A stretch of 64,000 nt of DNA from an uncultured Pseudomonadota bacterium (GTDB taxonomy: Bacteria > Pseudomonadota > Alphaproteobacteria > RF32 > CAG-239): contig CASFRM010000004.1 of NCBI GenBank assembly GCA_949297185.1, positions 8,866 through 72,865 on the forward strand, given 5' to 3'. A program made the translations under genes and the position numbers. A model generated the notes under the pieces. It worked only from the letters and a program-made list of their open reading frames with translations, did not search any database and was not told where the DNA came from. Below, one piece after another: positions 1 to 64,000 of the stretch (its first letter is position 1; each line of letters begins with the position of its first letter).

Positions 1-214
1 CCAAAACAATAACTTTGGCATCTTTAGCTTGTTTCAAAACCAAAGCCTTAACCGAAGCACCGGCAACCAAAGGAGTACCGATAGTATCGCCAAGAGCCAA
101 AACTTCGTTAAAAACGACTTCTTTACCTTCTTCTCCGGCAATTTTTTCAATCTTAATTACATCGCCAGATGTAACGCGGTATTGTTTTCCGCCGGTTTTA
201 ATTACTGCATACAT
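1..214 (-). CDS. rplU: 50S ribosomal protein L21, N-terminal part (gene runs off the left edge)
   Basis: Not in the ORF track because there is no stop in the window. Minus-strand translation from the ATG at 212-214 gives MYAVIKTGGKQYRVTSGDVIKIEKIAGEEGKEVVFNEVLALGD..., a canonical L21 N-terminus. An AAGGTGA Shine-Dalgarno lies just upstream. Confidence 0.85.
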   Translation of the reverse strand, partial: MYAVIKTGGKQYRVTSGDVIKIEKIAGEEGKEVVFNEVLALGDTIGTPLVAGASVKALVLKQAKDAKVIVL

Positions 215-257
215 ATTCTTTCACCTTTATATTTAAAAACATAAAACGTTGCTTTGC

Positions 258-285
258 AATATACATAACTTTTTCCGCCTGTCAA
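258..285 (-). promoter_or_regulatory. Candidate sigma70-type promoter for rplU
   Basis: Minus strand reads TTGACA (280-285), a 16-nt spacer, then TATATT (258-263), upstream of the rplU start. Confidence 0.4.
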
Positions 286-303
286 CAAGAATCTCTACAT
301 TTT

Positions 304-783
304 TTATTTTTTATTAACTGTCTTTCGTTCTTTTTGCAAAGCTCTGTAGAGTTCCGGACGCATAAATTTGCCCTTCCAAATTCCTTTTTTATATGCTTTT
401 GCCTCATCCTCAGCCTTTTGATAATCATCTCCGTAAGATACTGCAAAACCGTCTCTTACCATTTTTTCACCTATACTTATTCCGTTTGCATCATAACATT
501 TCATCAAAGTTCGGCCATATCTGTCTTTGCCAAATCGCCTACAAGAGCTGACATTTTGCATCAATTTTTTCAAATGTTTGGTTGCTTCAAATCCGCAACG
601 ATACTTCCATCCGTTTGCATCATAACATTTTTGCATAAATTCAGGAGCATCAATTCCCTGCAAACGAATTCTTTCTCCGCCATATTCAAGACTGTCACCG
701 TCGACCACGACAAACTTTGCATCTGCGTTTTGTCCTAAACAACACCCAAACAACATAACAAGCACAAATAAAAACTTCTGCAT
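304..783 (-). CDS. Secreted thermonuclease (staphylococcal nuclease, SNase-like) family protein
   Basis: Start at MQKFLFVLVMLFGCC... is preferred (AAGGAG RBS, signal peptide). SNase-like motifs are RLQGIDAPE and DRYGR. Confidence 0.75.
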   Translation of the reverse strand: MQKFLFVLVMLFGCCLGQNADAKFVVVDGDSLEYGGERIRLQGIDAPEFMQKCYDANGWKYRCGFEATKHLKKLMQNVSSCRRFGKDRYGRTLMKCYDANGISIGEKMVRDGFAVSYGDDYQKAEDEAKAYKKGIWKGKFMRPELYRALQKERKTVNKK

Positions 784-929
784 TTTAAACTCCTTTACAA
801 CAATCTCTATAATTGTCCCAAAAATAGCACATATCAAGCTCTAAAAACAAAAATCGTGGAATAACCGTAAAAAACAGTTTGTAATTAATATCATCTGTCA
901 TAATATGAAAGCAAATATAACCATGGGAT

Positions 930-1772
930 ATGAATATGCTATTTAAAAAAATCATATTGTTAGCAAGTGTTTTCGGACTTTGCGGATGCGAATATTTACG
1001 CAACCACACGGCTCAAGATATTTTCAACCTAAAATTTGACGATCAAAAAGTCGAGACACAAACGACTGCGACCTCTACCTCACTTAAAGACACCAGAAGA
1101 CAAGTCGTTGTATGCCGCTCGCATCAATGCGCTCCGGCCAATTTATCAATGTCCAAAGAGTACATATACAATTCTCTGCTTCAACTTTTTGACAACAATA
1201 ACTACCAAAAAATGCTGGTATGCGAAGCCGACAGCCAATCTCATGTATGCTTGGAAAACCACATTACTCTTCCCCTAAGAGTAGGCGCTGTTCCAACCAA
1301 TATGTACATTGACAGCATAAAAATAACCGATGTTATCTCCGGCAACCGCAATAATACTCTAAATCTTATCTTAAACTATGATGTAACCTATGGCGGACAA
1401 ACTGCCGAATGTTCTCCGTCAAAATCATTATTATTTGCCAGACAAATAAATCATGTAATTTTGGAAGATTCCGGATACAACTGCAAAATGACCACCATCG
1501 GTATGAGCAATGTTAAAACCGTTTTAGCCATAGACTATATTGACTTAGATTACGGATACATTGGAGGTCTTTACTCAATCGGCGTTTCAGGTCCGGCATT
1601 TGGCGGCGGCTCCGGCTACATGCTGCTCCGTTTGCCCAAAAATGCCTATCCGCTTTCTCCGGCTCTAAAGGCTCCGCAATCATTTTCAAAAGCAGGCTCT
1701 CAAACAAACACTTCCGGAGCCAATACCTCAGGAACCGTAGAAATATTTCCTCTGCCTAAAGCAGATAACTAA
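930..1772 (+). CDS. Hypothetical lipoprotein
   Basis: N-terminus MNMLFKKIILLASVFGLCGCEY has a lipobox-like L-C-G-C. I recognise no family. Confidence 0.6.
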   Translation: MNMLFKKIILLASVFGLCGCEYLRNHTAQDIFNLKFDDQKVETQTTATSTSLKDTRRQVVVCRSHQCAPANLSMSKEYIYNSLLQLFDNNNYQKMLVCEADSQSHVCLENHITLPLRVGAVPTNMYIDSIKITDVISGNRNNTLNLILNYDVTYGGQTAECSPSKSLLFARQINHVILEDSGYNCKMTTIGMSNVKTVLAIDYIDLDYGYIGGLYSIGVSGPAFGGGSGYMLLRLPKNAYPLSPALKAPQSFSKAGSQTNTSGANTSGTVEIFPLPKADN

Positions 1773-1780
1773 TAGCTTCA

Positions 1781-1815
1781 AAAAAAAATCGCCGTATGAA
1801 ACGGCGATTTTTTTA
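1781..1815. terminator. Bidirectional rho-independent terminator between convergent genes
   Basis: Hairpin ATCGCCGT-atgaa-ACGGCGAT (1788-1808) is flanked by an A-run on the left and a T-run on the right. Confidence 0.75.
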
Positions 1816-1819
1816 TCTC

Positions 1820-3070
1820 CTAAATTCCATAAGAAAAATATCTAACTGTTTCATATATAACAATCCTCTCGACACCGGAAAACATTAAAGTATTCGGGCC
1901 GTAGATAATTCTTCCCTCAGAAGACGGCAATTTTCCGTTTCTTACCTGATACTCTCTTACATCTCGCAAATTCATAATAACTCCGTCTGCGAACTGCACT
2001 TCCCAGCCATAAGTATCATATCCGACATTAACATGAATTGTTTTGCAATTATCATTTGCCTCAAAAGTATTACTTTTAAAATTTTTGCCTATTTCATACA
2101 TCTGATCATTTTCATTCCCGCTAATCCACCGCAAATAAGCAATGTTATTCGGCTCCAATATCTGAGTTTCAGAGACAAAATCATCTAAAGGACGATTAGG
2201 TTCGGCATCTTTCACTTCATCTTCATAAAAAGCTGTATCTGTCTCCTCATCTACCTCGCCATTATTTTTATCCTCTACCGACAGCTCTTTTTCCGCCAGT
2301 ATATCCTCTTCTGCTATCTCATTTTCATCTGCTCCGAAAGGCTCGGGTGTAAAATCATCAGGCTCAGATGTATCAACTACCATATCTTCACCAAACGGCG
2401 CAACCTCCGGCACTTTTTCTTCCGCCGGCAATATATCATCTGCTAATACATTATCTTCCGTAATCTCAGGGTCTGTTGTCCCCAAAGGCTCCGATGTAAA
2501 ATTGTCAGAAGCAACATCACCGACAACCATATCTTCGCTAAACGACGAAGTCTCTAGTTCTTTTTCTTCTTCCGACGATGCATCATCGCCCAATACATCA
2601 TCTTCAGCAACCTCCTCCATTGTTGCACCAAAAGGCCTTGGTGTAAAATCATCCGCTTTGATATCCTCCTTAGCATCATCTGCATCAAGCGAAGAAGTCT
2701 CTTGTGTTTTTTCTTCTGCCGACAATATATCCTCTTCCAATATATTTTCTTCGTCTATCTCAGAAACTTTATCATCAACTGGAAAAACATCTTCATCAGC
2801 TACAGGGGTATACTCAGATACTTCCGCACTACCTTTTTCAGATATCCCATCATTCCCCAAATCATCAAACGATAAAGTATCATCTTTATGTTCCGGAGCG
2901 CTTTCTGTATCGGATTTATTTTCTTTTTCCAATATATCATCAAAATTCAAATCTGCACTATTGGCTTCATCCAAATTCAAATCGATATCTGCATCCACCT
3001 CTGGCAAATCATCAAAATTAAAATCCGATAAATCAAAATCATCAACACTGTCTTTAACATCTTCTGCCAT
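1820..3070 (-). CDS. Extremely acidic (D/E-rich) repeat protein with a globular C-terminal domain of unknown family
   Basis: 416-aa ORF starting 14 nt after the histidine kinase stop. The N-terminal ~300 aa are D/E/S/T-rich. The C-terminal ~110 aa (YLRWISGNENDQMYEIGKNF...VRYFSYGI) have ordinary composition. Confidence 0.7.
   Translation of the reverse strand: MAEDVKDSVDDFDLSDFNFDDLPEVDADIDLNLDEANSADLNFDDILEKENKSDTESAPEHKDDTLSFDDLGNDGISEKGSAEVSEYTPVADEDVFPVDDKVSEIDEENILEEDILSAEEKTQETSSLDADDAKEDIKADDFTPRPFGATMEEVAEDDVLGDDASSEEEKELETSSFSEDMVVGDVASDNFTSEPLGTTDPEITEDNVLADDILPAEEKVPEVAPFGEDMVVDTSEPDDFTPEPFGADENEIAEEDILAEKELSVEDKNNGEVDEETDTAFYEDEVKDAEPNRPLDDFVSETQILEPNNIAYLRWISGNENDQMYEIGKNFKSNTFEANDNCKTIHVNVGYDTYGWEVQFADGVIMNLRDVREYQVRNGKLPSSEGRIIYGPNTLMFSGVERIVIYETVRYFSYGI
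2276..2758 (-). repeat. About three tandem ~49-aa acidic repeats inside the acidic protein gene
   Basis: Repeat units are DDFTPRPFGATMEEVAEDDVLGDD...EEK.., DNFTSEPLGTTDPEITEDNVLADDILPAEEK.. and DDFTPEPFGADENEIAEEDILAEKE.., each followed by ..F(S/G)EDMVV(G)D... Boundaries were estimated by eye. Confidence 0.6.
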
Positions 3071-3084
3071 ATTCTTACTCTCCG

Positions 3085-4446
3085 TTATATCGGCAATATA
3101 ATAACAACTCGCAATCCGCCCAAATGGCTGTCTTCCATAATTATTTTTCCGGCATGGGCAGTAATAATATCCTTGGTAATAGCCAACCCCAAACCGATTC
3201 CTCCGGTTTCTTTATTTCTCGAATTTTCTAAACGATAAAATGCTCTAAACACATCTTCACGCTTATCTTCCGGTATTCCCGGACCATTATCATCAACGAT
3301 TATTCTGATATCATTTTCGTTCTTTTCAACTCGAACTTCAATCTTTTTAGCATATCTGCAAGCATTATTTATAATATTAGTAACTGCTCTCCGCAAAGAT
3401 TGCTCTTTTGCCACTATTTCTACATTTTCATTCGTTCCCAAATACTTTATTTTTACGGTTCTCTTCAAATGCCTTCGAACTATTTCAGAAACCAAATCTC
3501 CCACATTTACCTTAACGGCCGCTTCATCACCCTCACCTTTTACAAAGGCTAGATAACCGTTAAGCATTTTTTCCATTTCATCAATATCGGCCAAAAAATC
3601 TTTTTTATCTTGACTATCTTCTGTCATAGCCAGCATCAACTTCATTCTGGTTAGAGGAGTACGCAAATCGTGGGAAATTCCGGCCAACATTTGTGTTCGC
3701 TCTACGATCTGCCTCAAAATTCTTTCCTTCATCTTAATAAAGGCCCAACCAGCCTTACGCACCTCCGAAGAGCCATAAGGCTTAAAATCATCATCGTCAA
3801 TTCCCTTACCGAAATTCTCCGCGGTTTGCGCCAAATCCGCAATAGCTCTGACTTGTATTCTCAAGAACAAAACCGAGACCAAGAATAACAATATTGATGT
3901 TGCCACCATCCAAACGACAAACATAAAGATTGAAGACGAGAATATTTTTTTCTGCGAACAGGTAAACAGATAAACCCCGCCGTTTCGCTCAATCCAAATG
4001 ATAAGTTCATTATTTTTATCTTTAGATTTGTCAATCCAAACACTCCATTCGCCTTTGTCAAAGACATTATCCAAAGCTTCTTTAAGATATGCCAACACAA
4101 TGGGATTAGCCTTCAAATCATCTCTTACATTTTCACTTTCGTTTGTATTGTAGAAATCAAAATCAATCTGCCACCCTTCTCTTGACAATTTTTTCAAATT
4201 TTCAAGCGGAATTCCATCCTCATGCAATCTGATAATTACGCTTATATCGTCTACCAAGTTCTCAGACAATCTTCTGCCCATTCGGCTCCAACTGCCATCA
4301 AAGAACACCACCACCGACACCACTTGCACCACGATTAAAGGCACAAAAATCAACAACATTGTCCTAAAAAACAATGTTCTGGGCAACAGTTTTCTCCGCC
4401 ATTTGTCAAGAAAACTCTCATATTTTTGTGGCAACCTGATATGCAT
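3085..4446 (-). CDS. Sensor histidine kinase, EnvZ-like
   Basis: Two TM segments. H-box ISHDLRTPLTRMKL, N-box NIINNACRYA, G-boxes DDNGPGIP and GGIGLGLAI. Confidence 0.85.
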   Translation of the reverse strand: MHIRLPQKYESFLDKWRRKLLPRTLFFRTMLLIFVPLIVVQVVSVVVFFDGSWSRMGRRLSENLVDDISVIIRLHEDGIPLENLKKLSREGWQIDFDFYNTNESENVRDDLKANPIVLAYLKEALDNVFDKGEWSVWIDKSKDKNNELIIWIERNGGVYLFTCSQKKIFSSSIFMFVVWMVATSILLFLVSVLFLRIQVRAIADLAQTAENFGKGIDDDDFKPYGSSEVRKAGWAFIKMKERILRQIVERTQMLAGISHDLRTPLTRMKLMLAMTEDSQDKKDFLADIDEMEKMLNGYLAFVKGEGDEAAVKVNVGDLVSEIVRRHLKRTVKIKYLGTNENVEIVAKEQSLRRAVTNIINNACRYAKKIEVRVEKNENDIRIIVDDNGPGIPEDKREDVFRAFYRLENSRNKETGGIGLGLAITKDIITAHAGKIIMEDSHLGGLRVVIILPI

Positions 4447-4458
4447 TTACATCTCCGA

Positions 4459-5145
4459 TTAATCAGGTAATAACATATAACCTTTGCCGCGCAATGTCTG
4501 CAAGTAGCGAGGATTTTTAGAATCTTTTTCTATCTTTTTACGCAATCTGGTTATTTGTACATCAATCGACCGCGGCGACTGACCGGCTCCGAGCATTTCG
4601 GAAAGTTTTTCTCTGGAAAATACTTGTCCTTTTTTAGCCCCCAATATACTCAACACATTTTGCTCGACGGGAGTGATATGCATAACCTCACCATTTTTAG
4701 CCAACAGCTCTCTGGTCTGCATATTAAAGGCACAAGTACCCAAACTCAGTATTTGTTGTTTTTCATCATCTACGGGAGTTCTTTTCAACACATTTGCTAT
4801 ACGCAAAAGCAATTCCTTAGGCTCAAAAGGCTTGGCCACATAATCATCGGCTCCTCCCTCCAAACCGATTATTCGGTCTTCAACGGTTCCCATTGCCGTA
4901 AGCATAATTACTGGTATAGAATTTTCTTTCCGCAACGAACTCAAAAAATCAAGACCGCTTTCTTTTGGCATCATCACATCGACAATCAGCAAATGAAACC
5001 TATATTGCTGCATCATCATTCTGGCCTCTTCGGCATCCTTGGCAGTCGACACCATAAAGCCGTTCTCACGCAAAAAGCGCTGTAGCAAATTGCGTAATCT
5101 GGTATCATCGTCAACCACCAAGATATGCTTAAGAGATTGCTCCAT
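4459..5145 (-). CDS. OmpR-family response regulator
   Basis: Receiver domain (ILVVDDD..., LLIVDVMMP, ADDYVAKPFEPKELLLRI) and a C-terminal winged helix (IDVQITRLRKKIE..YLQTLRGKGY). Confidence 0.9.
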   Translation of the reverse strand: MEQSLKHILVVDDDTRLRNLLQRFLRENGFMVSTAKDAEEARMMMQQYRFHLLIVDVMMPKESGLDFLSSLRKENSIPVIMLTAMGTVEDRIIGLEGGADDYVAKPFEPKELLLRIANVLKRTPVDDEKQQILSLGTCAFNMQTRELLAKNGEVMHITPVEQNVLSILGAKKGQVFSREKLSEMLGAGQSPRSIDVQITRLRKKIEKDSKNPRYLQTLRGKGYMLLPD

Positions 5146-5168
5146 CGGCTCTAGCCCCTGCGCTAAAA

Positions 5169-5822
5169 TTATTTTTTCGTAGACTTAGCCTTAGTTGCTT
5201 TTTTGGTCTTAGCCGACTTAGCCTTGGGTTTAACCAATTTAATTTTCGGCATCTGCGGAACTTTTGCGCAATTTTCGGTCTTGCTGATATAATCCAAACT
5301 TTTCTGGAAATATTGATAACCGGTAATAAAAGTTAAAACACCGGCGACCCACAACAAAATCTCGCCGATACCACCCCAATACCAAACGCCTTTCAACAGC
5401 ATCATAGATAGAGCCGTCATCTGAAAGCCTGTTTTCCACTTAGCCAATCTGGTAACCGGCAAACCGGCATTAACCTCACGCAAAAATTCTCTTAATCCCG
5501 AAACCAAAATTTCACGACACAAAATAATGATAATCGGTATATAAGAAAGCTCGGTAACCAACATTCCCGGCTTTGCCAACAAAACCACCAAAGCCGAAGT
5601 AACCAGCAATTTATCAGCTATCGGATCGAGCAGTCTACCCAAAGCCGAAGTTTCACCTCTGGCTCTGGCCAAATAACCGTCAAAATAATCGGTAATCGAA
5701 GCGATAATAAACAATACGGCGGCCAATATTGCCCACCACATAGAAGTAATATATACCGACAAAAAGATTGCCGGAATTACAACGATTCTCGAAATCGTTA
5801 AAATATTTGGCAGATTATACAT
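5169..5822 (-). CDS. pgsA: CDP-diacylglycerol--glycerol-3-phosphate 3-phosphatidyltransferase with a Lys-rich C-terminal tail
   Basis: CDP-alcohol phosphatidyltransferase motif DYFDGYLARARGETSALGRLLDPIADK. Tail is KPKAKSAKTKKATKAKSTKK. Confidence 0.85.
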   Translation of the reverse strand: MYNLPNILTISRIVVIPAIFLSVYITSMWWAILAAVLFIIASITDYFDGYLARARGETSALGRLLDPIADKLLVTSALVVLLAKPGMLVTELSYIPIIIILCREILVSGLREFLREVNAGLPVTRLAKWKTGFQMTALSMMLLKGVWYWGGIGEILLWVAGVLTFITGYQYFQKSLDYISKTENCAKVPQMPKIKLVKPKAKSAKTKKATKAKSTKK

Positions 5823-5872
5823 TTTTATGTCCTCAAAAAGTTAACTTTGTTAAGGATTGTAAAACATAAAAA

Positions 5873-7678
5873 TCAATTATGGAAGTAGTTATAAATCTTT
5901 TCCGCTATTTTTTTGCTTATACCTTCAATTTTCATCAACTCTTTAAGCGATGCTTCTTTAACAGCTTGCGGCGAGCCGAAATATCTAAGCAACTGCGTTT
6001 TTCTTTTTTGCCCAATTCCTTCTATCTCGTCAATAACCGAATTTGTAATGGATTTTGCTCTTTTTTTACGATGAGTACCGATAGCAAAGCGGTGAGCTTC
6101 ATCGCGCAGATTCTGCAGATAAAAGGCCAACGGAGACCGATATTCCAGTTCAAAACTTTCTTTGTCTTTCATATGATAAAACTCTTTACCGGCATTTCTA
6201 TCCGGACCTTTTGAAATTGCAATAATTGCAATTCCGTCAAGATTAAAGCCTTGCAAAGCCTCATAAACGGCGTTTAACTGCCCTCGACCGCCATCAAGCA
6301 GTATGACATCGGGCTTATTTTCCGGTGTCATTTTTTCAAATCTTCTGAGCAAGACTTCTTTCATCATGGCAAAGTCATCATGAGTATTTTCGGTATATTT
6401 TATATTAAAGGTACGGTAATTTTTCTTATCAAAACCATCCGGAGTTGCCACCACCATTGCCCCTATGGCAAAGCTTCCCTGATTGTGTGAGTTATCATAT
6501 ATCTCTATTCTCTGCGGAATTTTTTTCAAACCGAATTTCTCGCAAAAAGCCTGCAAATTATTTTTAACCGATGCCTCCAGAGCCACTTTTCGTCTGATTG
6601 CATCGACGGCATTCTGTTCGGCAAACTGTCTTAATTTAAATTTGTTTCCGCTTTTGGGTAAAACAATCTTGGCTTGCAGAGCTTGCTGCCAAAAGTCAAC
6701 ATTTTCTATGTCTTCACCGATAATTATTTCTTTTGGCGGCAAGTGATTGGCATAAAACTCACCTAAAAACGCCTCCAGCACCTCTCTTTTTTCGGCGCCT
6801 TCGGTTTGATTAGGAAAATATACGGCATTTCCGCAATTTTGCCCCGAACGCACAAAAAACACCTCCACCGCAAACAGATTACTTTCCTCGGCAATTCCTA
6901 TGATATCGGTTGAAACAAGTCCGGCATATTCAACATTTTGTCTGGTTTGTATTGCACTCAAAGCTCTAATTCTATCGCGTATAGCCAAAGCTGTTTCAAA
7001 ATCTTGCCTATCACTTGCCTCCATCATCTGTGCTGATAATTCTTTTTGAATATCGGCATTTTTTCCTTCCAAAAACGCGATTGCTTTTTTTACCAGCTCT
7101 TTATAGTCCTGTTGCGATATTTTATCAACACAAGGAGCCGAACACCGTTTTATTTGATACATCAAGCAAGGCCTTTGTCGGTTTTTGAACACATTATCGC
7201 GACATGATCTCAACAAAAAAACTTTTTGTAAGATGTCAACTGCGGCATTAACCGCCAAAACATTGGCAAACGGTCCGAAATAACGATTTTTATCTTTGCG
7301 CTCTCCGCGATATTTCGACAATCTGGGATACGGTGAATTTTCATCAATCATCAAATAAGGAAAAGTTTTATCGTCTTTTAGCAAGATATTATAAGGCGGC
7401 GAAAACTTTTTAATCAGTTCATTCTCAACCAACAGGGCTCGAGCTTCCGTATCCACCACAATAAATTCCATATGGTCTATCTGAGCCACCATTTGTTGCA
7501 AGCGTTTCGGCAATTTATTAATATGTGAATAAGCAACTATTCTCTTCTTAATATTTTTTGCTTTTCCCACATACAACACTTTACCCTCGGCACTTATCAT
7601 TCGATAAACGCCGGGATTTTCCGGAGCAATTTTTGTGTGTCTTTTTAGGTTTTCCAATCCCCTTTTCAAATCAAACAC
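5873..7678 (-). CDS. uvrC: Excinuclease ABC subunit C
   Basis: GIY-YIG N-terminus (GVYRM...VLYVGKAKNIKKR), UvrBC-interaction region, and C-terminal HhH (IEGIGQKRKTQLLRYFGS). Confidence 0.95.
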   Translation of the reverse strand: MFDLKRGLENLKRHTKIAPENPGVYRMISAEGKVLYVGKAKNIKKRIVAYSHINKLPKRLQQMVAQIDHMEFIVVDTEARALLVENELIKKFSPPYNILLKDDKTFPYLMIDENSPYPRLSKYRGERKDKNRYFGPFANVLAVNAAVDILQKVFLLRSCRDNVFKNRQRPCLMYQIKRCSAPCVDKISQQDYKELVKKAIAFLEGKNADIQKELSAQMMEASDRQDFETALAIRDRIRALSAIQTRQNVEYAGLVSTDIIGIAEESNLFAVEVFFVRSGQNCGNAVYFPNQTEGAEKREVLEAFLGEFYANHLPPKEIIIGEDIENVDFWQQALQAKIVLPKSGNKFKLRQFAEQNAVDAIRRKVALEASVKNNLQAFCEKFGLKKIPQRIEIYDNSHNQGSFAIGAMVVATPDGFDKKNYRTFNIKYTENTHDDFAMMKEVLLRRFEKMTPENKPDVILLDGGRGQLNAVYEALQGFNLDGIAIIAISKGPDRNAGKEFYHMKDKESFELEYRSPLAFYLQNLRDEAHRFAIGTHRKKRAKSITNSVIDEIEGIGQKRKTQLLRYFGSPQAVKEASLKELMKIEGISKKIAEKIYNYFHN

Positions 7679-7749
7679 TTCTTTACCCTTCTAACCTTTC
7701 CGCCACTCCGATATTACACCACCTTAGTGATAATTCAAGCCCTCTCTTT

Positions 7750-7785
7750 AAAACAAAAAAGATTCCGTTTTTTTATAACGGAACC
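7750..7785 (-). terminator. Rho-independent terminator after the small-ORF cluster
   Basis: Minus strand reads GGTTCCGTT-ataaaaa-AACGGAATC followed by TTTTTTGTTTT. Confidence 0.6.
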
Positions 7786-7794
7786 CTTTCTTAA

Positions 7795-7905
7795 TTAATT
7801 TTCCTTTTCATTTATGCTTCGCTTAATTACTATGCAAAGCATACTCCCCACCAAGATTAGAAATAAGGCGACAAAAATGTACGCCAAAATCAACAATCCG
7901 CTCAT
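7795..7905 (-). CDS. Possible 36-aa single-pass membrane peptide
   Basis: Not in the ORF track. Minus-strand ATG at 7903-7905 gives MSGLLILAYIFVALFLILVGSMLCIVIKRSINEKEN*. Support is its hydrophobic helix and position only. Confidence 0.3.
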   Translation of the reverse strand: MSGLLILAYIFVALFLILVGSMLCIVIKRSINEKEN

Positions 7906-7916
7906 AGCAATAGTTT

Positions 7917-8231
7917 TTAAGGTTTAACATTTCTTTTTTTGATTTCTTCTTCTACAATTTGCTTTTGCTTTTCGGTGTAATAAGACGGAAAATTATTCAA
8001 CACACCATGCAGCATTTGCAACTGTAAATCAGACATTTCTCTTACATGTTCGCGATACTCTTGTTCCATATCTTCCGCTTCTTTCTGCAACCTACGCTGT
8101 CTGCGCTTTGATGCAACAGCTTCAGCTATCTGATAAAAACAAAAAGTAATAAGTAAAGAACAAATCGCAGCTAGTACCATAATAAGCAGAAACTCTTCAA
8201 AGCTCATATTCAGAGTTATTGTCATACACAA
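7917..8231 (-). CDS. Hypothetical small membrane protein (N-terminal TM plus charged helical tail)
   Basis: TM segment LLIMVLAAICSLLITFCFY followed by KRRQRRLQKEAEDMEQEYREH.... The true start may be the internal MSFEEF (8207). Confidence 0.5.
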   Translation of the reverse strand: MCMTITLNMSFEEFLLIMVLAAICSLLITFCFYQIAEAVASKRRQRRLQKEAEDMEQEYREHVREMSDLQLQMLHGVLNNFPSYYTEKQKQIVEEEIKKRNVKP

Positions 8232-8242
8232 AAGTTTTTGAT

Positions 8243-8578
8243 TTAATTTCTTCTAACCTTTAACCTAACAGCATAATCAATAATCTCTCTCAAGGTTTCT
8301 TGCCAAATTTTATCCTCAGCCTCGGCTGATTTTTCCAATTTAGCAAGTTCCTTCTGCAGCTCTTCAAGCTTAAGATCATAATCCTTTAATTCGTCAAAGA
8401 AAAAAAGATTGCAAATCTCTTTTTTGAGATATTCTCTGCAAACCTCTTCCTGCTCAATTTTCTCTTTTTCAGCCTTAAACATTCTAGAGACAAACCAATC
8501 TCTAAATATTAACATCAGAAAAACTATCACTACCGCCAATAAGGCGATAACCAAAATCCAATAATACTCCATAGGCAT
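8243..8578 (-). CDS. Hypothetical small membrane protein (N-terminal TM plus coiled-coil tail)
   Basis: Start at MPMEYYWILVIALLAVVIVFLMLIF is preferred, because the ORF-track start at 8647 abuts the rpoC terminator. The tail is rich in E/K heptad-like sequence. Confidence 0.5.
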   Translation of the reverse strand: MPMEYYWILVIALLAVVIVFLMLIFRDWFVSRMFKAEKEKIEQEEVCREYLKKEICNLFFFDELKDYDLKLEELQKELAKLEKSAEAEDKIWQETLREIIDYAVRLKVRRN

Positions 8579-8645
8579 ATTTTTTAATTGTTTAACAATA
8601 ATCATTAGTTGCCCTAAAAATATCACAAAGCTTTCTATTGTCAAC

Positions 8646-8679
8646 AAAAAACCCCCGTTCTTGCGAACGGAGGTTTTTT
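8646..8679 (-). terminator. rpoC rho-independent terminator
   Basis: Minus-strand RNA forms CCUCCGUUC-gcaa-GAACGGGGG (one G-U pair) followed by UUUUU. On the plus strand the same position would be a C-A mismatch. Confidence 0.7.
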
Positions 8680-8693
8680 ACTCCTAAGCCTTT

Positions 8694-12869
<4,176 letters not shown>

Positions 12870-15800
12870 TTAAATTTCTTCGTTCAACAATTCGACATTC
12901 AAGCACAAAGACTTAATTTCCTTAGTCAATACATTAAATGACTCCGGAATGCCGGATTCGAATGAATCCTCGCCTCTGACGATGGCCTCATAAACCTTGG
13001 TACGACCGTTAACATCATCAGACTTAACGGTAAGCATTTCTTGCAAGGTATAAGCGGCACCGTAAGCTTGCAAAGCCCACACTTCCATTTCACCGAAACG
13101 TTGTCCGCCGAATTGAGCCTTACCACCCAAAGGTTGTTGAGTAACCAAGCTGTAAGGACCAACCGAACGAGCGTGCATTTTTTCATCGACGATATGGTGC
13201 AGTTTAATCATATAAATGATACCAACCGTAACTTTACGGTCAAATTTTTCACCTGTACGACCATCATAAAGATCGATTTGACCAGATGTCGGTAAACCGG
13301 CCATTGACAACATATTGTTGATGTCATCACCTGTAGCACCGTCAAATACCGGAGTAGCCATCGGGATACCGTTTTTCAAATTCGGGATCATCAAGTCCAA
13401 ATCTTCCGAAGTCATATGTTCGATTTCGCGTTTATATTGCTTTTCGCCATATACTTCTTTCAATTTAGCTCGCAAGTCTTTTTCCGATTTCTGACCGGCT
13501 TTGACTTGTTCCCACAATTCATTAACTTGACGACCGAGTTCTTTAGCGGCCCAACCCAAGTGAGTTTCCAAAATTTGTCCCACGTTCATACGAGAAGGCA
13601 CACCCAAGGGGTTCAACACGATATCAACCGGAGTACCGTCTTCCATATAAGGCATATCTTGCAACGGCAATACGCGCGAAATAGTACCTTTGTTACCGTG
13701 ACGACCGGCAATTTTATCGCCTGATTGAATTTTTCTCTTGGTAGCAATGAAAACTTTAACCATCTTCAAAACGCCCGGCAACAAATCATCACCTCGTTGA
13801 ACTTTCTCAACTTTGTCATCAAAGTGTTTCTGAACTTTTTCAACTCTGGCGTCAAAAGCGGCCAACAATTCTTCAACATTGGCCATAACGGCTTCGTCTT
13901 TTACCACGATTTTACGCCATTGTGAAGAAGGAATGTTATCCAAATCTTTTTCGCTGATGGTTGCATTTTTAGCAATGGTACCTTTCGGAGCATCAACTAC
14001 TGTCTGACCGTTAAGCATAGATTTCAAACGAGCTTCGACATTGCGGCGAATGATGGCAATTTCATCATCGCGGTCTTTAGCCAATTGTGAAATTTCTTGC
14101 TGTTCGATAGACAAAGCTCTTTCGTCTTTTTCAACGCCTCTACGAGAGAAGACATGAACATCAACGACAATACCTTCAATACCCGGTTGAACTCTCAAAG
14201 AAGTATCACGAACATCAGAAGCTTTTTCGCCAAAGATTGCTCGCAAGAGTTTTTCTTCCGGAGTAACCGGAGATTCACCCTTCGGAGTTACCTTACCAAC
14301 CAAGATATCACCGGCCTTAACTTCGGCACCGATATAAACAATACCGGCCTCGTCAAGGTTACGCAAAGCATCTTCACCGACATTGGGGATGTCGCGGGTA
14401 ATTTCTTCTTGTCCGAGTTTGGTATCGCGAGCCATAACCTCAAATTCTTCAATATGCAAAGAGGTAAAGACATCATCACGCGAAATTCTCTCTGACAACA
14501 AGATAGCATCTTCGTAGTTCAAACCGTTCCAAGGCATGAAAGCAACCAAAACGTTCTTACCCAAAGCCAACTCACCCATATCGGTGCATTGACCGTCGGC
14601 CATAATATCACCGGCCTTAACTTCATCACCGACCTTAACCAACGGAACTTGGTTAATGCAGGTATTTTGGTTAGAACGACGGAATTTCTGCAAACGATAG
14701 ATTTCAACACCGGCATTTGCTGCATGTTCATCTTTAGAACGAACCACGATACGGTTAGCATCAACGGCGTCGACAATACCGTCAGACTTACAAACCACTG
14801 TTGCACCTGAATCTTTAGCAACGGTAGCTTCAACACCGGTACCAACCAGTGGAGCTTCCGAACGCAACAAAGGCACGCCTTGGCGTTGCATGTTAGAACC
14901 CATCAACGCACGGTTAGCATCGTCGTTTTCCAAGAACGGAATCAAAGCGGTAGCAACCGAAACCAACTGTTTTGGCGAAACATCGATAAAGTTAATTTCT
15001 TCCGGTTTGGCATACTCAAATTCACCTGCTTTACGGCAGGCAACCAAAACATCGACAAAGTGTCCGTCATCTTTAACCTTAGCATTAGCTTCGGCGATAA
15101 TGAACTTACCTTCTTCGTTAGCCGAGAGATATACCACCTCAGAAGTAACAACCCCGTCAACCACCTTACGATACGGACATTCAATAAAGCCGTATTTATT
15201 AATTCTGGCATAAGTAGACAATGAGTTAATCAAACCGATGTTCGGACCTTCGGGAGTTTCAATCGGGCAGATACGACCATAGTGTGTCGGGTGCACGTCG
15301 CGCACCTCAAATCCTGCACGATCACGGCTCAAACCACCGGGACCCAAAGCAGACAAACGACGTTTGTGAGTAATCTCCGACAACGGGTTGTTCTGATCCA
15401 TAAATTGAGACAATTGTGAAGAACCGAAGAACTCTCTGATAACCGAAGCAATCGGTTTAGCGTTAACCAAATCTTGCGGTTTAACATTGTTCAAGTTCTC
15501 AGAAGACATTCTTTCGCGAATAGCTCTTTCCATACGCAAAAGACCCATACGATATTGATTTTCCATCAATTCGCCGACCGAGCGAACACGACGGTTACCC
15601 AAGTGGTCAATATCATCAACTTCGCCTTTACCGTCACGCAATTCGACCATGCGCTTAACAATACGCAAAATATCGTCTTTACGCAAAGTACCCAAAGTAT
15701 CGGGAGCATCTTCAAACGGAATATCCAAAGCAATGTTCATTTTAACACGGCCGACTGAAGACAAATCATAACGATCTTTATCAAAGAACAATCCTTTGAA

Positions 15801-17045
15801 CAAAGCATCGGCAGCTTCATATGTCGGAGGATCACCGGGACGCATAACGCGGTAAATATCCAACAAAGCCTCTTCGCGGCAAGAATTTTTATCTATAGCC
15901 AAAGTATTGCGGATATAAGGACCAACATTAATACCGTCAATAAACAAAGTTTTAATTACATTGATTTTGTTTGCGGCCAATTTTTCGAGCAATTCTTCGG
16001 TAATTTCATCACCTGCTTCGGCCAAAACTTCACCGGTTTTAGCAACAACTACATTGGTTGCCAAGAATTTGCCCAAAACTTTATCATGAGCCAATTTATA
16101 ATATTCCAAGCCATCATCGGCCAATTTTTGAGCCGAACGAGAAGTTAATTTTTTTCCGGCTTCCCAAACGGTTTTACCGGTCTCGGCATTAACCAAATCA
16201 AAATCAAACTTAACACCTTTCATTCTGGAAGGTTCAAACTTAACTTTCCAATCTTTCTTAACGGCTTCAAATGTGTCAACATCGTAGAAATAGTTAAGGA
16301 TTTCTTCTTTATCCATACCCTTAACATCAGCTCTGTCAATGTGTTTACCTTCTTTTTTGAGCTGAGCGATTTTCTCTTCGGTTTCTTTAGAATACAAAGA
16401 ATACAAAACCGAAGTTACCGGCAATTTTCTTCTGCGGTCGATACGGGCATAAACCAAGTCTTTGGCATCAAATTCAAAATCGAGCCAAGAACCGCGATAA
16501 GGAATAATACGGGCGGCAAACAAATATTTACCCGAAGCAACGGTCTTACCTTTATCATGGTCAAAGAACACACCCGGAGAACGGTGCATTTGTGAAACGA
16601 CAACGCGCTCGGTACCATTAAAGATAAAAGTACCTTTTTCGGTCATCAACGGGATATCACCCATATAAACATCTTGCTCTTTAATGTCGTGGATAGACTT
16701 AGCACCGGTAGCTTCGTCGGTATCCCAAACGACCAAACGCAAAGTAGCCTTAACCGGAGCGGCGAAAGTCATATCTCTTTTAATACATTCGTCGACATCA
16801 TATTTCGGAGTTTCGAGTTCATATTTAACGAATTCGAGTTCACCGTTACCGGAAAAGTCTCTGATTGGGAAAATAGATTTAAAAACTTCTTCCAAACCGA
16901 ACTCACATTTTTCGGCACCCTCGGCCTGAATAAAATTATTATAAGATCCGGTTTGCACTTCGATTAAACTCGGCATATCGGCAACAGCGTCGATTCGACC
17001 AAAGTTTCTTCTTACACGTCTTTTGCTCGTATAAGATTCTTTCAT
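12870..17045 (-). CDS. rpoB: DNA-directed RNA polymerase subunit beta
   Basis: 1391 aa. Conserved blocks include [30 protein letters not shown] and [17 protein letters not shown]. Lies directly upstream of rpoC. Confidence 0.98.
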
Positions 17046-17256
17046 GTTATCTCAATCCTTCTACACAAATAAAATCTTGCGACAATACTGTTGACACAAA
17101 GAGTGCCCCGCCCCGTTCGCAAGAGGTTAAAACATCAATAAAAAATTAAAGTAAAAAAGCGATTCTTTTATAAGGCCAATCACCCCGAAAGCGTTGTGCT
17201 TCCTCGAAAGGCCGCAGACAAATAATAATGCATTATTACAGTTTAAACACGCGAAG

Positions 17257-17284
17257 TATTTACCACAAAAAAAATATATTTCAA
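17257..17284 (-). promoter_or_regulatory. Candidate promoter in the rpoB leader region
   Basis: Minus strand reads TTGAAA (17279-17284), a 16-nt spacer ending in TGG, then TAAATA (17257-17262). This would leave a ~200-nt leader containing GC-rich hairpins. Confidence 0.3.
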
Positions 17285-17304
17285 GCACTTTTCCGATTCT
17301 CTGT

Positions 17305-17355
17305 CGCAAAAAAATTTAACAATACCGTAACCATATAGACATGGCTACGGTATTG
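17305..17355 (-). terminator. Orphan intrinsic terminator or attenuator upstream of rpoB
   Basis: 15-bp stem (17320-17334 with 17341-17355, loop 17335-17340). The single non-Watson-Crick position is G-U on the minus-strand RNA but A-C on the plus strand. On the minus strand it is followed by TTAAATTTTTTT. No minus-strand CDS ends here. Confidence 0.6.
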
Positions 17356-17433
17356 TCTTTTAACGCCATTTATGATACAATATACAATAATTATTTAACA
17401 CAGTTATGACTTTCTTAACTAGTTATATATACA
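17308..17433 (-). ncRNA. Candidate ~125-nt small RNA or attenuated rpoB leader transcript
   Basis: Perfect extended -10 on the minus strand (TGATATAAT, plus-strand coordinates 17440-17448), about 85 nt upstream of the orphan terminator hairpin, which starts at 17355. No ORF lies between them. Support is sequence signals only. Confidence 0.25.
17403..17420 (+). promoter_or_regulatory. S-gene upstream motif, S1 copy (degenerate)
   Basis: GTTATGACTTTCTTAACT matches GTTATCTTTTTTTTAACT (the S3 copy) at 14 of 18 positions. It ends 66 nt upstream of the ATG at 17487. Confidence 0.35.
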
Positions 17434-17486
17434 AATACGATTATATCATTTAGAAATGTTAATCATCCAAAAAGGGATTTCATATC

Positions 17487-18230
17487 ATGATTGGACAATT
17501 TGTTAAAATAATTTACACAAAAGGTTTTATGCCTAAAGCTGTAGCGACTTTGTGCACCGCAGGTTTTCTTATGTATTCAATTCCCACATTTGCCGCTACG
17601 ACACCAGCATCGACCGAACCTGGTTGTGGCAAACTAGGATACAGTAACACTCTTGAGCCAGAGGATTGTCACAACAAATACTTCACTTGTCCGCTAAATT
17701 CCTCATATATAAAATGCGATGAAATGGCCGAAATTGGAGATATAAAATACTCAGAAAAGAGTTATGACCACGATGGATGGTACCTATGCAATGGACGACA
17801 AACCCGAAATGAAACGAGTTTACTTGTACCGATAGGGAGCAAGCTAAGTGCCATTCTTATTGAAAGAGGCTTCTCTGTTCCTCTCGTAATAAAACTCCCT
17901 GGCAGTTCTACCGGACAACAAACCGAGCAGGTTGCTGTACTCCCCAACTATCTTGGCACATTTCTCAGCGGATTCGGGACCTCCTCTTATAACAGTAAAG
18001 ACAGTAACACTAAAACTTCGCCTCTCCAAACAGGTAGAGTAGGAAGCCATACTCACTCCTTTCCCATCTACCAGTTTCAAGGATATGGCAAACACGAAGG
18101 AAACTGGGGAGGTTCAACTAATGTAACTCGTCTGGTTACTGGCCAACCAACAATCAGCAACAATAGCGGTACTGATACATGCCCGTTCCGTATAGGATTG
18201 TACCCATTTATTTATGCCGGAACCCAATAG
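17487..18230 (+). CDS. S1: secreted Cys-module plus phage-tail-collar-like domain protein, small form
   Basis: Signal peptide ...FLMYSIPTFAA. Cys module CGKLGY..C..YFTCPLNSSYIKCD, then GDIKYS..GWYLCNG..LPNYLGTFLSGFG..GSHTHSF..CPFRIGLYPFIYAG. This is the most divergent of the four S copies. An alternative start is M15 (17529). Confidence 0.8.
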   Translation: MIGQFVKIIYTKGFMPKAVATLCTAGFLMYSIPTFAATTPASTEPGCGKLGYSNTLEPEDCHNKYFTCPLNSSYIKCDEMAEIGDIKYSEKSYDHDGWYLCNGRQTRNETSLLVPIGSKLSAILIERGFSVPLVIKLPGSSTGQQTEQVAVLPNYLGTFLSGFGTSSYNSKDSNTKTSPLQTGRVGSHTHSFPIYQFQGYGKHEGNWGGSTNVTRLVTGQPTISNNSGTDTCPFRIGLYPFIYAGTQ

Positions 18231-18245
18231 ACAGGGAGAGCTACC

Positions 18246-19478
18246 ATGACACAATACAATATAGCACTTTTCAGTCTCATCTTTACTCTAACAATTCCTC
18301 TGCAATCGCAAGCATTGAGCTGTAAACAAACTCCGCCGCAATGTTCTAGTTACAACTACAAATACACATCCTGTCCCGGAGAATACGTCGCTTGCCCGTT
18401 CGACACCTCTCTCAAACAATGCGACAACGAAGCTTTGAGTAAAGACTTTAAATTTGCGATAAACAGCGGCGGAAATGGCTGGAACCAAGCCAACTCTTCC
18501 ACTCACTATCCCAATTACAGCGGAGCATTTATTGTTGGTGTGGCCTCATCCTCAAATTATTGTGGCACATCAGTAAATTCCTACGCCAATCCAACTGTCG
18601 GCAAACACTCCCATAAAAGCGAATCTAGCACCTATTATTGGCTAACTCTTGCTAATTTAAGCCGAGAAAAAGCTAGTGGCAGCGCATTTAAATCATTTTG
18701 TTCAGACACCTCCAATTTCAAACATACTGAAAACACAATCTCCACTACCGCCACTGGTACAAAAGCCACGACTTCAGAAACCAGACCCGGTAACTTTGCT
18801 GTCGATGGATATTTCTATTCGTATCCCTTCAACGAAAAAACAACTCAGGCAACAATTCCCTCCAGCAAACCGTCATGCACAACTCTAGGGTACAAGAACA
18901 AAGCCTCAGACTGCCCCGGTAGTTATATCACCTGTCCTTTTGACGATGCTGCGGTAATGTGCGATATGCAAGCCAAAGCCGGAGAAATAAAATTTTCATT
19001 AAAATTCGAAGGCACTTCCGGTGATCATAATGGATGGCTACTATGTGACGGAAGGAGGCTTGCCTCAATAGATGGCGGAAAATATGCGAATTCCGAATTA
19101 AAAACCATACTTAGCAACAATGGATTCGGAGCCAATCTTCCAAACTATCAAGGCGAGTTCCTTCGCATGAAGGGAACCAGCCCTTACAATACATCTTACA
19201 AATCAGCAACCAGCTATGCAACAAGACAATATGATGGAATTTCAGGACATACACACACCGTTAATTTTAACGTAAGTAAATTTGACGGAGATAGAACTTG
19301 CGGACAAAACGATGGTAATGACATGACAAAACCATATAGCGTCCCTACAGCCATCTCACCAGATAGAACAAGTGCAATAGGAGGCAGAACCGAACCTGAT
19401 GAAATCACGACCACTACTCGTCCACCCAATTTTGCGGCCTTTATATACATATACTCAGGGAAATTAGTCCAAAACTAA
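18246..19478 (+). CDS. L1: secreted two-unit Cys-module plus tail-collar-like protein, large form
   Basis: Signal peptide ..IPLQSQA|LSC. Unit 1: C..C..YKYTSCPGEYVACPFDTSLKQCD, DFKFA, KHSHK, ETRPGNFAVDGYFYSY. Unit 2: CTTLGY..DCPGSYITCPFDDAAVMCDMQAKAGEIKFS..GWLLCDG..LPNYQGEFLRMKG..GHTHT..RPPNFAAFIYIYSGKL. Lies 15 nt after S1 with a GGGAGAG RBS. Confidence 0.85.
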   Translation: MTQYNIALFSLIFTLTIPLQSQALSCKQTPPQCSSYNYKYTSCPGEYVACPFDTSLKQCDNEALSKDFKFAINSGGNGWNQANSSTHYPNYSGAFIVGVASSSNYCGTSVNSYANPTVGKHSHKSESSTYYWLTLANLSREKASGSAFKSFCSDTSNFKHTENTISTTATGTKATTSETRPGNFAVDGYFYSYPFNEKTTQATIPSSKPSCTTLGYKNKASDCPGSYITCPFDDAAVMCDMQAKAGEIKFSLKFEGTSGDHNGWLLCDGRRLASIDGGKYANSELKTILSNNGFGANLPNYQGEFLRMKGTSPYNTSYKSATSYATRQYDGISGHTHTVNFNVSKFDGDRTCGQNDGNDMTKPYSVPTAISPDRTSAIGGRTEPDEITTTTRPPNFAAFIYIYSGKLVQN

Positions 19479-19509
19479 TAAAAATATACAAAACAAAAAT
19501 ACAAGTTTT

Positions 19510-19529
19510 TTATTATTTTTTAATATATT
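19510..19529 (+). promoter_or_regulatory. S-gene upstream motif, S2 copy
   Basis: TTATTATTTTTTAATATATT compares with the S4 copy TTATCTTTTTTTTAATATATT on its coding strand. It ends 48 nt upstream of the S2 ATG. Confidence 0.35.
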
Positions 19530-19577
19530 CAGTATATAAAACAGATATTAAAACTAATTTTAAGCGGAGGCTCCTCC

Positions 19578-20267
19578 ATGATTGCATTCATAAAAAACAC
19601 AATTAACATCAAGAACACATTGTTTGTAATAAGTGCAATGTGCTCCATAATATTGTCTCTAAAAGAAACAAGTGCTGCCCAAGTACCGGCCTCCACTCCA
19701 CCTTCATGCGCTGATTTAAAATACACCACGAAAAAAACTGACTCATGGAAGTGTTATGATAAATATTTTAGTTGTCCGTTAGATCCGAATTACATCAAAT
19801 GCGACCGCATGGCCAAAGTCGGCGATATTAAATACACCAAATCAGCCACCGCCAACAAAGGCTGGCTACTGTGTGATGGCTCAACATACGATGCTACAAA
19901 ATACAGTGAATTAAAAAATTTAATCGGGCAAAAATTTGGAAACAGCGGATACAAACTCCCCAACTACATCGGCGTGTTTTTAAGAGGGGCTGGAAGCCAA
20001 CGAGTTGGTGGTACAACATACACAGCAAATTCAACATTCTATACTATCCAAGAAAGTGATGTAAAAGCACACAATCATTCCTACATAAGTCACTATTTCA
20101 ATGTTACCCGCGTAAAAGAAGGTGATGGTACATGGAACGGATCTTCAGATATTATAAAACCCTCTACAGGCAGAGCCAGAATGGATGCCAGTGGCAGTAA
20201 CGAGACCTGCCCTATGAGAGTGGGATTATATCCATACATCTATGCCGGTGAACCAGCTAAAAAATAA
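19578..20267 (+). CDS. S2: secreted Cys-module plus tail-collar-like protein, small form
   Basis: Signal peptide ..LKETSAA|Q. CADLKY..WKCYDKYFSCPLDPNYIKCD, then GDIKYT..GWLLCDGSTYDATKYSELKNLIGQKFG..YKLPNYIGVFLRGAG. HNH at 20070-20078. C-terminus CPMRVGLYPYIYAG. Confidence 0.85.
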   Translation: MIAFIKNTINIKNTLFVISAMCSIILSLKETSAAQVPASTPPSCADLKYTTKKTDSWKCYDKYFSCPLDPNYIKCDRMAKVGDIKYTKSATANKGWLLCDGSTYDATKYSELKNLIGQKFGNSGYKLPNYIGVFLRGAGSQRVGGTTYTANSTFYTIQESDVKAHNHSYISHYFNVTRVKEGDGTWNGSSDIIKPSTGRARMDASGSNETCPMRVGLYPYIYAGEPAKK

Positions 20268-20281
20268 AGAAGGAGATAGAA

Positions 20282-21499
20282 ATGAAAAAGATATATTTAA
20301 CATTTTTAGGTTTAGCTATACTTCTTCCTTGCCAAACCAAAGCAATAGATTGCGCCCCAAAGCCCAATACTACATGCACCTCCTATGGCTATATCCACAA
20401 CGGATGTCCCGGCAATTTTGTTTCTTGTCCCTTTGACACCAACTTTAAAACTTGTGATGAAGAAGCATATAAAGATGATTTCAAATTTGCCATAGGTAAT
20501 GTCAACAGTTTCTGGACAAAAGCTAATAACGCCTCAAACAGTGCCAATAACGACTACAGTGCACTGTTCATTGTTGGAGCACAAAAAAATAATTATTCAC
20601 TTACCAAATGTGCAACATATGTTAACACCATAAACACAACTAGCACATACAAAAGCCACACACATAACGGTGTAACTGTTGCAAAAGGATCCGCATATCT
20701 AGGAAAAAGAAGAAACGCCGGCGGCGGTGGATACAAAGCCTATTGCCAAAAAGAATATGATGGCAGTGTTTATGATAAACCATTATACACATCGACAACA
20801 GGAATTGGTGGTAATGACAGTGAGACTGCTCCTGTAAATTATGCGGTTGATGGTTATTTTTATACATACACACCTTTTGTGTGGAACGAAAAACAGGCAG
20901 CATTATCGCAGACCTTGCAAAAATGCTCATTTTTTGGCTACAATGACACCATATCCGATTGCCCCGGTGATTACGTTGTATGTCCATTTGATAAAACTGC
21001 AGTAATGTGTGATATGGAAGCTCAAGCCGGAGAAATAAAGTTTTCCTTACAGACCGATGATCATGACGGTTGGTTGCTCTGCAATGGTAGATCACTGGGC
21101 AACGCTTCATTAGCCAAATACAACAACTCAGAATTAGCAGATATTTTGCGCAGTGCAGGTTTTACTGGCACATTTAACTATGCTGTGCTTCCAAACTACC
21201 AAGGAATGTTTTTAAGACTAAAAGGCAAGTCAAGAAGCCTAGGTATTTACTCATCCTCGAACTACAAAACTGCACAACCGGATCGCCTTAAAACCCATAG
21301 CCACACATATTATGATGGAAACATTATAAAAAAACAGTGCGACCAAAATAAAGGAAAAGGAGGCGATTTTGAATATGTAAATTCACCAAATATGGCTGAA
21401 GGTGGTACAATATATTTTGAAACAACTGGCTCTGAATCGCGTCCGCCAAACTATTCAGCCAACATATTTATCTATACTGGCAAATTAAATGTAGATTAA
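20282..21499 (+). CDS. L2: secreted two-unit Cys-module plus tail-collar-like protein, large form
   Basis: Signal peptide ..LLPCQTKA|IDC. Unit 1: CPGNFVSCPFDTNFKTCD, DFKFA, SHTHN, ETAPVNYAVDGYFYTY. Unit 2: CSFFGY..DCPGDYVVCPFDKTAVMCDMEAQAGEIKFS..GWLLCNG..LPNYQGMFLRLKG..THSHT..RPPNYSANIFIYTGKL. Lies 14 nt after S2 with an AAGGAG RBS. Confidence 0.85.
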   Translation: MKKIYLTFLGLAILLPCQTKAIDCAPKPNTTCTSYGYIHNGCPGNFVSCPFDTNFKTCDEEAYKDDFKFAIGNVNSFWTKANNASNSANNDYSALFIVGAQKNNYSLTKCATYVNTINTTSTYKSHTHNGVTVAKGSAYLGKRRNAGGGGYKAYCQKEYDGSVYDKPLYTSTTGIGGNDSETAPVNYAVDGYFYTYTPFVWNEKQAALSQTLQKCSFFGYNDTISDCPGDYVVCPFDKTAVMCDMEAQAGEIKFSLQTDDHDGWLLCNGRSLGNASLAKYNNSELADILRSAGFTGTFNYAVLPNYQGMFLRLKGKSRSLGIYSSSNYKTAQPDRLKTHSHTYYDGNIIKKQCDQNKGKGGDFEYVNSPNMAEGGTIYFETTGSESRPPNYSANIFIYTGKLNVD

Positions 21500-21506
21500 T
21501 ATAAAA

Positions 21507-21541
21507 ATCCTCCTGAGAAACATCTCTCGGGGGGATTTTTT
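21507..21541 (+). terminator. Rho-independent terminator of the S2-L2 (or S1..L2) transcript
   Basis: 12-bp stem ATCCTCCTGAGA-aacatc-TCTCGGGGGGAT (two G-U pairs) followed by TTTTT. Confidence 0.75.
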
Positions 21542-21749
21542 ATCTATAAGCACCAATAACCGCTACACCATATTTAACTACTTTTCTAAGCTAAACTAAT
21601 TCAAATGGCACTACCTTTCTCAAACTTATAATCTCACCGCCAGACAATTATTTTTTTAATCATACTCCACAAATTTAATCCTATTTGATTGGCACCAGAA
21701 AACACCAAGACCGATAACCCAACTATGAATTGCTCACGACATCAACACA

Positions 21750-21784
21750 CAATAAACCCCCTCATCATTCTTGTGATGAGGGGG
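21750..21784 (-). terminator. rplQ terminator
   Basis: Perfect 11-bp stem CCCCCTCATCA-ttcttg-TGATGAGGGGG (21757-21784). The minus strand continues with TTTATT. Confidence 0.7.
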
Positions 21785-21806
21785 TAAACTATAAAGAACC
21801 TAAAAA

Positions 21807-22316
21807 TTATTCAGCGTCTTTTTTCTCAGTTTTTTTAGATTTCTTTTCTGCTTTCTTTTCTTCTTTAGCAACTTCTGCGTTAGCTTCTTTCTCAGCAGCT
21901 TCTAAAGCAGCCTTTTCAGCAGCAACTCTAGCCAAATCTTTCAAACCTTTGGCATTAACATCGCGATCAACCAATTCAACGATAGCCATCTCAGCACAAT
22001 CGCCATAACGGTAACCGGCACGCAATACTCTGGTATAACCACCGTTACGATTTTTGTATCTTTCGGCCAAAGTAGAGAACAACTTAGCTACAACTTCGTT
22101 GTCACGCAAGAAAGCCAATGCCTGACGACGATTGTTCAACTGACCTTTTTTACCCAAAGTAATCATGTTATCAACAAAAGTTCTCAATTCTTTAGCTCTG
22201 GGCAAAGTAACTTTAATCTGTTCATGGGTCAAAACAGCTGCAGTCAAGTTAGAATACAAAGCTCTGCGAGCATTGGTGTCCATGTTAAGTTTTCTGTGTT
22301 TCATTCCATGTCTCAT
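21807..22316 (-). CDS. rplQ: 50S ribosomal protein L17 with a K/E/A-rich C-terminal extension
   Basis: [24 protein letters not shown]...[15 protein letters not shown] is a typical L17 core. The added tail is ..[30 protein letters not shown]. Confidence 0.9.
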
Positions 22317-22442
22317 GGCATTTTCCTTTCAAATTTCTGTGGCCTGACGGGCAGACCGGATAAAACTCTACAAGCGGATACTACCTTCATACATACCCGC
22401 ACTCCTCAAGAAAGCCCTTTCCGACTCTCACAAGTTGATGGC

Positions 22443-22471
22443 AACATAAACAATATTTTCTTTAAATGCAA
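22443..22471 (-). promoter_or_regulatory. Candidate sigma70-type promoter for the solitary rplQ
   Basis: Minus strand reads TTGCAT (22466-22471), a 17-nt spacer, then TATGTT (22443-22448). It lies just downstream of the galU-like terminator and leaves a ~120-nt leader. Confidence 0.45.
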
Positions 22472-22482
22472 GCATTTTTTAC

Positions 22483-22522
22483 ACAAAAAAGAGAGTACCG
22501 CCTACAATAGACGATACTCTCT
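22483..22522 (-). terminator. Terminator of the galU-like gene
   Basis: 8-bp stem AGAGAGTA/TACTCTCT (22490-22497 with 22515-22522) with a 17-nt loop. The minus strand follows with TTTTTTGT. Confidence 0.5.
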
Positions 22523-22538
22523 TCAACTTTTAGCAACC

Positions 22539-23426
22539 TTATACCAATATGGTATTGAGCAAATCAGCGCAATATGCTCGCAACTCAGGATCTTCCATCA
22601 AAGACAGCTTAAGATTAGACTTTGCCAAATCTCTGTTTGTTCCGCAATCAAATCTTGTTGCCTCACACAAAACACCGGTAAGTTTCATACCTCTTTCGGC
22701 AGCCAATCCCATTGCATCGGCCAAGTTAATTTCACCATTATTTCCTTTTTTAACTTCAGGCAAAATATCCATGATTTCATTAGGCAAAATGTATGGACCC
22801 ATGCTGGCATAATTAGACGGAACATCTTCCAATGCGGGTTTCTCAATTTTGCCCTTTGCATGAACGATTCTACCTTCTCTTACCGCACCTGACAAGACAC
22901 CATAACGCACTAATTGCTCACGAGGCAATTCCATAATATTCTCAACCATACCGCCTTCTTTTTCATAAACCTCCAAAAGCTGTGATAAGATTCCGGCGCC
23001 ATGGAAATTAATATACACATCATCTGGCCACATAACAACAAAATCTCTATCACCAACGATTTCTTTGGACATCAATATAGCGTGTCCATTGCCCAATGGC
23101 TCTTTTTGTTCGGCAAAAGAAAATTTCATTCCTTGAGGAATTACCGCCAATAAATCTTGCAAAATTTCAAGCTTATTTTTTTCTTTAAGATGCTGCTCCA
23201 ACCATGGACACGGTGCAAAGTATTTCTCAAACAAATCCTTGCAAGACTGATCACTGTAAATAAAAACAATCTCTTTGATTCCAATCTCTGCACAAGCATT
23301 AACCGCATATTGAATAATAGGCTTGTTATGCAAAGTTAAGAACCCCTTATGCAAGACTTTAGTTGCAGGCAAGTTTCTGGTAGACAAACCGGCTACCGGC
23401 AAAATACATACTTCAGGTCTTTTCAT
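22539..23426 (-). CDS. galU: UTP--glucose-1-phosphate uridylyltransferase-like nucleotidyltransferase
   Basis: N-terminal ILPVAGLSTRNLPATK...KPIIQYAVNAC resembles the GalU signature PVAGLGTRxLPATK...KPLIQY. The sequence is divergent, so sugar specificity is uncertain. Confidence 0.65.
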   Translation of the reverse strand: MKRPEVCILPVAGLSTRNLPATKVLHKGFLTLHNKPIIQYAVNACAEIGIKEIVFIYSDQSCKDLFEKYFAPCPWLEQHLKEKNKLEILQDLLAVIPQGMKFSFAEQKEPLGNGHAILMSKEIVGDRDFVVMWPDDVYINFHGAGILSQLLEVYEKEGGMVENIMELPREQLVRYGVLSGAVREGRIVHAKGKIEKPALEDVPSNYASMGPYILPNEIMDILPEVKKGNNGEINLADAMGLAAERGMKLTGVLCEATRFDCGTNRDLAKSNLKLSLMEDPELRAYCADLLNTILV

Positions 23427-23503
23427 TGTAAATAAACTCCGAATAATAAGGTTAATTTCATGCCCTTATATATAACACAAAAAACCTATTCCTCAAGCTA
23501 TTT

Positions 23504-26500
23504 TCATCGACTATTCCGACCTTTTTTTATAATATTTTCTTTTCTCATGTTTTTTGTTTGCGGAACATCAGCCTTTTCTCTTGAAAAATCAAGTACTTTC
23601 ACCTCTTCATTGCTTATTTGTTCCCTAACTTCTTTTATATCTTCCAAATCTCTTGTAACGGTATAAGTCTGACCGGTTTTTTTAACACTTATACTGCCGG
23701 TATTTTCTTTTAGTATTCTTTCATCTTCTTTTTTCTGCACTTCTTCATAATATTTTTGCTCAGCCGCCTTAATTTTAGGCTCGACATAATCATCCAACTT
23801 TTTAATTTTCTCATTAATTTCTTCAACACCGCTTTGCATCTGCTTAAAGACACCAACTAATTCTTCATTGCGTTTTTGCAAATCAACGCTAGACACCTTA
23901 TTTTTATCAAAATTTTGGTTATTCTGTGTATCTTCATTCAACTTTTCTAAATTTTTAACGGCATTGTCTATATCTTGTTTAAGCATAACAAACTGTGTGT
24001 CATTATCAGTTTTGTATTCGCTCAAAGATTTGCTTAATCTTTCATTATAGGCATCAAGTTTTGCATTATAACCAAACAAGACCTGTTTTAGCGCATTATG
24101 AACTTCAACAACTTTTGCATACTCTTTGTCATTTTGCTTTAACAAATCCGCCTTATAAATTTCATCCCGACGGCCCGAGTAAATTTCAATCTGTTTTATT
24201 GCCTTTTGATTAGCTGCCTTTAATTTTTCCACAGTGTTGCTGTCAAATTTTTCATTTTCCGTACTATCAACTACATTAATCAATTCGGCTAAAGTATTAG
24301 CAATATCTTGTATCAGCACATTATACTTATTTACATTTTCCGGATTAATTGCTTTGCTCATTTTATCTTGTATATCTTTTTCCAATTTTTCTCTGGTACT
24401 CAACACTAAGTCATCGGCAGTTTTGCGTTGTTCGTTAACCAACCCCTTCCAATAATTCATTTCAGCCTCTACTGCCGCCTCTTTAGCTTCTTTCATTTGT
24501 TCTTCTCTGGCCTGATATAATTTAAGCAATCCGTCAATATTAATGTCCACATCAGGTTTATCCATACTGTTTTTCAGCATTACCGTAAACTCAGGTAAAT
24601 ATTTTGGTTCATTATATTTCACATTCAAGATTGCATCTAATGTCCAATCATTCAAATTTCCTTCAGCCGAAACATTTACATTTACATTGCGATTTTGCAT
24701 TAAAGTGTTAGCCAGACTGAATTTGCCATCTTCCACGATTATTCTTGACGATACTTTATCAAACAACGTATTTCCTGAAGCGACATTTGATTTTACCACC
24801 TCTGATAAGCCATCAGATTTATTACGACTTACCAAATCATTATATATTGTGCCAAGATTTATACCGCTTACATCTGCAACAGCTGCATTAAATTCAACTT
24901 TTCCTTTAAGATTATCAATAAAACTTTCTTCGCTGTCCGCTTTTGAACTCAAATCAAAACGAGTACTAAATTTACCGCTCCTTATTCCAAAGACTTTTCC
25001 TCCTAAAGTAAAATTCTCCGCCTTTGCTTCTGGTATACTACCACTAATTGTTACGGTAGGGTCTTTTGCCGTATACAAAGTAACTGCACCGTTCACAGGT
25101 GTTTCATTGTATGAAGCGACAAAGTTCATTACATTAATTGTATTTTCGGTTGTTTCAAAATCTGCCTTAACATTATTAAACATATGATTTTTATAAGATA
25201 ATTCAGCAATATCCAGCGAAGTTTTCAAATTAATCTTGTTATAAGGAGCATAATCAATTTTGTCTTTGCTCCAAAACGGCTTCGGCAAGAATGATATGTC
25301 CAAATTCTGTTGAGGAGCGGATATTAAAGATGTCTTTGTTTGCGGAACAAATTTATCAAGTTCTAACTTATTGATAGTCAAGTTACCGATAAAACCTAAT
25401 CTCTCACCCATTTTTTCATAATTCAGATGGCCAGAAGCAGCAGTATAACCAATATTGGTTTCCAGATTATTGATTGCTGCAGCACTAGAATTTCCTGACA
25501 AATTAAACTTTGCATTAAAAGGACCTAATGCCTTAACTGCAGGCTCGTAATCAGCACCAAATTCCGCAATCATCGTAGTAAAATCGGGGTGTTTTACCTC
25601 TATGTCAGCATTATAATCTGTACTTATATCACCTTTTACCACTGTCCCTTTATAGCTAAGTTCCAACCGCCCCAAATCAAGTTTTGTATTCAATGCCATA
25701 TTATTAAATCCACCATTAACAGCTCCGGATAAAGACATTGTACCAAACTTTTTATAATCTAATTTAGGCACATCAAAACCAAACTTATCAATAAAAGTTG
25801 CTACATTTTTACTTGAAACCAAGTATTGTAAATCAGTAACCTCTGGAGTTATTCCAAAACCGGAAACTTTACCACTCAATTCAATCGCCGTATCAGCAAC
25901 CTGCCCTATATTAAGTTTTTCTACGGTTATTGAGCCATTAAGCAAATTTCCTTTAAACTCCACCTTTTCAAAAGGTGTCGCTTCGTATATAATCAAATTG
26001 GACTTTACATCTAATATTAAATCAAAATCATTCAACATTGCCAGCTTAACAAAACGATAATTCATTCTATCGCTAAAACTTTTATTTTTCTCTTCTTCAG
26101 GCAATGAACTGATATAATTATCAAGATTCAAACTATCAGCATTAATCACTATCATCATATCTTTTCTATCGCCCAATATTATTCCGGCTTCACCGGACAG
26201 CACGCTCTTATCAAGGGTCAAATTGTACGGCGATATTTGTATTTTATCAAAATTTCCTGCAATTTTTGCTTTTGCATCCAATTTCTTATAAACCGAACTA
26301 ATAGATGTTTTAGGCGCAATACCGAGCCAGTTCAGGGTTTGCATCAAATCTTCCGATGTTGCCTCTGTATCAAACTGATAATACAACTCCCCTTCCGAAG
26401 GATAAACAACGCCCTTAGCCTTAAAATCTGTATTTCCTGGCAAAGTTATAGCAAAATTATCAATTGTCATGGTATCATCATAAAGATTGATACTTGCCTC

Positions 26501-27613
26501 CAAATTTTTCATTCCCTGCCCCTGATGCATAGCTCGCAAAGCTTTAACACTGAGTGTTATATCAGCTGGATATTCCGGCACAAAGGCTTCATCCTCATAT
26601 TTTTCCTTAAAATTATCCCACATTTTCGCTAACGGCGCTACATCAAGATCTGTAAAATTAAATTCACCGGTAACTTCTTTTGTATCATTTTTGAGAGCAA
26701 CAACATTAACTGTTCCAGCCCCTTGAGTATCACCGTATTTAATAACCATATTCGAAATTTTGGTATTTTTCGGATTTACCGCCACATCAAAACCCAAGGC
26801 TAAAGGAATATCGTTATACTCTGTAGGCACATTTACATCAGAAATATTGGCATTAATAAAATCACTTATTTTTTTTGATTCAACAATAGCGTTTCCGCTC
26901 AAAGATTTATTTGCGGTTTGGAAAGAACCGTCAAACCTGACATAACTTTCCGAAACAGGATGAGTAACAACCATATTTAAGGTTGTAGGCATTGTCTCAG
27001 ACAATTTTCCTATTGAAATTGCAAAACCTTCAGGAGAATTTCCTTTCAAATAATTTCCTTCGATTCTAAACGGGCCAAAAATGCTTTGAGCAAATACTTC
27101 ACCGTTAAGATTAGTCAGTTGCAAGCTTACATCCGATTCCGGGGCCTCAAAATTTACCGTCGCATTTTTCAAGCTGACACTGTTTAATACGGTATCTGCT
27201 TCTTCCATCATTTGTCGTTGGTCTTGTGTCAAATCATCTTGCCAACTAAAACCGTTTTCACCCCATAATATATTGATATTAACCCCATCAAGTGTCATTT
27301 TCTTTACATGGAATTCACCTTTTAACAATGGCAGCAAAGACAACTCGGCTACGATATTATTAACTTCCATCAAAGGTGTTTCATTTTTTTCTTGAGAATT
27401 ATATATTTTTGCATTGCTGGCATTAAGATACGGCGACGGCAAGATCTCAAAGCTCAAACGCCCCTCAAAATCAACTGATTTTCCGGTCAGATTGTACACT
27501 TGTTCGGCAATTTTATCTTTATGCTGATTCCAATCAATATTGGTTACATAAAGAACAAATCCGCCGGCCGCAAGCATCAAAAAAACAACTAAACCCAGAA
27601 TAAATTTTTTCAC
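23504..27613 (-). CDS. AsmA-family outer-membrane biogenesis or lipid-transfer protein with a long C-terminal coiled-coil extension
   Basis: N-terminal TM anchor KKFILGLVVFLMLAAGGFVLY followed by AsmA-like beta-rich sequence. The GTG start at 27613 is preferred (GGAGGGA RBS 7 nt upstream) over the ORF-track TTG at 27631. Confidence 0.7.
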   Translation of the reverse strand: MKKFILGLVVFLMLAAGGFVLYVTNIDWNQHKDKIAEQVYNLTGKSVDFEGRLSFEILPSPYLNASNAKIYNSQEKNETPLMEVNNIVAELSLLPLLKGEFHVKKMTLDGVNINILWGENGFSWQDDLTQDQRQMMEEADTVLNSVSLKNATVNFEAPESDVSLQLTNLNGEVFAQSIFGPFRIEGNYLKGNSPEGFAISIGKLSETMPTTLNMVVTHPVSESYVRFDGSFQTANKSLSGNAIVESKKISDFINANISDVNVPTEYNDIPLALGFDVAVNPKNTKISNMVIKYGDTQGAGTVNVVALKNDTKEVTGEFNFTDLDVAPLAKMWDNFKEKYEDEAFVPEYPADITLSVKALRAMHQGQGMKNLEASINLYDDTMTIDNFAITLPGNTDFKAKGVVYPSEGELYYQFDTEATSEDLMQTLNWLGIAPKTSISSVYKKLDAKAKIAGNFDKIQISPYNLTLDKSVLSGEAGIILGDRKDMMIVINADSLNLDNYISSLPEEEKNKSFSDRMNYRFVKLAMLNDFDLILDVKSNLIIYEATPFEKVEFKGNLLNGSITVEKLNIGQVADTAIELSGKVSGFGITPEVTDLQYLVSSKNVATFIDKFGFDVPKLDYKKFGTMSLSGAVNGGFNNMALNTKLDLGRLELSYKGTVVKGDISTDYNADIEVKHPDFTTMIAEFGADYEPAVKALGPFNAKFNLSGNSSAAAINNLETNIGYTAASGHLNYEKMGERLGFIGNLTINKLELDKFVPQTKTSLISAPQQNLDISFLPKPFWSKDKIDYAPYNKINLKTSLDIAELSYKNHMFNNVKADFETTENTINVMNFVASYNETPVNGAVTLYTAKDPTVTISGSIPEAKAENFTLGGKVFGIRSGKFSTRFDLSSKADSEESFIDNLKGKVEFNAAVADVSGINLGTIYNDLVSRNKSDGLSEVVKSNVASGNTLFDKVSSRIIVEDGKFSLANTLMQNRNVNVNVSAEGNLNDWTLDAILNVKYNEPKYLPEFTVMLKNSMDKPDVDINIDGLLKLYQAREEQMKEAKEAAVEAEMNYWKGLVNEQRKTADDLVLSTREKLEKDIQDKMSKAINPENVNKYNVLIQDIANTLAELINVVDSTENEKFDSNTVEKLKAANQKAIKQIEIYSGRRDEIYKADLLKQNDKEYAKVVEVHNALKQVLFGYNAKLDAYNERLSKSLSEYKTDNDTQFVMLKQDIDNAVKNLEKLNEDTQNNQNFDKNKVSSVDLQKRNEELVGVFKQMQSGVEEINEKIKKLDDYVEPKIKAAEQKYYEEVQKKEDERILKENTGSISVKKTGQTYTVTRDLEDIKEVREQISNEEVKVLDFSREKADVPQTKNMRKENIIKKGRNSR

Positions 27614-27721
27614 TTTGCCATCCCTCCGCAACTTGTTATGAGAGTGTCGATAAATATATTTTGCAATCTTTGAAATCTCCGTATATTATACATCATAAAA
27701 TTAAAAAAACATTTAATTTAT

Positions 27722-28123
27722 ATGGTTATGGACATGAAAGAACAAACAAGACTATTCGAAATGGCACAAGCTGCAGCTGTCAATGCCTATGCTCCTTATT
27801 CAAAATTTAAGGTAGGAGCGGCCATAAAAAGCAACACCGATAAATTTTACTCCGGTTGCAATGTTGAAAATATTTCTTATCCTGTCGGAACCTGTGCCGA
27901 AGCAGGAGCCATTGCGGCAATGATATGCGGCGGCGACAAAAAAATATCAGAAATACTGATATTTGCCGACAGCAAAGAATTGATAACCCCTTGCGGCGCT
28001 TGCCGGCAAAGAATTGCCGAATTTGGCGATAACGATACATTAATTCATCTGGCCACTAAAAACGGCATTCAAAAAAGCTATAAGATTGCCGAGTTGTTGC
28101 CCTCAGGTTTTGCGGAGTTTTAG
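27722..28123 (+). CDS. cdd: Cytidine deaminase
   Basis: Zinc-ligand motifs CAEAGAI and PCGACRQ. About 130 aa, homotetrameric type. Confidence 0.9.
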   Translation: MVMDMKEQTRLFEMAQAAAVNAYAPYSKFKVGAAIKSNTDKFYSGCNVENISYPVGTCAEAGAIAAMICGGDKKISEILIFADSKELITPCGACRQRIAEFGDNDTLIHLATKNGIQKSYKIAELLPSGFAEF

Positions 28124-28125
28124 AC

Positions 28126-28941
28126 ATGAAAGAGCTTTGTTATTCTTTTTGCGAACAAATAAAAAGCAAGCTTGCCGGTTTTACCCCCGAAATTGCTGTT
28201 ATTTTGGGTTCTGGACTTGGTGATATTGCAAACAACATTCAAAATCCGATAGTTATAAATTACGCAGACATCAAAGACTTTCCTCAAAGCAGTGTCAGTG
28301 GACACCAAGGACGCTTTATTGCCGGAATTCTGCACGGCAAAAAAGTTTTATGCATGCAAGGTCGTGTTCACCTGTATGAAGGGCACACACCGCAAAGTAT
28401 AAGCCAAATAATCAAAACATTTAAACTTTTGGGAATAAAAAAACTAATCGTTACCAATGCCGCCGGCTCGCTCAACCCTAAAATTGCCGCCGGTTCGTTG
28501 ATGTTAATAACCGATCACATAAACTTTAGCTTCAACAATCCTTTGATTGGAGCCAATGACGAGAATTTAGGCCCCAGATTCCCCGATATGAGCAATGCTT
28601 ATGATAAAAAGTTGCAACAACTTGCCGTCACGACCGCCAAAGAAGCCGGAATAGACCTAAAACAAGGAGTTTACCTCATGGTTTCGGGGCCCAATTTTGA
28701 AACCGCTGCCGAAGTCAGAGCTTTTGGAATTTTAGGCGCCGATGCGGTTGGAATGTCCACCGTGCCGGAGGTTATAACCGCCGCCTACTGCGGAATTGAA
28801 GTGCTTGGCTTTTCGGTAATCACCAATCTGGGAACCGGTCTGCAGGAACAATCTCAATCTCACGGCGAAACTTTGGCCATGGCTGAAAAAGCCGCTCAAA
28901 ATCTCGGCCACCTCATTAACCTCATAATCGAAAGGCTATAA
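28126..28941 (+). CDS. Purine nucleoside phosphorylase (trimeric PNP-I, inosine/guanosine type)
   Basis: GHQGRFIAGILHGKKVLCMQGRVHLYEG, NAAGSLNP, MSTVPEV. Confidence 0.9.
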   Translation: MKELCYSFCEQIKSKLAGFTPEIAVILGSGLGDIANNIQNPIVINYADIKDFPQSSVSGHQGRFIAGILHGKKVLCMQGRVHLYEGHTPQSISQIIKTFKLLGIKKLIVTNAAGSLNPKIAAGSLMLITDHINFSFNNPLIGANDENLGPRFPDMSNAYDKKLQQLAVTTAKEAGIDLKQGVYLMVSGPNFETAAEVRAFGILGADAVGMSTVPEVITAAYCGIEVLGFSVITNLGTGLQEQSQSHGETLAMAEKAAQNLGHLINLIIERL

Positions 28942-28943
28942 AA

Positions 28944-29675
28944 ATGGATGATGTAACTGCTGCAAAACTAATTATTTCCTGCCTTGATTTAACTACTCTC
29001 AACACAGATGATACCGAAGAACGGGTGCTTGATTTGTGCAAACGAGCATCAACTCCTTATGGTAAAACCGCGGCAGTTTGCATTTGGTCTCGTTTTCTTC
29101 CCTTTACTAAAAACAACTTACCTTCCGAGATAAAAAAAGCTACCGTAATAAATTTTCCCAAAGGCTTGCCCGACATATTACTTATGGAACAAGAAATTGC
29201 CAAAGCAATACAACTGGGTGCCGATGAATTAGATGTTGTGTTACCTTACCGAACCTTGTTGAGCGGCGATAATGAATTCTGCCTAAAATATTTGCAAGCA
29301 GCAAGAAAAGCCTCACAAAAGCACACCCTCAAAATTATTATCGAAAGCGGAGAACTAAAAACCGTAGACAACATCAGAAAAGCCTCGGAATTGTGCATTG
29401 AAGCCGAAGCCGATTTTATAAAAACCTCAACCGGCAAGACCGAAATATCCGCCACTCCTGAAGCCGCCAACATAATTTTAGAAACCATCAAAAAAAGCGG
29501 CAAAGATATTGGCTTTAAGGCTTCCGGCGGAATAAAAACCACCACTGATGCAAAAAAATACTTAACTCTGGCCCAATCAATAATGGGAAGTTCTTGGGTT
29601 AGCCCCAAACATTTCCGTATCGGAGCAAGCTCGGTCCTAACCGACTTAATCAATACCATAGAAAGAGGATACTAA
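28944..29675 (+). CDS. deoC: Deoxyribose-phosphate aldolase
   Basis: [13 protein letters not shown]..., Schiff-base lysine context DFIKTSTGK, and FKASGGI. Confidence 0.9.
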
Positions 29676-29676
29676 G

Positions 29677-30987
29677 ATGTTACCACAAGAAATAATCCGC
29701 AAAAAACGTGACGGAAAGGCCTTAAGTTCCGAAGAAATTAAAGAATTTATTGCCGGCGTAACCGATGGCTCCATAGTCGATGCCCAAACTGCCGCTTTAA
29801 CCATGGCCATATTTTTACAAGGCATGAGCAAAGAAGAAACCGCCGCTCTAACTTTAGCCATGAGAGATTCCGGTGATGTCCTGCAATGGCAAGAACTAGA
29901 TGCTCCCGTGGTTGACAAGCATTCATCAGGCGGTGTCGGCGATAAAATAAGCCTTATGCTGGCCCCTATGATTGCGGCTTGTGGAGCCTATGTTCCGATG
30001 ATATCTGGTCGAGGCTTGGGACACACCGGCGGCACGCTTGATAAATTTGATTCTATTGCCGGCTACCAAACCTCCCCGTCAAACGACCTGTTTCGCAAAA
30101 CCGTAAAAGAGGTTGGCTGCGCCATTATCGGCCAAACCGGAAATTTGGCACCGGCCGACAAAAAAATCTATGCTATTCGCGATGTTTGCGGCACGGTTGA
30201 ATCAATCAATTTGATTACCGCCTCAATCTTATCCAAAAAATTAGCCGCCGGTCTTGATTGCTTGGTTATGGATTTAAAATGCGGCAACGGCGCTTTTATG
30301 GATTCCCTTGACAGAGCCGAGGAACTGGCTTCGTCAATAGTAAGAGTTGCCAATACCGCCGGCACCAAAACCAAAGCCGTTATTACCGATATGAATCAGG
30401 TCTTAGGTAAAAATGTCGGTAATGCCCTAGAGGTCTACGAGGCTGTTGAATATCTAAAAGGCAAAAACAAAGACGAAAGATTACATCTCATCACCATGGA
30501 ATTGTGCGGCGAATTGTTGGTTACATCCGGTGTTTGCAAAACCCTAGCCGAAGCAAAACAAAAGCTCGAACAAGCCCTGTCCTCAGGAGCAGCCTTGGAA
30601 AAATTTGCCGCCATGGTCAAAGCCTTGGGCGGAGCCGGTGATTTTTGCGACAAGCCATGGCAATATATGCCAAAATCCGCAATCACTCGTCCGGTATTTG
30701 CCGAAACCGATGGTTATGTTTCTTCTATGGATACCCGCGGTATAGGTCTGAGCATAATTGAGCTCAAAGGCGGCAGAGTTACGCCGGAACAAAAGTTGGA
30801 TTACGCTACCGGCTACAGTGATTTTTGCCAAATCGGCGATTATGTTGACAACCAAACCCCGCTTGCCGTTATTCATGCCCAAAGCGAAGAACAATACGAG
30901 CATGCGGCACAACAACTTAAAAGCCTAATCAAAATAAGCGACAAAAAACCGGTTTTGAATAAGTGCATAATCAAAAAGGTTGCTTAA
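29677..30987 (+). CDS. deoA: Thymidine/pyrimidine-nucleoside phosphorylase
   Basis: [39 protein letters not shown]. Confidence 0.95.
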
Positions 30988-31009
30988 TTTAAGCAACCTT
31001 TTTCCTTTT

Positions 31010-32329
31010 TTAAGGCAACAATGGCGACCATGCCGGATCCGACGCATCTGCCGGAGTGATGATTTGTCGCTCGTTGTATCCGGTCAAATCAATAGAATAC
31101 AATTTTACCGGCGATGACGAACGTCCGTTTGGGCGGTCTTGCCTAAAATACATCAGTACACGACCGTTAGGCGACCAAGTCGGACCCTCAACCAAATATC
31201 CCGAAGCCAACAATCTCTCCCCCGAACCGTCCGGATACATCACGCCGATATAAAATTGCCCGTTAGCCATTTTAGTAAAAGCAATGTAGTCACCGCGGGG
31301 TGACCACACCGGGGTGGCATAACGACCAGTACCATAGCTTATACGATGAACATTGGAACCGTCGGCATCCATAACATACAACTGCTGATTACCGGCACGA
31401 TCAGAGTTAAAGACAATTTGCGAACCGTCGGGAGAATAGCTCGGGCTGGTATCAATGGCATTGCCATAGGTTAATCTTTTGCTTTTTCTGGTTTTCAAAT
31501 CCATTTCATATATATTGGTTTTTCCGTTTGAAGCATATGACAAAAGCACTTTTGAACTATCCGGCGAAAACCTCGGGGCAAAAGTCATACCCGGAAAATT
31601 TCCCAATACCATTTGTTGTCCGGTTTCAATATCCAAAATATAGACTCTCGGGATTCTACCGGCATAAGACATATAAGTAATTTTTTGCAAATTGGGTGAG
31701 AACCTTGGGGTTAAAGCCATATCAGCACCATTTGTCAAAAACTTATGATTTTCACCGTCCTGATCCATAATTGCCAATCTTTTGACTCTTCTTGTTGCCG
31801 GACCCGATTCCGAAACATATACTATACGAGTATCAAAATACCCTTTTTCACCGGTCAATCTTTCGTAAATTGCATCGGCAATTACATGGGCTATTCTGCG
31901 CCAATTATCCTTAGTTGTGGTATAAGACTGTCCGGCAATTTGGTTTTCGGCAAACACATCCCACAACCTGAAAGAAACTTTTAGGGTATTCTCATTAACT
32001 TGCACAATCTCGCTTTGGATTAAAGCCTGTGCTTTAATTGCCTTCCAATCTGTAAAGTTTGGTTCCTGCGACATTGAATTAAATTCTTGAATATAACTGT
32101 CTTCATCAACCACCGTAAACAAACCCGATCTTTCCAAGTCGGCCGCAACCACTTCTAAAATTCTATTTCCCTGTTGTCCGATAAAAAAGCCATCATGAAT
32201 AATCTCAGGAATAGCAATCGGCATCGGATCACGCATAGCTCCCGATACATCAATAGCCAAATCGGCTTTAGCCTGACTCGAAAACAATGCCGCAACAACA
32301 AACAAAATAGCAAAAAATCTGTTTTTCAT
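31010..32329 (-). CDS. tolB: Tol-Pal system beta-propeller protein TolB
   Basis: Signal peptide [22 protein letters not shown]. Repeated propeller motifs [43 protein letters not shown]. Start moved to the internal ATG (32329). Confidence 0.9.
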
Positions 32330-32474
32330 ATTATTTACCCTAAAAAAACAAAATACCATTGTCGGCCATAATACATTATGTTAGTGAAAAATCCCTTAAC
32401 GGCGACACAATTTTTAATAAGTTTCTTGACTAATCAAACTTTTGCTTTACTGTTAGAAGCGAAAGGACGAGCTT

Positions 32475-32942
32475 ATGCAAGCAAACAACATACAAGAATT
32501 CAAGCAACTTTTGCCCAAAGGAAAATCAATCCTTGGTTTTGATTTCGGTATAAAAAGATTGGGAGTAGCCGTGTCGGATTTATTGTTAATGACGGCTAAT
32601 CCGGTAAAAATAATCAATCGAACATCTTTTGCCAAAGATTTAAACGAAATCAAATCCATAATTACCGACCGTGAAGTCGGAGCTTTAGTTTATGGTTTGC
32701 CCTTACAAATGGATGGTTCCGAAGGCGACACCGCCAAAATCACCAAAGACTTCGCCGAGCAAATCGATAAAGAGCTCAATTTGCCGTTTTTGCTATGGGA
32801 TGAAAGATTATCTTCACGTGCGGTAGAAAGTTTTCTGATAAAAGAAATTGATATGTCTCGAGCCAAAAGAAAACAGGTTTTGGATGCTCAGGCTGCCTCT
32901 TATATATTGCAAGGAGTCTTGGATTCCTTAAGATATTTATAG
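32475..32942 (+). CDS. ruvX: Holliday-junction-resolvase-like pre-16S rRNA nuclease (YqgF)
   Basis: ILGFDFGIKRLGVAVSD..., GLPLQMDGSEG, DERLSS. Confidence 0.85.
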   Translation: MQANNIQEFKQLLPKGKSILGFDFGIKRLGVAVSDLLLMTANPVKIINRTSFAKDLNEIKSIITDREVGALVYGLPLQMDGSEGDTAKITKDFAEQIDKELNLPFLLWDERLSSRAVESFLIKEIDMSRAKRKQVLDAQAASYILQGVLDSLRYL

Positions 32943-33631
32943 TACACAGCCTTTAATGTAGTTAAAAATTCCTCATCTTCCGCAAAAACAAAATTTTCCG
33001 GTATCGGATTCACAATAAGCTTATTGATATCGCTTTCGCTTATAACCTTACTTGGCAAAAACCTACGGCAAAACGCACAAGCCGCTGCAACAATGTCTGA
33101 GATGTCATAGCCGATACCGGCAAGCAACACATCGGCTCTGTTTTCTTTAACTTTTGCCGCATCATTGACATCAAACCACCAACCGATATTATTCTCGGCT
33201 AAAGTTTTCCAAAAAAACGCTTTTCCTGGGTCTGGCTTTCTTTCAGGGGCAATATCGGAATGTCCGACGATATTTTCGGGCTTTATATCATATTTTTTAA
33301 TCAACGATTTCAACAATTCTATTGCCGATTTTTGCTGAGCCTCGCTAAAGCTTGTTTGTCCCAAAGATTTAGAACAAAATTCTATTCCGACGGAACGTGA
33401 ATTAATATCTTCAAAGCCTCGCCATTTTGATTTTCCGGCATGCCAAGCTCTTTTGCTTTCATCAACCAACTGCCAAATTTCGCCGTCTTCCGCTATAATA
33501 TAATGAGAAGATACCCCATGCTCAATAAAAATTTTAATTGCTTCTTCCGGATTAAATGCCACGCTGTGTAATACCAACATACTAATGTCGGCTTTTCGTT
33601 CATCAAAGAAAGTAAGCAGGCTTTGCCTCAT
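32900..33631 (-). CDS. N-acetylmuramoyl-L-alanine amidase (Amidase_2, AmpD-like)
   Basis: HY.I..DG......E..RAWHAG.S.WRG, NSRSVGIEF, GHSDIAPERKPDPG. Confidence 0.8.
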   Translation of the reverse strand: MRQSLLTFFDERKADISMLVLHSVAFNPEEAIKIFIEHGVSSHYIIAEDGEIWQLVDESKRAWHAGKSKWRGFEDINSRSVGIEFCSKSLGQTSFSEAQQKSAIELLKSLIKKYDIKPENIVGHSDIAPERKPDPGKAFFWKTLAENNIGWWFDVNDAAKVKENRADVLLAGIGYDISDIVAAACAFCRRFLPSKVISESDINKLIVNPIPENFVFAEDEEFLTTLKAVYYKYLKESKTPCNI

Positions 33632-34788
33632 TTTGCACCTTTTGCCTTAATAATTTCCTGATAAGCCAAGTTAATCTCGGTCATTCTGGCTGTAGCTTCG
33701 GCAATCTCTTTTTCCGAGGCATCAACCAATTTATCGGGATGATATATCACAATCAGTTTTTTCCACTTAGCTTTAATCTCTTTAACATCGGCATTAAGCG
33801 GCAAACCCAAAACATCATAACACTTCTCCAATTTTTTGCTAATTGGTTTTGGAGCAAACATTTTTTGCTGTTTGGCAAAAATCTTCTCATCCAAGCTAAT
33901 AGTTGCCGCTATTTCACGCAGCATATCCATCTTATTAGAAGAAATCACACCCTCAGCCGCCGCCATTTTAAATAGATTTTCCATTGAAGACTGTTTCAGG
34001 CTGTCATTAAATCTGGTAAGCTCTTCCAAATTAAGAGCATATTTACTCAAAGAACAAAGATGTTTACGCGGAGTATTAAAAACATCTGCCACCCAAGACT
34101 TTTGCTTATCTTTAACCGCAAACAAATGAGCGAATATTTCTTGTTCTTTTATTGATATTTTACCATCGGATTCTGCTAATATAGCTGCCAAAGCGGCCAT
34201 AGTTTCCAAATATTTTTTATGTTCTCCGCCCAAAGCATTACGCCACAATTTAAGCGGATTAATATTTTGCCAATACTTTTGCAAAGCAGCTATCGGTATA
34301 AGCTTAGCACCTTCAAGCCTTTGATAATCAAACACAAAGCCCAATATCACGCCACCGCATATTATCAGCGAACTCCGCAACAAAAAACCAACGATAAAAC
34401 CAAATATTGCTCCCCAATGATTATCAAAAAAATGGTCTACATCTTTTTTCATTTTACGAATTTTCAGATTTTCGGGCATATCAAAAACAACTTGTCCGAC
34501 AATAAAGAGCAATATAAAACCCCACAGACCAAACAGCAAAGCTCCCAACACTGAGCCCCATATTTTCCCCCACACATTACCGTCAATTCGATTATAATAA
34601 CGATAATACTTATACGGCAGCTTGATTCTTATTTGATCATCAATATGATTTATAAAAGCCTCTATTTTTCTGATAAGATATGTTTTATCGACCAGCATAT
34701 GTCCCAAGAACAATCCGCAAAGCAGCCCGTCAATTCCTAAAAATCGTAATCCGATTAAGGCAAAAGTCAGTTTTCCCAAAGGTGACAT
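33628..34788 (-). CDS. Membrane J-domain co-chaperone, DjlA-like
   Basis: Several N-terminal TM helices, a TerB-like middle region (AAILAESDGKISIKEQEIFAHLF) and a C-terminal J domain with HPD (CYDVLGLPLNADVKEIKAKWKKLIVIYHPDK). Confidence 0.7.
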   Translation of the reverse strand: MSPLGKLTFALIGLRFLGIDGLLCGLFLGHMLVDKTYLIRKIEAFINHIDDQIRIKLPYKYYRYYNRIDGNVWGKIWGSVLGALLFGLWGFILLFIVGQVVFDMPENLKIRKMKKDVDHFFDNHWGAIFGFIVGFLLRSSLIICGGVILGFVFDYQRLEGAKLIPIAALQKYWQNINPLKLWRNALGGEHKKYLETMAALAAILAESDGKISIKEQEIFAHLFAVKDKQKSWVADVFNTPRKHLCSLSKYALNLEELTRFNDSLKQSSMENLFKMAAAEGVISSNKMDMLREIAATISLDEKIFAKQQKMFAPKPISKKLEKCYDVLGLPLNADVKEIKAKWKKLIVIYHPDKLVDASEKEIAEATARMTEINLAYQEIIKAKGAK

Positions 34789-34803
34789 TAATCAAAAGTC
34801 CTT

Positions 34804-35571
34804 TCACAAAGTAATCATTGATATTTCGGTAGCAAAGCATTTGGGCTTTTGCACAATTCCGAGGTGAGTAAAGCGTCGAAAACTAAAATAATCATTTTCA
34901 AGCTCATAAGTATCGGCCGCAGAAACTGCAATATCTTTTATTCCGCACTCTTTCAGACGCTCTTCACAAAACTTTTTCAAATCAAACAAATAATGCTCTT
35001 CCCGTTCTGCCGCTACAAAATATTTGATAAATTCCGGATTCTTTTGTTCAAACTGTTCATAGAATCCTTTATCAACCTCATAAGATTTCTGAGCAATACA
35101 AGGCCCGACGGCAGCCCTTATATTTTCAAGCCTGGCTCCCTTTTCTATCATTAAGGCAATCACATTTTCTATAATTCCCTTAAAAGCTCCCCGCCAACCG
35201 GCATGAGCAGCCCCTATCACATTATGCCCTCTGTCCTCAAGCAATATCGGAGCACAATCGGCCGTACGAATGCACAAAATTATACCTTTTTTATCACAAA
35301 CCAATCCGTCGGCAAAAATTTCATCACGCGAGGGAGCTTCAACATATACGGCCACATCGCTCACTCCTTGATTAAGCAAAACCATATTTTCTTTGCTTAA
35401 GCCCAATTTTCCTGCTGCAATATCCAGATTAGCGTTAAGACTTGCAATCTCATCGTCGCTTTTGGTATTAACATTAAGTTCGGCGTAAATACCTTTCGAA
35501 ACACCGCCCTTAGCCCCTAAAAAACAATGCTTTTCCTTATTAAGATTGGGAGCAATCCACATATCATTCAT
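34804..35571 (-). CDS. pgeF: Peptidoglycan editing factor PgeF (YfiH, laccase-domain protein)
   Basis: GGVSKGIYAELNV, ADCAPILL, HAGWRG. Internal start at MNDMWIAPNL is preferred and overlaps the deoB stop by 8 nt. Confidence 0.8.
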   Translation of the reverse strand: MNDMWIAPNLNKEKHCFLGAKGGVSKGIYAELNVNTKSDDEIASLNANLDIAAGKLGLSKENMVLLNQGVSDVAVYVEAPSRDEIFADGLVCDKKGIILCIRTADCAPILLEDRGHNVIGAAHAGWRGAFKGIIENVIALMIEKGARLENIRAAVGPCIAQKSYEVDKGFYEQFEQKNPEFIKYFVAAEREEHYLFDLKKFCEERLKECGIKDIAVSAADTYELENDYFSFRRFTHLGIVQKPKCFATEISMITL

Positions 35572-36757
35572 CCTTAAACGATTTACCGTTTTTAAGCTCC
35601 AGCCCCAAAATTTCGGCAGCCGTCTGCCCAACATCGGCAAAACTTTCTCTTTGTCCGATATTCTCCGGCCTTACTCTCATTCCAAACATCAATACCGGTA
35701 TTTGCTCTCTGGTATGGTCCGTACCCTTAAATGTCGGGTCATTTCCATGGTCAGCCACGATAAAAGCTACATCATCGGGAGCCATGTTTTTAACAAATTC
35801 AGGCAATCTCCTATCAAAATATTCCAAAGCATTTTTATAGCCCTCAACATCACGACGGTGACCATAAAGCATATCAAAATCAACAAAGTTTGTAAAAATC
35901 AAGCTGTTATCCGGTGCATCTTTCAAAGCTATAATGGTTTTATCCCACAACTCTTCCAATCCGGAAGCCAATACTTTTTGCGTTACGCCGCAACCTGCAT
36001 AAATATCACTTATTTTACCGATAGCAATTACTTCTTTGCCGCTGTTTTTCACCACATCAAGCAAAGTCGGCTCCGGCGGTGTAACCGAATAATCATGACG
36101 ATTTTTGGTTCTTACAAACTCACCGCTTTTTTCGCCTTCAAACGGACGAGCAATCACCCTTGCAATATTATATGGCTTTAACTCCTCAAAAGCTATTTGG
36201 CACAAGTCATAAAGCTTTTGCAATCCGAAATATTTTTCATGGGCGGCAATCTGAAAACAGCTGTCTGCCGAAGTATAACAAATCGGCATACCGGTTTTAA
36301 TGTGTTCTTCGCCCAATTCTTGAATAATGACGGTTCCGGATGCGGCTTTGTTACCCAATATACCTTTTAATCCGGCTCTGTCACAGATTCTATCAATTAA
36401 TTCTTGCGGAAACGACGGATATTCAGGCTTAAAATAGCCCCATGGGTTTACGACCGGCACTCCTGCCAACTCCCAATGCCCCGAAGAGGTATCTTTGGCA
36501 CAACTCACTTCACGACAATGACCGTATTTAGACGGCACATTAATTTTGGCATCCCAGTCATCAAGCTTTCTTTTATTTCCGGAAGCCGCATTTGCCGCTT
36601 TCAACAAACCGAGACTGACAAGATTAGGAATTTTGATATCAGGAAATGTATCCACTATATGCCCAAAGGTATCTGCACCCAAATCTCCGAACTTTTCAGC
36701 ATCGGGAGCTCCCCCGATTCCAAATGAATCCATCACCAAGATAATAACTCTGGACAT
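35564..36757 (-). CDS. deoB: Phosphopentomutase
   Basis: MSRVIILVMDSFGIGGAPDA..., ADHGNDPT..TDHTRE. Confidence 0.95.
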   Translation of the reverse strand: MSRVIILVMDSFGIGGAPDAEKFGDLGADTFGHIVDTFPDIKIPNLVSLGLLKAANAASGNKRKLDDWDAKINVPSKYGHCREVSCAKDTSSGHWELAGVPVVNPWGYFKPEYPSFPQELIDRICDRAGLKGILGNKAASGTVIIQELGEEHIKTGMPICYTSADSCFQIAAHEKYFGLQKLYDLCQIAFEELKPYNIARVIARPFEGEKSGEFVRTKNRHDYSVTPPEPTLLDVVKNSGKEVIAIGKISDIYAGCGVTQKVLASGLEELWDKTIIALKDAPDNSLIFTNFVDFDMLYGHRRDVEGYKNALEYFDRRLPEFVKNMAPDDVAFIVADHGNDPTFKGTDHTREQIPVLMFGMRVRPENIGQRESFADVGQTAAEILGLELKNGKSFKDE

Positions 36758-36767
36758 ATATATCTCC

Positions 36768-38192
36768 TCATTTTACATAAACCGTGTGCAGCATATTGGT
36801 CCTGCCCTTAACATTAAGCGGAAAACCGGCGGTAATTATGATATGATCGCCCGATTTAGTCAATCCGGCAGCCTTAGCATACTTAACCGCACATTCCTCA
36901 ACATTGGTAAACTTACGAAAACTTTCTTTATTAACCTTCGGCTTAACCCCCCATACTAAAGCCATTTGTCTTGCGACCTTAATATCGGGTGACAGCGCCA
37001 AAATTGGCAACGACGGACGCTCTCTGGCGGTTAAGAAAGTTGTAAAACCAGATGACGAATAACTAACTATTGCGCTCACATTTTTCAATACGCATGCCAA
37101 TTCCGAAGCCGCAAATGTTATAGCATCAGCCTCAGAAGCATTACAAGGAACTCTCCTTGAACCGTTCATTAATTCAAAGAACAAAGGATCCCCTTCTACT
37201 TCTTTAATGGTATTATGCATCATTTGCACGGCATTTACCGGATATTTTCCGGCAGCAGTTTCGGCCGAAAGCATAACCGCATCAGCTCCGTCATAAACCG
37301 CTGTTGCCACATCCGAAACCTCGGCTCTGGTAGGGGTTGGATTATTAATCATAGATTCGAGCATCTGGGTTGCAACAATAACCGGTTTTGCATGCAAGCG
37401 GCAAAGTTTAACAATCTTCTTTTGCAACACCGGAACGGTGGGCAACGGGCACTCAACGCCCAAATCCCCTCTGGCCACCATTATGCCGTCAGATTCCAAA
37501 ACAATATTTTCCAGATCTTCAATAGCACTGGGCTTTTCAAGCTTAGATATAATGCGAGCCTTACCGTCGACCAATTTTCTAAGTCTTCTGACATCATCGG
37601 CTTTTTGCACAAAAGACATACCGATCCAATCAACATCATTTTTCAATGCAAACTTGAGGTCTTCTTCGTCTTTTGGGGTAATTGCCGATATATTAAGCTT
37701 GGTATTAGGAAGATTAACCCCCTTATGACTTGATATGTATCCCCCGACCACGACGGTTGTTTCTGCCGAAGTTTTAGAACATTTATTAACTTTCAATACA
37801 ATATAACCGTCATTTACCAACAAGGTTTCACCGGCTTTTAACGCTTCAAAAATTTCCTTATGCGGCAAACAAACTCTGTTTTCATCACCCAAGGCCGGAT
37901 TCATATCCAAAACAAATTTCTGGCCCTCTTTCAACAAAACTTTATCTTGCTTAAAATTGCCCACACGAAGTTTTGGCCCTTGCAAATCTGCCAAAATAGA
38001 AATCAATCGTCCTTTTTCTTTTTCCAAAGAGCGAATAATCTTGATTCGTTCCTTATGTTCTTTGTAAGAACCATGACTGAAGTTAACTCTGAAAGCATCG
38101 ACACCTGCGTCAATCAATGCGGCGATCTGTTCTTTTGTAGCCGAAGAAGGACCGATGGTAGCTAAGATTTTGGTATGAGTATCTATTGGCAT
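36768..38192 (-). CDS. pyk: Pyruvate kinase
   Basis: TKILATIGPSS, FRVNFSHG, IMVARGDLGVE, ATQMLESM. Start at MPIDTHTK is preferred over the upstream ATG at 38240. Confidence 0.95.
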   Translation of the reverse strand: MPIDTHTKILATIGPSSATKEQIAALIDAGVDAFRVNFSHGSYKEHKERIKIIRSLEKEKGRLISILADLQGPKLRVGNFKQDKVLLKEGQKFVLDMNPALGDENRVCLPHKEIFEALKAGETLLVNDGYIVLKVNKCSKTSAETTVVVGGYISSHKGVNLPNTKLNISAITPKDEEDLKFALKNDVDWIGMSFVQKADDVRRLRKLVDGKARIISKLEKPSAIEDLENIVLESDGIMVARGDLGVECPLPTVPVLQKKIVKLCRLHAKPVIVATQMLESMINNPTPTRAEVSDVATAVYDGADAVMLSAETAAGKYPVNAVQMMHNTIKEVEGDPLFFELMNGSRRVPCNASEADAITFAASELACVLKNVSAIVSYSSSGFTTFLTARERPSLPILALSPDIKVARQMALVWGVKPKVNKESFRKFTNVEECAVKYAKAAGLTKSGDHIIITAGFPLNVKGRTNMLHTVYVK

Positions 38193-38331
38193 ATTTATCA
38201 TCCTTATAAAAAACAACTTTGGTAAAGAATATAACTTCAATAAGTTAATAAGGTGTTATTTTTATACTTGTAAATAACAATTTAATTTGCTAATTTCTAG
38301 CAAAATATAAATTTATAACAGGAGAAAGACG

Positions 38332-38589
38332 ATGAGTGAAGAGGAGAAAACAGAGGTAGGCGGCATCGCAGCAGACCGCCTGCGTTCATTAATCGAACGC
38401 ATAGAAAGACTTGAAGAAGAAAAGAAAGCAATTTCTTCTGATATCCGTGATATTTTTGCCGAAGCCAAATCAGCAGGATTCGATGTTAAGATAATGCGTG
38501 CGGTAATAAAATTACGCAAGATGAATGCCGCCGACCGCGACGAACAAGAATTTTTGCTTGATACATACAAAAAAGCCTTGGATATATAG
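38332..38589 (+). CDS. gapR: GapR (DUF2312/UPF0335) nucleoid-associated protein
   Basis: LRSLIERIERLEEEKKAISSDIRDIFAEAKSAGFDVKIMRAVIKLRKM closely resembles Caulobacter GapR as I remember it (LKSIIDRVERLEVEK...VYAEAKGNGFDVKVLKKVV). Confidence 0.9.
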   Translation: MSEEEKTEVGGIAADRLRSLIERIERLEEEKKAISSDIRDIFAEAKSAGFDVKIMRAVIKLRKMNAADRDEQEFLLDTYKKALDI

Positions 38590-38605
38590 GATATATAAAT
38601 AACAC

Positions 38606-38641
38606 AAAAAAAATCCCACAGCAAAAACTGTGGGATTTTTT
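38606..38641. terminator. Bidirectional terminator shared by gapR (+) and L3 (-)
   Basis: ATCCCACAG-caaaaa-CTGTGGGAT (38613-38636) is flanked by A8 on the left and T6 on the right. Confidence 0.8.
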
Positions 38642-38648
38642 GCGCCCG

Positions 38649-39851
38649 CTAATCCTTCAAATTTAGTTTTCCTGAATAAATAAACATATAAGCTGCCATG
38701 TTTTTAGGCCTTAATTCATCTCCAACCGAGGTACCTGTAGCAGAAGATGTAGTACCTTCAGCAGAAGATGTCGTAATACTGTTCAAACAAAAAGATGAAT
38801 TTCCACCAGAGTATGTAAAACTAGAACTTCCCGTGCCGCAAGATTTCACTGAATTTGCCGGATACTGTGACGTTAACGAATGCTTGTGATCCGGAACCAC
38901 AGAACCTGAAACACTTAAAGTATCTCCCGTAGTTATCTTAAGAAATAATGCTTGTCCATTAGGAATGCTCGTTTTACTTTTATTTTTTAGGATTTTACCC
39001 AATTCAGAATTTTCATATCCACTGCCCGACAAAGCGCGTCCGTTACAGAGCACCCAACCATTGTGATCAACAGGTACCGATGCAAATTTTATTTCACCAG
39101 CTTTTGCCTCCATATCACACATAACCATATTTTCATTAAATGGACATCTTACAAATTCGCCCGGACAATTTTGCTCCTTATCTTTATATCCTAAACTATC
39201 ACAAGTTGGAGTAACACTTGGGGTACTGGCTTGTCCAGAGGTTTTAGTTGAAGTTACATAATTATAAATGCACCCCTTTACTGTCATACTTGCTAAACTA
39301 CCATCACCGGTACCTAAACTGGACGTAGACACAGACAACGCACTTTCACTAGCATTGACACACGGATAAACAGAACTTCCATAATTTGCGGGTGAAAGAT
39401 TATCCCACAAAAGCGCCGTAAACGGTCCCACTTCAACATCTCCACTATGAGAATGTTCAAGAACACCCGTTGCATCCTTAACCACCTTTGCTACATTTAT
39501 TCCTACACCGCATTTTCCACTTGCTTTATCTGCACTAATTTTTGCTATTCCAACAACATATGAATTATTTGCATCTTTATCGCCTCCGGTAGTGCCATAC
39601 CCTTGTACCTCACTCCAACCAGTTCCCTCACAGTTATCAACCGCAAATTTGAAATCACCTTTACTGCCTTCCTTATCACATTGTAAAAAAGTCTTATCAA
39701 ACGGACATGCAGTAAAATTGCCCGGGCATCCGGAATATATATATCCAAAATCCTTACACGAAACTTTAGGCATATCACCACATTCCAGCGCCGATGATTG
39801 CCACGGAAGAAGAACTGCCACACCTACAACCAATAAATATTTTTTCATCAT
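38649..39851 (-). CDS. L3: secreted two-unit Cys-module plus tail-collar-like protein, large form
   Basis: Signal peptide ..LLPWQSSA|LEC. Unit 1: CPGNFTACPFDKTFLQCD, DFKFA, EHSHS. Unit 2: CDSLGY..NCPGEFVRCPFNENMVMCDMEAKAGEIKFA..GWVLCNG..DHKHS..RPKNMAAYMFIYSGKL. Lies 15 nt after S3 with a GGAGG RBS. Confidence 0.85.
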   Translation of the reverse strand: MMKKYLLVVGVAVLLPWQSSALECGDMPKVSCKDFGYIYSGCPGNFTACPFDKTFLQCDKEGSKGDFKFAVDNCEGTGWSEVQGYGTTGGDKDANNSYVVGIAKISADKASGKCGVGINVAKVVKDATGVLEHSHSGDVEVGPFTALLWDNLSPANYGSSVYPCVNASESALSVSTSSLGTGDGSLASMTVKGCIYNYVTSTKTSGQASTPSVTPTCDSLGYKDKEQNCPGEFVRCPFNENMVMCDMEAKAGEIKFASVPVDHNGWVLCNGRALSGSGYENSELGKILKNKSKTSIPNGQALFLKITTGDTLSVSGSVVPDHKHSLTSQYPANSVKSCGTGSSSFTYSGGNSSFCLNSITTSSAEGTTSSATGTSVGDELRPKNMAAYMFIYSGKLNLKD

Positions 39852-39866
39852 TTTCTCCTCCTTGTT

Positions 39867-40766
39867 TTACTTTTTAGCCGGAGTTCCGGCGTAAATATAA
39901 GGATACAAACCTATTCTATACGGACAATAATCTGACGCTGAGCCGTCAACAGCACCAACCTTATATGTAGTTCTCGCTGTTGTTGATTTTACACCACTAG
40001 TATACCAGCTACCACCTCCTGGTGTATAACTAAAAGTTGAACACTTATATGTTTTAAGTCCAACTTTGTGAGTATGTGCAGGTATAGCCTGCTCTTGAAT
40101 ATTGGTTAATGCAGCTGATCTATATGTAACACTCCCGATTTTTTGCTCACCAAAACCTCGCAAAAACACTCCGATTAAATTAGGAACATGACACTCATCG
40201 CCTGTATTCCGTCCCCTATAACAGGTAGCTAAAGAAGCCTCTTTTAACTCTGGATATTTTTCATGATCAAATATGCTCCCATCACACAATAACCATCCCT
40301 TTTCAGCACTTCCAGAAGTGCTATATTTTATATCCCCGGCTCTTGCAACACGATCGCATTTAATATAATTTGCATCAAAAGGACAAGTAAAGTACATATC
40401 ATAACATTTCCAAGAATTTTCTTTAGTCATATTATAGCCCAAATCACTGCAGCTAATATCCGCTATTTCTGTATTAGTACCCGTGACTTGTGTACTTGTC
40501 TGACCATTAAAATTGCCCAATTCCAAATCTACATCAACCACCCGCTCAAAGTCTCCTCCGGTTGAACCGGTTCCTATCCCCGTTCCAACAGTCCACTTAC
40601 CATCATCTTTTCCCCAATCTGCATCACCTAATTCCGTACTTGGTCTGTTTATGTCCTCACCGATATTAGAAATTGCATATGCCTCATCGGCCACGATTGT
40701 TTTTCCTAAAAAACAAACCCAGCCCAGCAAGATAACATTTATTATACCTTTCGAATATCTGAGCAT
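39867..40766 (-). CDS. S3: secreted Cys-module plus tail-collar-like protein, small form with an extra N-terminal G/T/D-rich segment
   Basis: Signal peptide ..TIVADEAYA. About 70 extra residues (GDADWGKDDGKWTVGTGIGTGSTGG...), then CSDLGYNMTKENSWKCYDMYFTCPFDANYIKCD, GDIKYS..GWLLCDG..VPNLIGVFLRGFG..AHTHK..CPYRIGLYPYIYAG. Confidence 0.85.
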   Translation of the reverse strand: MLRYSKGIINVILLGWVCFLGKTIVADEAYAISNIGEDINRPSTELGDADWGKDDGKWTVGTGIGTGSTGGDFERVVDVDLELGNFNGQTSTQVTGTNTEIADISCSDLGYNMTKENSWKCYDMYFTCPFDANYIKCDRVARAGDIKYSTSGSAEKGWLLCDGSIFDHEKYPELKEASLATCYRGRNTGDECHVPNLIGVFLRGFGEQKIGSVTYRSAALTNIQEQAIPAHTHKVGLKTYKCSTFSYTPGGGSWYTSGVKSTTARTTYKVGAVDGSASDYCPYRIGLYPYIYAGTPAKK

Positions 40767-40827
40767 AATAAAATCTCCTTATTTAGTGAAATTCAAAACC
40801 TTATACTAACACTCTAAAATAAATTAG

Positions 40828-40843
40828 TTAAAAAAAAGATAAC
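40828..40843 (-). promoter_or_regulatory. S-gene upstream motif, S3 copy
   Basis: Coding-strand GTTATCTTTTTTTTAA lies 61 nt upstream of the S3 ATG and is identical over 16 nt to the S4 copy. Confidence 0.4.
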
Positions 40844-40935
40844 TAAAGATTCTTCCGCGCCCAAAGCCTTTCCATACTAATATCATACTACTTTTTCGAT
40901 ATTTTTTATGTTACACTTTTATTAATTTACATAAC

Positions 40936-40974
40936 GACAAAGGCAGAAAGTCTTTCCGAATTTCTGCCTTTGTC
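40936..40974 (-). terminator. Strong hairpin after L4 (putative terminator between the two pairs of locus B)
   Basis: Perfect 14-bp inverted repeat GACAAAGGCAGAAA-(11 nt)-TTTCTGCCTTTGTC, starting 7 nt after the L4 stop. No clear U-tract follows on the minus strand. Confidence 0.5.
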
Positions 40975-40980
40975 ATATTT

Positions 40981-42129
40981 TTACAGTTTACCCGAGTAAA
41001 TATATATATAAGCCGAATAGTTTGGTGGACGAGTTTCTGTACCTGCATAAGCCGTTTCTTGCGAACCAGATGATGAAAGAGCCGTAGAAGTAACAGGATT
41101 ATAATAATTCTTCGAAGAACCATTATTTTGATTACAAGAACTTGTTGGCTGTCTTCCTACCACCTGAACACTATGACTGTGAGGAGCCAAATCATCAGAC
41201 TGCACAGCCGTATATGATGAAGCCGATGCATAAGAAAAATAACTACCCTTCATTCGCAAAAACATCGCAGAATAGTCCGGAAGATTGCTACCAAAGCCGT
41301 TATTACTTAATATTGTTTTCAACTCAGAATTTGCATATTTTCCGCTTAATATTGAAGACAAACTTCTGCCATCGCATTTTAACCAGCCATTATGATCAGA
41401 AGATTTAAGCGAAAACTTAATCTCTCCGGCTTTAGCTTCCATATCACACATTACTGCCGTGGTATCAAAAGGACATTTAACATACCCGCCCGGACAATCT
41501 GCAACTTTATCAACATATCCCATAGTGGCACAAGACGGCTTGGTTGATGGTAACGATTTTTGAAGTGTAGTTTTTATGGAATCCGTATAACTATAAAAAT
41601 ACCCATCAACAGCCTGATTTACCGGCCTTGTTTCCGCACTGCCGGCACTGGTCGATGTAACACCTTTACTATAAGTCATTACCCCGCAAAATCCGGAGTA
41701 ACGCGCGTTAGATGCGTTATTTCTCGAAAGAACAAAAGCACTTGCGCCAAAAACTGATGAAGCCCCATGAGTATGAGACTGCATTACCGGAGTTTTACTG
41801 GCATTGACAGTAGAAGAACATCTTATCGTACTTGATGAAGCCCCAACAATAAACGCCCCGCTATAATTTTTCGATGCCGAAGAAGTGTTGGCTTTGCTCC
41901 ACCCTGTTCCACCATTATTCAAAGAAAACTTAAAATCATTATTAAAAGCTTCTCTGTCACATTGCCTAAACGAAGTATCAAAAGGACAGGCCATATATCC
42001 TCCCGGACAAGAAGCATATTTGTACCCATAATACACACAATTAGGGACATCCTTAGAGCAAGTCAACGCCATCACCTGAAGCGGAAACAAAACCAAATAA
42101 GATAAAACCATCAATCCTTGTTTTTTCAT
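40981..42129 (-). CDS. L4: secreted two-unit Cys-module plus tail-collar-like protein, large form
   Basis: Signal peptide ..LFPLQVMA|LTC. Unit 1: CPGGYMACPFDTSFRQCD, DFKFS, SHTHG, ETRPVNQAVDGYFYSY. Unit 2: CATMGY..DCPGGYVKCPFDTTAVMCDMEAKAGEIKFS..GWLKCDG..LPDYSAMFLRMKG..PHSHS..RPPNYSAYIYIYSGKL. Lies 11 nt after S4 with a GGAGGGG RBS. Confidence 0.85.
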   Translation of the reverse strand: MKKQGLMVLSYLVLFPLQVMALTCSKDVPNCVYYGYKYASCPGGYMACPFDTSFRQCDREAFNNDFKFSLNNGGTGWSKANTSSASKNYSGAFIVGASSSTIRCSSTVNASKTPVMQSHTHGASSVFGASAFVLSRNNASNARYSGFCGVMTYSKGVTSTSAGSAETRPVNQAVDGYFYSYTDSIKTTLQKSLPSTKPSCATMGYVDKVADCPGGYVKCPFDTTAVMCDMEAKAGEIKFSLKSSDHNGWLKCDGRSLSSILSGKYANSELKTILSNNGFGSNLPDYSAMFLRMKGSYFSYASASSYTAVQSDDLAPHSHSVQVVGRQPTSSCNQNNGSSKNYYNPVTSTALSSSGSQETAYAGTETRPPNYSAYIYIYSGKL

Positions 42130-42140
42130 GTTATCCCCTC

Positions 42141-42833
42141 CTAATTGTTTGTTGCAGGCTGCCCGGCATAGATAAATGCGTTTAACCCTATTCTATAAGG
42201 ACAAGTATAATCACCCGAACCAGACGCTGACACGATCGGAACAAACGAGGTTGCAACTGCAACAGATGAATTACCGGAATATCTACCTTCTTGCTTAGTT
42301 GTATAGCTATACGTGTACTTTGTAAAGCTATGATTATGATATTTACAACTAGAGGATTGCAACTGGTTTATTCCTAGAGCGCTATAAGTTGTAGTAATCG
42401 AACCAGATGTAATTTTTTTAGAACCGAAACCTCTCAAAATAATTCCTCTATAATCCGGCAACTTAGGTGCAGATGAAGTTCCTCCGAATTTTGTTGAAAT
42501 GACCGAATAAAGCTCCGGATATTTTGACGGGCTATAAGTCGTACCATCACACAGCAACCATCCAAGACTCTCGGTAGATGACTTTGAATATTTGATATCC
42601 CCGACTTCTGCATACTTATCACACCTGATATAATTAGCATCCAAAGGGCAAATAAAATATTTATCATAACACTTCCACGAATTTGCCTTGGTTAAATTAT
42701 AGCCCAAATCACTGCAGCTTGGTTTTGTCGGTGCAGCACATACAGACGAAAACGGATAAACACTAATCAACAGCAGCACACACGCTATGCAACACCTAAA
42801 AAAAGCATCTTTCTGACTAACCATCTTCTTCAT
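42141..42833 (-). CDS. S4: secreted Cys-module plus tail-collar-like protein, small form
   Basis: Signal peptide ..YPFSSVCA|AP. CSDLGYNLTKANSWKCYDKYFICPLDANYIRCD, GDIKYS..GWLLCDGTTYSPSKYPELYSVISTKFGG..PKLPDYRGIILRGFG..YHNHS..CPYRIGLNAFIYAG. Confidence 0.85.
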   Translation of the reverse strand: MKKMVSQKDAFFRCCIACVLLLISVYPFSSVCAAPTKPSCSDLGYNLTKANSWKCYDKYFICPLDANYIRCDKYAEVGDIKYSKSSTESLGWLLCDGTTYSPSKYPELYSVISTKFGGTSSAPKLPDYRGIILRGFGSKKITSGSITTTYSALGINQLQSSSCKYHNHSFTKYTYSYTTKQEGRYSGNSSVAVATSFVPIVSASGSGDYTCPYRIGLNAFIYAGQPATNN

Positions 42834-42895
42834 AACAACATCTCCGTTTTTTAACCCATAATCATAACAACAACTTTTTCATAAACTAAAATATA

Positions 42896-42911
42896 TTAAA
42901 AAAAAGATAAC
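42896..42911 (-). promoter_or_regulatory. S-gene upstream motif, S4 copy
   Basis: Coding-strand GTTATCTTTTTTTTAA followed by TATATT lies 62 nt upstream of the S4 ATG. Confidence 0.4.
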
Positions 42912-42974
42912 CTACGCCCCATTTATCGTTTTACCACACCTAAGCACTATTAACAAGATTTTTATTTATAGCAA

Positions 42975-43011
42975 CAACCAAAAAGCCACCTACTCTTTAT
43001 AGGTGGCTTTT
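42975..43011 (-). terminator. grpE rho-independent terminator
   Basis: AAAAGCCACCT-(9 nt)-AGGTGGCTTTT. On the minus strand the stem is followed by TTTTTGGTT. Confidence 0.75.
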
Positions 43012-43022
43012 CAGCGGATTAA

Positions 43023-43574
43023 CTAATTCTTTGTCACAACAACCATTGCTTCTCTTAATATTCTATCGTGAATCATATATCCGGTTTGCACTTCTGCAAT
43101 AATAGTACCTGCCGGTTTAGATTTATCCTCAACTTCTTGTATTACCTGATGAAAATTAGGATCAAACACCGTTCCCATAATATCCATTTTATGAATATCA
43201 AACTTATTGAACACCTTGGTCAAATCATTTTGTGTGAGTTTCACGCCTTCCAACAGACCTTTGCACGCATCATCACCGTTTGAAGCATCTATTGCCCTTT
43301 GCAGATTATCGGCAACTGCCAACAAATCCTTAGCGAAAGATGATATTGCATATTTATTATTTTTTTCAATTTCTTGCTGACATCTTTTTTTAGTATTTTC
43401 AAGCTCGGCATAAGCCCGCAAATAGTCTTCCTTGAGCTTTTGATTTTCGGCATTCAAAGCATCAACATCAACTTTTTCATCTGCGGATTCCACATCTTCA
43501 GACACTTCTTGTGGATTCCCTTCTTCATTCATTTCCAAATTTTCTTCATCTAAATTTTTCTTATTTTTAGTCAT
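43023..43574 (-). CDS. grpE: Nucleotide exchange factor GrpE
   Basis: Acidic N-terminus, coiled coil (LKEDYLRAYAELENTKKR), and C-terminal beta domain (FDPNFHQVI...GYMIHDRILREAMVVV). Confidence 0.95.
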   Translation of the reverse strand: MTKNKKNLDEENLEMNEEGNPQEVSEDVESADEKVDVDALNAENQKLKEDYLRAYAELENTKKRCQQEIEKNNKYAISSFAKDLLAVADNLQRAIDASNGDDACKGLLEGVKLTQNDLTKVFNKFDIHKMDIMGTVFDPNFHQVIQEVEDKSKPAGTIIAEVQTGYMIHDRILREAMVVVTKN

Positions 43575-43625
43575 TTTTCACTTAAGCCCGTTAACAAATA
43601 TTTATACATTCCTCAATATACTAAA

Positions 43626-43671
43626 TATTTAGTGAGTAATACTTGACAAGTCAAGAGCTATGCTTATTAAT
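43626..43671. promoter_or_regulatory. Divergent promoter pair sharing a palindrome that supplies both -35 boxes
   Basis: Palindrome CTTGACAAGTCAAG (43642-43655). Plus strand: TTGACA (43643-43648), then ATTAAT/TTAATA 17-18 nt downstream. Minus strand: TTGACT (43649-43654), 17-nt spacer, TAAATA (43626-43631), facing grpE. Confidence 0.45.
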
Positions 43672-43714
43672 AATAACACAATTAAGCTTTTTTGAGTACG
43701 AAAGACATTTAGAG

Positions 43715-45742
43715 ATGGGCAAAACAAGAATAAACACTGATATTTTACAAAGCACGACATTTTTGCCATCAAAATTCAATAAAAAGAAATTCATCATTAC
43801 CTACACGATTCCTTCAAATCCCTATGCTTTGGAATTACAAAATACCGGAAAGCTACAGTGCTACGGCAGACATCCCTGGCCCCACATTGACAAGATAAAC
43901 GGGTGGATGCTGTCAGCCGAAACCGCCACCTTTATGAAAGCCGGAGGCTTAGGAATGATTGCCTCCGAATTGCCCGAAGCATTTAACCGCCGTTTCCAAG
44001 AACAAGGCGACAGGATAGCCGTTGTAACCCCAATGTATATTGGCGATACCGGTAAGAAAAAAGCATATCTCAAAGATGGTGTATACGAAGGAGCCGAACA
44101 CAAAAGCATCGCTGTAACAAAAATTACCGAATATATAGTTCCGTTTATGAACGAAAAGGAAGAATTTGTAGAATACAAAGTAGATGTATACACCGGAATT
44201 TGCGAACACACTCCCTATGTATTTTTATACAACGAGCACTTTTTCGGCATAGACCCGCACCCCAAAAACCCAACCGCCCAAGACGGGTGCTACATTATGA
44301 ATAAGCATGGTGTCAATGAAGTTGAACGCTTTGCTTTCTTTTCCAAAGCCGTTTTCCTATTAATAAGAGCAGCAATTAAAGACAACAAATCACCAAATGT
44401 CATTATTGCCAATGACTGGCACTCCGGAGCTATCTCCGGCCTAACCAAATACCTGCCGATGGCTCTGCTCAATTCTAAGCAAATAAGCGAAGACGAAGCC
44501 GACAAAATCCGCTCGATTCCCATCATTCACATTGCCCATCACCTGGGATATCAAGGTTGGGACTATGACAATACGGCACGGATTCTAAATTCTTTATATG
44601 AAGAACACACGGCCTTTGTTTTCAAAAATGCCAAGCCGGTCAAAAATTCAAATTCCCGCACCACCAATACGCTGATTGTACACGATTGCTACAATCAGGC
44701 CTCGTGCAATTTCCATTTGGCCGACCGTGTTATTACCGTTTCTAAAAATTACCTTGAAGAAGTATCAAAAGAACTAGGCTTCGGTCATGACTTCCGCGAT
44801 ATCTTAAAAATCCGCAAGGACCATCGCACATTTTTTGGTATTGTAAACGGCTATGATAAAAATCTTATCTCACCCAATGCTCAAAAAATCTCCGATATTA
44901 ATAAATTTTTTGGCGACACTTCGTTCAAAACCTTTGATGAAAATTCTTTGGAATTAAAGAAACATAACAAGGAAGAATTTATCAAACTGATATCTAAACT
45001 TGCCGCCGACAAAGAATACAAAGATAAAATCATACCTTTGATTGAAACCTACAAGTTTGAAGATATCAGTCACAATATCAAAGACGCCGGCAAAGTTCCC
45101 GTTGTCTGTGCTACCTCACGTTTGGTAGAACAAAAGGGATATGATATCGCGGCTCAATCGATTATTGAATGCATGCGCCAACACACATTAAAAGGCCTCG
45201 AAAAGCCTATATTTGTCTTGGGCGGTGCCGGAGATATCGAGCTTTTTGCCATGCTAAAGCGACTCAAAGACAAAGCCGCCAAAATTGACAAAGAAGCCGC
45301 CAAACGAATTTATGTTTTCCGTGGCTACAAAGACCAATTTGCCTATGCCATTCAATTATCGGCCGACTTTTATCTTATGCCCAGCCGTTTTGAACCATGC
45401 GGGTTAACCCAGATGGAAGCCTTTGCCAAAGGCTCTCTTCCGGTTGCCATGTCCACCGGCGGCTTGGTTGACACCATAGAAGATAAGGTTGATGGATTCC
45501 GCACCGAAGTATTTTTCAGCGACAACCGCCACGTCTATGGCAACAACATTACCGCACGCCGCGTCAAAACCAACGAAAACGCCTATACCGAAACTCTTGA
45601 TAAAGCTCTCGGCACTTTCTACGAAAACCCAGAACTTATTTTTGATATGCAGAAAAAAGCCATGCAAAAAGACTTTAGCTGGGATGTTAAGGACGGTTCA
45701 CTGGAAAAATATAGTAATCTGCTAAGATACGGACATCTGTAA
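43715..45742 (+). CDS. Glycogen/starch-synthase-like GT5 glycosyltransferase, unusually long (~675 aa)
   Basis: FMKAGGLGMIASELPEAF (KxGGL motif), ANDWHSG, and C-terminal LMPSRFEPCGLTQMEAFAKGSLPVAMSTGGLVDTIED. ATG at 43715 is preferred; the ORF-track TTG at 43643 coincides with the -35 box. Confidence 0.75.
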   Translation: MGKTRINTDILQSTTFLPSKFNKKKFIITYTIPSNPYALELQNTGKLQCYGRHPWPHIDKINGWMLSAETATFMKAGGLGMIASELPEAFNRRFQEQGDRIAVVTPMYIGDTGKKKAYLKDGVYEGAEHKSIAVTKITEYIVPFMNEKEEFVEYKVDVYTGICEHTPYVFLYNEHFFGIDPHPKNPTAQDGCYIMNKHGVNEVERFAFFSKAVFLLIRAAIKDNKSPNVIIANDWHSGAISGLTKYLPMALLNSKQISEDEADKIRSIPIIHIAHHLGYQGWDYDNTARILNSLYEEHTAFVFKNAKPVKNSNSRTTNTLIVHDCYNQASCNFHLADRVITVSKNYLEEVSKELGFGHDFRDILKIRKDHRTFFGIVNGYDKNLISPNAQKISDINKFFGDTSFKTFDENSLELKKHNKEEFIKLISKLAADKEYKDKIIPLIETYKFEDISHNIKDAGKVPVVCATSRLVEQKGYDIAAQSIIECMRQHTLKGLEKPIFVLGGAGDIELFAMLKRLKDKAAKIDKEAAKRIYVFRGYKDQFAYAIQLSADFYLMPSRFEPCGLTQMEAFAKGSLPVAMSTGGLVDTIEDKVDGFRTEVFFSDNRHVYGNNITARRVKTNENAYTETLDKALGTFYENPELIFDMQKKAMQKDFSWDVKDGSLEKYSNLLRYGHL

Positions 45743-45834
45743 AACTACTGTTTATTGCCGCAGATTCTTGTTGCGAAAACAGGGATAATTCCTTACAATC
45801 ACTTTCATGTTAAGTATAATGTAAGGACAATAAA

Positions 45835-46545
45835 ATGCGTGCATCAAATCGTCAAAACAATCAACTTCGTAATATAGAATTTATCACCAACTTTAATCCC
45901 TATGCCGAAGGCTCTTGCTTGGTTAAATACGGCAACACTCATGTTATCTGCACGGCCTCGGTTGATGAAAAGGTTCCCTCTTGGCTCAAAGGGCAAGAAA
46001 AAGGCTGGATTACCGCCGAATATGCCATGCTCCCAAGGTCGACCCAAACCCGCGTCCAAAGAGAAAGCAAAAAGCCCTCCGGCCGCACCCAAGAGATTCA
46101 AAGACTTATCGGACGTTCATTGCGTTCTGTAGTTGACTTAAGCAAAATGCAAGAAATCTGCATAACTATTGATTGCGATGTTATTCAGGCCGACGGCGGC
46201 ACCAGAGTTGCCTCAATTTCCGGCGGCTTTATCGCCCTATACATAGCAATTCAAAAGCTATTGCAAGAAGGCAAAATTTCCGAAAATCCCATCAGAGAAT
46301 TTGTTGCCGCGGTTTCCTGTGATATTTATGAAGGCGAAACAATTATTGATGTAGACTACAATGAAGATTCCAACTCTCAAGTAGATATGAATTTTATTAT
46401 GACCGAAAGCGGTAAGATTGTCGAAATTCAAGGCACTGCCGAGGGCGAACCATTCAGCGAAGAAGAATTTAATCAACTTTTGCAAATGGGCAAACAAGGT
46501 ATCAAAGAAATCATTGCCAAACAAAAGGAAGCACTGTCATGTTAA
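45835..46545 (+). CDS. rph: Ribonuclease PH
   Basis: MRASNRQNNQLRNIEF..., YAEGSCLVKYGNTHVIC, DCDVIQADGGTRVASISG. Confidence 0.95.
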   Translation: MRASNRQNNQLRNIEFITNFNPYAEGSCLVKYGNTHVICTASVDEKVPSWLKGQEKGWITAEYAMLPRSTQTRVQRESKKPSGRTQEIQRLIGRSLRSVVDLSKMQEICITIDCDVIQADGGTRVASISGGFIALYIAIQKLLQEGKISENPIREFVAAVSCDIYEGETIIDVDYNEDSNSQVDMNFIMTESGKIVEIQGTAEGEPFSEEEFNQLLQMGKQGIKEIIAKQKEALSC

Positions 46546-47126
46546 AAGAATTGGTAATTGCCTCACATAATCAGGGCAAAATTAACGAGTTCAAGCAAAT
46601 GCTCGAACCTTTGGGTGTAAAGATTTATTCGGCATCAGAACTTAACCTGCCCGATGTTGAAGAAACCGGCACTACTTTTCACGAAAATGCCGCACTTAAA
46701 GCCGAAGCATTATCAAAAATATCCGGCAAACCTTGCTTAGCTGACGATTCAGGTCTTTGTGTTGATGCTTTGGGCGGTCGCCCCGGAGTTTATTCCGCCC
46801 GCTATGCCCCCAACCGCGATTTTGACAAAGCCATGACCATGCTCATAAACGAGCTCAAAGATAGCGGCTCTGATGATTGGTCGGCACATTTTTCTTGCGT
46901 ACTTGCCCTAAAAGAACCGGATAAACCGACCAGATTCTACGAAGGCAAAGTAGAAGGTATTATAACTGCCGACCGTAGAGGTTCCAACGGTTTTGGCTTT
47001 GACCCTGTTTTCATCCCGCAAGGTTATGAAAGAACCTTTGCCGAAATGAGCTCGGAAGAAAAACGAAATCTTTCCCACCGTGGCAAAGCCGTTGCCGCCT
47101 TTTTACAAAAGGAATTTAATGCCTAA
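46539..47126 (+). CDS. rdgB: dITP/XTP pyrophosphatase (RdgB/HAM1)
   Basis: LVIASHNQGKINEF, DDSGLCVDALGGRPGVYSARY, GFGFDPVF, SHRGKA. Confidence 0.9.
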   Translation: MLKELVIASHNQGKINEFKQMLEPLGVKIYSASELNLPDVEETGTTFHENAALKAEALSKISGKPCLADDSGLCVDALGGRPGVYSARYAPNRDFDKAMTMLINELKDSGSDDWSAHFSCVLALKEPDKPTRFYEGKVEGIITADRRGSNGFGFDPVFIPQGYERTFAEMSSEEKRNLSHRGKAVAAFLQKEFNA

Positions 47127-50007
47127 GATATATAATGTTTCAAGTTCCAACAGCTTTGTTGAAACTCTTGCAAACAAGCTTTTGCAAGAATATTCAAACA
47201 ATGAATTAGCCTTAGCCGGAGTTTTAATTCTTCTGCCCAATCGCCGTGCTTGTCGCAGTTTGACAGAGGCTTTTGTAAGGCAAAAAGGCATGTCCCCGAC
47301 CCTATTGCCGCAAATGCGTGCCATCGGAGATGTTAAAGAAGACGAACTCATATTAAGCGGCATGAACTCGGCCGAGGAGTTCTTAAGTTTACCTCCTGCT
47401 ATTAATGATTTGGAACGCACCATGCTGTTTATGCGTCTGATAATGGGGCGACACCAAGAATTCGGACTTGTAGAAATATCTCCGGCTCAAGCCTGCTATC
47501 TGGCACAAGAACTCGGCAACTTGATTGACAATGCCGATATGCAGGAACTAAATTGGGATAATCTCAAAAATATTGTCCCCGAAGAATATGCCTCTCACTG
47601 GCAAGAAACTCTAAAATTTTTAAGTATTATCACCACCTACTGGCCCAGTATTTTATCCGAACGCGGAGTAATTGATGCCGGCAAACGCAAAAGCATTCTG
47701 CTTTATAAACAAAGTGAGCTATGGCAAAAAAATCCACCGACGCAAAGAATTATCATTGCCGGCTCAACCGCAGTTTCTCCGGCGATGAAAGAATTGGTAA
47801 AAACGGTTTTATCATTACCGCAAGGCGAAGTATGGCTGTCAGGATTAGATACTCTGCTTGAAGATGAAGCCTGGGATATGGTTGACGACACCCATCCGCA
47901 ATTTGAGCTCAAACAACTTTTAGAATTTCTAAATATCTCAAGACACGATGTTATTCCGGCTGTTTTGCCGCAAAATCCGCAACGCGAAAAACTAATCAGC
48001 GAAATTATGCGTCCGGCCGCATCGACCCAAAAATGGCAGCACCTTGCCAACAATTTTGATTCTGTTGCATTATCAGGTATAAATCTTACCGAATACAAGG
48101 ACACCCGTTGCGAGGCACTCGGAATTGCCATACTCATCCGCCAAACTTTGGAAACCGAAGGTAAAACCATAGCTCTTATAACTCCGGACCGAACTTTGGC
48201 TCGCCGTGTTGCTTCCGAACTCAAAAGATGGAACATTGTTGTCGATGATTCAGCCGGTATACCTCTGGCACAAACCGCTTGGGGCATATTTATGCGCCTT
48301 TGCTTAAAAGCATCACTACAAGATGCCGACAAAGTCACGATCCTGTCTTTATTAAAAACCGAACTTTTTGCTTGCGGATATCCGCTTTCGCAAAAACAAA
48401 ATTTGGTTTCTCGCTTAGATAAAAATTTATGGCGTTCGGCACTTGAAGACGAAGCAGCTACAGAGTTTTTGCAAAAGATAACCGAAAAAGCTGCAGATTT
48501 AAGACGGCTTCTGGCCCAAGAAAGAGCATCTCTGCCGGATTTATTAAAAACCCATACTCGTTTAGCCGAAGACTTAAGCTCTACCGAACAAGAAGCCGGC
48601 TCTGCCAGATTGTGGCAAGATGACGACGGCGAAGCCGGAGCCGCATTTATCTCCTCTTGGTTGGAAGAGGCCGCAACTTTGGGCGAAATAAGCACCGAAG
48701 AATATCCTTCGTTTTTTGATGCAATGATGAACGGGATAATGGTCAGAAGCAAACACAAATCACATCCCCGCGTCAAAATCTTAGGTCCGATAGAAGCCCG
48801 CCTTAACCACTACGATACTGTGATACTGGGTGAAGTTACCGAAGGCGTATGGCCGCTTACCATAAGTGCAGACCCCTGGATGTCGCGTCCGATGAAAAAA
48901 GATTTTGGCTTTTTCCTCCCCGAAAGACAAGTCGGAGTACTTGGACTTGATTTTAGCAATCTTCTGGGAGCCAAAGAGGTATATCTGACCCATGCCAAAA
49001 GCAAAGACAGTACCCCGACCATCAAGTCGCGTTGGTGGATGAGATTAGAAACCATTCTGCAAAGTTTAGGTCTCCCCAAAGAATATCTGTCATCTTCCCC
49101 GCTTTCGCAATGGAGCGAAGATATAGACAAGCCTCAAGAATTTATCAAAATTTCTGCTCCGTCACCCAAACCTCCGGTTTATGCCCGTCCTCGCAAAATG
49201 TCGGCCAGCGCCGTAGAAAAACTAATGCGTGACCCCTACAATGTTTTTGCCGAATATATACTAAAGCTCAAACCTCTTGACGATTTGGAAGCCGAAATGG
49301 ATATGTCAGACTTTGGCACTCTTGTTCACAAAATACTTGAAAATTTCTGCCGTACTTATCCTCACCAATACCCCAAAGATGCCCAATCTATACTTCTTAA
49401 CATGGGCGAAGAAGCCTTTACCGCCCAATCGGTAACCACAGAGAAAAGAGCTTTTTGGTGGCCCAAGTACCAAAAGATGGTCGATTGGATTGTTAAAAAC
49501 GAAGAAGATTATCGTCATAATATTCAAAATATTTATTGCGAAACCTGGGGAAGTATGAATATTCCCAACCTCCCCGGCAGTGACTTTGAAATTTATGCCA
49601 AAGCCGACCGTATTGATAAAAATATTGACGGTACACTAAATATAATTGACTACAAAACCGGACACACCCGTAGTGCCAACGAGATAAAAAGCGGCTATTA
49701 TCCGCAACTTCCGCTCGAAGCCCTGATTGCAGCAAGCGGCGGCTTTGATGGAATTCCGGCGGCAGATGTATCATCTTTAATGTATTGGAGATTAGGCGAT
49801 AAAGTTATTGCCATAGACGAGGAAACCGCCGAAATCATGAATAACACCAAAGAAAACCTTATCCGCCTGATTAATATTTTTGACTTTGCCGAAACCGGAT
49901 ACTTAAGCCGTCCCAACCCCAAACACCTTGATGAATATTCAAAATACGAACATCTTGCCCGTGTCCGTGAATGGTCGGTAAAAGACGAAGATGAAGGAGG
50001 CGAATAA
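47119..50007 (+). CDS. addB: Double-strand break repair protein AddB (alphaproteobacterial type)
   Basis: Start at MPKIYNVSSSNSF is preferred (8-nt overlap with rdgB). C-terminal PD-(D/E)XK nuclease motif ADRIDKN..GTLNIIDYKTG. Directly precedes addA. Confidence 0.85.
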   Translation: MPKIYNVSSSNSFVETLANKLLQEYSNNELALAGVLILLPNRRACRSLTEAFVRQKGMSPTLLPQMRAIGDVKEDELILSGMNSAEEFLSLPPAINDLERTMLFMRLIMGRHQEFGLVEISPAQACYLAQELGNLIDNADMQELNWDNLKNIVPEEYASHWQETLKFLSIITTYWPSILSERGVIDAGKRKSILLYKQSELWQKNPPTQRIIIAGSTAVSPAMKELVKTVLSLPQGEVWLSGLDTLLEDEAWDMVDDTHPQFELKQLLEFLNISRHDVIPAVLPQNPQREKLISEIMRPAASTQKWQHLANNFDSVALSGINLTEYKDTRCEALGIAILIRQTLETEGKTIALITPDRTLARRVASELKRWNIVVDDSAGIPLAQTAWGIFMRLCLKASLQDADKVTILSLLKTELFACGYPLSQKQNLVSRLDKNLWRSALEDEAATEFLQKITEKAADLRRLLAQERASLPDLLKTHTRLAEDLSSTEQEAGSARLWQDDDGEAGAAFISSWLEEAATLGEISTEEYPSFFDAMMNGIMVRSKHKSHPRVKILGPIEARLNHYDTVILGEVTEGVWPLTISADPWMSRPMKKDFGFFLPERQVGVLGLDFSNLLGAKEVYLTHAKSKDSTPTIKSRWWMRLETILQSLGLPKEYLSSSPLSQWSEDIDKPQEFIKISAPSPKPPVYARPRKMSASAVEKLMRDPYNVFAEYILKLKPLDDLEAEMDMSDFGTLVHKILENFCRTYPHQYPKDAQSILLNMGEEAFTAQSVTTEKRAFWWPKYQKMVDWIVKNEEDYRHNIQNIYCETWGSMNIPNLPGSDFEIYAKADRIDKNIDGTLNIIDYKTGHTRSANEIKSGYYPQLPLEALIAASGGFDGIPAADVSSLMYWRLGDKVIAIDEETAEIMNNTKENLIRLINIFDFAETGYLSRPNPKHLDEYSKYEHLARVREWSVKDEDEGGE

Positions 50008-53000
50008 TGAGCGACCTAAGCCAACAAAAACAAGAACGCATAGCTATTGCCTCCGCCCAACAACGCAATGCTTCCGACCCCAAGTTTTCGGTTTGGGTAG
50101 AGGCTTCGGCCGGCACCGGCAAAACCAAAGTATTATCCGATAGAGTTTTAAGATTATTACTTTCCGGAGCCAACCCGTCAAAAATATTGTGTTTAACCTA
50201 CACCAAAGCCGCTGCGGTAGAAATGAGCAACCGTATAGCCTCACGCCTAAGCTCATGGGCCGTTATGCCGGAAGAAAACTTAAAAGAAGAACTGTCAAAA
50301 CTCTTAGGAATTACCGCTGCCAGCATTGAATCACAACTAACCGACACCGCCCGCCGTTTGTTTGCAATTTTACTGGATGTCCCCGGCGGACTAAAGATTC
50401 AAACTTTTCACAGTTTCTGCGAAGCCATCCTCAAAAGGTTTCCGCTGGAAGCTAAAATATCTCCGTATTTTTCCATTATCGACGACCGCAGTGCCAAAGA
50501 AGCCATCGAAAATATCAAGCTCGATATTTTAAGAGGTAACACCTCCAAACGAGTAAAAGAAGCCATTGCCTATATTGCTGCCAACACCAGCGAATTCAGG
50601 TTTCCGCGAATAATGGATTCTATTACCTCCAACCACAATCACTTTGCTTTCTATCTGCAACAACATGGTGGTATCGATAATCTGATTAACCACATTGCCT
50701 CTGTCTTGCAAATATCTACCCAAGATACTGCCGAAACCCAAATTGCAAAATTTTGGCACGAAGCTCCGCAGGAAGACATCAAATACATCATTGAGGCCTA
50801 TAGAGCTTCGGACAATGACAATCTTGCAAAGTTAGCTGTTGCAACGGCCCAAGCCGTCGAGAATAAAAATTTTGCCGATTATGCCGACATTTTTGTAAGC
50901 AACGGCGAAATGAAAAAACGACTAACTGTCAAAAAGACGCGTACTGATTTTCCGCAAATAGAAGATATCCTGGTAAGAGAAAGCAATCGCATTATCGCTT
51001 GCCAAAACATCTTAAAAAGCATATCTCTGCTGCAGTCAACAACGGCAATTTTGATTTTAAGCGTCGAAATTTTATCTCGCTACCAACATTACAAAGATAT
51101 CCATTCGCAAATGGACTTCAACGATTTGCTTATGCTTACCAATCGCTTGCTCGCCACTCCTAAAGTTTCGGATTGGGTTTTATACAAGCTCGACGGCGGT
51201 ATTGATAATATTTTGATAGATGAGGCTCAAGATACATCTCCCGCCCAATGGTCGGTAATCAAATCCCTTACCTCGGAATTTTTCTCAGGGTTGGGAGCCA
51301 AAACCGTCCAACCGACAATTTTTGTCGTTGGCGACCGCAAACAATCGATTTATTCGTTCCAAGGTGCCGACCCGCAAGAATTTGCCAAAATGCACGATTA
51401 TTTCAAATCCCGTGCCGGCGAATTTAGAGATGTAAATATGGAAGTTTCGTTCCGCTCCACTGCCGCCATTTTAGACATTGTCAACCAAGTATTTCTTGAT
51501 GAGCGTGCCCGCAAAGGCGTTGCCGCAGACGGACAAAACATCGCCCACATTCCTTCTCGTATCGGAGACGGCGGTCGAGTAGAGCTGTGGTCTTTATGCG
51601 AACCGGAGCCGGAGGACAAAAGCGATAAAGTATGGTACCCGCCGGTAGAACGCGTAAGCGCAATTTCACCTTCTACCAAACTGGCTCAACAAATAGCCGA
51701 AACCATAAAACAAAAAGTCAGCCGCAAAGAACTATTGCAATCTCAAGGACGCCCCTTGCGTTACCGCGATTTCCTGATTTTGGTACAACAAAGAACTCCC
51801 TTTGTTGAAGAGCTGGTAAGAGCTTGCAAAAATGCCGGCGTTGCCATCACCGGCGTCGACAAAATAAAGCTCTCGGAACAAATTGTCGTAAGCGATTTGT
51901 TGGCCTGTGCTAAATTTACCTTATTACCCTCCGATGACTTAAATCTGTGTTGTGTTCTAAAATCTCCGTTATTTGCTCTTGACGATGACGATTTATTTGA
52001 GCTTTGTTACTCTCGTGGAGATGTAAGCGTTTGGGAAAGACTTTGCCAAAACGACAAATACCAAACTGCACAAACCACGCTTCAAGAGCTTATCGAACTA
52101 TCCAAAAACACTCGCCCGTTCGAATTTTTCAATCATATCCTAAGCAAGCTTAACGGCCGCATCAAATTTGTAGCTCGCTTAGGCACCGAATGCGAAGACG
52201 CCATTGATGAGCTTATCAACCTCACCATAAAATTCGAGCAAGAGCACATTCCCACACTACAAACTTTTGTTGATTGGATGGAAGCAGACGATGTCGAGAT
52301 TAAACGCGATTTAGAGCAACCCAATCTTGACGCCGTTAGGCTAATGACGGTTCACGGCTCTAAGGGACTGCAAGCACCGATAGTAATTTTACCCGACACC
52401 GTAAGAGTCAAAAGCCTCAAAAAAGAAGCCGCATTTCTTAAAGGCAATGATATTTTGCTCTACCCCTTAAGCAAAAACGAATATGATGAACATGCAATAA
52501 AGCTCATGGAAAAAGAGCAAGCTCTAAATCTCGAAGAATACCACCGGCTGTTGTATGTTGCACTCACCAGAGCCGAAGAATGTCTATGCGTTTGCGGATT
52601 TCGCAAAAAGAATGCTCCCAAAAACCAATCCTGGTACGAGATATGCAAAACCGCCTTTTCCGAACTGGCTATACCGGTTGATGACAAACTAATATACGAG
52701 GTCACACAGGAAAATCAAGCCTCTACCGCAAAAGATAAATCTGTTTTGCCTCAAACTCCGTTGCCGAGCTTTATCGATAAGCCGGCTCCAGAGGAAGCAC
52801 CTTTGGCTCGCCCCCTAACCCCGTCGCATCAGGACGAAAGCAAGATTTCGGCACTTTCGCCGCTTTTGGCCAGTAATGATGCGTTGCTCTATAATCGCGG
52901 CCGCCTCATTCACAAACTTTTGCAGTTTATTCCCTCTGCTCAAGAGGATTCCAGAGACAAACTTATTGCCGACTTTCTTAATAACCAAGCCCAAGATCTT

Positions 53001-53351
53001 TCTGATGAGGCCAAACAACAAATTGCAAACGAAGTTTTATCTCTCATATCATCACCGCAATTTGCGCCGCTGTTTAGCTCTCAATCATCAGCCGAAGTTT
53101 CAATTATGGGCGAGGTAGACGGCCGCATTATAAACGGACAAATTGACCGTTTGGTAGTAATGCCCGACAAAGTTATGATAATTGACTACAAGACCAATCG
53201 TCCGGCAGCCCAAAGCCTTGCCGAAGTACCTTTGGCATATATCAAACAAATGCAAGCATACAAGCAATTAATAAGCCGCATCTACCCAAACAAAACCGTT
53301 GAGACCTATATTTTATGGACCAACACCGCCCAAATAATGAAAATTGAATAA
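50007..53351 (+). CDS. addA: Double-strand break repair helicase-nuclease AddA
   Basis: UvrD-type Walker A VEASAGTGKT, DEAQDTSP, and C-terminal nuclease GQIDRLVV....IIDYKTN. TAATG overlap with addB. Confidence 0.9.
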   Translation: MSDLSQQKQERIAIASAQQRNASDPKFSVWVEASAGTGKTKVLSDRVLRLLLSGANPSKILCLTYTKAAAVEMSNRIASRLSSWAVMPEENLKEELSKLLGITAASIESQLTDTARRLFAILLDVPGGLKIQTFHSFCEAILKRFPLEAKISPYFSIIDDRSAKEAIENIKLDILRGNTSKRVKEAIAYIAANTSEFRFPRIMDSITSNHNHFAFYLQQHGGIDNLINHIASVLQISTQDTAETQIAKFWHEAPQEDIKYIIEAYRASDNDNLAKLAVATAQAVENKNFADYADIFVSNGEMKKRLTVKKTRTDFPQIEDILVRESNRIIACQNILKSISLLQSTTAILILSVEILSRYQHYKDIHSQMDFNDLLMLTNRLLATPKVSDWVLYKLDGGIDNILIDEAQDTSPAQWSVIKSLTSEFFSGLGAKTVQPTIFVVGDRKQSIYSFQGADPQEFAKMHDYFKSRAGEFRDVNMEVSFRSTAAILDIVNQVFLDERARKGVAADGQNIAHIPSRIGDGGRVELWSLCEPEPEDKSDKVWYPPVERVSAISPSTKLAQQIAETIKQKVSRKELLQSQGRPLRYRDFLILVQQRTPFVEELVRACKNAGVAITGVDKIKLSEQIVVSDLLACAKFTLLPSDDLNLCCVLKSPLFALDDDDLFELCYSRGDVSVWERLCQNDKYQTAQTTLQELIELSKNTRPFEFFNHILSKLNGRIKFVARLGTECEDAIDELINLTIKFEQEHIPTLQTFVDWMEADDVEIKRDLEQPNLDAVRLMTVHGSKGLQAPIVILPDTVRVKSLKKEAAFLKGNDILLYPLSKNEYDEHAIKLMEKEQALNLEEYHRLLYVALTRAEECLCVCGFRKKNAPKNQSWYEICKTAFSELAIPVDDKLIYEVTQENQASTAKDKSVLPQTPLPSFIDKPAPEEAPLARPLTPSHQDESKISALSPLLASNDALLYNRGRLIHKLLQFIPSAQEDSRDKLIADFLNNQAQDLSDEAKQQIANEVLSLISSPQFAPLFSSQSSAEVSIMGEVDGRIINGQIDRLVVMPDKVMIIDYKTNRPAAQSLAEVPLAYIKQMQAYKQLISRIYPNKTVETYILWTNTAQIMKIE

Positions 53352-53441
53352 ATACAGGATTTTTTGGATAAAAAACTTTATTTATAAAAAATTTATCACT
53401 ATATTATAAGAAACAATGCTTTTTTAATGAAAGGAAAAATC

Positions 53442-53753
53442 ATGCTATCGATCAAAGATTCCGATTTCAATTCCGAAGTTCTCAACTCTTCCGGCTTGGT
53501 TTTGGTAGATTTCTGGGCCGAATGGTGCGGACCTTGCCGCCAACTTTTACCGACCATGGAAGAAGTTTCTCAAGAAATGCCCAATGTTCGCATTTTTAAG
53601 ATGAATGTTGACGAAGCTCCGGAAACTCCCGCCAACTATGGTTTAAGAAGCATTCCTTCTTTGCTTTTATTCAAAGACGGCAAATTGGTAGATACCAAAG
53701 TAGGATTGCAAACAAAATCGACCATTACTTCATGGCTCAATAGCTACTTATAA
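53442..53753 (+). CDS. trxA: Thioredoxin
   Basis: VLVDFWAEWCGPCRQL. The second ATG is preferred (AAAGGA RBS). The addB-addA-trxA order is typical of Alphaproteobacteria. Confidence 0.95.
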   Translation: MLSIKDSDFNSEVLNSSGLVLVDFWAEWCGPCRQLLPTMEEVSQEMPNVRIFKMNVDEAPETPANYGLRSIPSLLLFKDGKLVDTKVGLQTKSTITSWLNSYL

Positions 53754-53784
53754 AAAAAAGCTCCGCACAAACGGAGCTTTTTTA
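53752..53784. terminator. Bidirectional terminator between trxA (+) and the chromate transporter gene (-)
   Basis: AGCTCCG-cacaaa-CGGAGCT is flanked by A8 and T6. Confidence 0.75.
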
Positions 53785-54300
53785 TAACCTCAAAACTATT
53801 CCGACTATTGCCGACAGACATAGATATATAATGGGACTTTGCTTCCAAAGCCTCATCATTGCAAGCAACCCGACAAATACCACTATCTCCAAACTTCCCG
53901 TGATAGATATTTTTGCCACTTGCAATCCGGCATATAGTATCAATGCCAGCACCGCCGGTCTTATACCGCTCAAAACATTATGCACTCTTACATTACAGCT
54001 ATATTTGCTCATCATTTTGGCGACCATAATCATTATAATCACCGAAGGCAATACCAAACCGAATGTTGCAATAATTCCGCCCCAAACACCGGCTGCATTA
54101 AATCCGGCAAAAGTAGCCATATTCACACCTATAGGCCCCGGAGTAGACTCAGAAACCGCAATCATATTGGTTAATTCTGCCTTAGAAAACCAATCATACC
54201 TGTCAGTTAAATCAAACAAAAACGGTACGGTAACCAAACCACCGCCGATAGCAAAAAGCCCTATTTTAAAAAATTCCGCCAATAACAACAAATAGGTCAT
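53782..54300 (-). CDS. Chromate transporter family protein (half-size, second of a pair)
   Basis: 172 aa, polytopic. FKIGLFAIGGGLVTVPFL and SESTPGPIGVNMATFAG are typical CHR family motifs. Confidence 0.8.
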   Translation of the reverse strand: MTYLLLLAEFFKIGLFAIGGGLVTVPFLFDLTDRYDWFSKAELTNMIAVSESTPGPIGVNMATFAGFNAAGVWGGIIATFGLVLPSVIIMIMVAKMMSKYSCNVRVHNVLSGIRPAVLALILYAGLQVAKISITGSLEIVVFVGLLAMMRLWKQSPIIYLCLSAIVGIVLRL

Positions 54301-54839
54301 TTTCTAATCCTCTTAATTTCGCCTGCCGCCAAAGCAACCATACCTGCCAAAAGCACTAACAGCACTGCCGAAATATCCAGCCACACCAACAAAATCATAG
54401 CTGCAATAAATATAGCCGCCGCAAAATAATTATTAAGATTCTTCTTAGCCAAATCATACACTACATCGGCAATCAAGGCTGCTACACAAACTCTGATACC
54501 TGCAAAAGCATATGCCACATAGCGATTATCGGTAAATTTTTGCAAAACCGAAGCCAGCAAAGTAATTATGATTACCGAAGGCAAAACAATACCTAAAGTA
54601 GCTGCCACCGCTCCCCATATTTTTTTTTGCTGATATCCGATAAATGTTGCCACATTAATAGAGATAATACCGGGAGTACATTGCCCGATTGAGTACAAAT
54701 CCAACAATTCCTGTTCGGTAATAAATTTTCGTTTTTCAACCACTTCGGCTCTGAGCAAAGGCAACATTGCATACCCGCCGCCAAATGTAAACAAGCCGAT
54801 TTTAAAAAACAGCTCAAACAGCTTCCAAAGTTCTCGCAT
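54297..54839 (-). CDS. Chromate transporter family protein (half-size, first of a pair)
   Basis: FKIGLFTFGGGYAMLPLL and GQCTPGIISINVATFIGY. 4-nt overlap with the partner gene. Confidence 0.8.
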   Translation of the reverse strand: MRELWKLFELFFKIGLFTFGGGYAMLPLLRAEVVEKRKFITEQELLDLYSIGQCTPGIISINVATFIGYQQKKIWGAVAATLGIVLPSVIIITLLASVLQKFTDNRYVAYAFAGIRVCVAALIADVVYDLAKKNLNNYFAAAIFIAAMILLVWLDISAVLLVLLAGMVALAAGEIKRIRK

Positions 54840-54855
54840 TTTTAGTCTCTCAATT

Positions 54856-55431
54856 TCAAAGCTTGCTCAAAGCCACCGCAATATCACTACTCATCAACTC
54901 AAGCAAAGTGCTTTCTGCCTCAACAAATTCGGAAAAACTTTCTCCCACCGGCAGCTCATTGCTAAATTTCTGCTGTTTTACGATTTTACCCGAACTGTTT
55001 ACAACCGACCACCAAGCTTGTAGGACGGCTTTTTGTCCCCACACAAAATCCATTCTGACCACTTGTACTTTCACTAACCAGTCAAAGTCCTCACTGAGCA
55101 AAACTTTAGACTTCACCATCGAATTTGGCAAATACAAGGACAAATCCGCCGCAATAGCCCTCTGGGTCATATCATCAAGGTCTTCACCCCAACGCTCGGT
55201 TTCACTAACTTTCATCTGCGGATTTTGCTTTTCAAAAACCACAATCTGTGGTCTGTCTAGATAATCCGGCATCAGCACGGTATCAACACCGACATTAAGT
55301 TTTTTTGTGCTCACCGGCTTTACCTCTTCCTTATCCGGAATCATGATATTATAAAATGTACTTTGTTGTGTATACCCGCCGAAGCATCCACTTACCAAAA
55401 AACAAATCAAAACCGCTGCTATTTTTTTCAT
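54856..55431 (-). CDS. ABC-transport auxiliary lipoprotein (PqiC/YmbA, DUF330-like)
   Basis: Lipobox LVSGC. Size and position immediately downstream of an MCE protein fit this role. Confidence 0.6.
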   Translation of the reverse strand: MKKIAAVLICFLVSGCFGGYTQQSTFYNIMIPDKEEVKPVSTKKLNVGVDTVLMPDYLDRPQIVVFEKQNPQMKVSETERWGEDLDDMTQRAIAADLSLYLPNSMVKSKVLLSEDFDWLVKVQVVRMDFVWGQKAVLQAWWSVVNSSGKIVKQQKFSNELPVGESFSEFVEAESTLLELMSSDIAVALSKL

Positions 55432-55433
55432 TT

Positions 55434-56189
55434 TTACCTCTTTCCTTTAATTAATGCTTCCGGATGTTGTTCCAAATAATCGGTAAGATTTTGCAACGAT
55501 TTTGCAGCCTTACTGATATTTATGGTTGCCGTGTTAATATTATCTAGAAGCTCGCTAGACGCACCGCGATTTTTGCTCACCGCTCTATCAAGATTAGTAA
55601 TAATACGATTTATATCCGGCATACTTTGGTTCAATCCTTTAAAGAAATCATTAAAATTCTTTACCCCTTCGGCCAGTTGAATCTTCTGCAAACCTCGTGA
55701 CAACTCACCCATTGTTGACAAAGCTGTAGGTATTTCAAGAAATTTAGCACTTTCATGATAATTTATCGGAGTATCAGGCAACATCTGCAACTCGATCATT
55801 AACTGTCCCGTAACATAGCTTTGTGTCGCCAATCTTGCACGCAATCCTTTACCAACCAATGCATCAAGAACCTCTTTACCTTTTTTATTATTAACTTTAC
55901 TGTTAATACCTCTGGTATTCATTCTTGCATGTACCGGAATACTAAAATCCAAAGTATCGGTATCGGCAATAATATCTATTTTAGTAACCTCACCGATTTT
56001 AACTCCTTTCAATACAACCGGAGAGCCGACACTTAAGCCATTAATGGACTCTTCAAAATACATCACCACTTCATTACTTTCGTTTGCAAAAATTTTATTT
56101 TTTAACAACGCCAAAATAATGACGGTAAATAAAGCAATTGCCGTCAACAAGAACAGTCCGATAAGTTTACGGTTTGGTTGGTTAGCCAT
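55434..56189 (-). CDS. MCE/MlaD-family substrate-binding protein
   Basis: N-terminal TM anchor, then an MCE core (GLSVGSPVVLKGVKIGEVTKI). Confidence 0.8.
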   Translation of the reverse strand: MANQPNRKLIGLFLLTAIALFTVIILALLKNKIFANESNEVVMYFEESINGLSVGSPVVLKGVKIGEVTKIDIIADTDTLDFSIPVHARMNTRGINSKVNNKKGKEVLDALVGKGLRARLATQSYVTGQLMIELQMLPDTPINYHESAKFLEIPTALSTMGELSRGLQKIQLAEGVKNFNDFFKGLNQSMPDINRIITNLDRAVSKNRGASSELLDNINTATINISKAAKSLQNLTDYLEQHPEALIKGKR

Positions 56190-56944
56190 TATTTTTTACC
56201 TCCGCTCAAGAAATGCAACACATTTTTATTAGGTGGATTTTTCAACAACTCTTTAGGATTACCATAAGCCGAGATAGTTTTTGTCTCTGCATCAAGAAAT
56301 ATTGAATCTTTACCTATTGCAAAAATCGAACTCAATTCGTGAGTAATAATAACGATAGTTGTTCCCAAACTTTTGTTAATTTCCAAAATTAAATCATCCA
56401 ACAACTTTGAACTCACCGGATCAAGTCCCGCCGATGGCTCATCAAAATACAATATGTCAGGATCAAGGGCCAAAGCTCTTGCCAATCCGGCTCTTTTTTT
56501 CATACCGCCCGAAATTTCTGCCGGATAAAAATCCTCATACCCCTTCAACCCGACCAAAGCTAACTTAAAAGCAACCAAATCTTTGATTAGGTCATCAGAA
56601 TAATTGGTATATTGTTGTAATGGCATTGCCACATTTTCGGCCAAAGTCATTGAAGAAAACAAGGCTCCGCTTTGATATAGGATTCCGCAATTTTGCATAA
56701 TTTTCTTTTTTTGTGCCGGCTCGGCATTATCAAAACGCACTCCGTCAATCCAAATTTTTCCCTCATCGACACTTTTTAATCCGGTCAACAATCGCAACAA
56801 ACTACTCTTACCGCAACCGGAGCCGCCCATTATGATAAAGATATCGCCTTTTTTTATTTCAAAGTTCAAATTTTGCATAAGCACATTTGAACCATATGCG
56901 ATATTCAGTCCCTCGGCTTTTATTTTAACACTATCTTCTGTCAT
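56189..56944 (-). CDS. ABC transporter ATP-binding protein (MlaF-like)
   Basis: Walker A GGSGCGKSS, signature ISGGMKKRAGLARAL, Walker B ILYFDEPSAGLD. Confidence 0.9.
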   Translation of the reverse strand: MTEDSVKIKAEGLNIAYGSNVLMQNLNFEIKKGDIFIIMGGSGCGKSSLLRLLTGLKSVDEGKIWIDGVRFDNAEPAQKKKIMQNCGILYQSGALFSSMTLAENVAMPLQQYTNYSDDLIKDLVAFKLALVGLKGYEDFYPAEISGGMKKRAGLARALALDPDILYFDEPSAGLDPVSSKLLDDLILEINKSLGTTIVIITHELSSIFAIGKDSIFLDAETKTISAYGNPKELLKNPPNKNVLHFLSGGKK

Positions 56945-58047
56945 ATTCCCAACGCCTCAAGAATTGATGTCAAAATTCCGGTAGCCACAATCATAATTAC
57001 AATAGAAGAAACCACGGCTTTTGTAGTTGCCCAACCAACGCTGTCTGCATTTCTGCCGCAATTTACCCCATAGTAACAACCGCAACAAGATATAATTATG
57101 CCATACATAAATCCGTGAAATACTCCGACCAAAAAGTTAGTCAGCTCAAAAGCTTTGATTGAATACACCCAATATTGCGGAGCAGAAATATCCAACATTA
57201 AAATTGCCACAGTGGCACCGCCTATCATTCCCATAATATCGGCCCACATAGTCAAAAACGGCATTGTTATGATAAGACTCAACAACCTTGGCAACACCAA
57301 AAAATCAGTCACCGGCAAGCCAAGCGTCTTAAGCGCATCGACCTCCTCATTAACCTGCATTGTACCGATTGTTGCGGCGTAAGAAGCGCCTGTTCTGCCG
57401 GCCATAATAATACCGGCCATAATTGCCCCCATAATTCTGGTCATACCTATGGCAACCAAGGATGCGATATATATTTGCGCGCCAAACATTTTAAGCTGCA
57501 AGGCTCCGACAAAAGCCAATATCAAACCGACCATAAAGCTCACTAAAGAAACTATACCTATTGCCTTATAGCCGCAATCCGCCAGTGCAAATTCAAAATC
57601 CACTCTCCGCAACACGGCTCTGCCGGTAAAAAAACGCCCCAAAGATTTTATCGTATCACCCAAAAACGCCCAAGATTTTTTAATTCCCTCAAGCATACGC
57701 AAACCGCTATCGCCCAAATCTTCAAGAAAGCCCCAATTTTTGCCTTCTTTTCCTTTAGGTTTTCGATCCACGGTCAAGGCCAGAGTTATTAAATTTTGCA
57801 AATCATTAGGTAACTCTGTTGTATCAACTTCAATATTTTTCGCTTTTGCCCGCAAAATAATCTGATAAAAAGCCGCCGCCAAGCAAGAATTCCATCTTTG
57901 CAAACTCTTTCCATCAAAACAAACTTTATGAGATTTTTCCAAATTTTGATACAGGGCATTTAGCTGCTCTTGATTATCATAGTCACGCAAATCACCATCT
58001 GCGGTGATTGTCAAAACCTTTTGTGTAAGCAAAAAATCCAGAGCCAT
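56941..58047 (-). CDS. MlaE-family ABC permease with a ~110-aa N-terminal extension (STAS-like?)
   Basis: The C-terminal ~255 aa are polytopic and MlaE-like (..EVDALKTLGLPVTDFLVLPRLL..). The N-terminal soluble segment is of uncertain family. Confidence 0.75.
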   Translation of the reverse strand: MALDFLLTQKVLTITADGDLRDYDNQEQLNALYQNLEKSHKVCFDGKSLQRWNSCLAAAFYQIILRAKAKNIEVDTTELPNDLQNLITLALTVDRKPKGKEGKNWGFLEDLGDSGLRMLEGIKKSWAFLGDTIKSLGRFFTGRAVLRRVDFEFALADCGYKAIGIVSLVSFMVGLILAFVGALQLKMFGAQIYIASLVAIGMTRIMGAIMAGIIMAGRTGASYAATIGTMQVNEEVDALKTLGLPVTDFLVLPRLLSLIITMPFLTMWADIMGMIGGATVAILMLDISAPQYWVYSIKAFELTNFLVGVFHGFMYGIIISCCGCYYGVNCGRNADSVGWATTKAVVSSIVIMIVATGILTSILEALGI

Positions 58048-58140
58048 TTTTCATATCCACGGAATAAAAACATACACATACTATATAGACACTATTTTAA
58101 AAAAGCAAGTCTGCAAAAAATAACTAAGTATGTAAACTTA

Positions 58141-58172
58141 TAAAAAATAAGAGGCTGGAAAGCCTCTTATTT
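58141..58172 (-). terminator. glyQS terminator
   Basis: ATAAGAGGCT-ggaa-AGCCTCTTAT. The minus strand follows with TTTTTTA. Confidence 0.75.
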
Positions 58173-58175
58173 TGG

Positions 58176-59540
58176 TTACTCATTAAAGTAATTTCGCAAA
58201 TAGTCTTTCAAATCTGCGGTATTAACCCTGATTTGTTGCATAGTATCTCTGTCACGAATAGTAACCGATTCCGGTTGATTTTCAATTGTCTCAAAATCAA
58301 CTGTCAGACACAACGGTGTACCGATTTCATCGTGTCTGCGATATGCCTTACCGATATTTCCGGTATTTTCCAAAGCCACTCTACCGATACCAAGCTTAAG
58401 CAAATTTTGCTTAATTTCATGACACTTTGCCATAATCTGCTCATTATTTTTCTTCAACGGTATCACGGCAACCTTAATCGGAGCTAGGTGTTTTTTTAAT
58501 TTCAAGACGATACGAGAGTTGCCATCACCCAAATCTTCTTCGGTATAAGCCTCGGTCATTACCGCCAACACACCGCGATCAACCCCCATCGAAGGCTCAA
58601 TAACAAACGGCACAACCCATTTGTTATTATCATCCATAATGCACAATTTCTGCGTAGATTCCTTATTTTCATGGCACTTGGAAGTAAGGTTCATTTCTTC
58701 CTGAGCTTTGGTATGATTTCCCAAATCATAATCGGTGCGGTTAGCAATACCTTCCAATTCTTCCATTCCGTGCGGAAACTGATATTCAATATCATAACAA
58801 GCCTTGGCATAGTGAGCCAAATCTTCCTTAGGAGTTGTATAGATATTAATATTCTCGCGTTTTAACCCCTGTTGTTCCCACCATCTGATGCGTTCTTCTT
58901 TCCAAATTTCATGCCACTTTTCGTCTTCACCGGGCATTACAAAATATTCCAACTCGGCCTGTTCAAATTCTCTCACCCGAAAGATAAAGTTTCTCGGAGT
59001 AATTTCGTTTCTGAAAGATTTACCGATTTGTGCAATACCAAACGGCAGTTTACGCGAGGTTGAATCTACCACATTTTTAAATTGAGTAAATATGGCCTGA
59101 GCGGTTTCCGGTCGCAAATATCCAAAAGAGGAACCATCGTCTACCGGACCGATATTGGTTTTAAACATCAAATTAAACGGTCTTGGTTCAGTTAATTCCG
59201 TAGAACCGCAATTCGGACATTTACCATCTTTAATATGATCAGCCCTAAAACGACCTTTACACTTTTTACAATCGGTCATCGGATCAGAAAAAGTATCTTC
59301 GTGACCGGAATAATGCAATACTTTTTGATTAGTCAAAATTGCAGCATCAAGCCCTTCGACATCATCTCTTTCATACACCATTGCTCGCCACCAAGCTGCT
59401 TTAAGATTATTTTTAAGCTCAACACCGAGCGGACCATAATCATACACGCCTTGCAAACCGCCGTAAATATCGGCATTCTGAAAAATAAACCCTCTGCGTT
59501 TGCACAAAGACACCAACTGGTCCATAGAAGTAGCAACCAT
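58176..59540 (-). CDS. glyQS: Glycine--tRNA ligase, homodimeric (GlyQS) type
   Basis: [40 protein letters not shown] is the hallmark N-terminus of the alpha2-type GlyRS. The class II core and anticodon-binding C-terminus are present in one 454-aa chain. Confidence 0.9.
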
Positions 59541-59628
59541 ATTAACCCTCTTTATATTTTATAAATTAAAAATTAACTTCTACAGTTTTATAATGATAAA
59601 CTTGAAAAAGCAAGCGGAGATATAAAAA

Positions 59629-60489
59629 ATGGCCAAAAAAATAAAAGTAGCCCTGATTTATGACTTTGACGGTACTTTAAGTACAACTGATATGCAAAAC
59701 TACGCCCTCATTCCGGAATTTGGCATGACTCCGGAAGATTTTTGGTACGAGGCCAATAAATGGAGCCGCGATCACGGAGCCGACCAAATTACCGGTTCAA
59801 TGTACTACTTTTTCAAAAAGGCCGAAGAACTAAACATAAAGCTAAGCCGCGCCAACTTTGCCGAAGCCGGCAAAAACATCAAATATTTTCCAGGGGTTGA
59901 AGGCTGGTTCACTCGCATTAAAGAATATGGCAAATCTTTGCACTTAGATGTCGAACACTACATAATCTCAGCCGGTTACGAAGAAATTTTATCCGGTTGC
60001 AGTATCAAAAAATACTTCAAAGATATTTTCGGTTGCTGCTTTGCATTCAATGACGAAGGCAAACCGGTTTGGCCGGCAAGAGTTGTAAACTACTCAACCA
60101 AAACCCAGTATTTATCAAAAATCAACAAAGGTCTAGGCAAATTGGAAGACAGAGCGGTTAATGAGTTTATGCCTGACAACAAGCGTCCGATTCCTTTTAC
60201 TCGCATGATATATTTTGGCGACGGAAGCACTGATATTCCCTCAATGAAACTCACCAAAGAACGCAACGGCAATGCCATAGCCGTATATAATCCCAACGGC
60301 AGCAATAAAGCCACGGCACTCAAGTTATTGCGTGACGGCAGAGTAAACTTTGCTCTTCCGGCAGATTATCGCGAAGACAAACAACTTGATAAAGTGGTAA
60401 AAACCATTTTGGACAAGCTTGCCAAAGAACGCGACTTGGATGTCCTAAAAGCTAAAGAAGAAAAGAAGAAAAAGCTTCTATCTCAATAG
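59629..60489 (+). CDS. HAD-superfamily hydrolase-like protein
   Basis: Motif I IYDFDGTLS and motif IV YFGDGSTDIPSM. Substrate is unknown. Confidence 0.65.
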   Translation: MAKKIKVALIYDFDGTLSTTDMQNYALIPEFGMTPEDFWYEANKWSRDHGADQITGSMYYFFKKAEELNIKLSRANFAEAGKNIKYFPGVEGWFTRIKEYGKSLHLDVEHYIISAGYEEILSGCSIKKYFKDIFGCCFAFNDEGKPVWPARVVNYSTKTQYLSKINKGLGKLEDRAVNEFMPDNKRPIPFTRMIYFGDGSTDIPSMKLTKERNGNAIAVYNPNGSNKATALKLLRDGRVNFALPADYREDKQLDKVVKTILDKLAKERDLDVLKAKEEKKKKLLSQ

Positions 60490-60527
60490 CTCTAAATGCT
60501 AAGGCTGTATTAATTTTTGCTCTGTTA

Positions 60528-62161
60528 ATGAGCATTAATTGGCTGTTTACACCGACATTGCAACTCGACCGCCCCATATTTTGGTTTGAGCTTTTATTAA
60601 CTCTCATAATTTCGATACCCAGTATCAGAAGTTATGAAATAAAGGCTCACAAGATTGCATCTTTGGCAGCAGGAGTGGTAGCCATTAGCATGTTTATTAC
60701 CCAGATCATCTCTGGGCAATGGATAAATGCTAACAAGCACCGCACTCTGTTGGAGATGAGCAACGATGACTATGGATTGATTATGGCTCAAGATACCATA
60801 ACCATCAACCAAGACTCGTTGTTCAACCATGGCATCTCACCGGTATCGCTGGAAAAGATGCGCACGGTATCTCCGGAAGTGGCCAGAGTACTGGCCGAGG
60901 CAGTCATGGGGCAAATTCCGGCTTTTGGCTCCCAATACGAAATTGGTAAGTTATCTCTCCAATCCATCACCGGTAACTTTGACATTACTGACGGGTTAGG
61001 CAAAAATTATCATTTGTCTTTCGACAATGATTTTATTTACATAGCGCCGTTAGAGTTTAGAAGCTTCTGGAAGTGGAGACAAACCGGCGGAAACTCACCT
61101 CTTACATTATTGTAAGCGCCACCAATGAAAACTTGGTGCATATGATAACCGCTGTCAATGGTCAACCTCTTGAGATGAAGTATCTCCAGTCTGCCTGTTT
61201 TAGCCACCAATTGCGTCGCCACCTGCGTCGCTCTGGCTTCATGGGCAAGATTGCCGATAACGGAATCCAGATTGATGCCAATGGCCGACCATACAATATC
61301 TTTGCTCAGATTGACAACCAAATTGGTTGGGGCGGAGATAAAGTAATCGGTTCGATTGTTGTCGACATGCAGACCGGCGAGGTAAAAAGCTACGACCTTG
61401 ATGAAACACCTGATTTCATCGATGTCATTCAGCCCCAAAAGCTGACCGAAGAACTAATTTATAAACGCTATGATTTAATTCATGGCTACATAAATTGGTC
61501 AGACCAAGACCGTTTGCACCCAAATGGTTTGCAAGTGGTATACGGTCAGAAGGAGTGCTGCTACTACGCCGGACTTACCTCTGTCGGCAACGACGCCTCG
61601 ACATCCGGTTTTGTTTTGGTTAATGCCAAAACCGGTATCGGAACATTTTATAAAATGTCCGGTATTGATGAGACCAGAGCCGAAGGAGCCATTCAAGCCA
61701 ATGAATGGACTGCAAAATACCCTTCATACGAGGTTGGAAATGCAGTCATGTACAACATTGGCGGTCTACAGACATATTATGCCCCGATTATTAGCGGACG
61801 CAAAATTGTCGGCCATGGCTTTTGCTCGGTCAAAAACGTTAATGTCGTCGGAGCCGGCAAGACAAAAGAAGAAGCCTACGCTGCCTATATCCAATCATAT
61901 CAAATGAGCCTTCAACAGACGGCTCTGCCATCAGATGGCAATGATATGAACGGACAAATCCTGACCATCAAAAAAATTCGTCAGGAGGGCAGCCGATATA
62001 ATTTCTTGTTTGAAGAGTATGAGGACAAAACCTTCTACGCCTTCTCAGAAATTATACCATCAGTCCGTTGGATTGATGAGGTAGGATCAAAAGTTATTGT
62101 TTCATTCCGTATGAGTGAGGATTATGAAATCCCCATTCAAAAAATCGAAGTGAAACAATAA
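60528..62161 (+). pseudogene. Membrane-anchored protein gene split by a probable 1-nt frameshift (ORFs 60528-61115 and 61073-62161)
   Basis: The two ORFs overlap by 43 nt in frames 0 and 2. Adding one A to the run GGCGGAAACTC (near 61087-61091) would read ...FWKWRQTGGKLTSYIIVSATNENLVHM... continuously (~544 aa). The second ORF has only a GTG start and no RBS. Confidence 0.55.
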
Positions 62162-62207
62162 ACAATAGAAAAAAGTCGTGATTTTTATATCACGGCTTTT
62201 TTCATTT

Positions 62208-62972
62208 CTAAACTTCAAAACTCATTCCGTCATAAGCCAACTCAAAATTATTAGGCAAGGCGGCCGAGGTTTCTTCAAAATCTACACGAGCCGAAAGATG
62301 CGTCAATATCACCCGCTCAGGCTCAATCACTTCTGCAATTTTTTTCACTTTTTCCAAGTCGCTATGTCCGTTATTTTCGGGATAAAGGCCGTTATTGCAT
62401 TCAATCAGCAAAGTTTGCACACCTTGCAAAATTTTTAATCCTTCTTCAGGTATTTTTTCCCAATCAGTCACATAGGCAAAATTCTGACAACAAAAAGCCG
62501 AACAATGCCAACGATGATGAGGAACCTGAAATGTTTTAAACATCACATCGCAAGCCTCAAATTCGCCGACATCAGGACAAACTCGCCAATGCAAACCTCT
62601 GCCTTCTTGTTCTTCACCATTAAACAAAAAAGGATATTCCTGTTTCAAATCTTTTTGAGTTTCACCACTGCACCAAATTTCAATAGGATGATTTAGGAGC
62701 GTACAAGCTCTTGCCAATTCCGGCAAACTGGCTATGTGATCGTAATGTGAATGTGTGATTAGTACCGCATCCAAATCAGAAATATTATTTTGATTAATCT
62801 GCAACCTAAATTCCGGCCCACAATCAACAGCAAATTTTTTATTTTTAACTTCAAAATAAATTGCCGCCCGATTCCTAACATTTTTAAGATTGTTTGGTAT
62901 CATATTGCGCCAGTTATTAAAAATCATTGGGCATCCGTATGCCGAGCCGGAACCAAGAACAATCACTTTCAT
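62208..62972 (-). CDS. MBL-fold metallo-hydrolase (PhnP-like phosphodiesterase family?)
   Basis: LGSGSAYGCP..., metal motif ITHSHYDH, and size ~254 aa. Confidence 0.7.
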   Translation of the reverse strand: MKVIVLGSGSAYGCPMIFNNWRNMIPNNLKNVRNRAAIYFEVKNKKFAVDCGPEFRLQINQNNISDLDAVLITHSHYDHIASLPELARACTLLNHPIEIWCSGETQKDLKQEYPFLFNGEEQEGRGLHWRVCPDVGEFEACDVMFKTFQVPHHRWHCSAFCCQNFAYVTDWEKIPEEGLKILQGVQTLLIECNNGLYPENNGHSDLEKVKKIAEVIEPERVILTHLSARVDFEETSAALPNNFELAYDGMSFEV

Positions 62973-62975
62973 TTT

Positions 62976-63959
62976 TTATTTTGCCTTTCCTTTATTTGCC
63001 AAAATATATTGAAACACCGGATTGATTACAAATTTTGTTAATCGTTGTGATGATGTTTTTTCATTTGCAATACTGTCAACAAATTCGATTACACCTTTAT
63101 TTTGTCTGGCCTTTTCTCGACGAGCCAATATCATCAAACAATCAACCATAGCATCTCTATCATCTAAAGCTACCACCGCCATCATAGTTTCCAACAACTC
63201 TTTTTGAGAAGTAAAATTTTTAAGTTTCTCACTGTTTTGAAACTTTTCATTTTTAAAAAGCTTATGCAAATCAGGAAAAGCATAGAAAAACATATTTTGA
63301 TCTGCAATATTTTTTACAAAAGATTTTCTATCGCTAGACCGTGTTAAACTAGCCGTTACTCTGGAAAGACAACGCACTTTGTCTTGAGGTATATAAGGAT
63401 AACCGCAAGCAAACATCTGATTAATCTGCCTCACCACAATACTATTTTGCCCCTCAGGACTTATATCAAGATTATATTTACCCACATTAGCCAAAAAACG
63501 GCGCAAAACATTGTATGCTCCTTCTTTTTGCGGATTACAAGCAATTCTCAGTTTACCTTGCTTAATTGCGTCAACAGCACCGTATTTATCAATAATAGCA
63601 ACTCCAATTCCTTTATTTTTTTTGACAAACTTAGCATAGATTTTTTCAATATTAAAAATACCATTATCTTCTGGATCCATACAAGAAAAATCAATTTGCC
63701 CCAACTTAGGATGATTTATAACGGCATATATATTATGAGTACGAACCACCTCGGAAACATTTGTTCCTTTTTGCTTAAAATTTCTCAAAGTTTGATAAAA
63801 TTCATCTTCGTTTTTCACACACAAATCATAATCATTGATTTTAGGATTTTCTTGTGTAAGCACATCTAACACGGCCCCACCGAACATATAGACTTCGTTA
63901 AGCTTAGCTTCATTCATAAAAGAAGCAATGTCCGATACAATTTTTTTTGAGTACTCCAT
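62976..63959 (-). CDS. Pol-beta-superfamily nucleotidyltransferase-like protein
   Basis: N-terminal MFGGAVLDVL-(10 aa)-NDYDLCV resembles the GGxVRD...DxD head of CCA-adding/poly(A) polymerase family enzymes. The rest is unrecognised. Its stop lies 3 nt before the MBL gene start. Confidence 0.5.
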   Translation of the reverse strand: MEYSKKIVSDIASFMNEAKLNEVYMFGGAVLDVLTQENPKINDYDLCVKNEDEFYQTLRNFKQKGTNVSEVVRTHNIYAVINHPKLGQIDFSCMDPEDNGIFNIEKIYAKFVKKNKGIGVAIIDKYGAVDAIKQGKLRIACNPQKEGAYNVLRRFLANVGKYNLDISPEGQNSIVVRQINQMFACGYPYIPQDKVRCLSRVTASLTRSSDRKSFVKNIADQNMFFYAFPDLHKLFKNEKFQNSEKLKNFTSQKELLETMMAVVALDDRDAMVDCLMILARREKARQNKGVIEFVDSIANEKTSSQRLTKFVINPVFQYILANKGKAK

Positions 63960-64000
63960 TATTATGCCCTCTTAAACAACAAGATTTGGACAAAACAGAT

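Follow-up and report, generated by a model that had tools for sequence, protein, structure and literature searches.

Collar-type receptor-binding domains in phages and cells

The receptor-binding domain of phage T4 gp12 (1OCY; Pfam Collar, PF07484) consists of a collar N-terminal part, an HxH motif, an inserted head and a C-strand (ETRPxN...) that runs back to the collar. In T4, this type of domain binds LPS. Knitted trimers of the gp12 type need chaperones, and gp12 itself depends on gp57A. Another arrangement is found in the tail fibre loci of phages Mu, P1 and P2 (S/U, H/G), where a constant N-terminal part is kept and the variable binding C-terminal part is exchanged in one block with the downstream gene. 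In Mu and P2, the two are exchanged jointly because the downstream assembly protein is specific for the fibre tip.

Chromosomal collar-domain proteins of unknown function, the 'microcystin-dependent proteins' (MdpB/COG4675), are widespread in bacteria. The MAT fibres of Bdellovibrio bacteriovorus are chromosomal, phage-fibre-like proteins with signal peptides, present as multiple paralogues with diverse binding tips, and binding to glycans on the prey surface was demonstrated for one of them (PMC10769870). These fibres are long, of the beta-helix/prism type, and share a conserved N-terminal domain of ~130 aa; many of them carry S74 chaperone-protease domains (PMC10769870). A tail collar domain has also been found fused to the PilV shufflon, a pilus tip adhesin that is diversified by programmed inversion and has been proposed to set recipient specificity (PMC9881135).

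Here, we describe cassettes of paired genes, S and L, in an uncultured alphaproteobacterium. Very different versions of these cassettes occur in near-identical strains, which suggests a strain-specific surface-recognition system. The S and L proteins have the collar, HxH, inserted head and C-strand of gp12; however, they lack the fibre shaft, the baseplate attachment and the phage context, and possess a Sec signal peptide and a four-Cys cap. Furthermore, S has Cys-Pro-x-Arg where the Arg-Pro of the C-strand is conserved, and L stacks two units per chain. Searching with the unit profile returned 17,199 collar-type proteins at E<=1e-3, many with the JGI label 'microcystin-dependent protein'. The MdpB/COG4675 proteins resemble S and L in being chromosomal, but those listed lack the Cys module, and neither paired cassettes nor strain-level replacement was found described in the literature on that group.

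The joint exchange of a binding C-terminal part and a downstream gene behind a constant N-terminal part is shared with Mu, P1 and P2. In contrast to these phages, S/L exchange is allelic recombination between strains and is not driven by an invertase acting on inverted repeats; the downstream gene encodes a paralogous two-unit binder and not a Tfa chaperone, and the products are exported cellular proteins. The MAT fibres are similar in chromosomal location, signal peptides, phage-fibre resemblance and multi-paralogue repertoire, whereas S and L are short proteins with a Cys cap whose genes come in pairs; the MAT paper makes no mention of a collar domain (PMC10769870). The PilV fusion is likewise a collar domain reused by cells in a variable locus, but the S/L loci have no pilus genes, inversion repeats or PilV domain. 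No named family or publication was found to cover the Cys-capped, paired organisation, and the preliminary description, which was aware of no such system, held up against family, structure and defence databases as well as the literature.

Two loci of paired S and L genes

The window, a 64-kb stretch of DNA analysed as a whole, contains two S/L loci. Locus A is flanked by rpoB and rplQ:

12870-17045, minus strand: rpoB, one flank
17362..21746, no strand: hypervariable island A between rpoB and rplQ, delimited by DNA comparison with L001 and L006
17487-18230, plus strand: S1, 247 aa; signal peptide, four-Cys module (17625-17720), collar with enlarged insert, HxH, variable head, CPxR C-strand
18246-19478, plus strand: L1, 410 aa; signal peptide, N-terminal Cys module (18342-18425) with degenerate collar/HxH unit, C-terminal Cys module (18876-18965) with full collar/HxH/head unit
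19578-20267, plus strand: S2, 229 aa; signal peptide, Cys module (19707-19805), collar, HxH (H165/H167), head, CPxR C-strand
20282-21499, plus strand: L2, 405 aa; two-unit L protein, Cys modules 20375-20458 and 20924-21013
21503..21541, plus strand: terminator-like hairpin and T-run 3' of L2, read by eye
21807-22316, minus strand: L17 (rplQ) gene, the other flank, named through a Pfam call on the syntenic gene

The hairpin stretch is absent from the list given by a consensus terminator scan and is kept in L001 and L006. Coordinates and sequence agree with the earlier description of the four plus-strand ORFs as two S-L pairs with ribosome-binding sites. The spacers, ACAGGGAGAGCTACC (15 nt, S1-L1) and AGAAGGAGATAGAA (14 nt, S2-L2), both contain Shine-Dalgarno-like purine runs. 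The pairs of locus A are real, but this locus does not stand alone, since two further pairs are present at 38649-42833 on the minus strand (locus B):

42141..42833, minus strand: S3, 230 aa; Cys module 42618-42716
40981..42129, minus strand: L3, 382 aa; separated from S3 by 11 nt, Cys modules 41956-42039 and 41443-41532
39867..40766, minus strand: S4, 299 aa; signal peptide, Gly/Thr-rich linker of ~75 aa, Cys module (40353-40451), then collar/HxH/head
38649..39851, minus strand: L4, 400 aa; separated from S4 by 15 nt, Cys modules 39675-39758 and 39114-39203

In every pair seen S directly precedes L, both in the four pairs of the window and in those of L001/L004, L003, L005, L006, L011, L015/L016 and L017; the S-L spacers are 11-15 nt long and include SD motifs. 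Within the window, neither locus adjoins a phage structural, lysis, integrase, transposase or secretion gene, which bears out what had been claimed earlier for locus A.

Unit architecture, gp12 homology and export

Each unit comprises a four-Cys module followed by a gp12-type domain, in which a conserved collar, an invariant HxH and a hypervariable head are followed by a C-strand returning to the collar. The module, of ~30 residues, is undescribed, with nothing covering it in Pfam, NCBIfam, PADLOC or PDB. A regular expression for the module, which had been proposed from locus A, matched the six-frame translation of the window at 12 places, all of them within the eight S/L genes, one per S and two per L. 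This count is common to all 23 family proteins examined.

An S protein is thus one unit and an L protein a tandem of two Cys-module/collar units, so the single unit per L assumed previously was not borne out. The first unit of L is degenerate and has lost the collar helix segment; its motif reads DFKF..GW..FIVG..HxH..RPxN, and its homology to the family unit is clear (hhalign 99.3%, E 1.8e-20). Because this unit lacks the GWLLCDG...LPNYxGxFLR segment, the proposal that every unit fits one consensus does not hold. In the S proteins, the C-terminal CPxR motif contributes a fifth invariant Cys.

The assignment of the second part to the Tail Collar/gp12-type domain was confirmed by both profile and structure comparisons. 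S2 scores 43.6 bits against Pfam Collar (cut-off 24 bits) and 2.2e-14 against phrog_523 (tail collar fibre), and a protein identical to S3 (P0004) has a precomputed PF07484 match. In locus A, L1 (14.4 bits, residues 262-305) and L2 (14.0 bits) are under the Pfam cut-off, and S1 has no match of its own and aligns to the S family; for these three, the putative collar assignment draws on family profiles. The family profile matches the receptor-binding domain of gp12 (1OCY) with an E value of 2.6e-6 over chain residues 10-193 of 198. The C-strand aligns onto ETRPWN of 1OCY, and the HxH aligns onto the H-K-H at chain positions 116-118 (H116/H118), which we take to be the zinc ligands His445/His447 of the 2003 structure paper. 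The metal site is dispensable in the wider family, since HxH is missing altogether from second-tier relatives. In the AF2 monomer of S2, pLDDT is 88-95 over residues 41-150 and about 50-68 in the low-confidence head. Its top Foldseek match is again 1OCY (E 5.5e-5, probability 1.00). The L1 monomer model is poor (mean pLDDT 56). Mean pairwise identity is 0.52-0.61 in the Cys module, 0.52-0.55 in the collar, 0.13-0.15 in the head and 0.65 in the C-strand, as predicted by a gp12-like layout of conserved collar and variable head.

Export was assessed heuristically, from a Kyte-Doolittle window, n-region charge and small-x-small sites. All eight N-termini have a 12-residue hydrophobic stretch within the first 30 residues (mean 1.9-3.1), with a positively charged n-region in seven of them. 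Small-x-small sites fall within residues 21-36, and no lipobox is present in any of the eight. By this measure the N-termini are Sec-like, as previously proposed for the four proteins of locus A. The organism is diderm and has TolB, Mla and AsmA. Since the neighbourhood of the S/L loci encodes no route through the outer membrane, the proteins could remain periplasmic.

Cassette exchange between near-identical strains

Locus A is hypervariable between sister strains. The flank up to 17361 is 94.8% (L001) and 92.9% (L006) identical at the DNA level and matching resumes at 21747/21754, while inside the island only short patches of 65-94% are found, mostly over Cys modules and collar cores. RpoB (98.5-98.9%), RpoC (99%), RplQ (97%) and GalU (97%) are nearly identical in these strains, compared to at most 42-49% for S and L. 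The genes had been called chromosomally fixed, which is true of the slot but not of its contents.

Locus B shows the replacement of a cassette. Compared to sister strain L011, identity is 98.1% over 48000..40323 and 100% over 38588..37756, with no similarity in between:

38589..40322, minus strand: swapped cassette, consisting of the receptor-binding half of S4 (codon 149 onwards), the complete L4 gene and its terminator

The 3' edge of the block is the stop of a GapR-like ORF (38332-38589). In S3, L3 and the S4 N-terminal part, dS is 0.15-0.23, versus 0-0.04 in flanking genes, and dN/dS is 0.10-0.24. Old allelic lineages are exchanged by homologous recombination, with the conserved Cys-module/collar DNA as anchor, and the receptor-binding half of S moves jointly with the whole L gene. 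This joint replacement and the constant adjacency support the earlier proposal that S and L form a unit, although physical linkage by itself could account for the joint movement.

The best explanation overall, to which we give a probability of roughly 0.55, is that the polymorphic, exported gp12-type cassettes encode a matched S+L complex for strain-specific surface recognition. We read S and L as phage receptor-binding domains that were domesticated and work as exported, polymorphic recognition pairs. Following Sec export, the Cys modules would form disulfides and, by analogy with gp12, the domains may assemble as trimers stabilised by HxH-bound metal, with variable heads that would bind a polysaccharide, for instance LPS or a glycan of the host. 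Each S would join its matching L in one extracytoplasmic complex, such as a short fibre without a shaft or a lectin pair, giving each strain its own specificity. This may serve to attach the cell to the surface of a host or partner, or to recognise other cells.

The swap of a variable S C-terminal part and a whole downstream gene as one block behind a constant S N-terminal part would also be expected if one partner binds and the other is a matched assembly or attachment factor, as in Mu/P2 tail fibres, and a gp12-type knitted trimer would need such a chaperone. However, L is not of the Tfa type: it is itself made of two gp12-type units, with invariant HxH and hypervariable head, and carries a separate signal peptide; neither an invertase nor inverted repeats were found. 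This division of labour is therefore unlikely.

Strain-level replacement of cassettes with old alleles is also typical of bacteriocin and polymorphic-toxin loci. Given the LPS binding of the T4 domain, S and L might be secreted lectin-like bacteriocins, or targeting subunits, acting on competitor LPS, with inter-strain warfare driving the polymorphism. We consider this quite improbable, since Pfam, NCBIfam, PHROGs and PADLOC reveal no toxin, lysis or immunity-like domain, the variable part is a binding head and not an enzymatic C-terminus, and both S and L are exported paralogues, unlike toxin/immunity pairs.

It could also be speculated that the cell exports domains from its own phages to occupy or mimic a phage receptor, with diversification by an arms race. 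Homology to phage receptor-binding tips, the hypervariable islands and the location of the genes outside any prophage would fit such masking. It is very unlikely, as no PADLOC defence model is matched and the dN/dS values indicate no positive-selection burst at the sampled depth; we know of no precedent for exported decoy domains of this kind.

Finally, tail collar domains are mostly phage proteins, and 375 phage records (collar homologues without the Cys module) and 68 viral tail-collar structures (BFVD, E<=1e-3) were matched, so that S and L might be thought fibre remnants of a decaying prophage, tailocin or injection system without present function. The evidence contradicts this scarcely credible reading. 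As had been claimed, the genes are cellular and not viral: no other phage gene is near, and the Cys-capped form is absent from the phage matches, IMG/VR viral contigs, JGI metagenomes and plasmids searched. None of the eight ORFs is disrupted, their signal peptides, SD sites and terminators are conserved, and dN/dS is low as given above. Moreover, the polymorphic cassettes keep one chromosomal slot, rplQ-[S-L]-rpoB, which is conserved across the clade and occupied in lineages whose RpoB is 94.6-98.9% identical.

Paired S and L genes at two loci

The proteins encoded at loci A and B are cellular, exported (Sec-like N-termini), Cys-capped gp12-type receptor-binding proteins, and their genes form S→L cassettes in polymorphic islands. 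Here, S is a small protein with one unit, made up of a Cys module (the cap) and a collar domain, L is its larger partner with two such units, and S→L gives the gene order. The positions and sizes of the four locus A ORFs are exactly those of the preliminary description, as are the S-L spacers of 15 and 14 nt, with GGGAGAG and AAGGAG in them; L2 is followed by a hairpin and T-run. Locus B was discovered on the minus strand by a tblastn search of the window with the four locus A proteins. Its S-L spacers are 11 and 15 nt long and carry SD motifs, and terminator-like hairpins are found 3' of L3 and of L4.

Genes of loci A and B, and the two genes flanking locus A
12870-17045, minus strand, rpoB, flanking locus A
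17487-18230, plus strand, S1, 247 aa, locus A
18246-19478, plus strand, L1, 410 aa, locus A
19578-20267, plus strand, S2, 229 aa, locus A
20282-21499, plus strand, L2, 405 aa, locus A
21807-22316, minus strand, L17 gene (rplQ), on the other flank of locus A; identity from the Pfam call on the syntenic gene
42833..42141, minus strand, S3, 230 aa, locus B
42129..40981, minus strand, L3, 382 aa, locus B
40766..39867, minus strand, S4, 299 aa, locus B
39851..38649, minus strand, L4, 400 aa, locus B

The neighbours of locus A are rpoB, rplQ, galU and asmA. Locus B is flanked by grpE on one side and by a GapR-like gene, then pyruvate kinase, on the other, with a glycosyltransferase among its neighbours. 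In line with what had been noted for locus A, no phage, transposase or secretion genes were seen adjoining either locus. The host is a diderm, carrying TolB, Mla and AsmA, and the window has no rRNA, tRNA or Rfam matches. The gene order around locus A is itself unusual, since rpoBC (rpoB at 12870-17045) lacks rplJL upstream and rplQ (21807-22316) is separated from rpoA.

Each S gene seen, in the window and in contigs from related genomes (three-digit L numbers), precedes an L gene. The window has four S→L pairs, L001/L004, L006 and L011 have two each, and L003, L005, L015/L016 and L017 have one each. Sec-type signal peptides, proposed earlier for locus A, fit the N-termini of all eight proteins by a heuristic test of hydrophobicity, charge and a small-x-small motif. 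Lipoprotein anchoring was rejected, as there is no lipobox ahead of any N-terminal Cys.

Upstream of both S3 and S4, at a distance of about 60-75 nt, lies an exact copy of the 15-mer TTATCTTTTTTTTAA (42896-42910 and 40828-40842, minus strand), and a T-rich tract resembling it is found upstream of S2 (19503-19521, plus strand). This possible element was rejected as a shared promoter motif, because, with up to two mismatches allowed, it is no more frequent than expected by chance (31 of 100 shuffles).

A gp12-type collar domain behind a Cys module

Sequence, profile and fold all place the S/L domain in the Collar/gp12 family. Against Pfam Collar (PF07484), where the cut-off is 24, S2 scores 43.6 bits, and in PHROGs it groups with tail collar fibre proteins (2.2e-14). 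Precomputed PF07484 matches exist for S3 and S4 (P0004 and P0007 among the database homologues) and for six of the seven other close S homologues (P0002, P0003, P0005, P0008, P0009 and the next-tier P0010; none in P0006). The tail-collar reading of the preliminary description is thus borne out by the Pfam score of S2, by the family profile and by the S2 fold, but S1, L1 and L2 individually fall below the Pfam cut-off (14.4 bits for L1, 14.0 bits for L2, no match for S1). These three join the family via the family alignments A1-A3 and hhalign.

A profile of alignment A3, which holds 17 units (S proteins and L C-terminal units), matches the T4 gp12 receptor-binding domain 1OCY with an E value of 2.6e-6, over profile positions 34-188 and chain residues 10-193 of 198. 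The HxH (HsH) of the family falls on H116-K-H118 of the 1OCY chain, and the C-terminal strand on ETRPWN. We take H116 and H118 to be the zinc ligands His445 and His447 of the 2003 structure paper, given by all three chains. S and the L C-unit have an invariant HxH (H165/H167 and H335/H337, respectively). Of the two histidines in the L N-unit, the first (H121) never varies and the second (H123) is at least 90% conserved.

An AlphaFold2 monomer model of S2, built from a 56-sequence alignment, has a pLDDT of 88-95 over the Cys module and collar (residues 41-150). It is weak in the head, which is what one would expect of a domain that intertwines with its copies in a trimer. In Foldseek, the top PDB matches of this model are 1OCY, 5IV5 (gp12 of the T4 baseplate) and 1PDI, with E values of 5.5e-5 to 2.7e-4, a probability of 1.00 and TM 0.39-0.47, and 68 viral tail-collar models match at E<=1e-3. 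The layout of conserved and variable columns matches the gp12 plan: mean column conservation is 0.52-0.61 in the Cys module, 0.52-0.55 in the collar and 0.65 in the C-strand, and the head after HxH is hypervariable (0.13-0.15).

L consists of two units in tandem, of which the N-unit has no Pfam family match. Its homology to the S and L C-terminal units rests on profile-profile comparison by hhalign (99.3%, E 1.8e-20), because the L1 model (mean pLDDT 56, fold match E 0.027) is too poor for inference of the N-unit fold. The preliminary description had offered one consensus for every unit; its core reading is right, but the consensus fails for the L N-unit, which lacks the helical segment between GW and FxxG.

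The Cys module has the consensus xPSCxxLGYx(5-8)CPGxYxxCPFDx(5)CD. A regex for its four Cys has 12 matches in the six-frame translation of the window, all 12 within S and L genes, and in all family proteins examined the count is one module per S and two per L. A profile of the module alone yielded no significant hit in Pfam or in the PDB, where eosinophil cationic protein came first at E 0.16, and NCBIfam, PHROG and PADLOC contain no family covering the module. We infer that each module would form two disulfides after export.

Besides the four Cys of the module, S has a fifth invariant Cys in a C-terminal CPxR motif, which stands where L and gp12 have RPxN. The fifth (e.g., C211 of S2, at about 20208-20210 of the window) leaves S with an odd number of conserved Cys. 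The Cys of the GWLLCDG collar motif is not conserved in P0008 and P0009, and thus cannot be its regular partner. The fifth Cys may form an inter-chain bond or serve as a metal ligand.

Polymorphic islands and cassette replacement

In every related genome recovered, including lineages with RpoB 94.6-95.8% identical, the slot between rplQ and rpoB is occupied by S→L pairs, and the order rplQ-[S→L]-rpoB-rpoC is kept across the clade. In L015-L017 the pairs are co-directional with rplQ and rpoB, the window island is inverted, and L001 has one pair in each direction. An IS110-family transposase (13175-14134 of L001) is present inside the L001 island, next to the inverted pair; the window island has none.

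The content of the slot is hypervariable. Protein identity between the window and sister MAGs is 98.5-98.9% for RpoB, 99% for RpoC and 97% for both RplQ and GalU, while the best S/L identity to the same MAGs is only 42-49%. DNA identity of 93-95% ends at 17361 and resumes at 21747-21754, with only short matching patches in between, mostly over Cys modules and collar cores.

A comparison of locus B with one sister strain (L011) reveals what is exchanged. DNA identity is 98.1% from 48000 down to 40323, which covers grpE, S3, L3 and S4 up to codon 148 (its signal peptide and linker, the Cys module and GDIKY). From 40322 to 38589, through the rest of S4, the whole of L4 and its terminator, there is no similarity to L011, and from 38588 identity is again 100%. 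Since the break falls at S4 codon 149 and extends through L4, the receptor-binding half of S and the entire L were replaced together. The S head and L are inherited as one block, and the conserved module/collar DNA is the 5' recombination anchor of the swap. The 3' edge of the swapped cassette coincides with the stop codon of an 85-aa ORF (38332-38589, plus strand) that matches a GapR_DNA-bd (PF10073) gene of the sister strain.

Flanking genes differ from those of L011 by a dS of 0-0.04, and one gene of 700 codons has no difference at all. S3, L3 and the N-terminal part of S4 have a dS of 0.15-0.23 and a dN/dS of 0.10-0.24, with amino-acid changes concentrated in the head regions. These are old allelic lineages kept and moved by recombination, rather than the result of recent mutation bursts. 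Programmed inversion of the shufflon type was rejected: no inverted repeat exceeds 21 nt in length or 79% in complementarity, and neither locus contains or adjoins a recombinase gene.

Distribution, known systems and possible function

Word-indexed searches, which covered 5.8 billion clusters, found only 8 close relatives for S beyond S2 (P0002-P0009, two being the window's S3 and S4) and 12 for L beyond L1, none of them named. Among species-representative genomes, the family occurs only in MAGs of uncultured Alphaproteobacteria or proteobacterium, and two scans of JGI metagenomes gave no further loci. When 1.84 billion representatives were searched exhaustively by HMMER for the unit profile, 17,199 collar-type proteins were returned at E<=1e-3, 61 of them at E<=1e-30. 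Among the best 150 matches, 17 are known family members and a further 68 fit a relaxed form of the module regex, typically after a signal peptide. The family of Cys-capped collar proteins is thus real and extends beyond this clade; it is unnamed.

A second tier of homologues (P0027-P0043) has the cap and collar without HxH. At four of its loci (five gene pairs), the gene upstream of the collar gene encodes an exported protein that has 31-35 Cys and belongs to no Pfam family.

Cys-rich partners of second-tier collar proteins (268-323 aa, 31-35 Cys)
6138-7109 and 14525-15496 of contig L007
3731-4537 of contig L008
3011-3847 of contig L009

These partners share an N-terminal KVYWLPDYL and a repeated DYGCxKYWxDCxxKCE, and each gene lies directly 5' of a Cys-capped, HxH-less collar gene. 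In L008, a DsbD gene is found immediately downstream. Some L-type proteins have a C-terminal extension of 135-198 aa, with 20 Cys in P0019 and P0026 and 8 in a protein of L003 (10693-12453), also without a Pfam family. A relationship between these extensions and the second-tier partners was set aside, as the BLAST matches are weak and composition-biased: E is 6e-8 to 1e-6, but the database was tiny and no correction for composition was applied.

S and L are not phage fibres, Mu-type fibre/Tfa pairs, toxin/immunity pairs, MAT fibres or a known defence system, as they lack at least one of the features tested that define each of these classes. Firstly, phage tail, tailocin and contractile-injection fibres have virion-gene neighbours and no signal peptide, whereas S and L lack such neighbours and have Sec-like N-termini. 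That S and L, with their phage-type domain, are a prophage remnant is the only rival explanation contradicted by evidence: a prophage or tailocin remnant is at odds with the gene context, with ORFs that are intact and under purifying selection, and with the finding of no relatives among the 2.9 million viral contigs of IMG/VR. The best-covering match in a phage collection, the Haematospirillum phage-plasmid CP014526, encodes an ordinary fibre without the module. A plasmid origin was likewise rejected, as tblastn with L1 found nothing in PLSDB.

Secondly, the replacement of the variable part of S4 (codon 149 on) and the downstream L4 as a unit (38589-40322) is similar to Mu/P2 tail fibres with Tfa, and the exchange pattern resembles the S-variable/U module of Mu. 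Such co-exchange would suit the rival view that S or L is a cognate assembly helper of the other; however, L matches only Collar and no Tfa family. Thirdly, polymorphic toxins and bacteriocins have a toxin C-terminus and a small immunity protein, in contrast to the variable gp12-type head and the larger exported paralogue found here. A bacteriocin-like role, a further rival, would sit well with the polymorphism, but no toxin or immunity families were found in S or L via Pfam, NCBIfam, PHROGs or PADLOC. Phage-receptor masking by S and L is another rival, and would suit the hypervariability of the islands. None of the eight proteins matches a family of known anti-phage defence in PADLOC-DB v2 at E<=0.01.

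In their biological logic, S and L are similar to the MAT fibre repertoire of Bdellovibrio. MAT fibres have a signal peptide, a conserved N-terminal beta-rich domain of ~130 aa, a long trimeric beta-helix shaft and a variable tip (PMC10769870). In contrast, mature S is ~190 aa long and shaft-less, and its N-terminal element is the ~30-aa Cys module. A similar logic applies to a PilV-collar fusion, for which a part in determining the specificity of conjugation has been proposed (PMC9881135). Searches of the open-access literature found neither the Cys cap nor S/L pairing described, as the preliminary description had supposed.

By analogy with gp12, S and L may form trimeric, HxH-metal-stabilised, disulfide-stapled assemblies, with variable heads predicted to bind surface polysaccharide, and the two proteins probably act as a matched complex in strain-specific recognition. 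A broader and tentative proposal, to which we would assign a probability of roughly 0.3, is that S and L together constitute a self-contained strain-specific recognition device of domesticated phage tips, disulfide-capped, with their heads in one extracellular complex that is reprogrammed by swapping. Its specificity might serve kin or partner recognition, competitor targeting or phage-receptor masking, and a 1.7-kb cassette swap between otherwise identical genomes would re-program it. The four-Cys module would then be a new disulfide-stapled cap replacing the phage fibre shaft and chaperone, and would make extracytoplasmic assembly of the knitted gp12-type trimer possible.

Bacterial chromosomes abound in tail-collar domains, as the 17,199 profile matches attest, and the cellular ones have no established role. 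S and L offer a concrete, testable case that is exported, paired and polymorphic, in which natural swaps between near-identical strains reveal which parts must match. The analysis goes beyond the preliminary description in the two-unit L, in locus B and, most of all, in the replacement of cassettes between strains. If S and L are a recognition device, they are shaft-less extracellular lectins that arose by domestication of phage receptor-binding tips; the cap would be a new module for folding or anchoring, which might be put to use when receptor-binding proteins are engineered, and the cassettes could serve as a strain-typing and ecological marker for an uncultured alphaproteobacterial lineage.

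Two further features of the window are of note. Two ORFs next to a two-component system (930-1772, plus strand, 280 aa; 1820-3070, minus strand, 416 aa) have no Pfam match at E<=1e-5. The AsmA-like protein near locus A (23504-27631, minus strand, 1375 aa) is 83-85% identical in sister MAGs where RpoB, RpoC, RplQ and GalU are 97-99% identical, and 51-54% identical where RpoB is at ~95%, and thus diverges much faster than its neighbours.

Follow-up and report, generated by a model that had tools for sequence, protein, structure and literature searches.

Apparently exported, T4 gp12-like tail-collar proteins encoded by paired, strain-variable genes between grpE and gapR of an uncultured bacterium

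Gene content and chromosomal setting

The window, a stretch of 64,000 nucleotides from an uncultured Pseudomonadota bacterium (GCA_949297185.1), carries two loci of paired small (S) and large (L) genes. Locus B, which is the subject here, consists of two transcription units, S4-L4 and S3-L3, flanked by grpE and gapR. The features were as follows.

42141-42833, minus strand: S4, 230 aa; signal peptide, one Cys module and a tail-collar/gp12-like domain; HNH codons at 42330-42338
40981-42129, minus strand: L4, 382 aa; signal peptide and two tandem units of Cys module plus collar/head
41767-41775 and 41173-41181, minus strand: HxH sites of L4, HTH and HSH respectively
39867-40766, minus strand: S3, 299 aa; signal peptide, G/T/D-rich extension, Cys module and collar/head; HTH at 40068-40076
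38649-39851, minus strand: L3, 400 aa; two units; HSH at 39447-39455 and HKH at 38880-38888
43023-43574, minus strand: grpE, flanking gene
38332-38589, plus strand: gapR, flanking gene
about 40934-40976, minus strand: stem-loop 3′ of L4 (-25.6 kcal/mol, z -7.8)
38608-38641, unstranded: bidirectional terminator hairpin common to L3 and gapR (z -6.0)
42894-42911, minus strand: upstream motif GTTATCTTTTTTTTAA, 61-78 nt before the S4 start
40826-40843, minus strand: second exact copy of GTTATCTTTTTTTTAA, before S3
17487-21499, plus strand: locus A, with the paralogous pairs S1 (17487-18230), L1 (18246-19478), S2 (19578-20267) and L2 (20282-21499)

S and L are separated by 11 nt in S4-L4 and by 15 nt in S3-L3, with an AGGAG-type ribosome-binding site in each gap, and the spacer between L4 and S3 is 214 bp long. 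The stem-loop after L4 is probably a terminator dividing the two S->L units. ORF and motif analysis recovered the four reading frames, gaps, both hairpins, motifs and S3 insert described in the first-pass annotation. Its account of the flanks, with grpE having its own terminator and gapR sharing one with L3, agreed with NCBIfam assignments and hairpin z-scores (-7.4 for the grpE hairpin). The upstream motif GTTATCTTTTTTTTAA is an exact 16-mer lying about 60-78 nt upstream of S3 and S4, with no other copy in the window. Since the pattern was not rarer than chance once mismatches were permitted, weight is given only to the two exact copies standing at matching positions.

The ORFs of locus B have homologues at syntenic positions in other assemblies and are thus real rather than chance reading frames. 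The neighbouring genes are housekeeping only (grpE, gapR, pyk and a glgA-like gene), and no phage genes were found near the S/L pairs. The S/L genes are chromosomal and lie outside any prophage. Both S and L begin with Sec-type signal peptides, the host is a diderm bacterium, and the products appear, judging from sequence, to be exported via Sec. The S/L sequences contain nothing that would account for crossing of, or attachment to, the outer membrane: neither a lipobox nor a barrel nor any known sorting signal.

The Cys module and unit architecture

Each collar/head domain is preceded by a Cys module of about 35 aa with four invariant cysteines. The modules of locus B were placed as follows.

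42609-42734, minus strand: Cys module of S4, C-x2-LGY-x8-C-x6-CP-x7-CD
40344-40469, minus strand: Cys module of S3, placed by alignment
41947-42057 and 41434-41550, minus strand: Cys modules of L4, placed by alignment
39666-39776 and 39105-39221, minus strand: Cys modules of L3, placed by alignment
40458-40673, minus strand: S3 extension, residues 32-103 (72 residues), G/T/D-rich

With one Cys module in every S and two in every L, the window has 12 in all. The eight genes of loci A and B are their sole carriers in the window and share a single architecture, which bears out the earlier proposal that both loci belong to the same system. The module had no match in Pfam and is a previously undescribed domain. 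It is carried by 212 representative proteins (clusters) among 1.8 billion representatives. Its fusion partners, among 131 representatives, included Collar (41/131), the adhesin domain Lcl_C (7/131) and T4 Gp10_C (3/131); an 874-aa ORF in L015 has the Cys module ahead of Lcl_C.

An S protein is one Cys-module-plus-domain unit and an L protein is two in tandem, so that a pair has 1+2=3 units, each with its own HxH. Domain length varies little within a pair (153/130/148 aa in S4/L4, 156/146/149 aa in S3/L3). This composition, like the name of the fold given below, goes beyond the first-pass annotation. The motifs found in S and L were the Cys module, G[DE]IK[YF], GW.LC[DN]G and HxH. All of the signature motifs listed earlier are therefore present, though some copies depart from the literal GW.LCDG (GWLKCDG in L4, GWVLCNG in L3). 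The N-terminal unit of L has neither the LCDG nor the LP..G.FLRG motif. C-termini are class-specific, CP.R.GLYP.IYAG in S and ETRPPNY.A.I.IY.GKL in L; that of S4 reads CPYRIGL..IYAG and that of L4 is ETRPPNYSAYIYIYSGKL. Across 19 L sequences the first His of each HxH was invariant; the second was invariant in the C-terminal HxH and, for the N-terminal one, present in no fewer than 90%. The second HxH of L3, HKH, was misaligned by MAFFT. In the S set both His residues were invariant. The S3 insert had been called unique. Within the window it is, but it recurs in relatives: P0004 from another MAG has a related extension containing LGDxxWGxDxxKW.

Homology to the phage tail-collar domain

Membership of PF07484 was taken as a match at or above the curated threshold of 24 bits. 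S4 (51.7 bits, 8e-14) and S3 (29.7 bits, 6.5e-7) exceeded it; L4 and L3 fell below (14.5 bits). L is assigned to the family by transitive homology, since the C-terminal units of L4 and L3 matched the S-family HMM at 1e-27 to 1e-33 and L4 matched phrog_327 (tail protein, residues 232-375) and phrog_523. The PHROG tail collar fibre families matched S4, S3 and L4, with no match for L3. S4 also matched the gp12 structures 1ocy, 1pdi and 5iv5 at 1e-8, and in the S profile alignment Q-x6-HxH fell on 1ocy residues 116-118, which are gp12 His445/His447 (residue numbers converted with the offset taken from 5iv5). The best fold matches in BFVD were phage tail collar proteins, a BFVD match was annotated MdpB, and Foldseek against the PDB returned no match. 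On this sequence evidence, the core of S and L is the phage tail-collar/T4 gp12 receptor-binding domain, PF07484. HxH makes an axial six-histidine metal site in gp37, pyocin fibres and gp12 (PMC6116203). In fibre proteins, such a site on the threefold axis combines three motifs, one per trimer chain, and holds Fe/Zn.

In AlphaFold2 monomer models S4 reached a pTM of 0.29 and L4 a pTM of 0.66, though just 68% of the L4 residues were ordered. This value for L4 alone implies that its two halves pack as one rigid unit. The head segments had pLDDT below 50 and could, according to these models, be disordered instead of forming an intertwined head.

NCBI names the relatives "tail fiber protein", and among annotated families the nearest are without exception phage tail proteins. 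These names would suit decaying remnants of prophage or tailocin fibres without present function. We consider such an origin very improbable, given the intact ORFs with signal peptides and ribosome-binding sites, the conserved scaffold residues and the housekeeping-only flanks. Furthermore, synteny is kept at grpE/gapR and rplQ/rpoB across genomes whose rpoB genes are only 83-94% identical, and no S/L relatives were found in IMG/VR viral contigs.

Strain polymorphism

Strain L002 is 97.4% identical to the window down to 40323 and 100% identical from 38588 on. Between these points it has an unalignable allele.

38589-40323, minus strand: polymorphic cassette, comprising the S3 collar/head after GDIKYS and all of L3

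The other pair also differed between the two strains. Substitutions fell within the collar/head of S4 and the C-terminal domain of L4, and none hit a signal peptide or Cys module (S4, dS 0.23 and dN 0.054; L4, dS 0.15 and dN 0.032; flanking genes, dS 0-0.04 and dN 0). Mean pairwise column identity was 0.14-0.21 in the segments flanking HxH, while the Cys modules, collars and C-terminal strands reached 0.4-0.65, in line with the earlier observation that the paralogues diverge strongly after HxH.

Since a gp12-type receptor-binding tip occurs in very different versions in near-identical strains, S and L are most likely strain-variable binding proteins with lectin- or adhesin-like heads, as far as sequence can tell. 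The first-pass annotation had suggested a repertoire of binding specificities. This is well motivated by the receptor-binding framework of the proteins, the variability beside HxH and the replaced cassette of S3 head and L3. However, the dN/dS comparison it had proposed gave about 0.2 for S4/L4 between the two strains, not above 1.

Conflict loci typically show strain-specific cassettes and deep divergence between alleles, and the homology is to LPS-binding phage receptor-binding proteins. The heads might thus coat the cell's own surface receptor against phage adsorption, or mark or antagonise competing strains in the manner of lectin-like bacteriocins or kin-recognition proteins. We regard a conflict role as improbable. 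Neither a toxin nor an immunity or known defence component turned up, Pfam detecting no domain in the S/L proteins beyond Collar and the PADLOC defence models giving no match; phage genes are not found nearby, and the Cys module co-occurs with the adhesin domain Lcl_C.

Pairing and proposed assembly

About 14 distinct S->L pairs were found in related MAGs, with each L directly downstream of an S, and each HxH-type S was followed by an L within about 20 nt (about 14/14 pairs). Relatives lacking HxH, in the two cases whose genomic context was examined, stand alone amid housekeeping genes. In the L014 pair the head and HxH are gone from all three domains at once; this pair keeps the Cys modules, the reading frames and two of three collars, and the N-terminal unit of L is cut to about 40 aa. 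On the basis of domain counting, co-occurrence, pTM and this one co-loss event, S and L probably form a 1:1 pseudo-trimer with 1+2 domains, three HxH and one metal site.

S and L could instead have no common head, S forming a single-headed homotrimer and L a two-headed one with its heads stacked or pointing apart. L would then be a possible cross-linker, and the operon would simply co-express a pair of related binders, or an adaptor together with its partner. Domains of the gp12 type are homotrimeric as a rule, and the HxH-less S relatives, standing alone, must self-assemble. There was no correlation between S-head and L-domain divergence across 11 pairs (Spearman 0.11-0.19, not significant), which argues against tight co-evolution unless the signal is saturated. 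The alleles also occur in differing combinations, as L3, the most divergent L, is closest to P0034 (47%) and S3 is not closest to the partner of P0034. Nevertheless, we think separate homotrimers rather unlikely. HxH-type S genes are strictly next to an L, strain L002 swapped S head and L jointly, the L014 pair lost all three heads together, and the pTM of L alone implies side-by-side packing of its halves. Moreover, both chain ends of gp12 lie at the collar, and the 15-residue linker therefore fits neighbouring protomers better than serially stacked heads.

Under 1:1 assembly, the coupled operon would supply S and L in equal amounts, and the two chains, contributing three protomer equivalents, would close one pseudo-threefold head. 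Its three HxH would build a single metal site, three Cys modules with their disulfide bonds would make a short neck, and the poorly conserved segments on both sides of HxH would form the distal ligand-binding surface. Such heads may act free or surface-associated as lectin- or adhesin-like binders, with the four pairs in the genome giving four specificities. Homologous recombination, anchored in the conserved Cys-module/GDIKYS segment and the flanking housekeeping genes, would renew specificity by swapping S head and L together. We give an even chance to this explanation as a whole, namely 1:1 pseudo-threefold S:L heads that are exported, strain-variable, lectin- or adhesin-like binders with specificity renewed by recombination. 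Possible, though doubtful, is the further proposal of a split single-chain trimer, in which the tandem protomers of L and one S form an asymmetric gp12-like head around one six-His metal site. Four such heads, exported and exchanged as cassettes between strains and loci, would provide a cell-encoded code, specific to the strain, by which surfaces of the host (glycans), of neighbours or of kin are recognised. If true, threefold symmetry would be broken, and a head could have up to three different binding faces.

Significance

Among natural specificity modules, the receptor-binding tips of phages are the best studied. In this case a bacterium seems to have adopted just the tip, equipped it with an export signal and a new disulfide module, and maintained it at core chromosomal positions as a polymorphic family of several copies. 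If the 1+2 assembly is true, the pairs would be a compact case of a homotrimer turned asymmetric via gene duplication and fusion, a route paralleled by PCNA and β-clamp rings and by double jelly-roll capsid proteins, and the scaffold might serve the engineering of mixed-specificity binders. The 4-Cys module identifies a broader group of exported proteins whose heads are typical of trimeric phage fibres and adhesins. The genes offer a testable handle on the surface biology of these little-known, uncultured and apparently gut-associated Alphaproteobacteria.

Comparison with known systems

The Legionella adhesin Lcl (PF07603) resembles this family in that the Cys module lies N-terminal to Lcl_C in other proteins. 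The head fold of S and L is different, however, and Lcl_C is absent from both. The bacterial stand-alone tail-collar proteins of the MdpB/COG4675 ("microcystin-dependent protein") type are related through some Cys-module proteins (P0138, P0073, P0081) that have an MdpB-type collar with ...HENRMPYLALNYII. Unlike MdpB, S and L occur as S->L pairs and differ in their C-termini and signal peptides.

With T4 gp12 (1OCY, 1PDI, 5IV5; PF07484), sequence homology spans the collar and reaches into the head, including the GW..C.G and LP[DN].RG.F.RG motifs, Q-x6-HxH at His445/His447 and a C-terminal strand that goes back to the collar. Unlike gp12, S and L have no fibre shaft, virion or phage context, and a Sec signal peptide and 4-Cys module stand where gp12 has its shaft. 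Their domains are split 1+2 over two genes, whereas gp12 consists of three identical chains. A virion or tailocin component would be expected to have a shaft or baseplate attachment region and adjacent phage structural genes, and neither was found for S/L.

The MAT fibres of Bdellovibrio are a chromosomal repertoire of phage-fibre-like trimeric adhesins with varied tips, located outside the cell (PMC10769870). S and L likewise form a bacterial chromosomal repertoire of phage-fibre-like proteins with diversified tips. MAT fibres are long and encoded by single genes, many with an S74 chaperone-peptidase; S and L are stalkless, paired proteins of 230-400 aa with an HxH gp12-type head, in which Pfam detected neither Peptidase_S74 nor stalk repeats.

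In the virophage DSLV2, three consecutive PF07484 proteins co-purify as a 1:1:1 heterotrimer and bind LPS (PMC12724248). As in that tripartite tail, each S->L pair provides three consecutive PF07484 protomer equivalents. DSLV2 uses three genes and a virus particle, whereas S and L are two genes, with two of the protomer equivalents fused in L, and are cellular, exported and equipped with Cys modules. The DSLV2 tails are the closest precedent for the hetero-assembled tail-collar head that we propose for S and L.

Organisation of locus B

Locus B, bordered by grpE and gapR, was composed of two gene pairs on the minus strand, in each of which the gene for a small protein (S) preceded that for a large protein (L). 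The ORFs and associated hairpins were:

42141-42833, minus strand: S4, ORF of 230 aa
40981-42129, minus strand: L4, ORF of 382 aa
39867-40766, minus strand: S3, ORF of 299 aa
38649-39851, minus strand: L3, ORF of 400 aa
about 40934-40976: hairpin after L4
38608-38641: hairpin between L3 and gapR
after grpE: hairpin

The gaps within pairs were 11 nt (S4-L4) and 15 nt (S3-L3), each with an AGGAG-type ribosome-binding site, and the L4-S3 spacer was 214 bp long. The reading frames of S3 and L3 were naturally in frame across the S3 stop codon. An exact 16-mer, GTTATCTTTTTTTTAA, was located 60-78 nt upstream of both S3 and S4 and had no other copy in the window. The hairpins, together with this equidistant upstream motif, suggest that S4-L4 and S3-L3 are two S-to-L transcription units under similar control. 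A scan for sigma-70 promoters showed no excess of sites over shuffled sequence. The first-pass annotation had described this layout from the sequence, and an ORF check placed the four ORFs, gaps, spacer and flanking genes at the same positions. The hairpins that it claimed folded much more stably than shuffled sequence (z between -6.0 and -7.8), and its motifs, class-specific C-termini and S3 insert were all recovered. The finding at locus B is real and specific.

Domain identity

S4 and S3 scored above the Pfam threshold for PF07484 (Phage Tail Collar), while L4 and L3 gave weak matches in their C-terminal halves. Residues 72-139 of S4 were aligned with the receptor-binding domain of the T4 short tail fibre protein gp12 (1ocy, 1pdi and 5iv5; E = 1e-8). 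A profile of the four S proteins prolonged this alignment through Q-x6-HxH, with the HxH of S falling on 1ocy residues 116-118, which correspond to gp12 His445 and His447 via the 329-residue offset seen for 5iv5. In fibre proteins, an Fe or Zn ion on the trimer axis is bound octahedrally by six histidines, contributed by one HxH motif from each of the three chains, as documented for gp12, gp37, phage spikes and the fibres of R-pyocins (PMC6116203). In PHROGs, S4, S3 and L4 matched tail collar fibre or tail fibre families and L3 had no match. The best fold matches of the AF2 model of L4 in BFVD were tail collar proteins, though weak, and a Foldseek search with this model against PDB returned only noise (E > 2). 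The S4 model was too poor for a fold search (pLDDT 51). No family was found for the S/L proteins in NCBIfam or PADLOC. As judged from the alignments, the S/L domains show homology to the gp12-type receptor-binding tip.

The Cys module and export

Each gp12-like domain was preceded by a Cys module of about 35 residues, C-x2-LGY-x(3-8)-C-x(5-6)-CP-x7-C[DE], in which the four cysteines were invariant across the alignment. S proteins possessed one unit of module and domain, and L proteins two in tandem, joined by a linker of about 15 residues. Within the window the module was carried only by the eight genes of locus B and locus A (the other two S/L pairs), and a Pfam search with it gave no match. 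Among 131 representatives, its other partners were Collar (41/131), Lcl_C (7/131) and Gp10_C (3/131). Lcl_C (PF07603) is the C-terminal domain of a Legionella collagen-like adhesin. Preceding Lcl_C and T4 Gp10_C as well, the Cys module is thus an N-terminal element shared more generally among exported proteins whose head domains are of the types known from trimeric phage fibres and adhesins.

As read off the sequences, the N-termini had a basic n-region, a hydrophobic core and an AxA-like cleavage site, and they fit predicted signal peptides with AxA-type signal-peptidase I sites. Lipoprotein anchoring was rejected, since a lipobox is incompatible with the residue ahead of the first Cys of L (T, S, D or E). 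TolB, AsmA and MlaE were also encoded in the window, so the host possesses an outer membrane. The 1375-aa AsmA-family gene (23504-27631, minus strand) was located near locus A, as also in two related contigs (L005 and L010), probably reflecting only conserved synteny.

Some related contigs possessed further variants. A Cys module ahead of Lcl_C was encoded in a UMGS241 contig (L015:4401-7025). Another contig (L007:4274-5089, minus strand) encoded a putative exported protein of 271 aa in which a single Cys module leads into a Cys-rich region that lacks a collar; its gene was upstream of an S/L pair and divergently transcribed, adjoined by two genes annotated without a function. Three L-type proteins of 525-537 aa (P0027, P0038 and P0039; e.g. 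L007:6001-7602 and L022:957-2570) carried, after IYSGKLNV, about 130-150 additional C-terminal residues that were very Cys-rich and could be assigned to no family.

Distribution and pairing

The family was rare, with 22 S-like and 17 L-like clusters found among 5.8 billion, all from uncultured Alphaproteobacteria or Proteobacteria assemblies. In every recovered locus (about 14 distinct pairs) S was within about 20 nt ahead of L, and the pairs occupied two syntenic positions, grpE...gapR and rplQ...rpoB. The more remote relatives had the Cys module and a collar and lacked HxH; both of those examined in their genomic context were single genes amid housekeeping genes. It is very unlikely that the S/L genes are a dead prophage remnant, as the syntenic positions were kept across related genomes with rpoB 83-94% identical, and no relatives of L were found in IMG/VR viral contigs. 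JGI metagenome contigs likewise yielded no relatives of L.

A headless pair was found in the MAG E17__bin256 (CALYBC010000030; L014:5914-7249), where it was the sole pair at the locus B position. Its S (158 aa) and L (about 282 aa) retained signal peptides, Cys modules, C-terminal strands and reading frames, and the head with its HxH was gone from S and from both units of L. Two of the three collars were kept (S and the L C-terminal unit), the L N-terminal unit being cut to about 40 aa. In the same MAG, the locus A pairs were convergent, whereas those in the window were in tandem, and were directly adjoined by an IS110-family transposase (L005:6800-7759).

Polymorphism and apparent allele movement

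Compared with a contig of a near-identical strain from another sample (L002), the window had 97.4% identity over 46000-40323 and 100% starting at 38588. The intervening stretch (40323-38588), spanning the S3 collar and head after GDIKYS and the entire L3, gave no nucleotide alignment, and protein identity was about 45% for the C-terminal part of S3 and 34% for L3. Three substitutions were the only differences in the signal peptide, extension and Cys module of S3; the extension itself differed in one residue, despite the replaced head downstream. This extension (40458-40673, residues 32-103) shared LGD[AS][DE]WG.D[DE].KW, followed by a G/T-rich low-complexity stretch, with residues 31-58 of P0004, an S protein encoded at locus A in a different MAG.

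Comparison of the two strains gave dN 0 and dS 0-0.04 for four flanking genes (glgA-like, grpE, RNase PH and gapR). S4 (dS 0.23, dN 0.054) and L4 (dS 0.15, dN 0.032) had substitutions in the S4 collar/head and the L4 C-terminal unit. The dN/dS comparison proposed in the first-pass annotation yielded no whole-gene value above 1 between these strains. Strong variability among paralogues in the stretches after HxH, which it had also reported, was evident in the mean identity per segment, 0.14-0.21 flanking HxH versus 0.4-0.65 in the scaffold. In related species (rpoB 83-94% identical), only patches of the locus A Cys modules and collars could still be aligned (65-87%). The nearest relative of L3 was P0034 (47%), encoded in another MAG at the rpoB-side locus (L008/L013) and not at grpE-gapR. 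This suggests movement of alleles from one locus to the other.

Proposed assembly and function

Domain homology, export signals, pairing and cassette polymorphism are shown; for the assembly, we infer that S and L most likely combine 1:1 into one pseudo-trimeric gp12-like head. One S and one L would supply three protomer equivalents, and their three HxH motifs (one from S, two from L) would surround a single metal ion. Several observations argue for this assembly: the domains are distributed 1+2 and are of nearly the same length, HxH-type S is strictly linked to L, the S3 head and L3 were replaced together in L002, and the headless pair has lost all three heads at once. The AF2 model of L4 alone reached pTM 0.66 with only 68% of residues ordered (S4 alone, pTM 0.29), which implies that the two halves of L4 form one rigid body. 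Further support comes from a virophage in which three consecutive PF07484 proteins form a co-purifying, LPS-binding heterotrimer (PMC12724248). On the other hand, S and L divergence was uncorrelated in a mirror-tree test and the head segments were modelled at low confidence, both of which count against a 1:1 assembly. The main alternative is that S and L form separate homotrimers. The split pseudo-trimer would be the newest element of the S/L pairs, and is directly testable.

We favour the reading of S and L as exported binders of lectin or adhesin type whose specificity varies between strains, on the basis of the receptor-binding-tip fold, the variable parts around the putative axial metal site and the presence of the Cys module on other fibre or adhesin heads. 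The repertoire of specificities put forward in the first-pass annotation is a reasonable hypothesis, and the fold and variable parts around HxH agree with it. Phage exclusion and antagonism between strains are possible roles, although Pfam and PADLOC revealed no component of a toxin, immunity or defence system.

Comparison with known systems

Literature searches covering exported tail-collar proteins in Alphaproteobacteria and MdpB turned up nothing on the S/L family. Our search found no description of a cellular, exported, stalk-less tail-collar form, of the 4-Cys module or of the conserved two-gene architecture of S (one unit) and L (two). The gp12/PF07484 domain family is already known; most similar to the S/L pairs are gp12 itself, the tripartite tail proteins of the virophage and the repertoire of MAT fibres in Bdellovibrio (PMC10769870).
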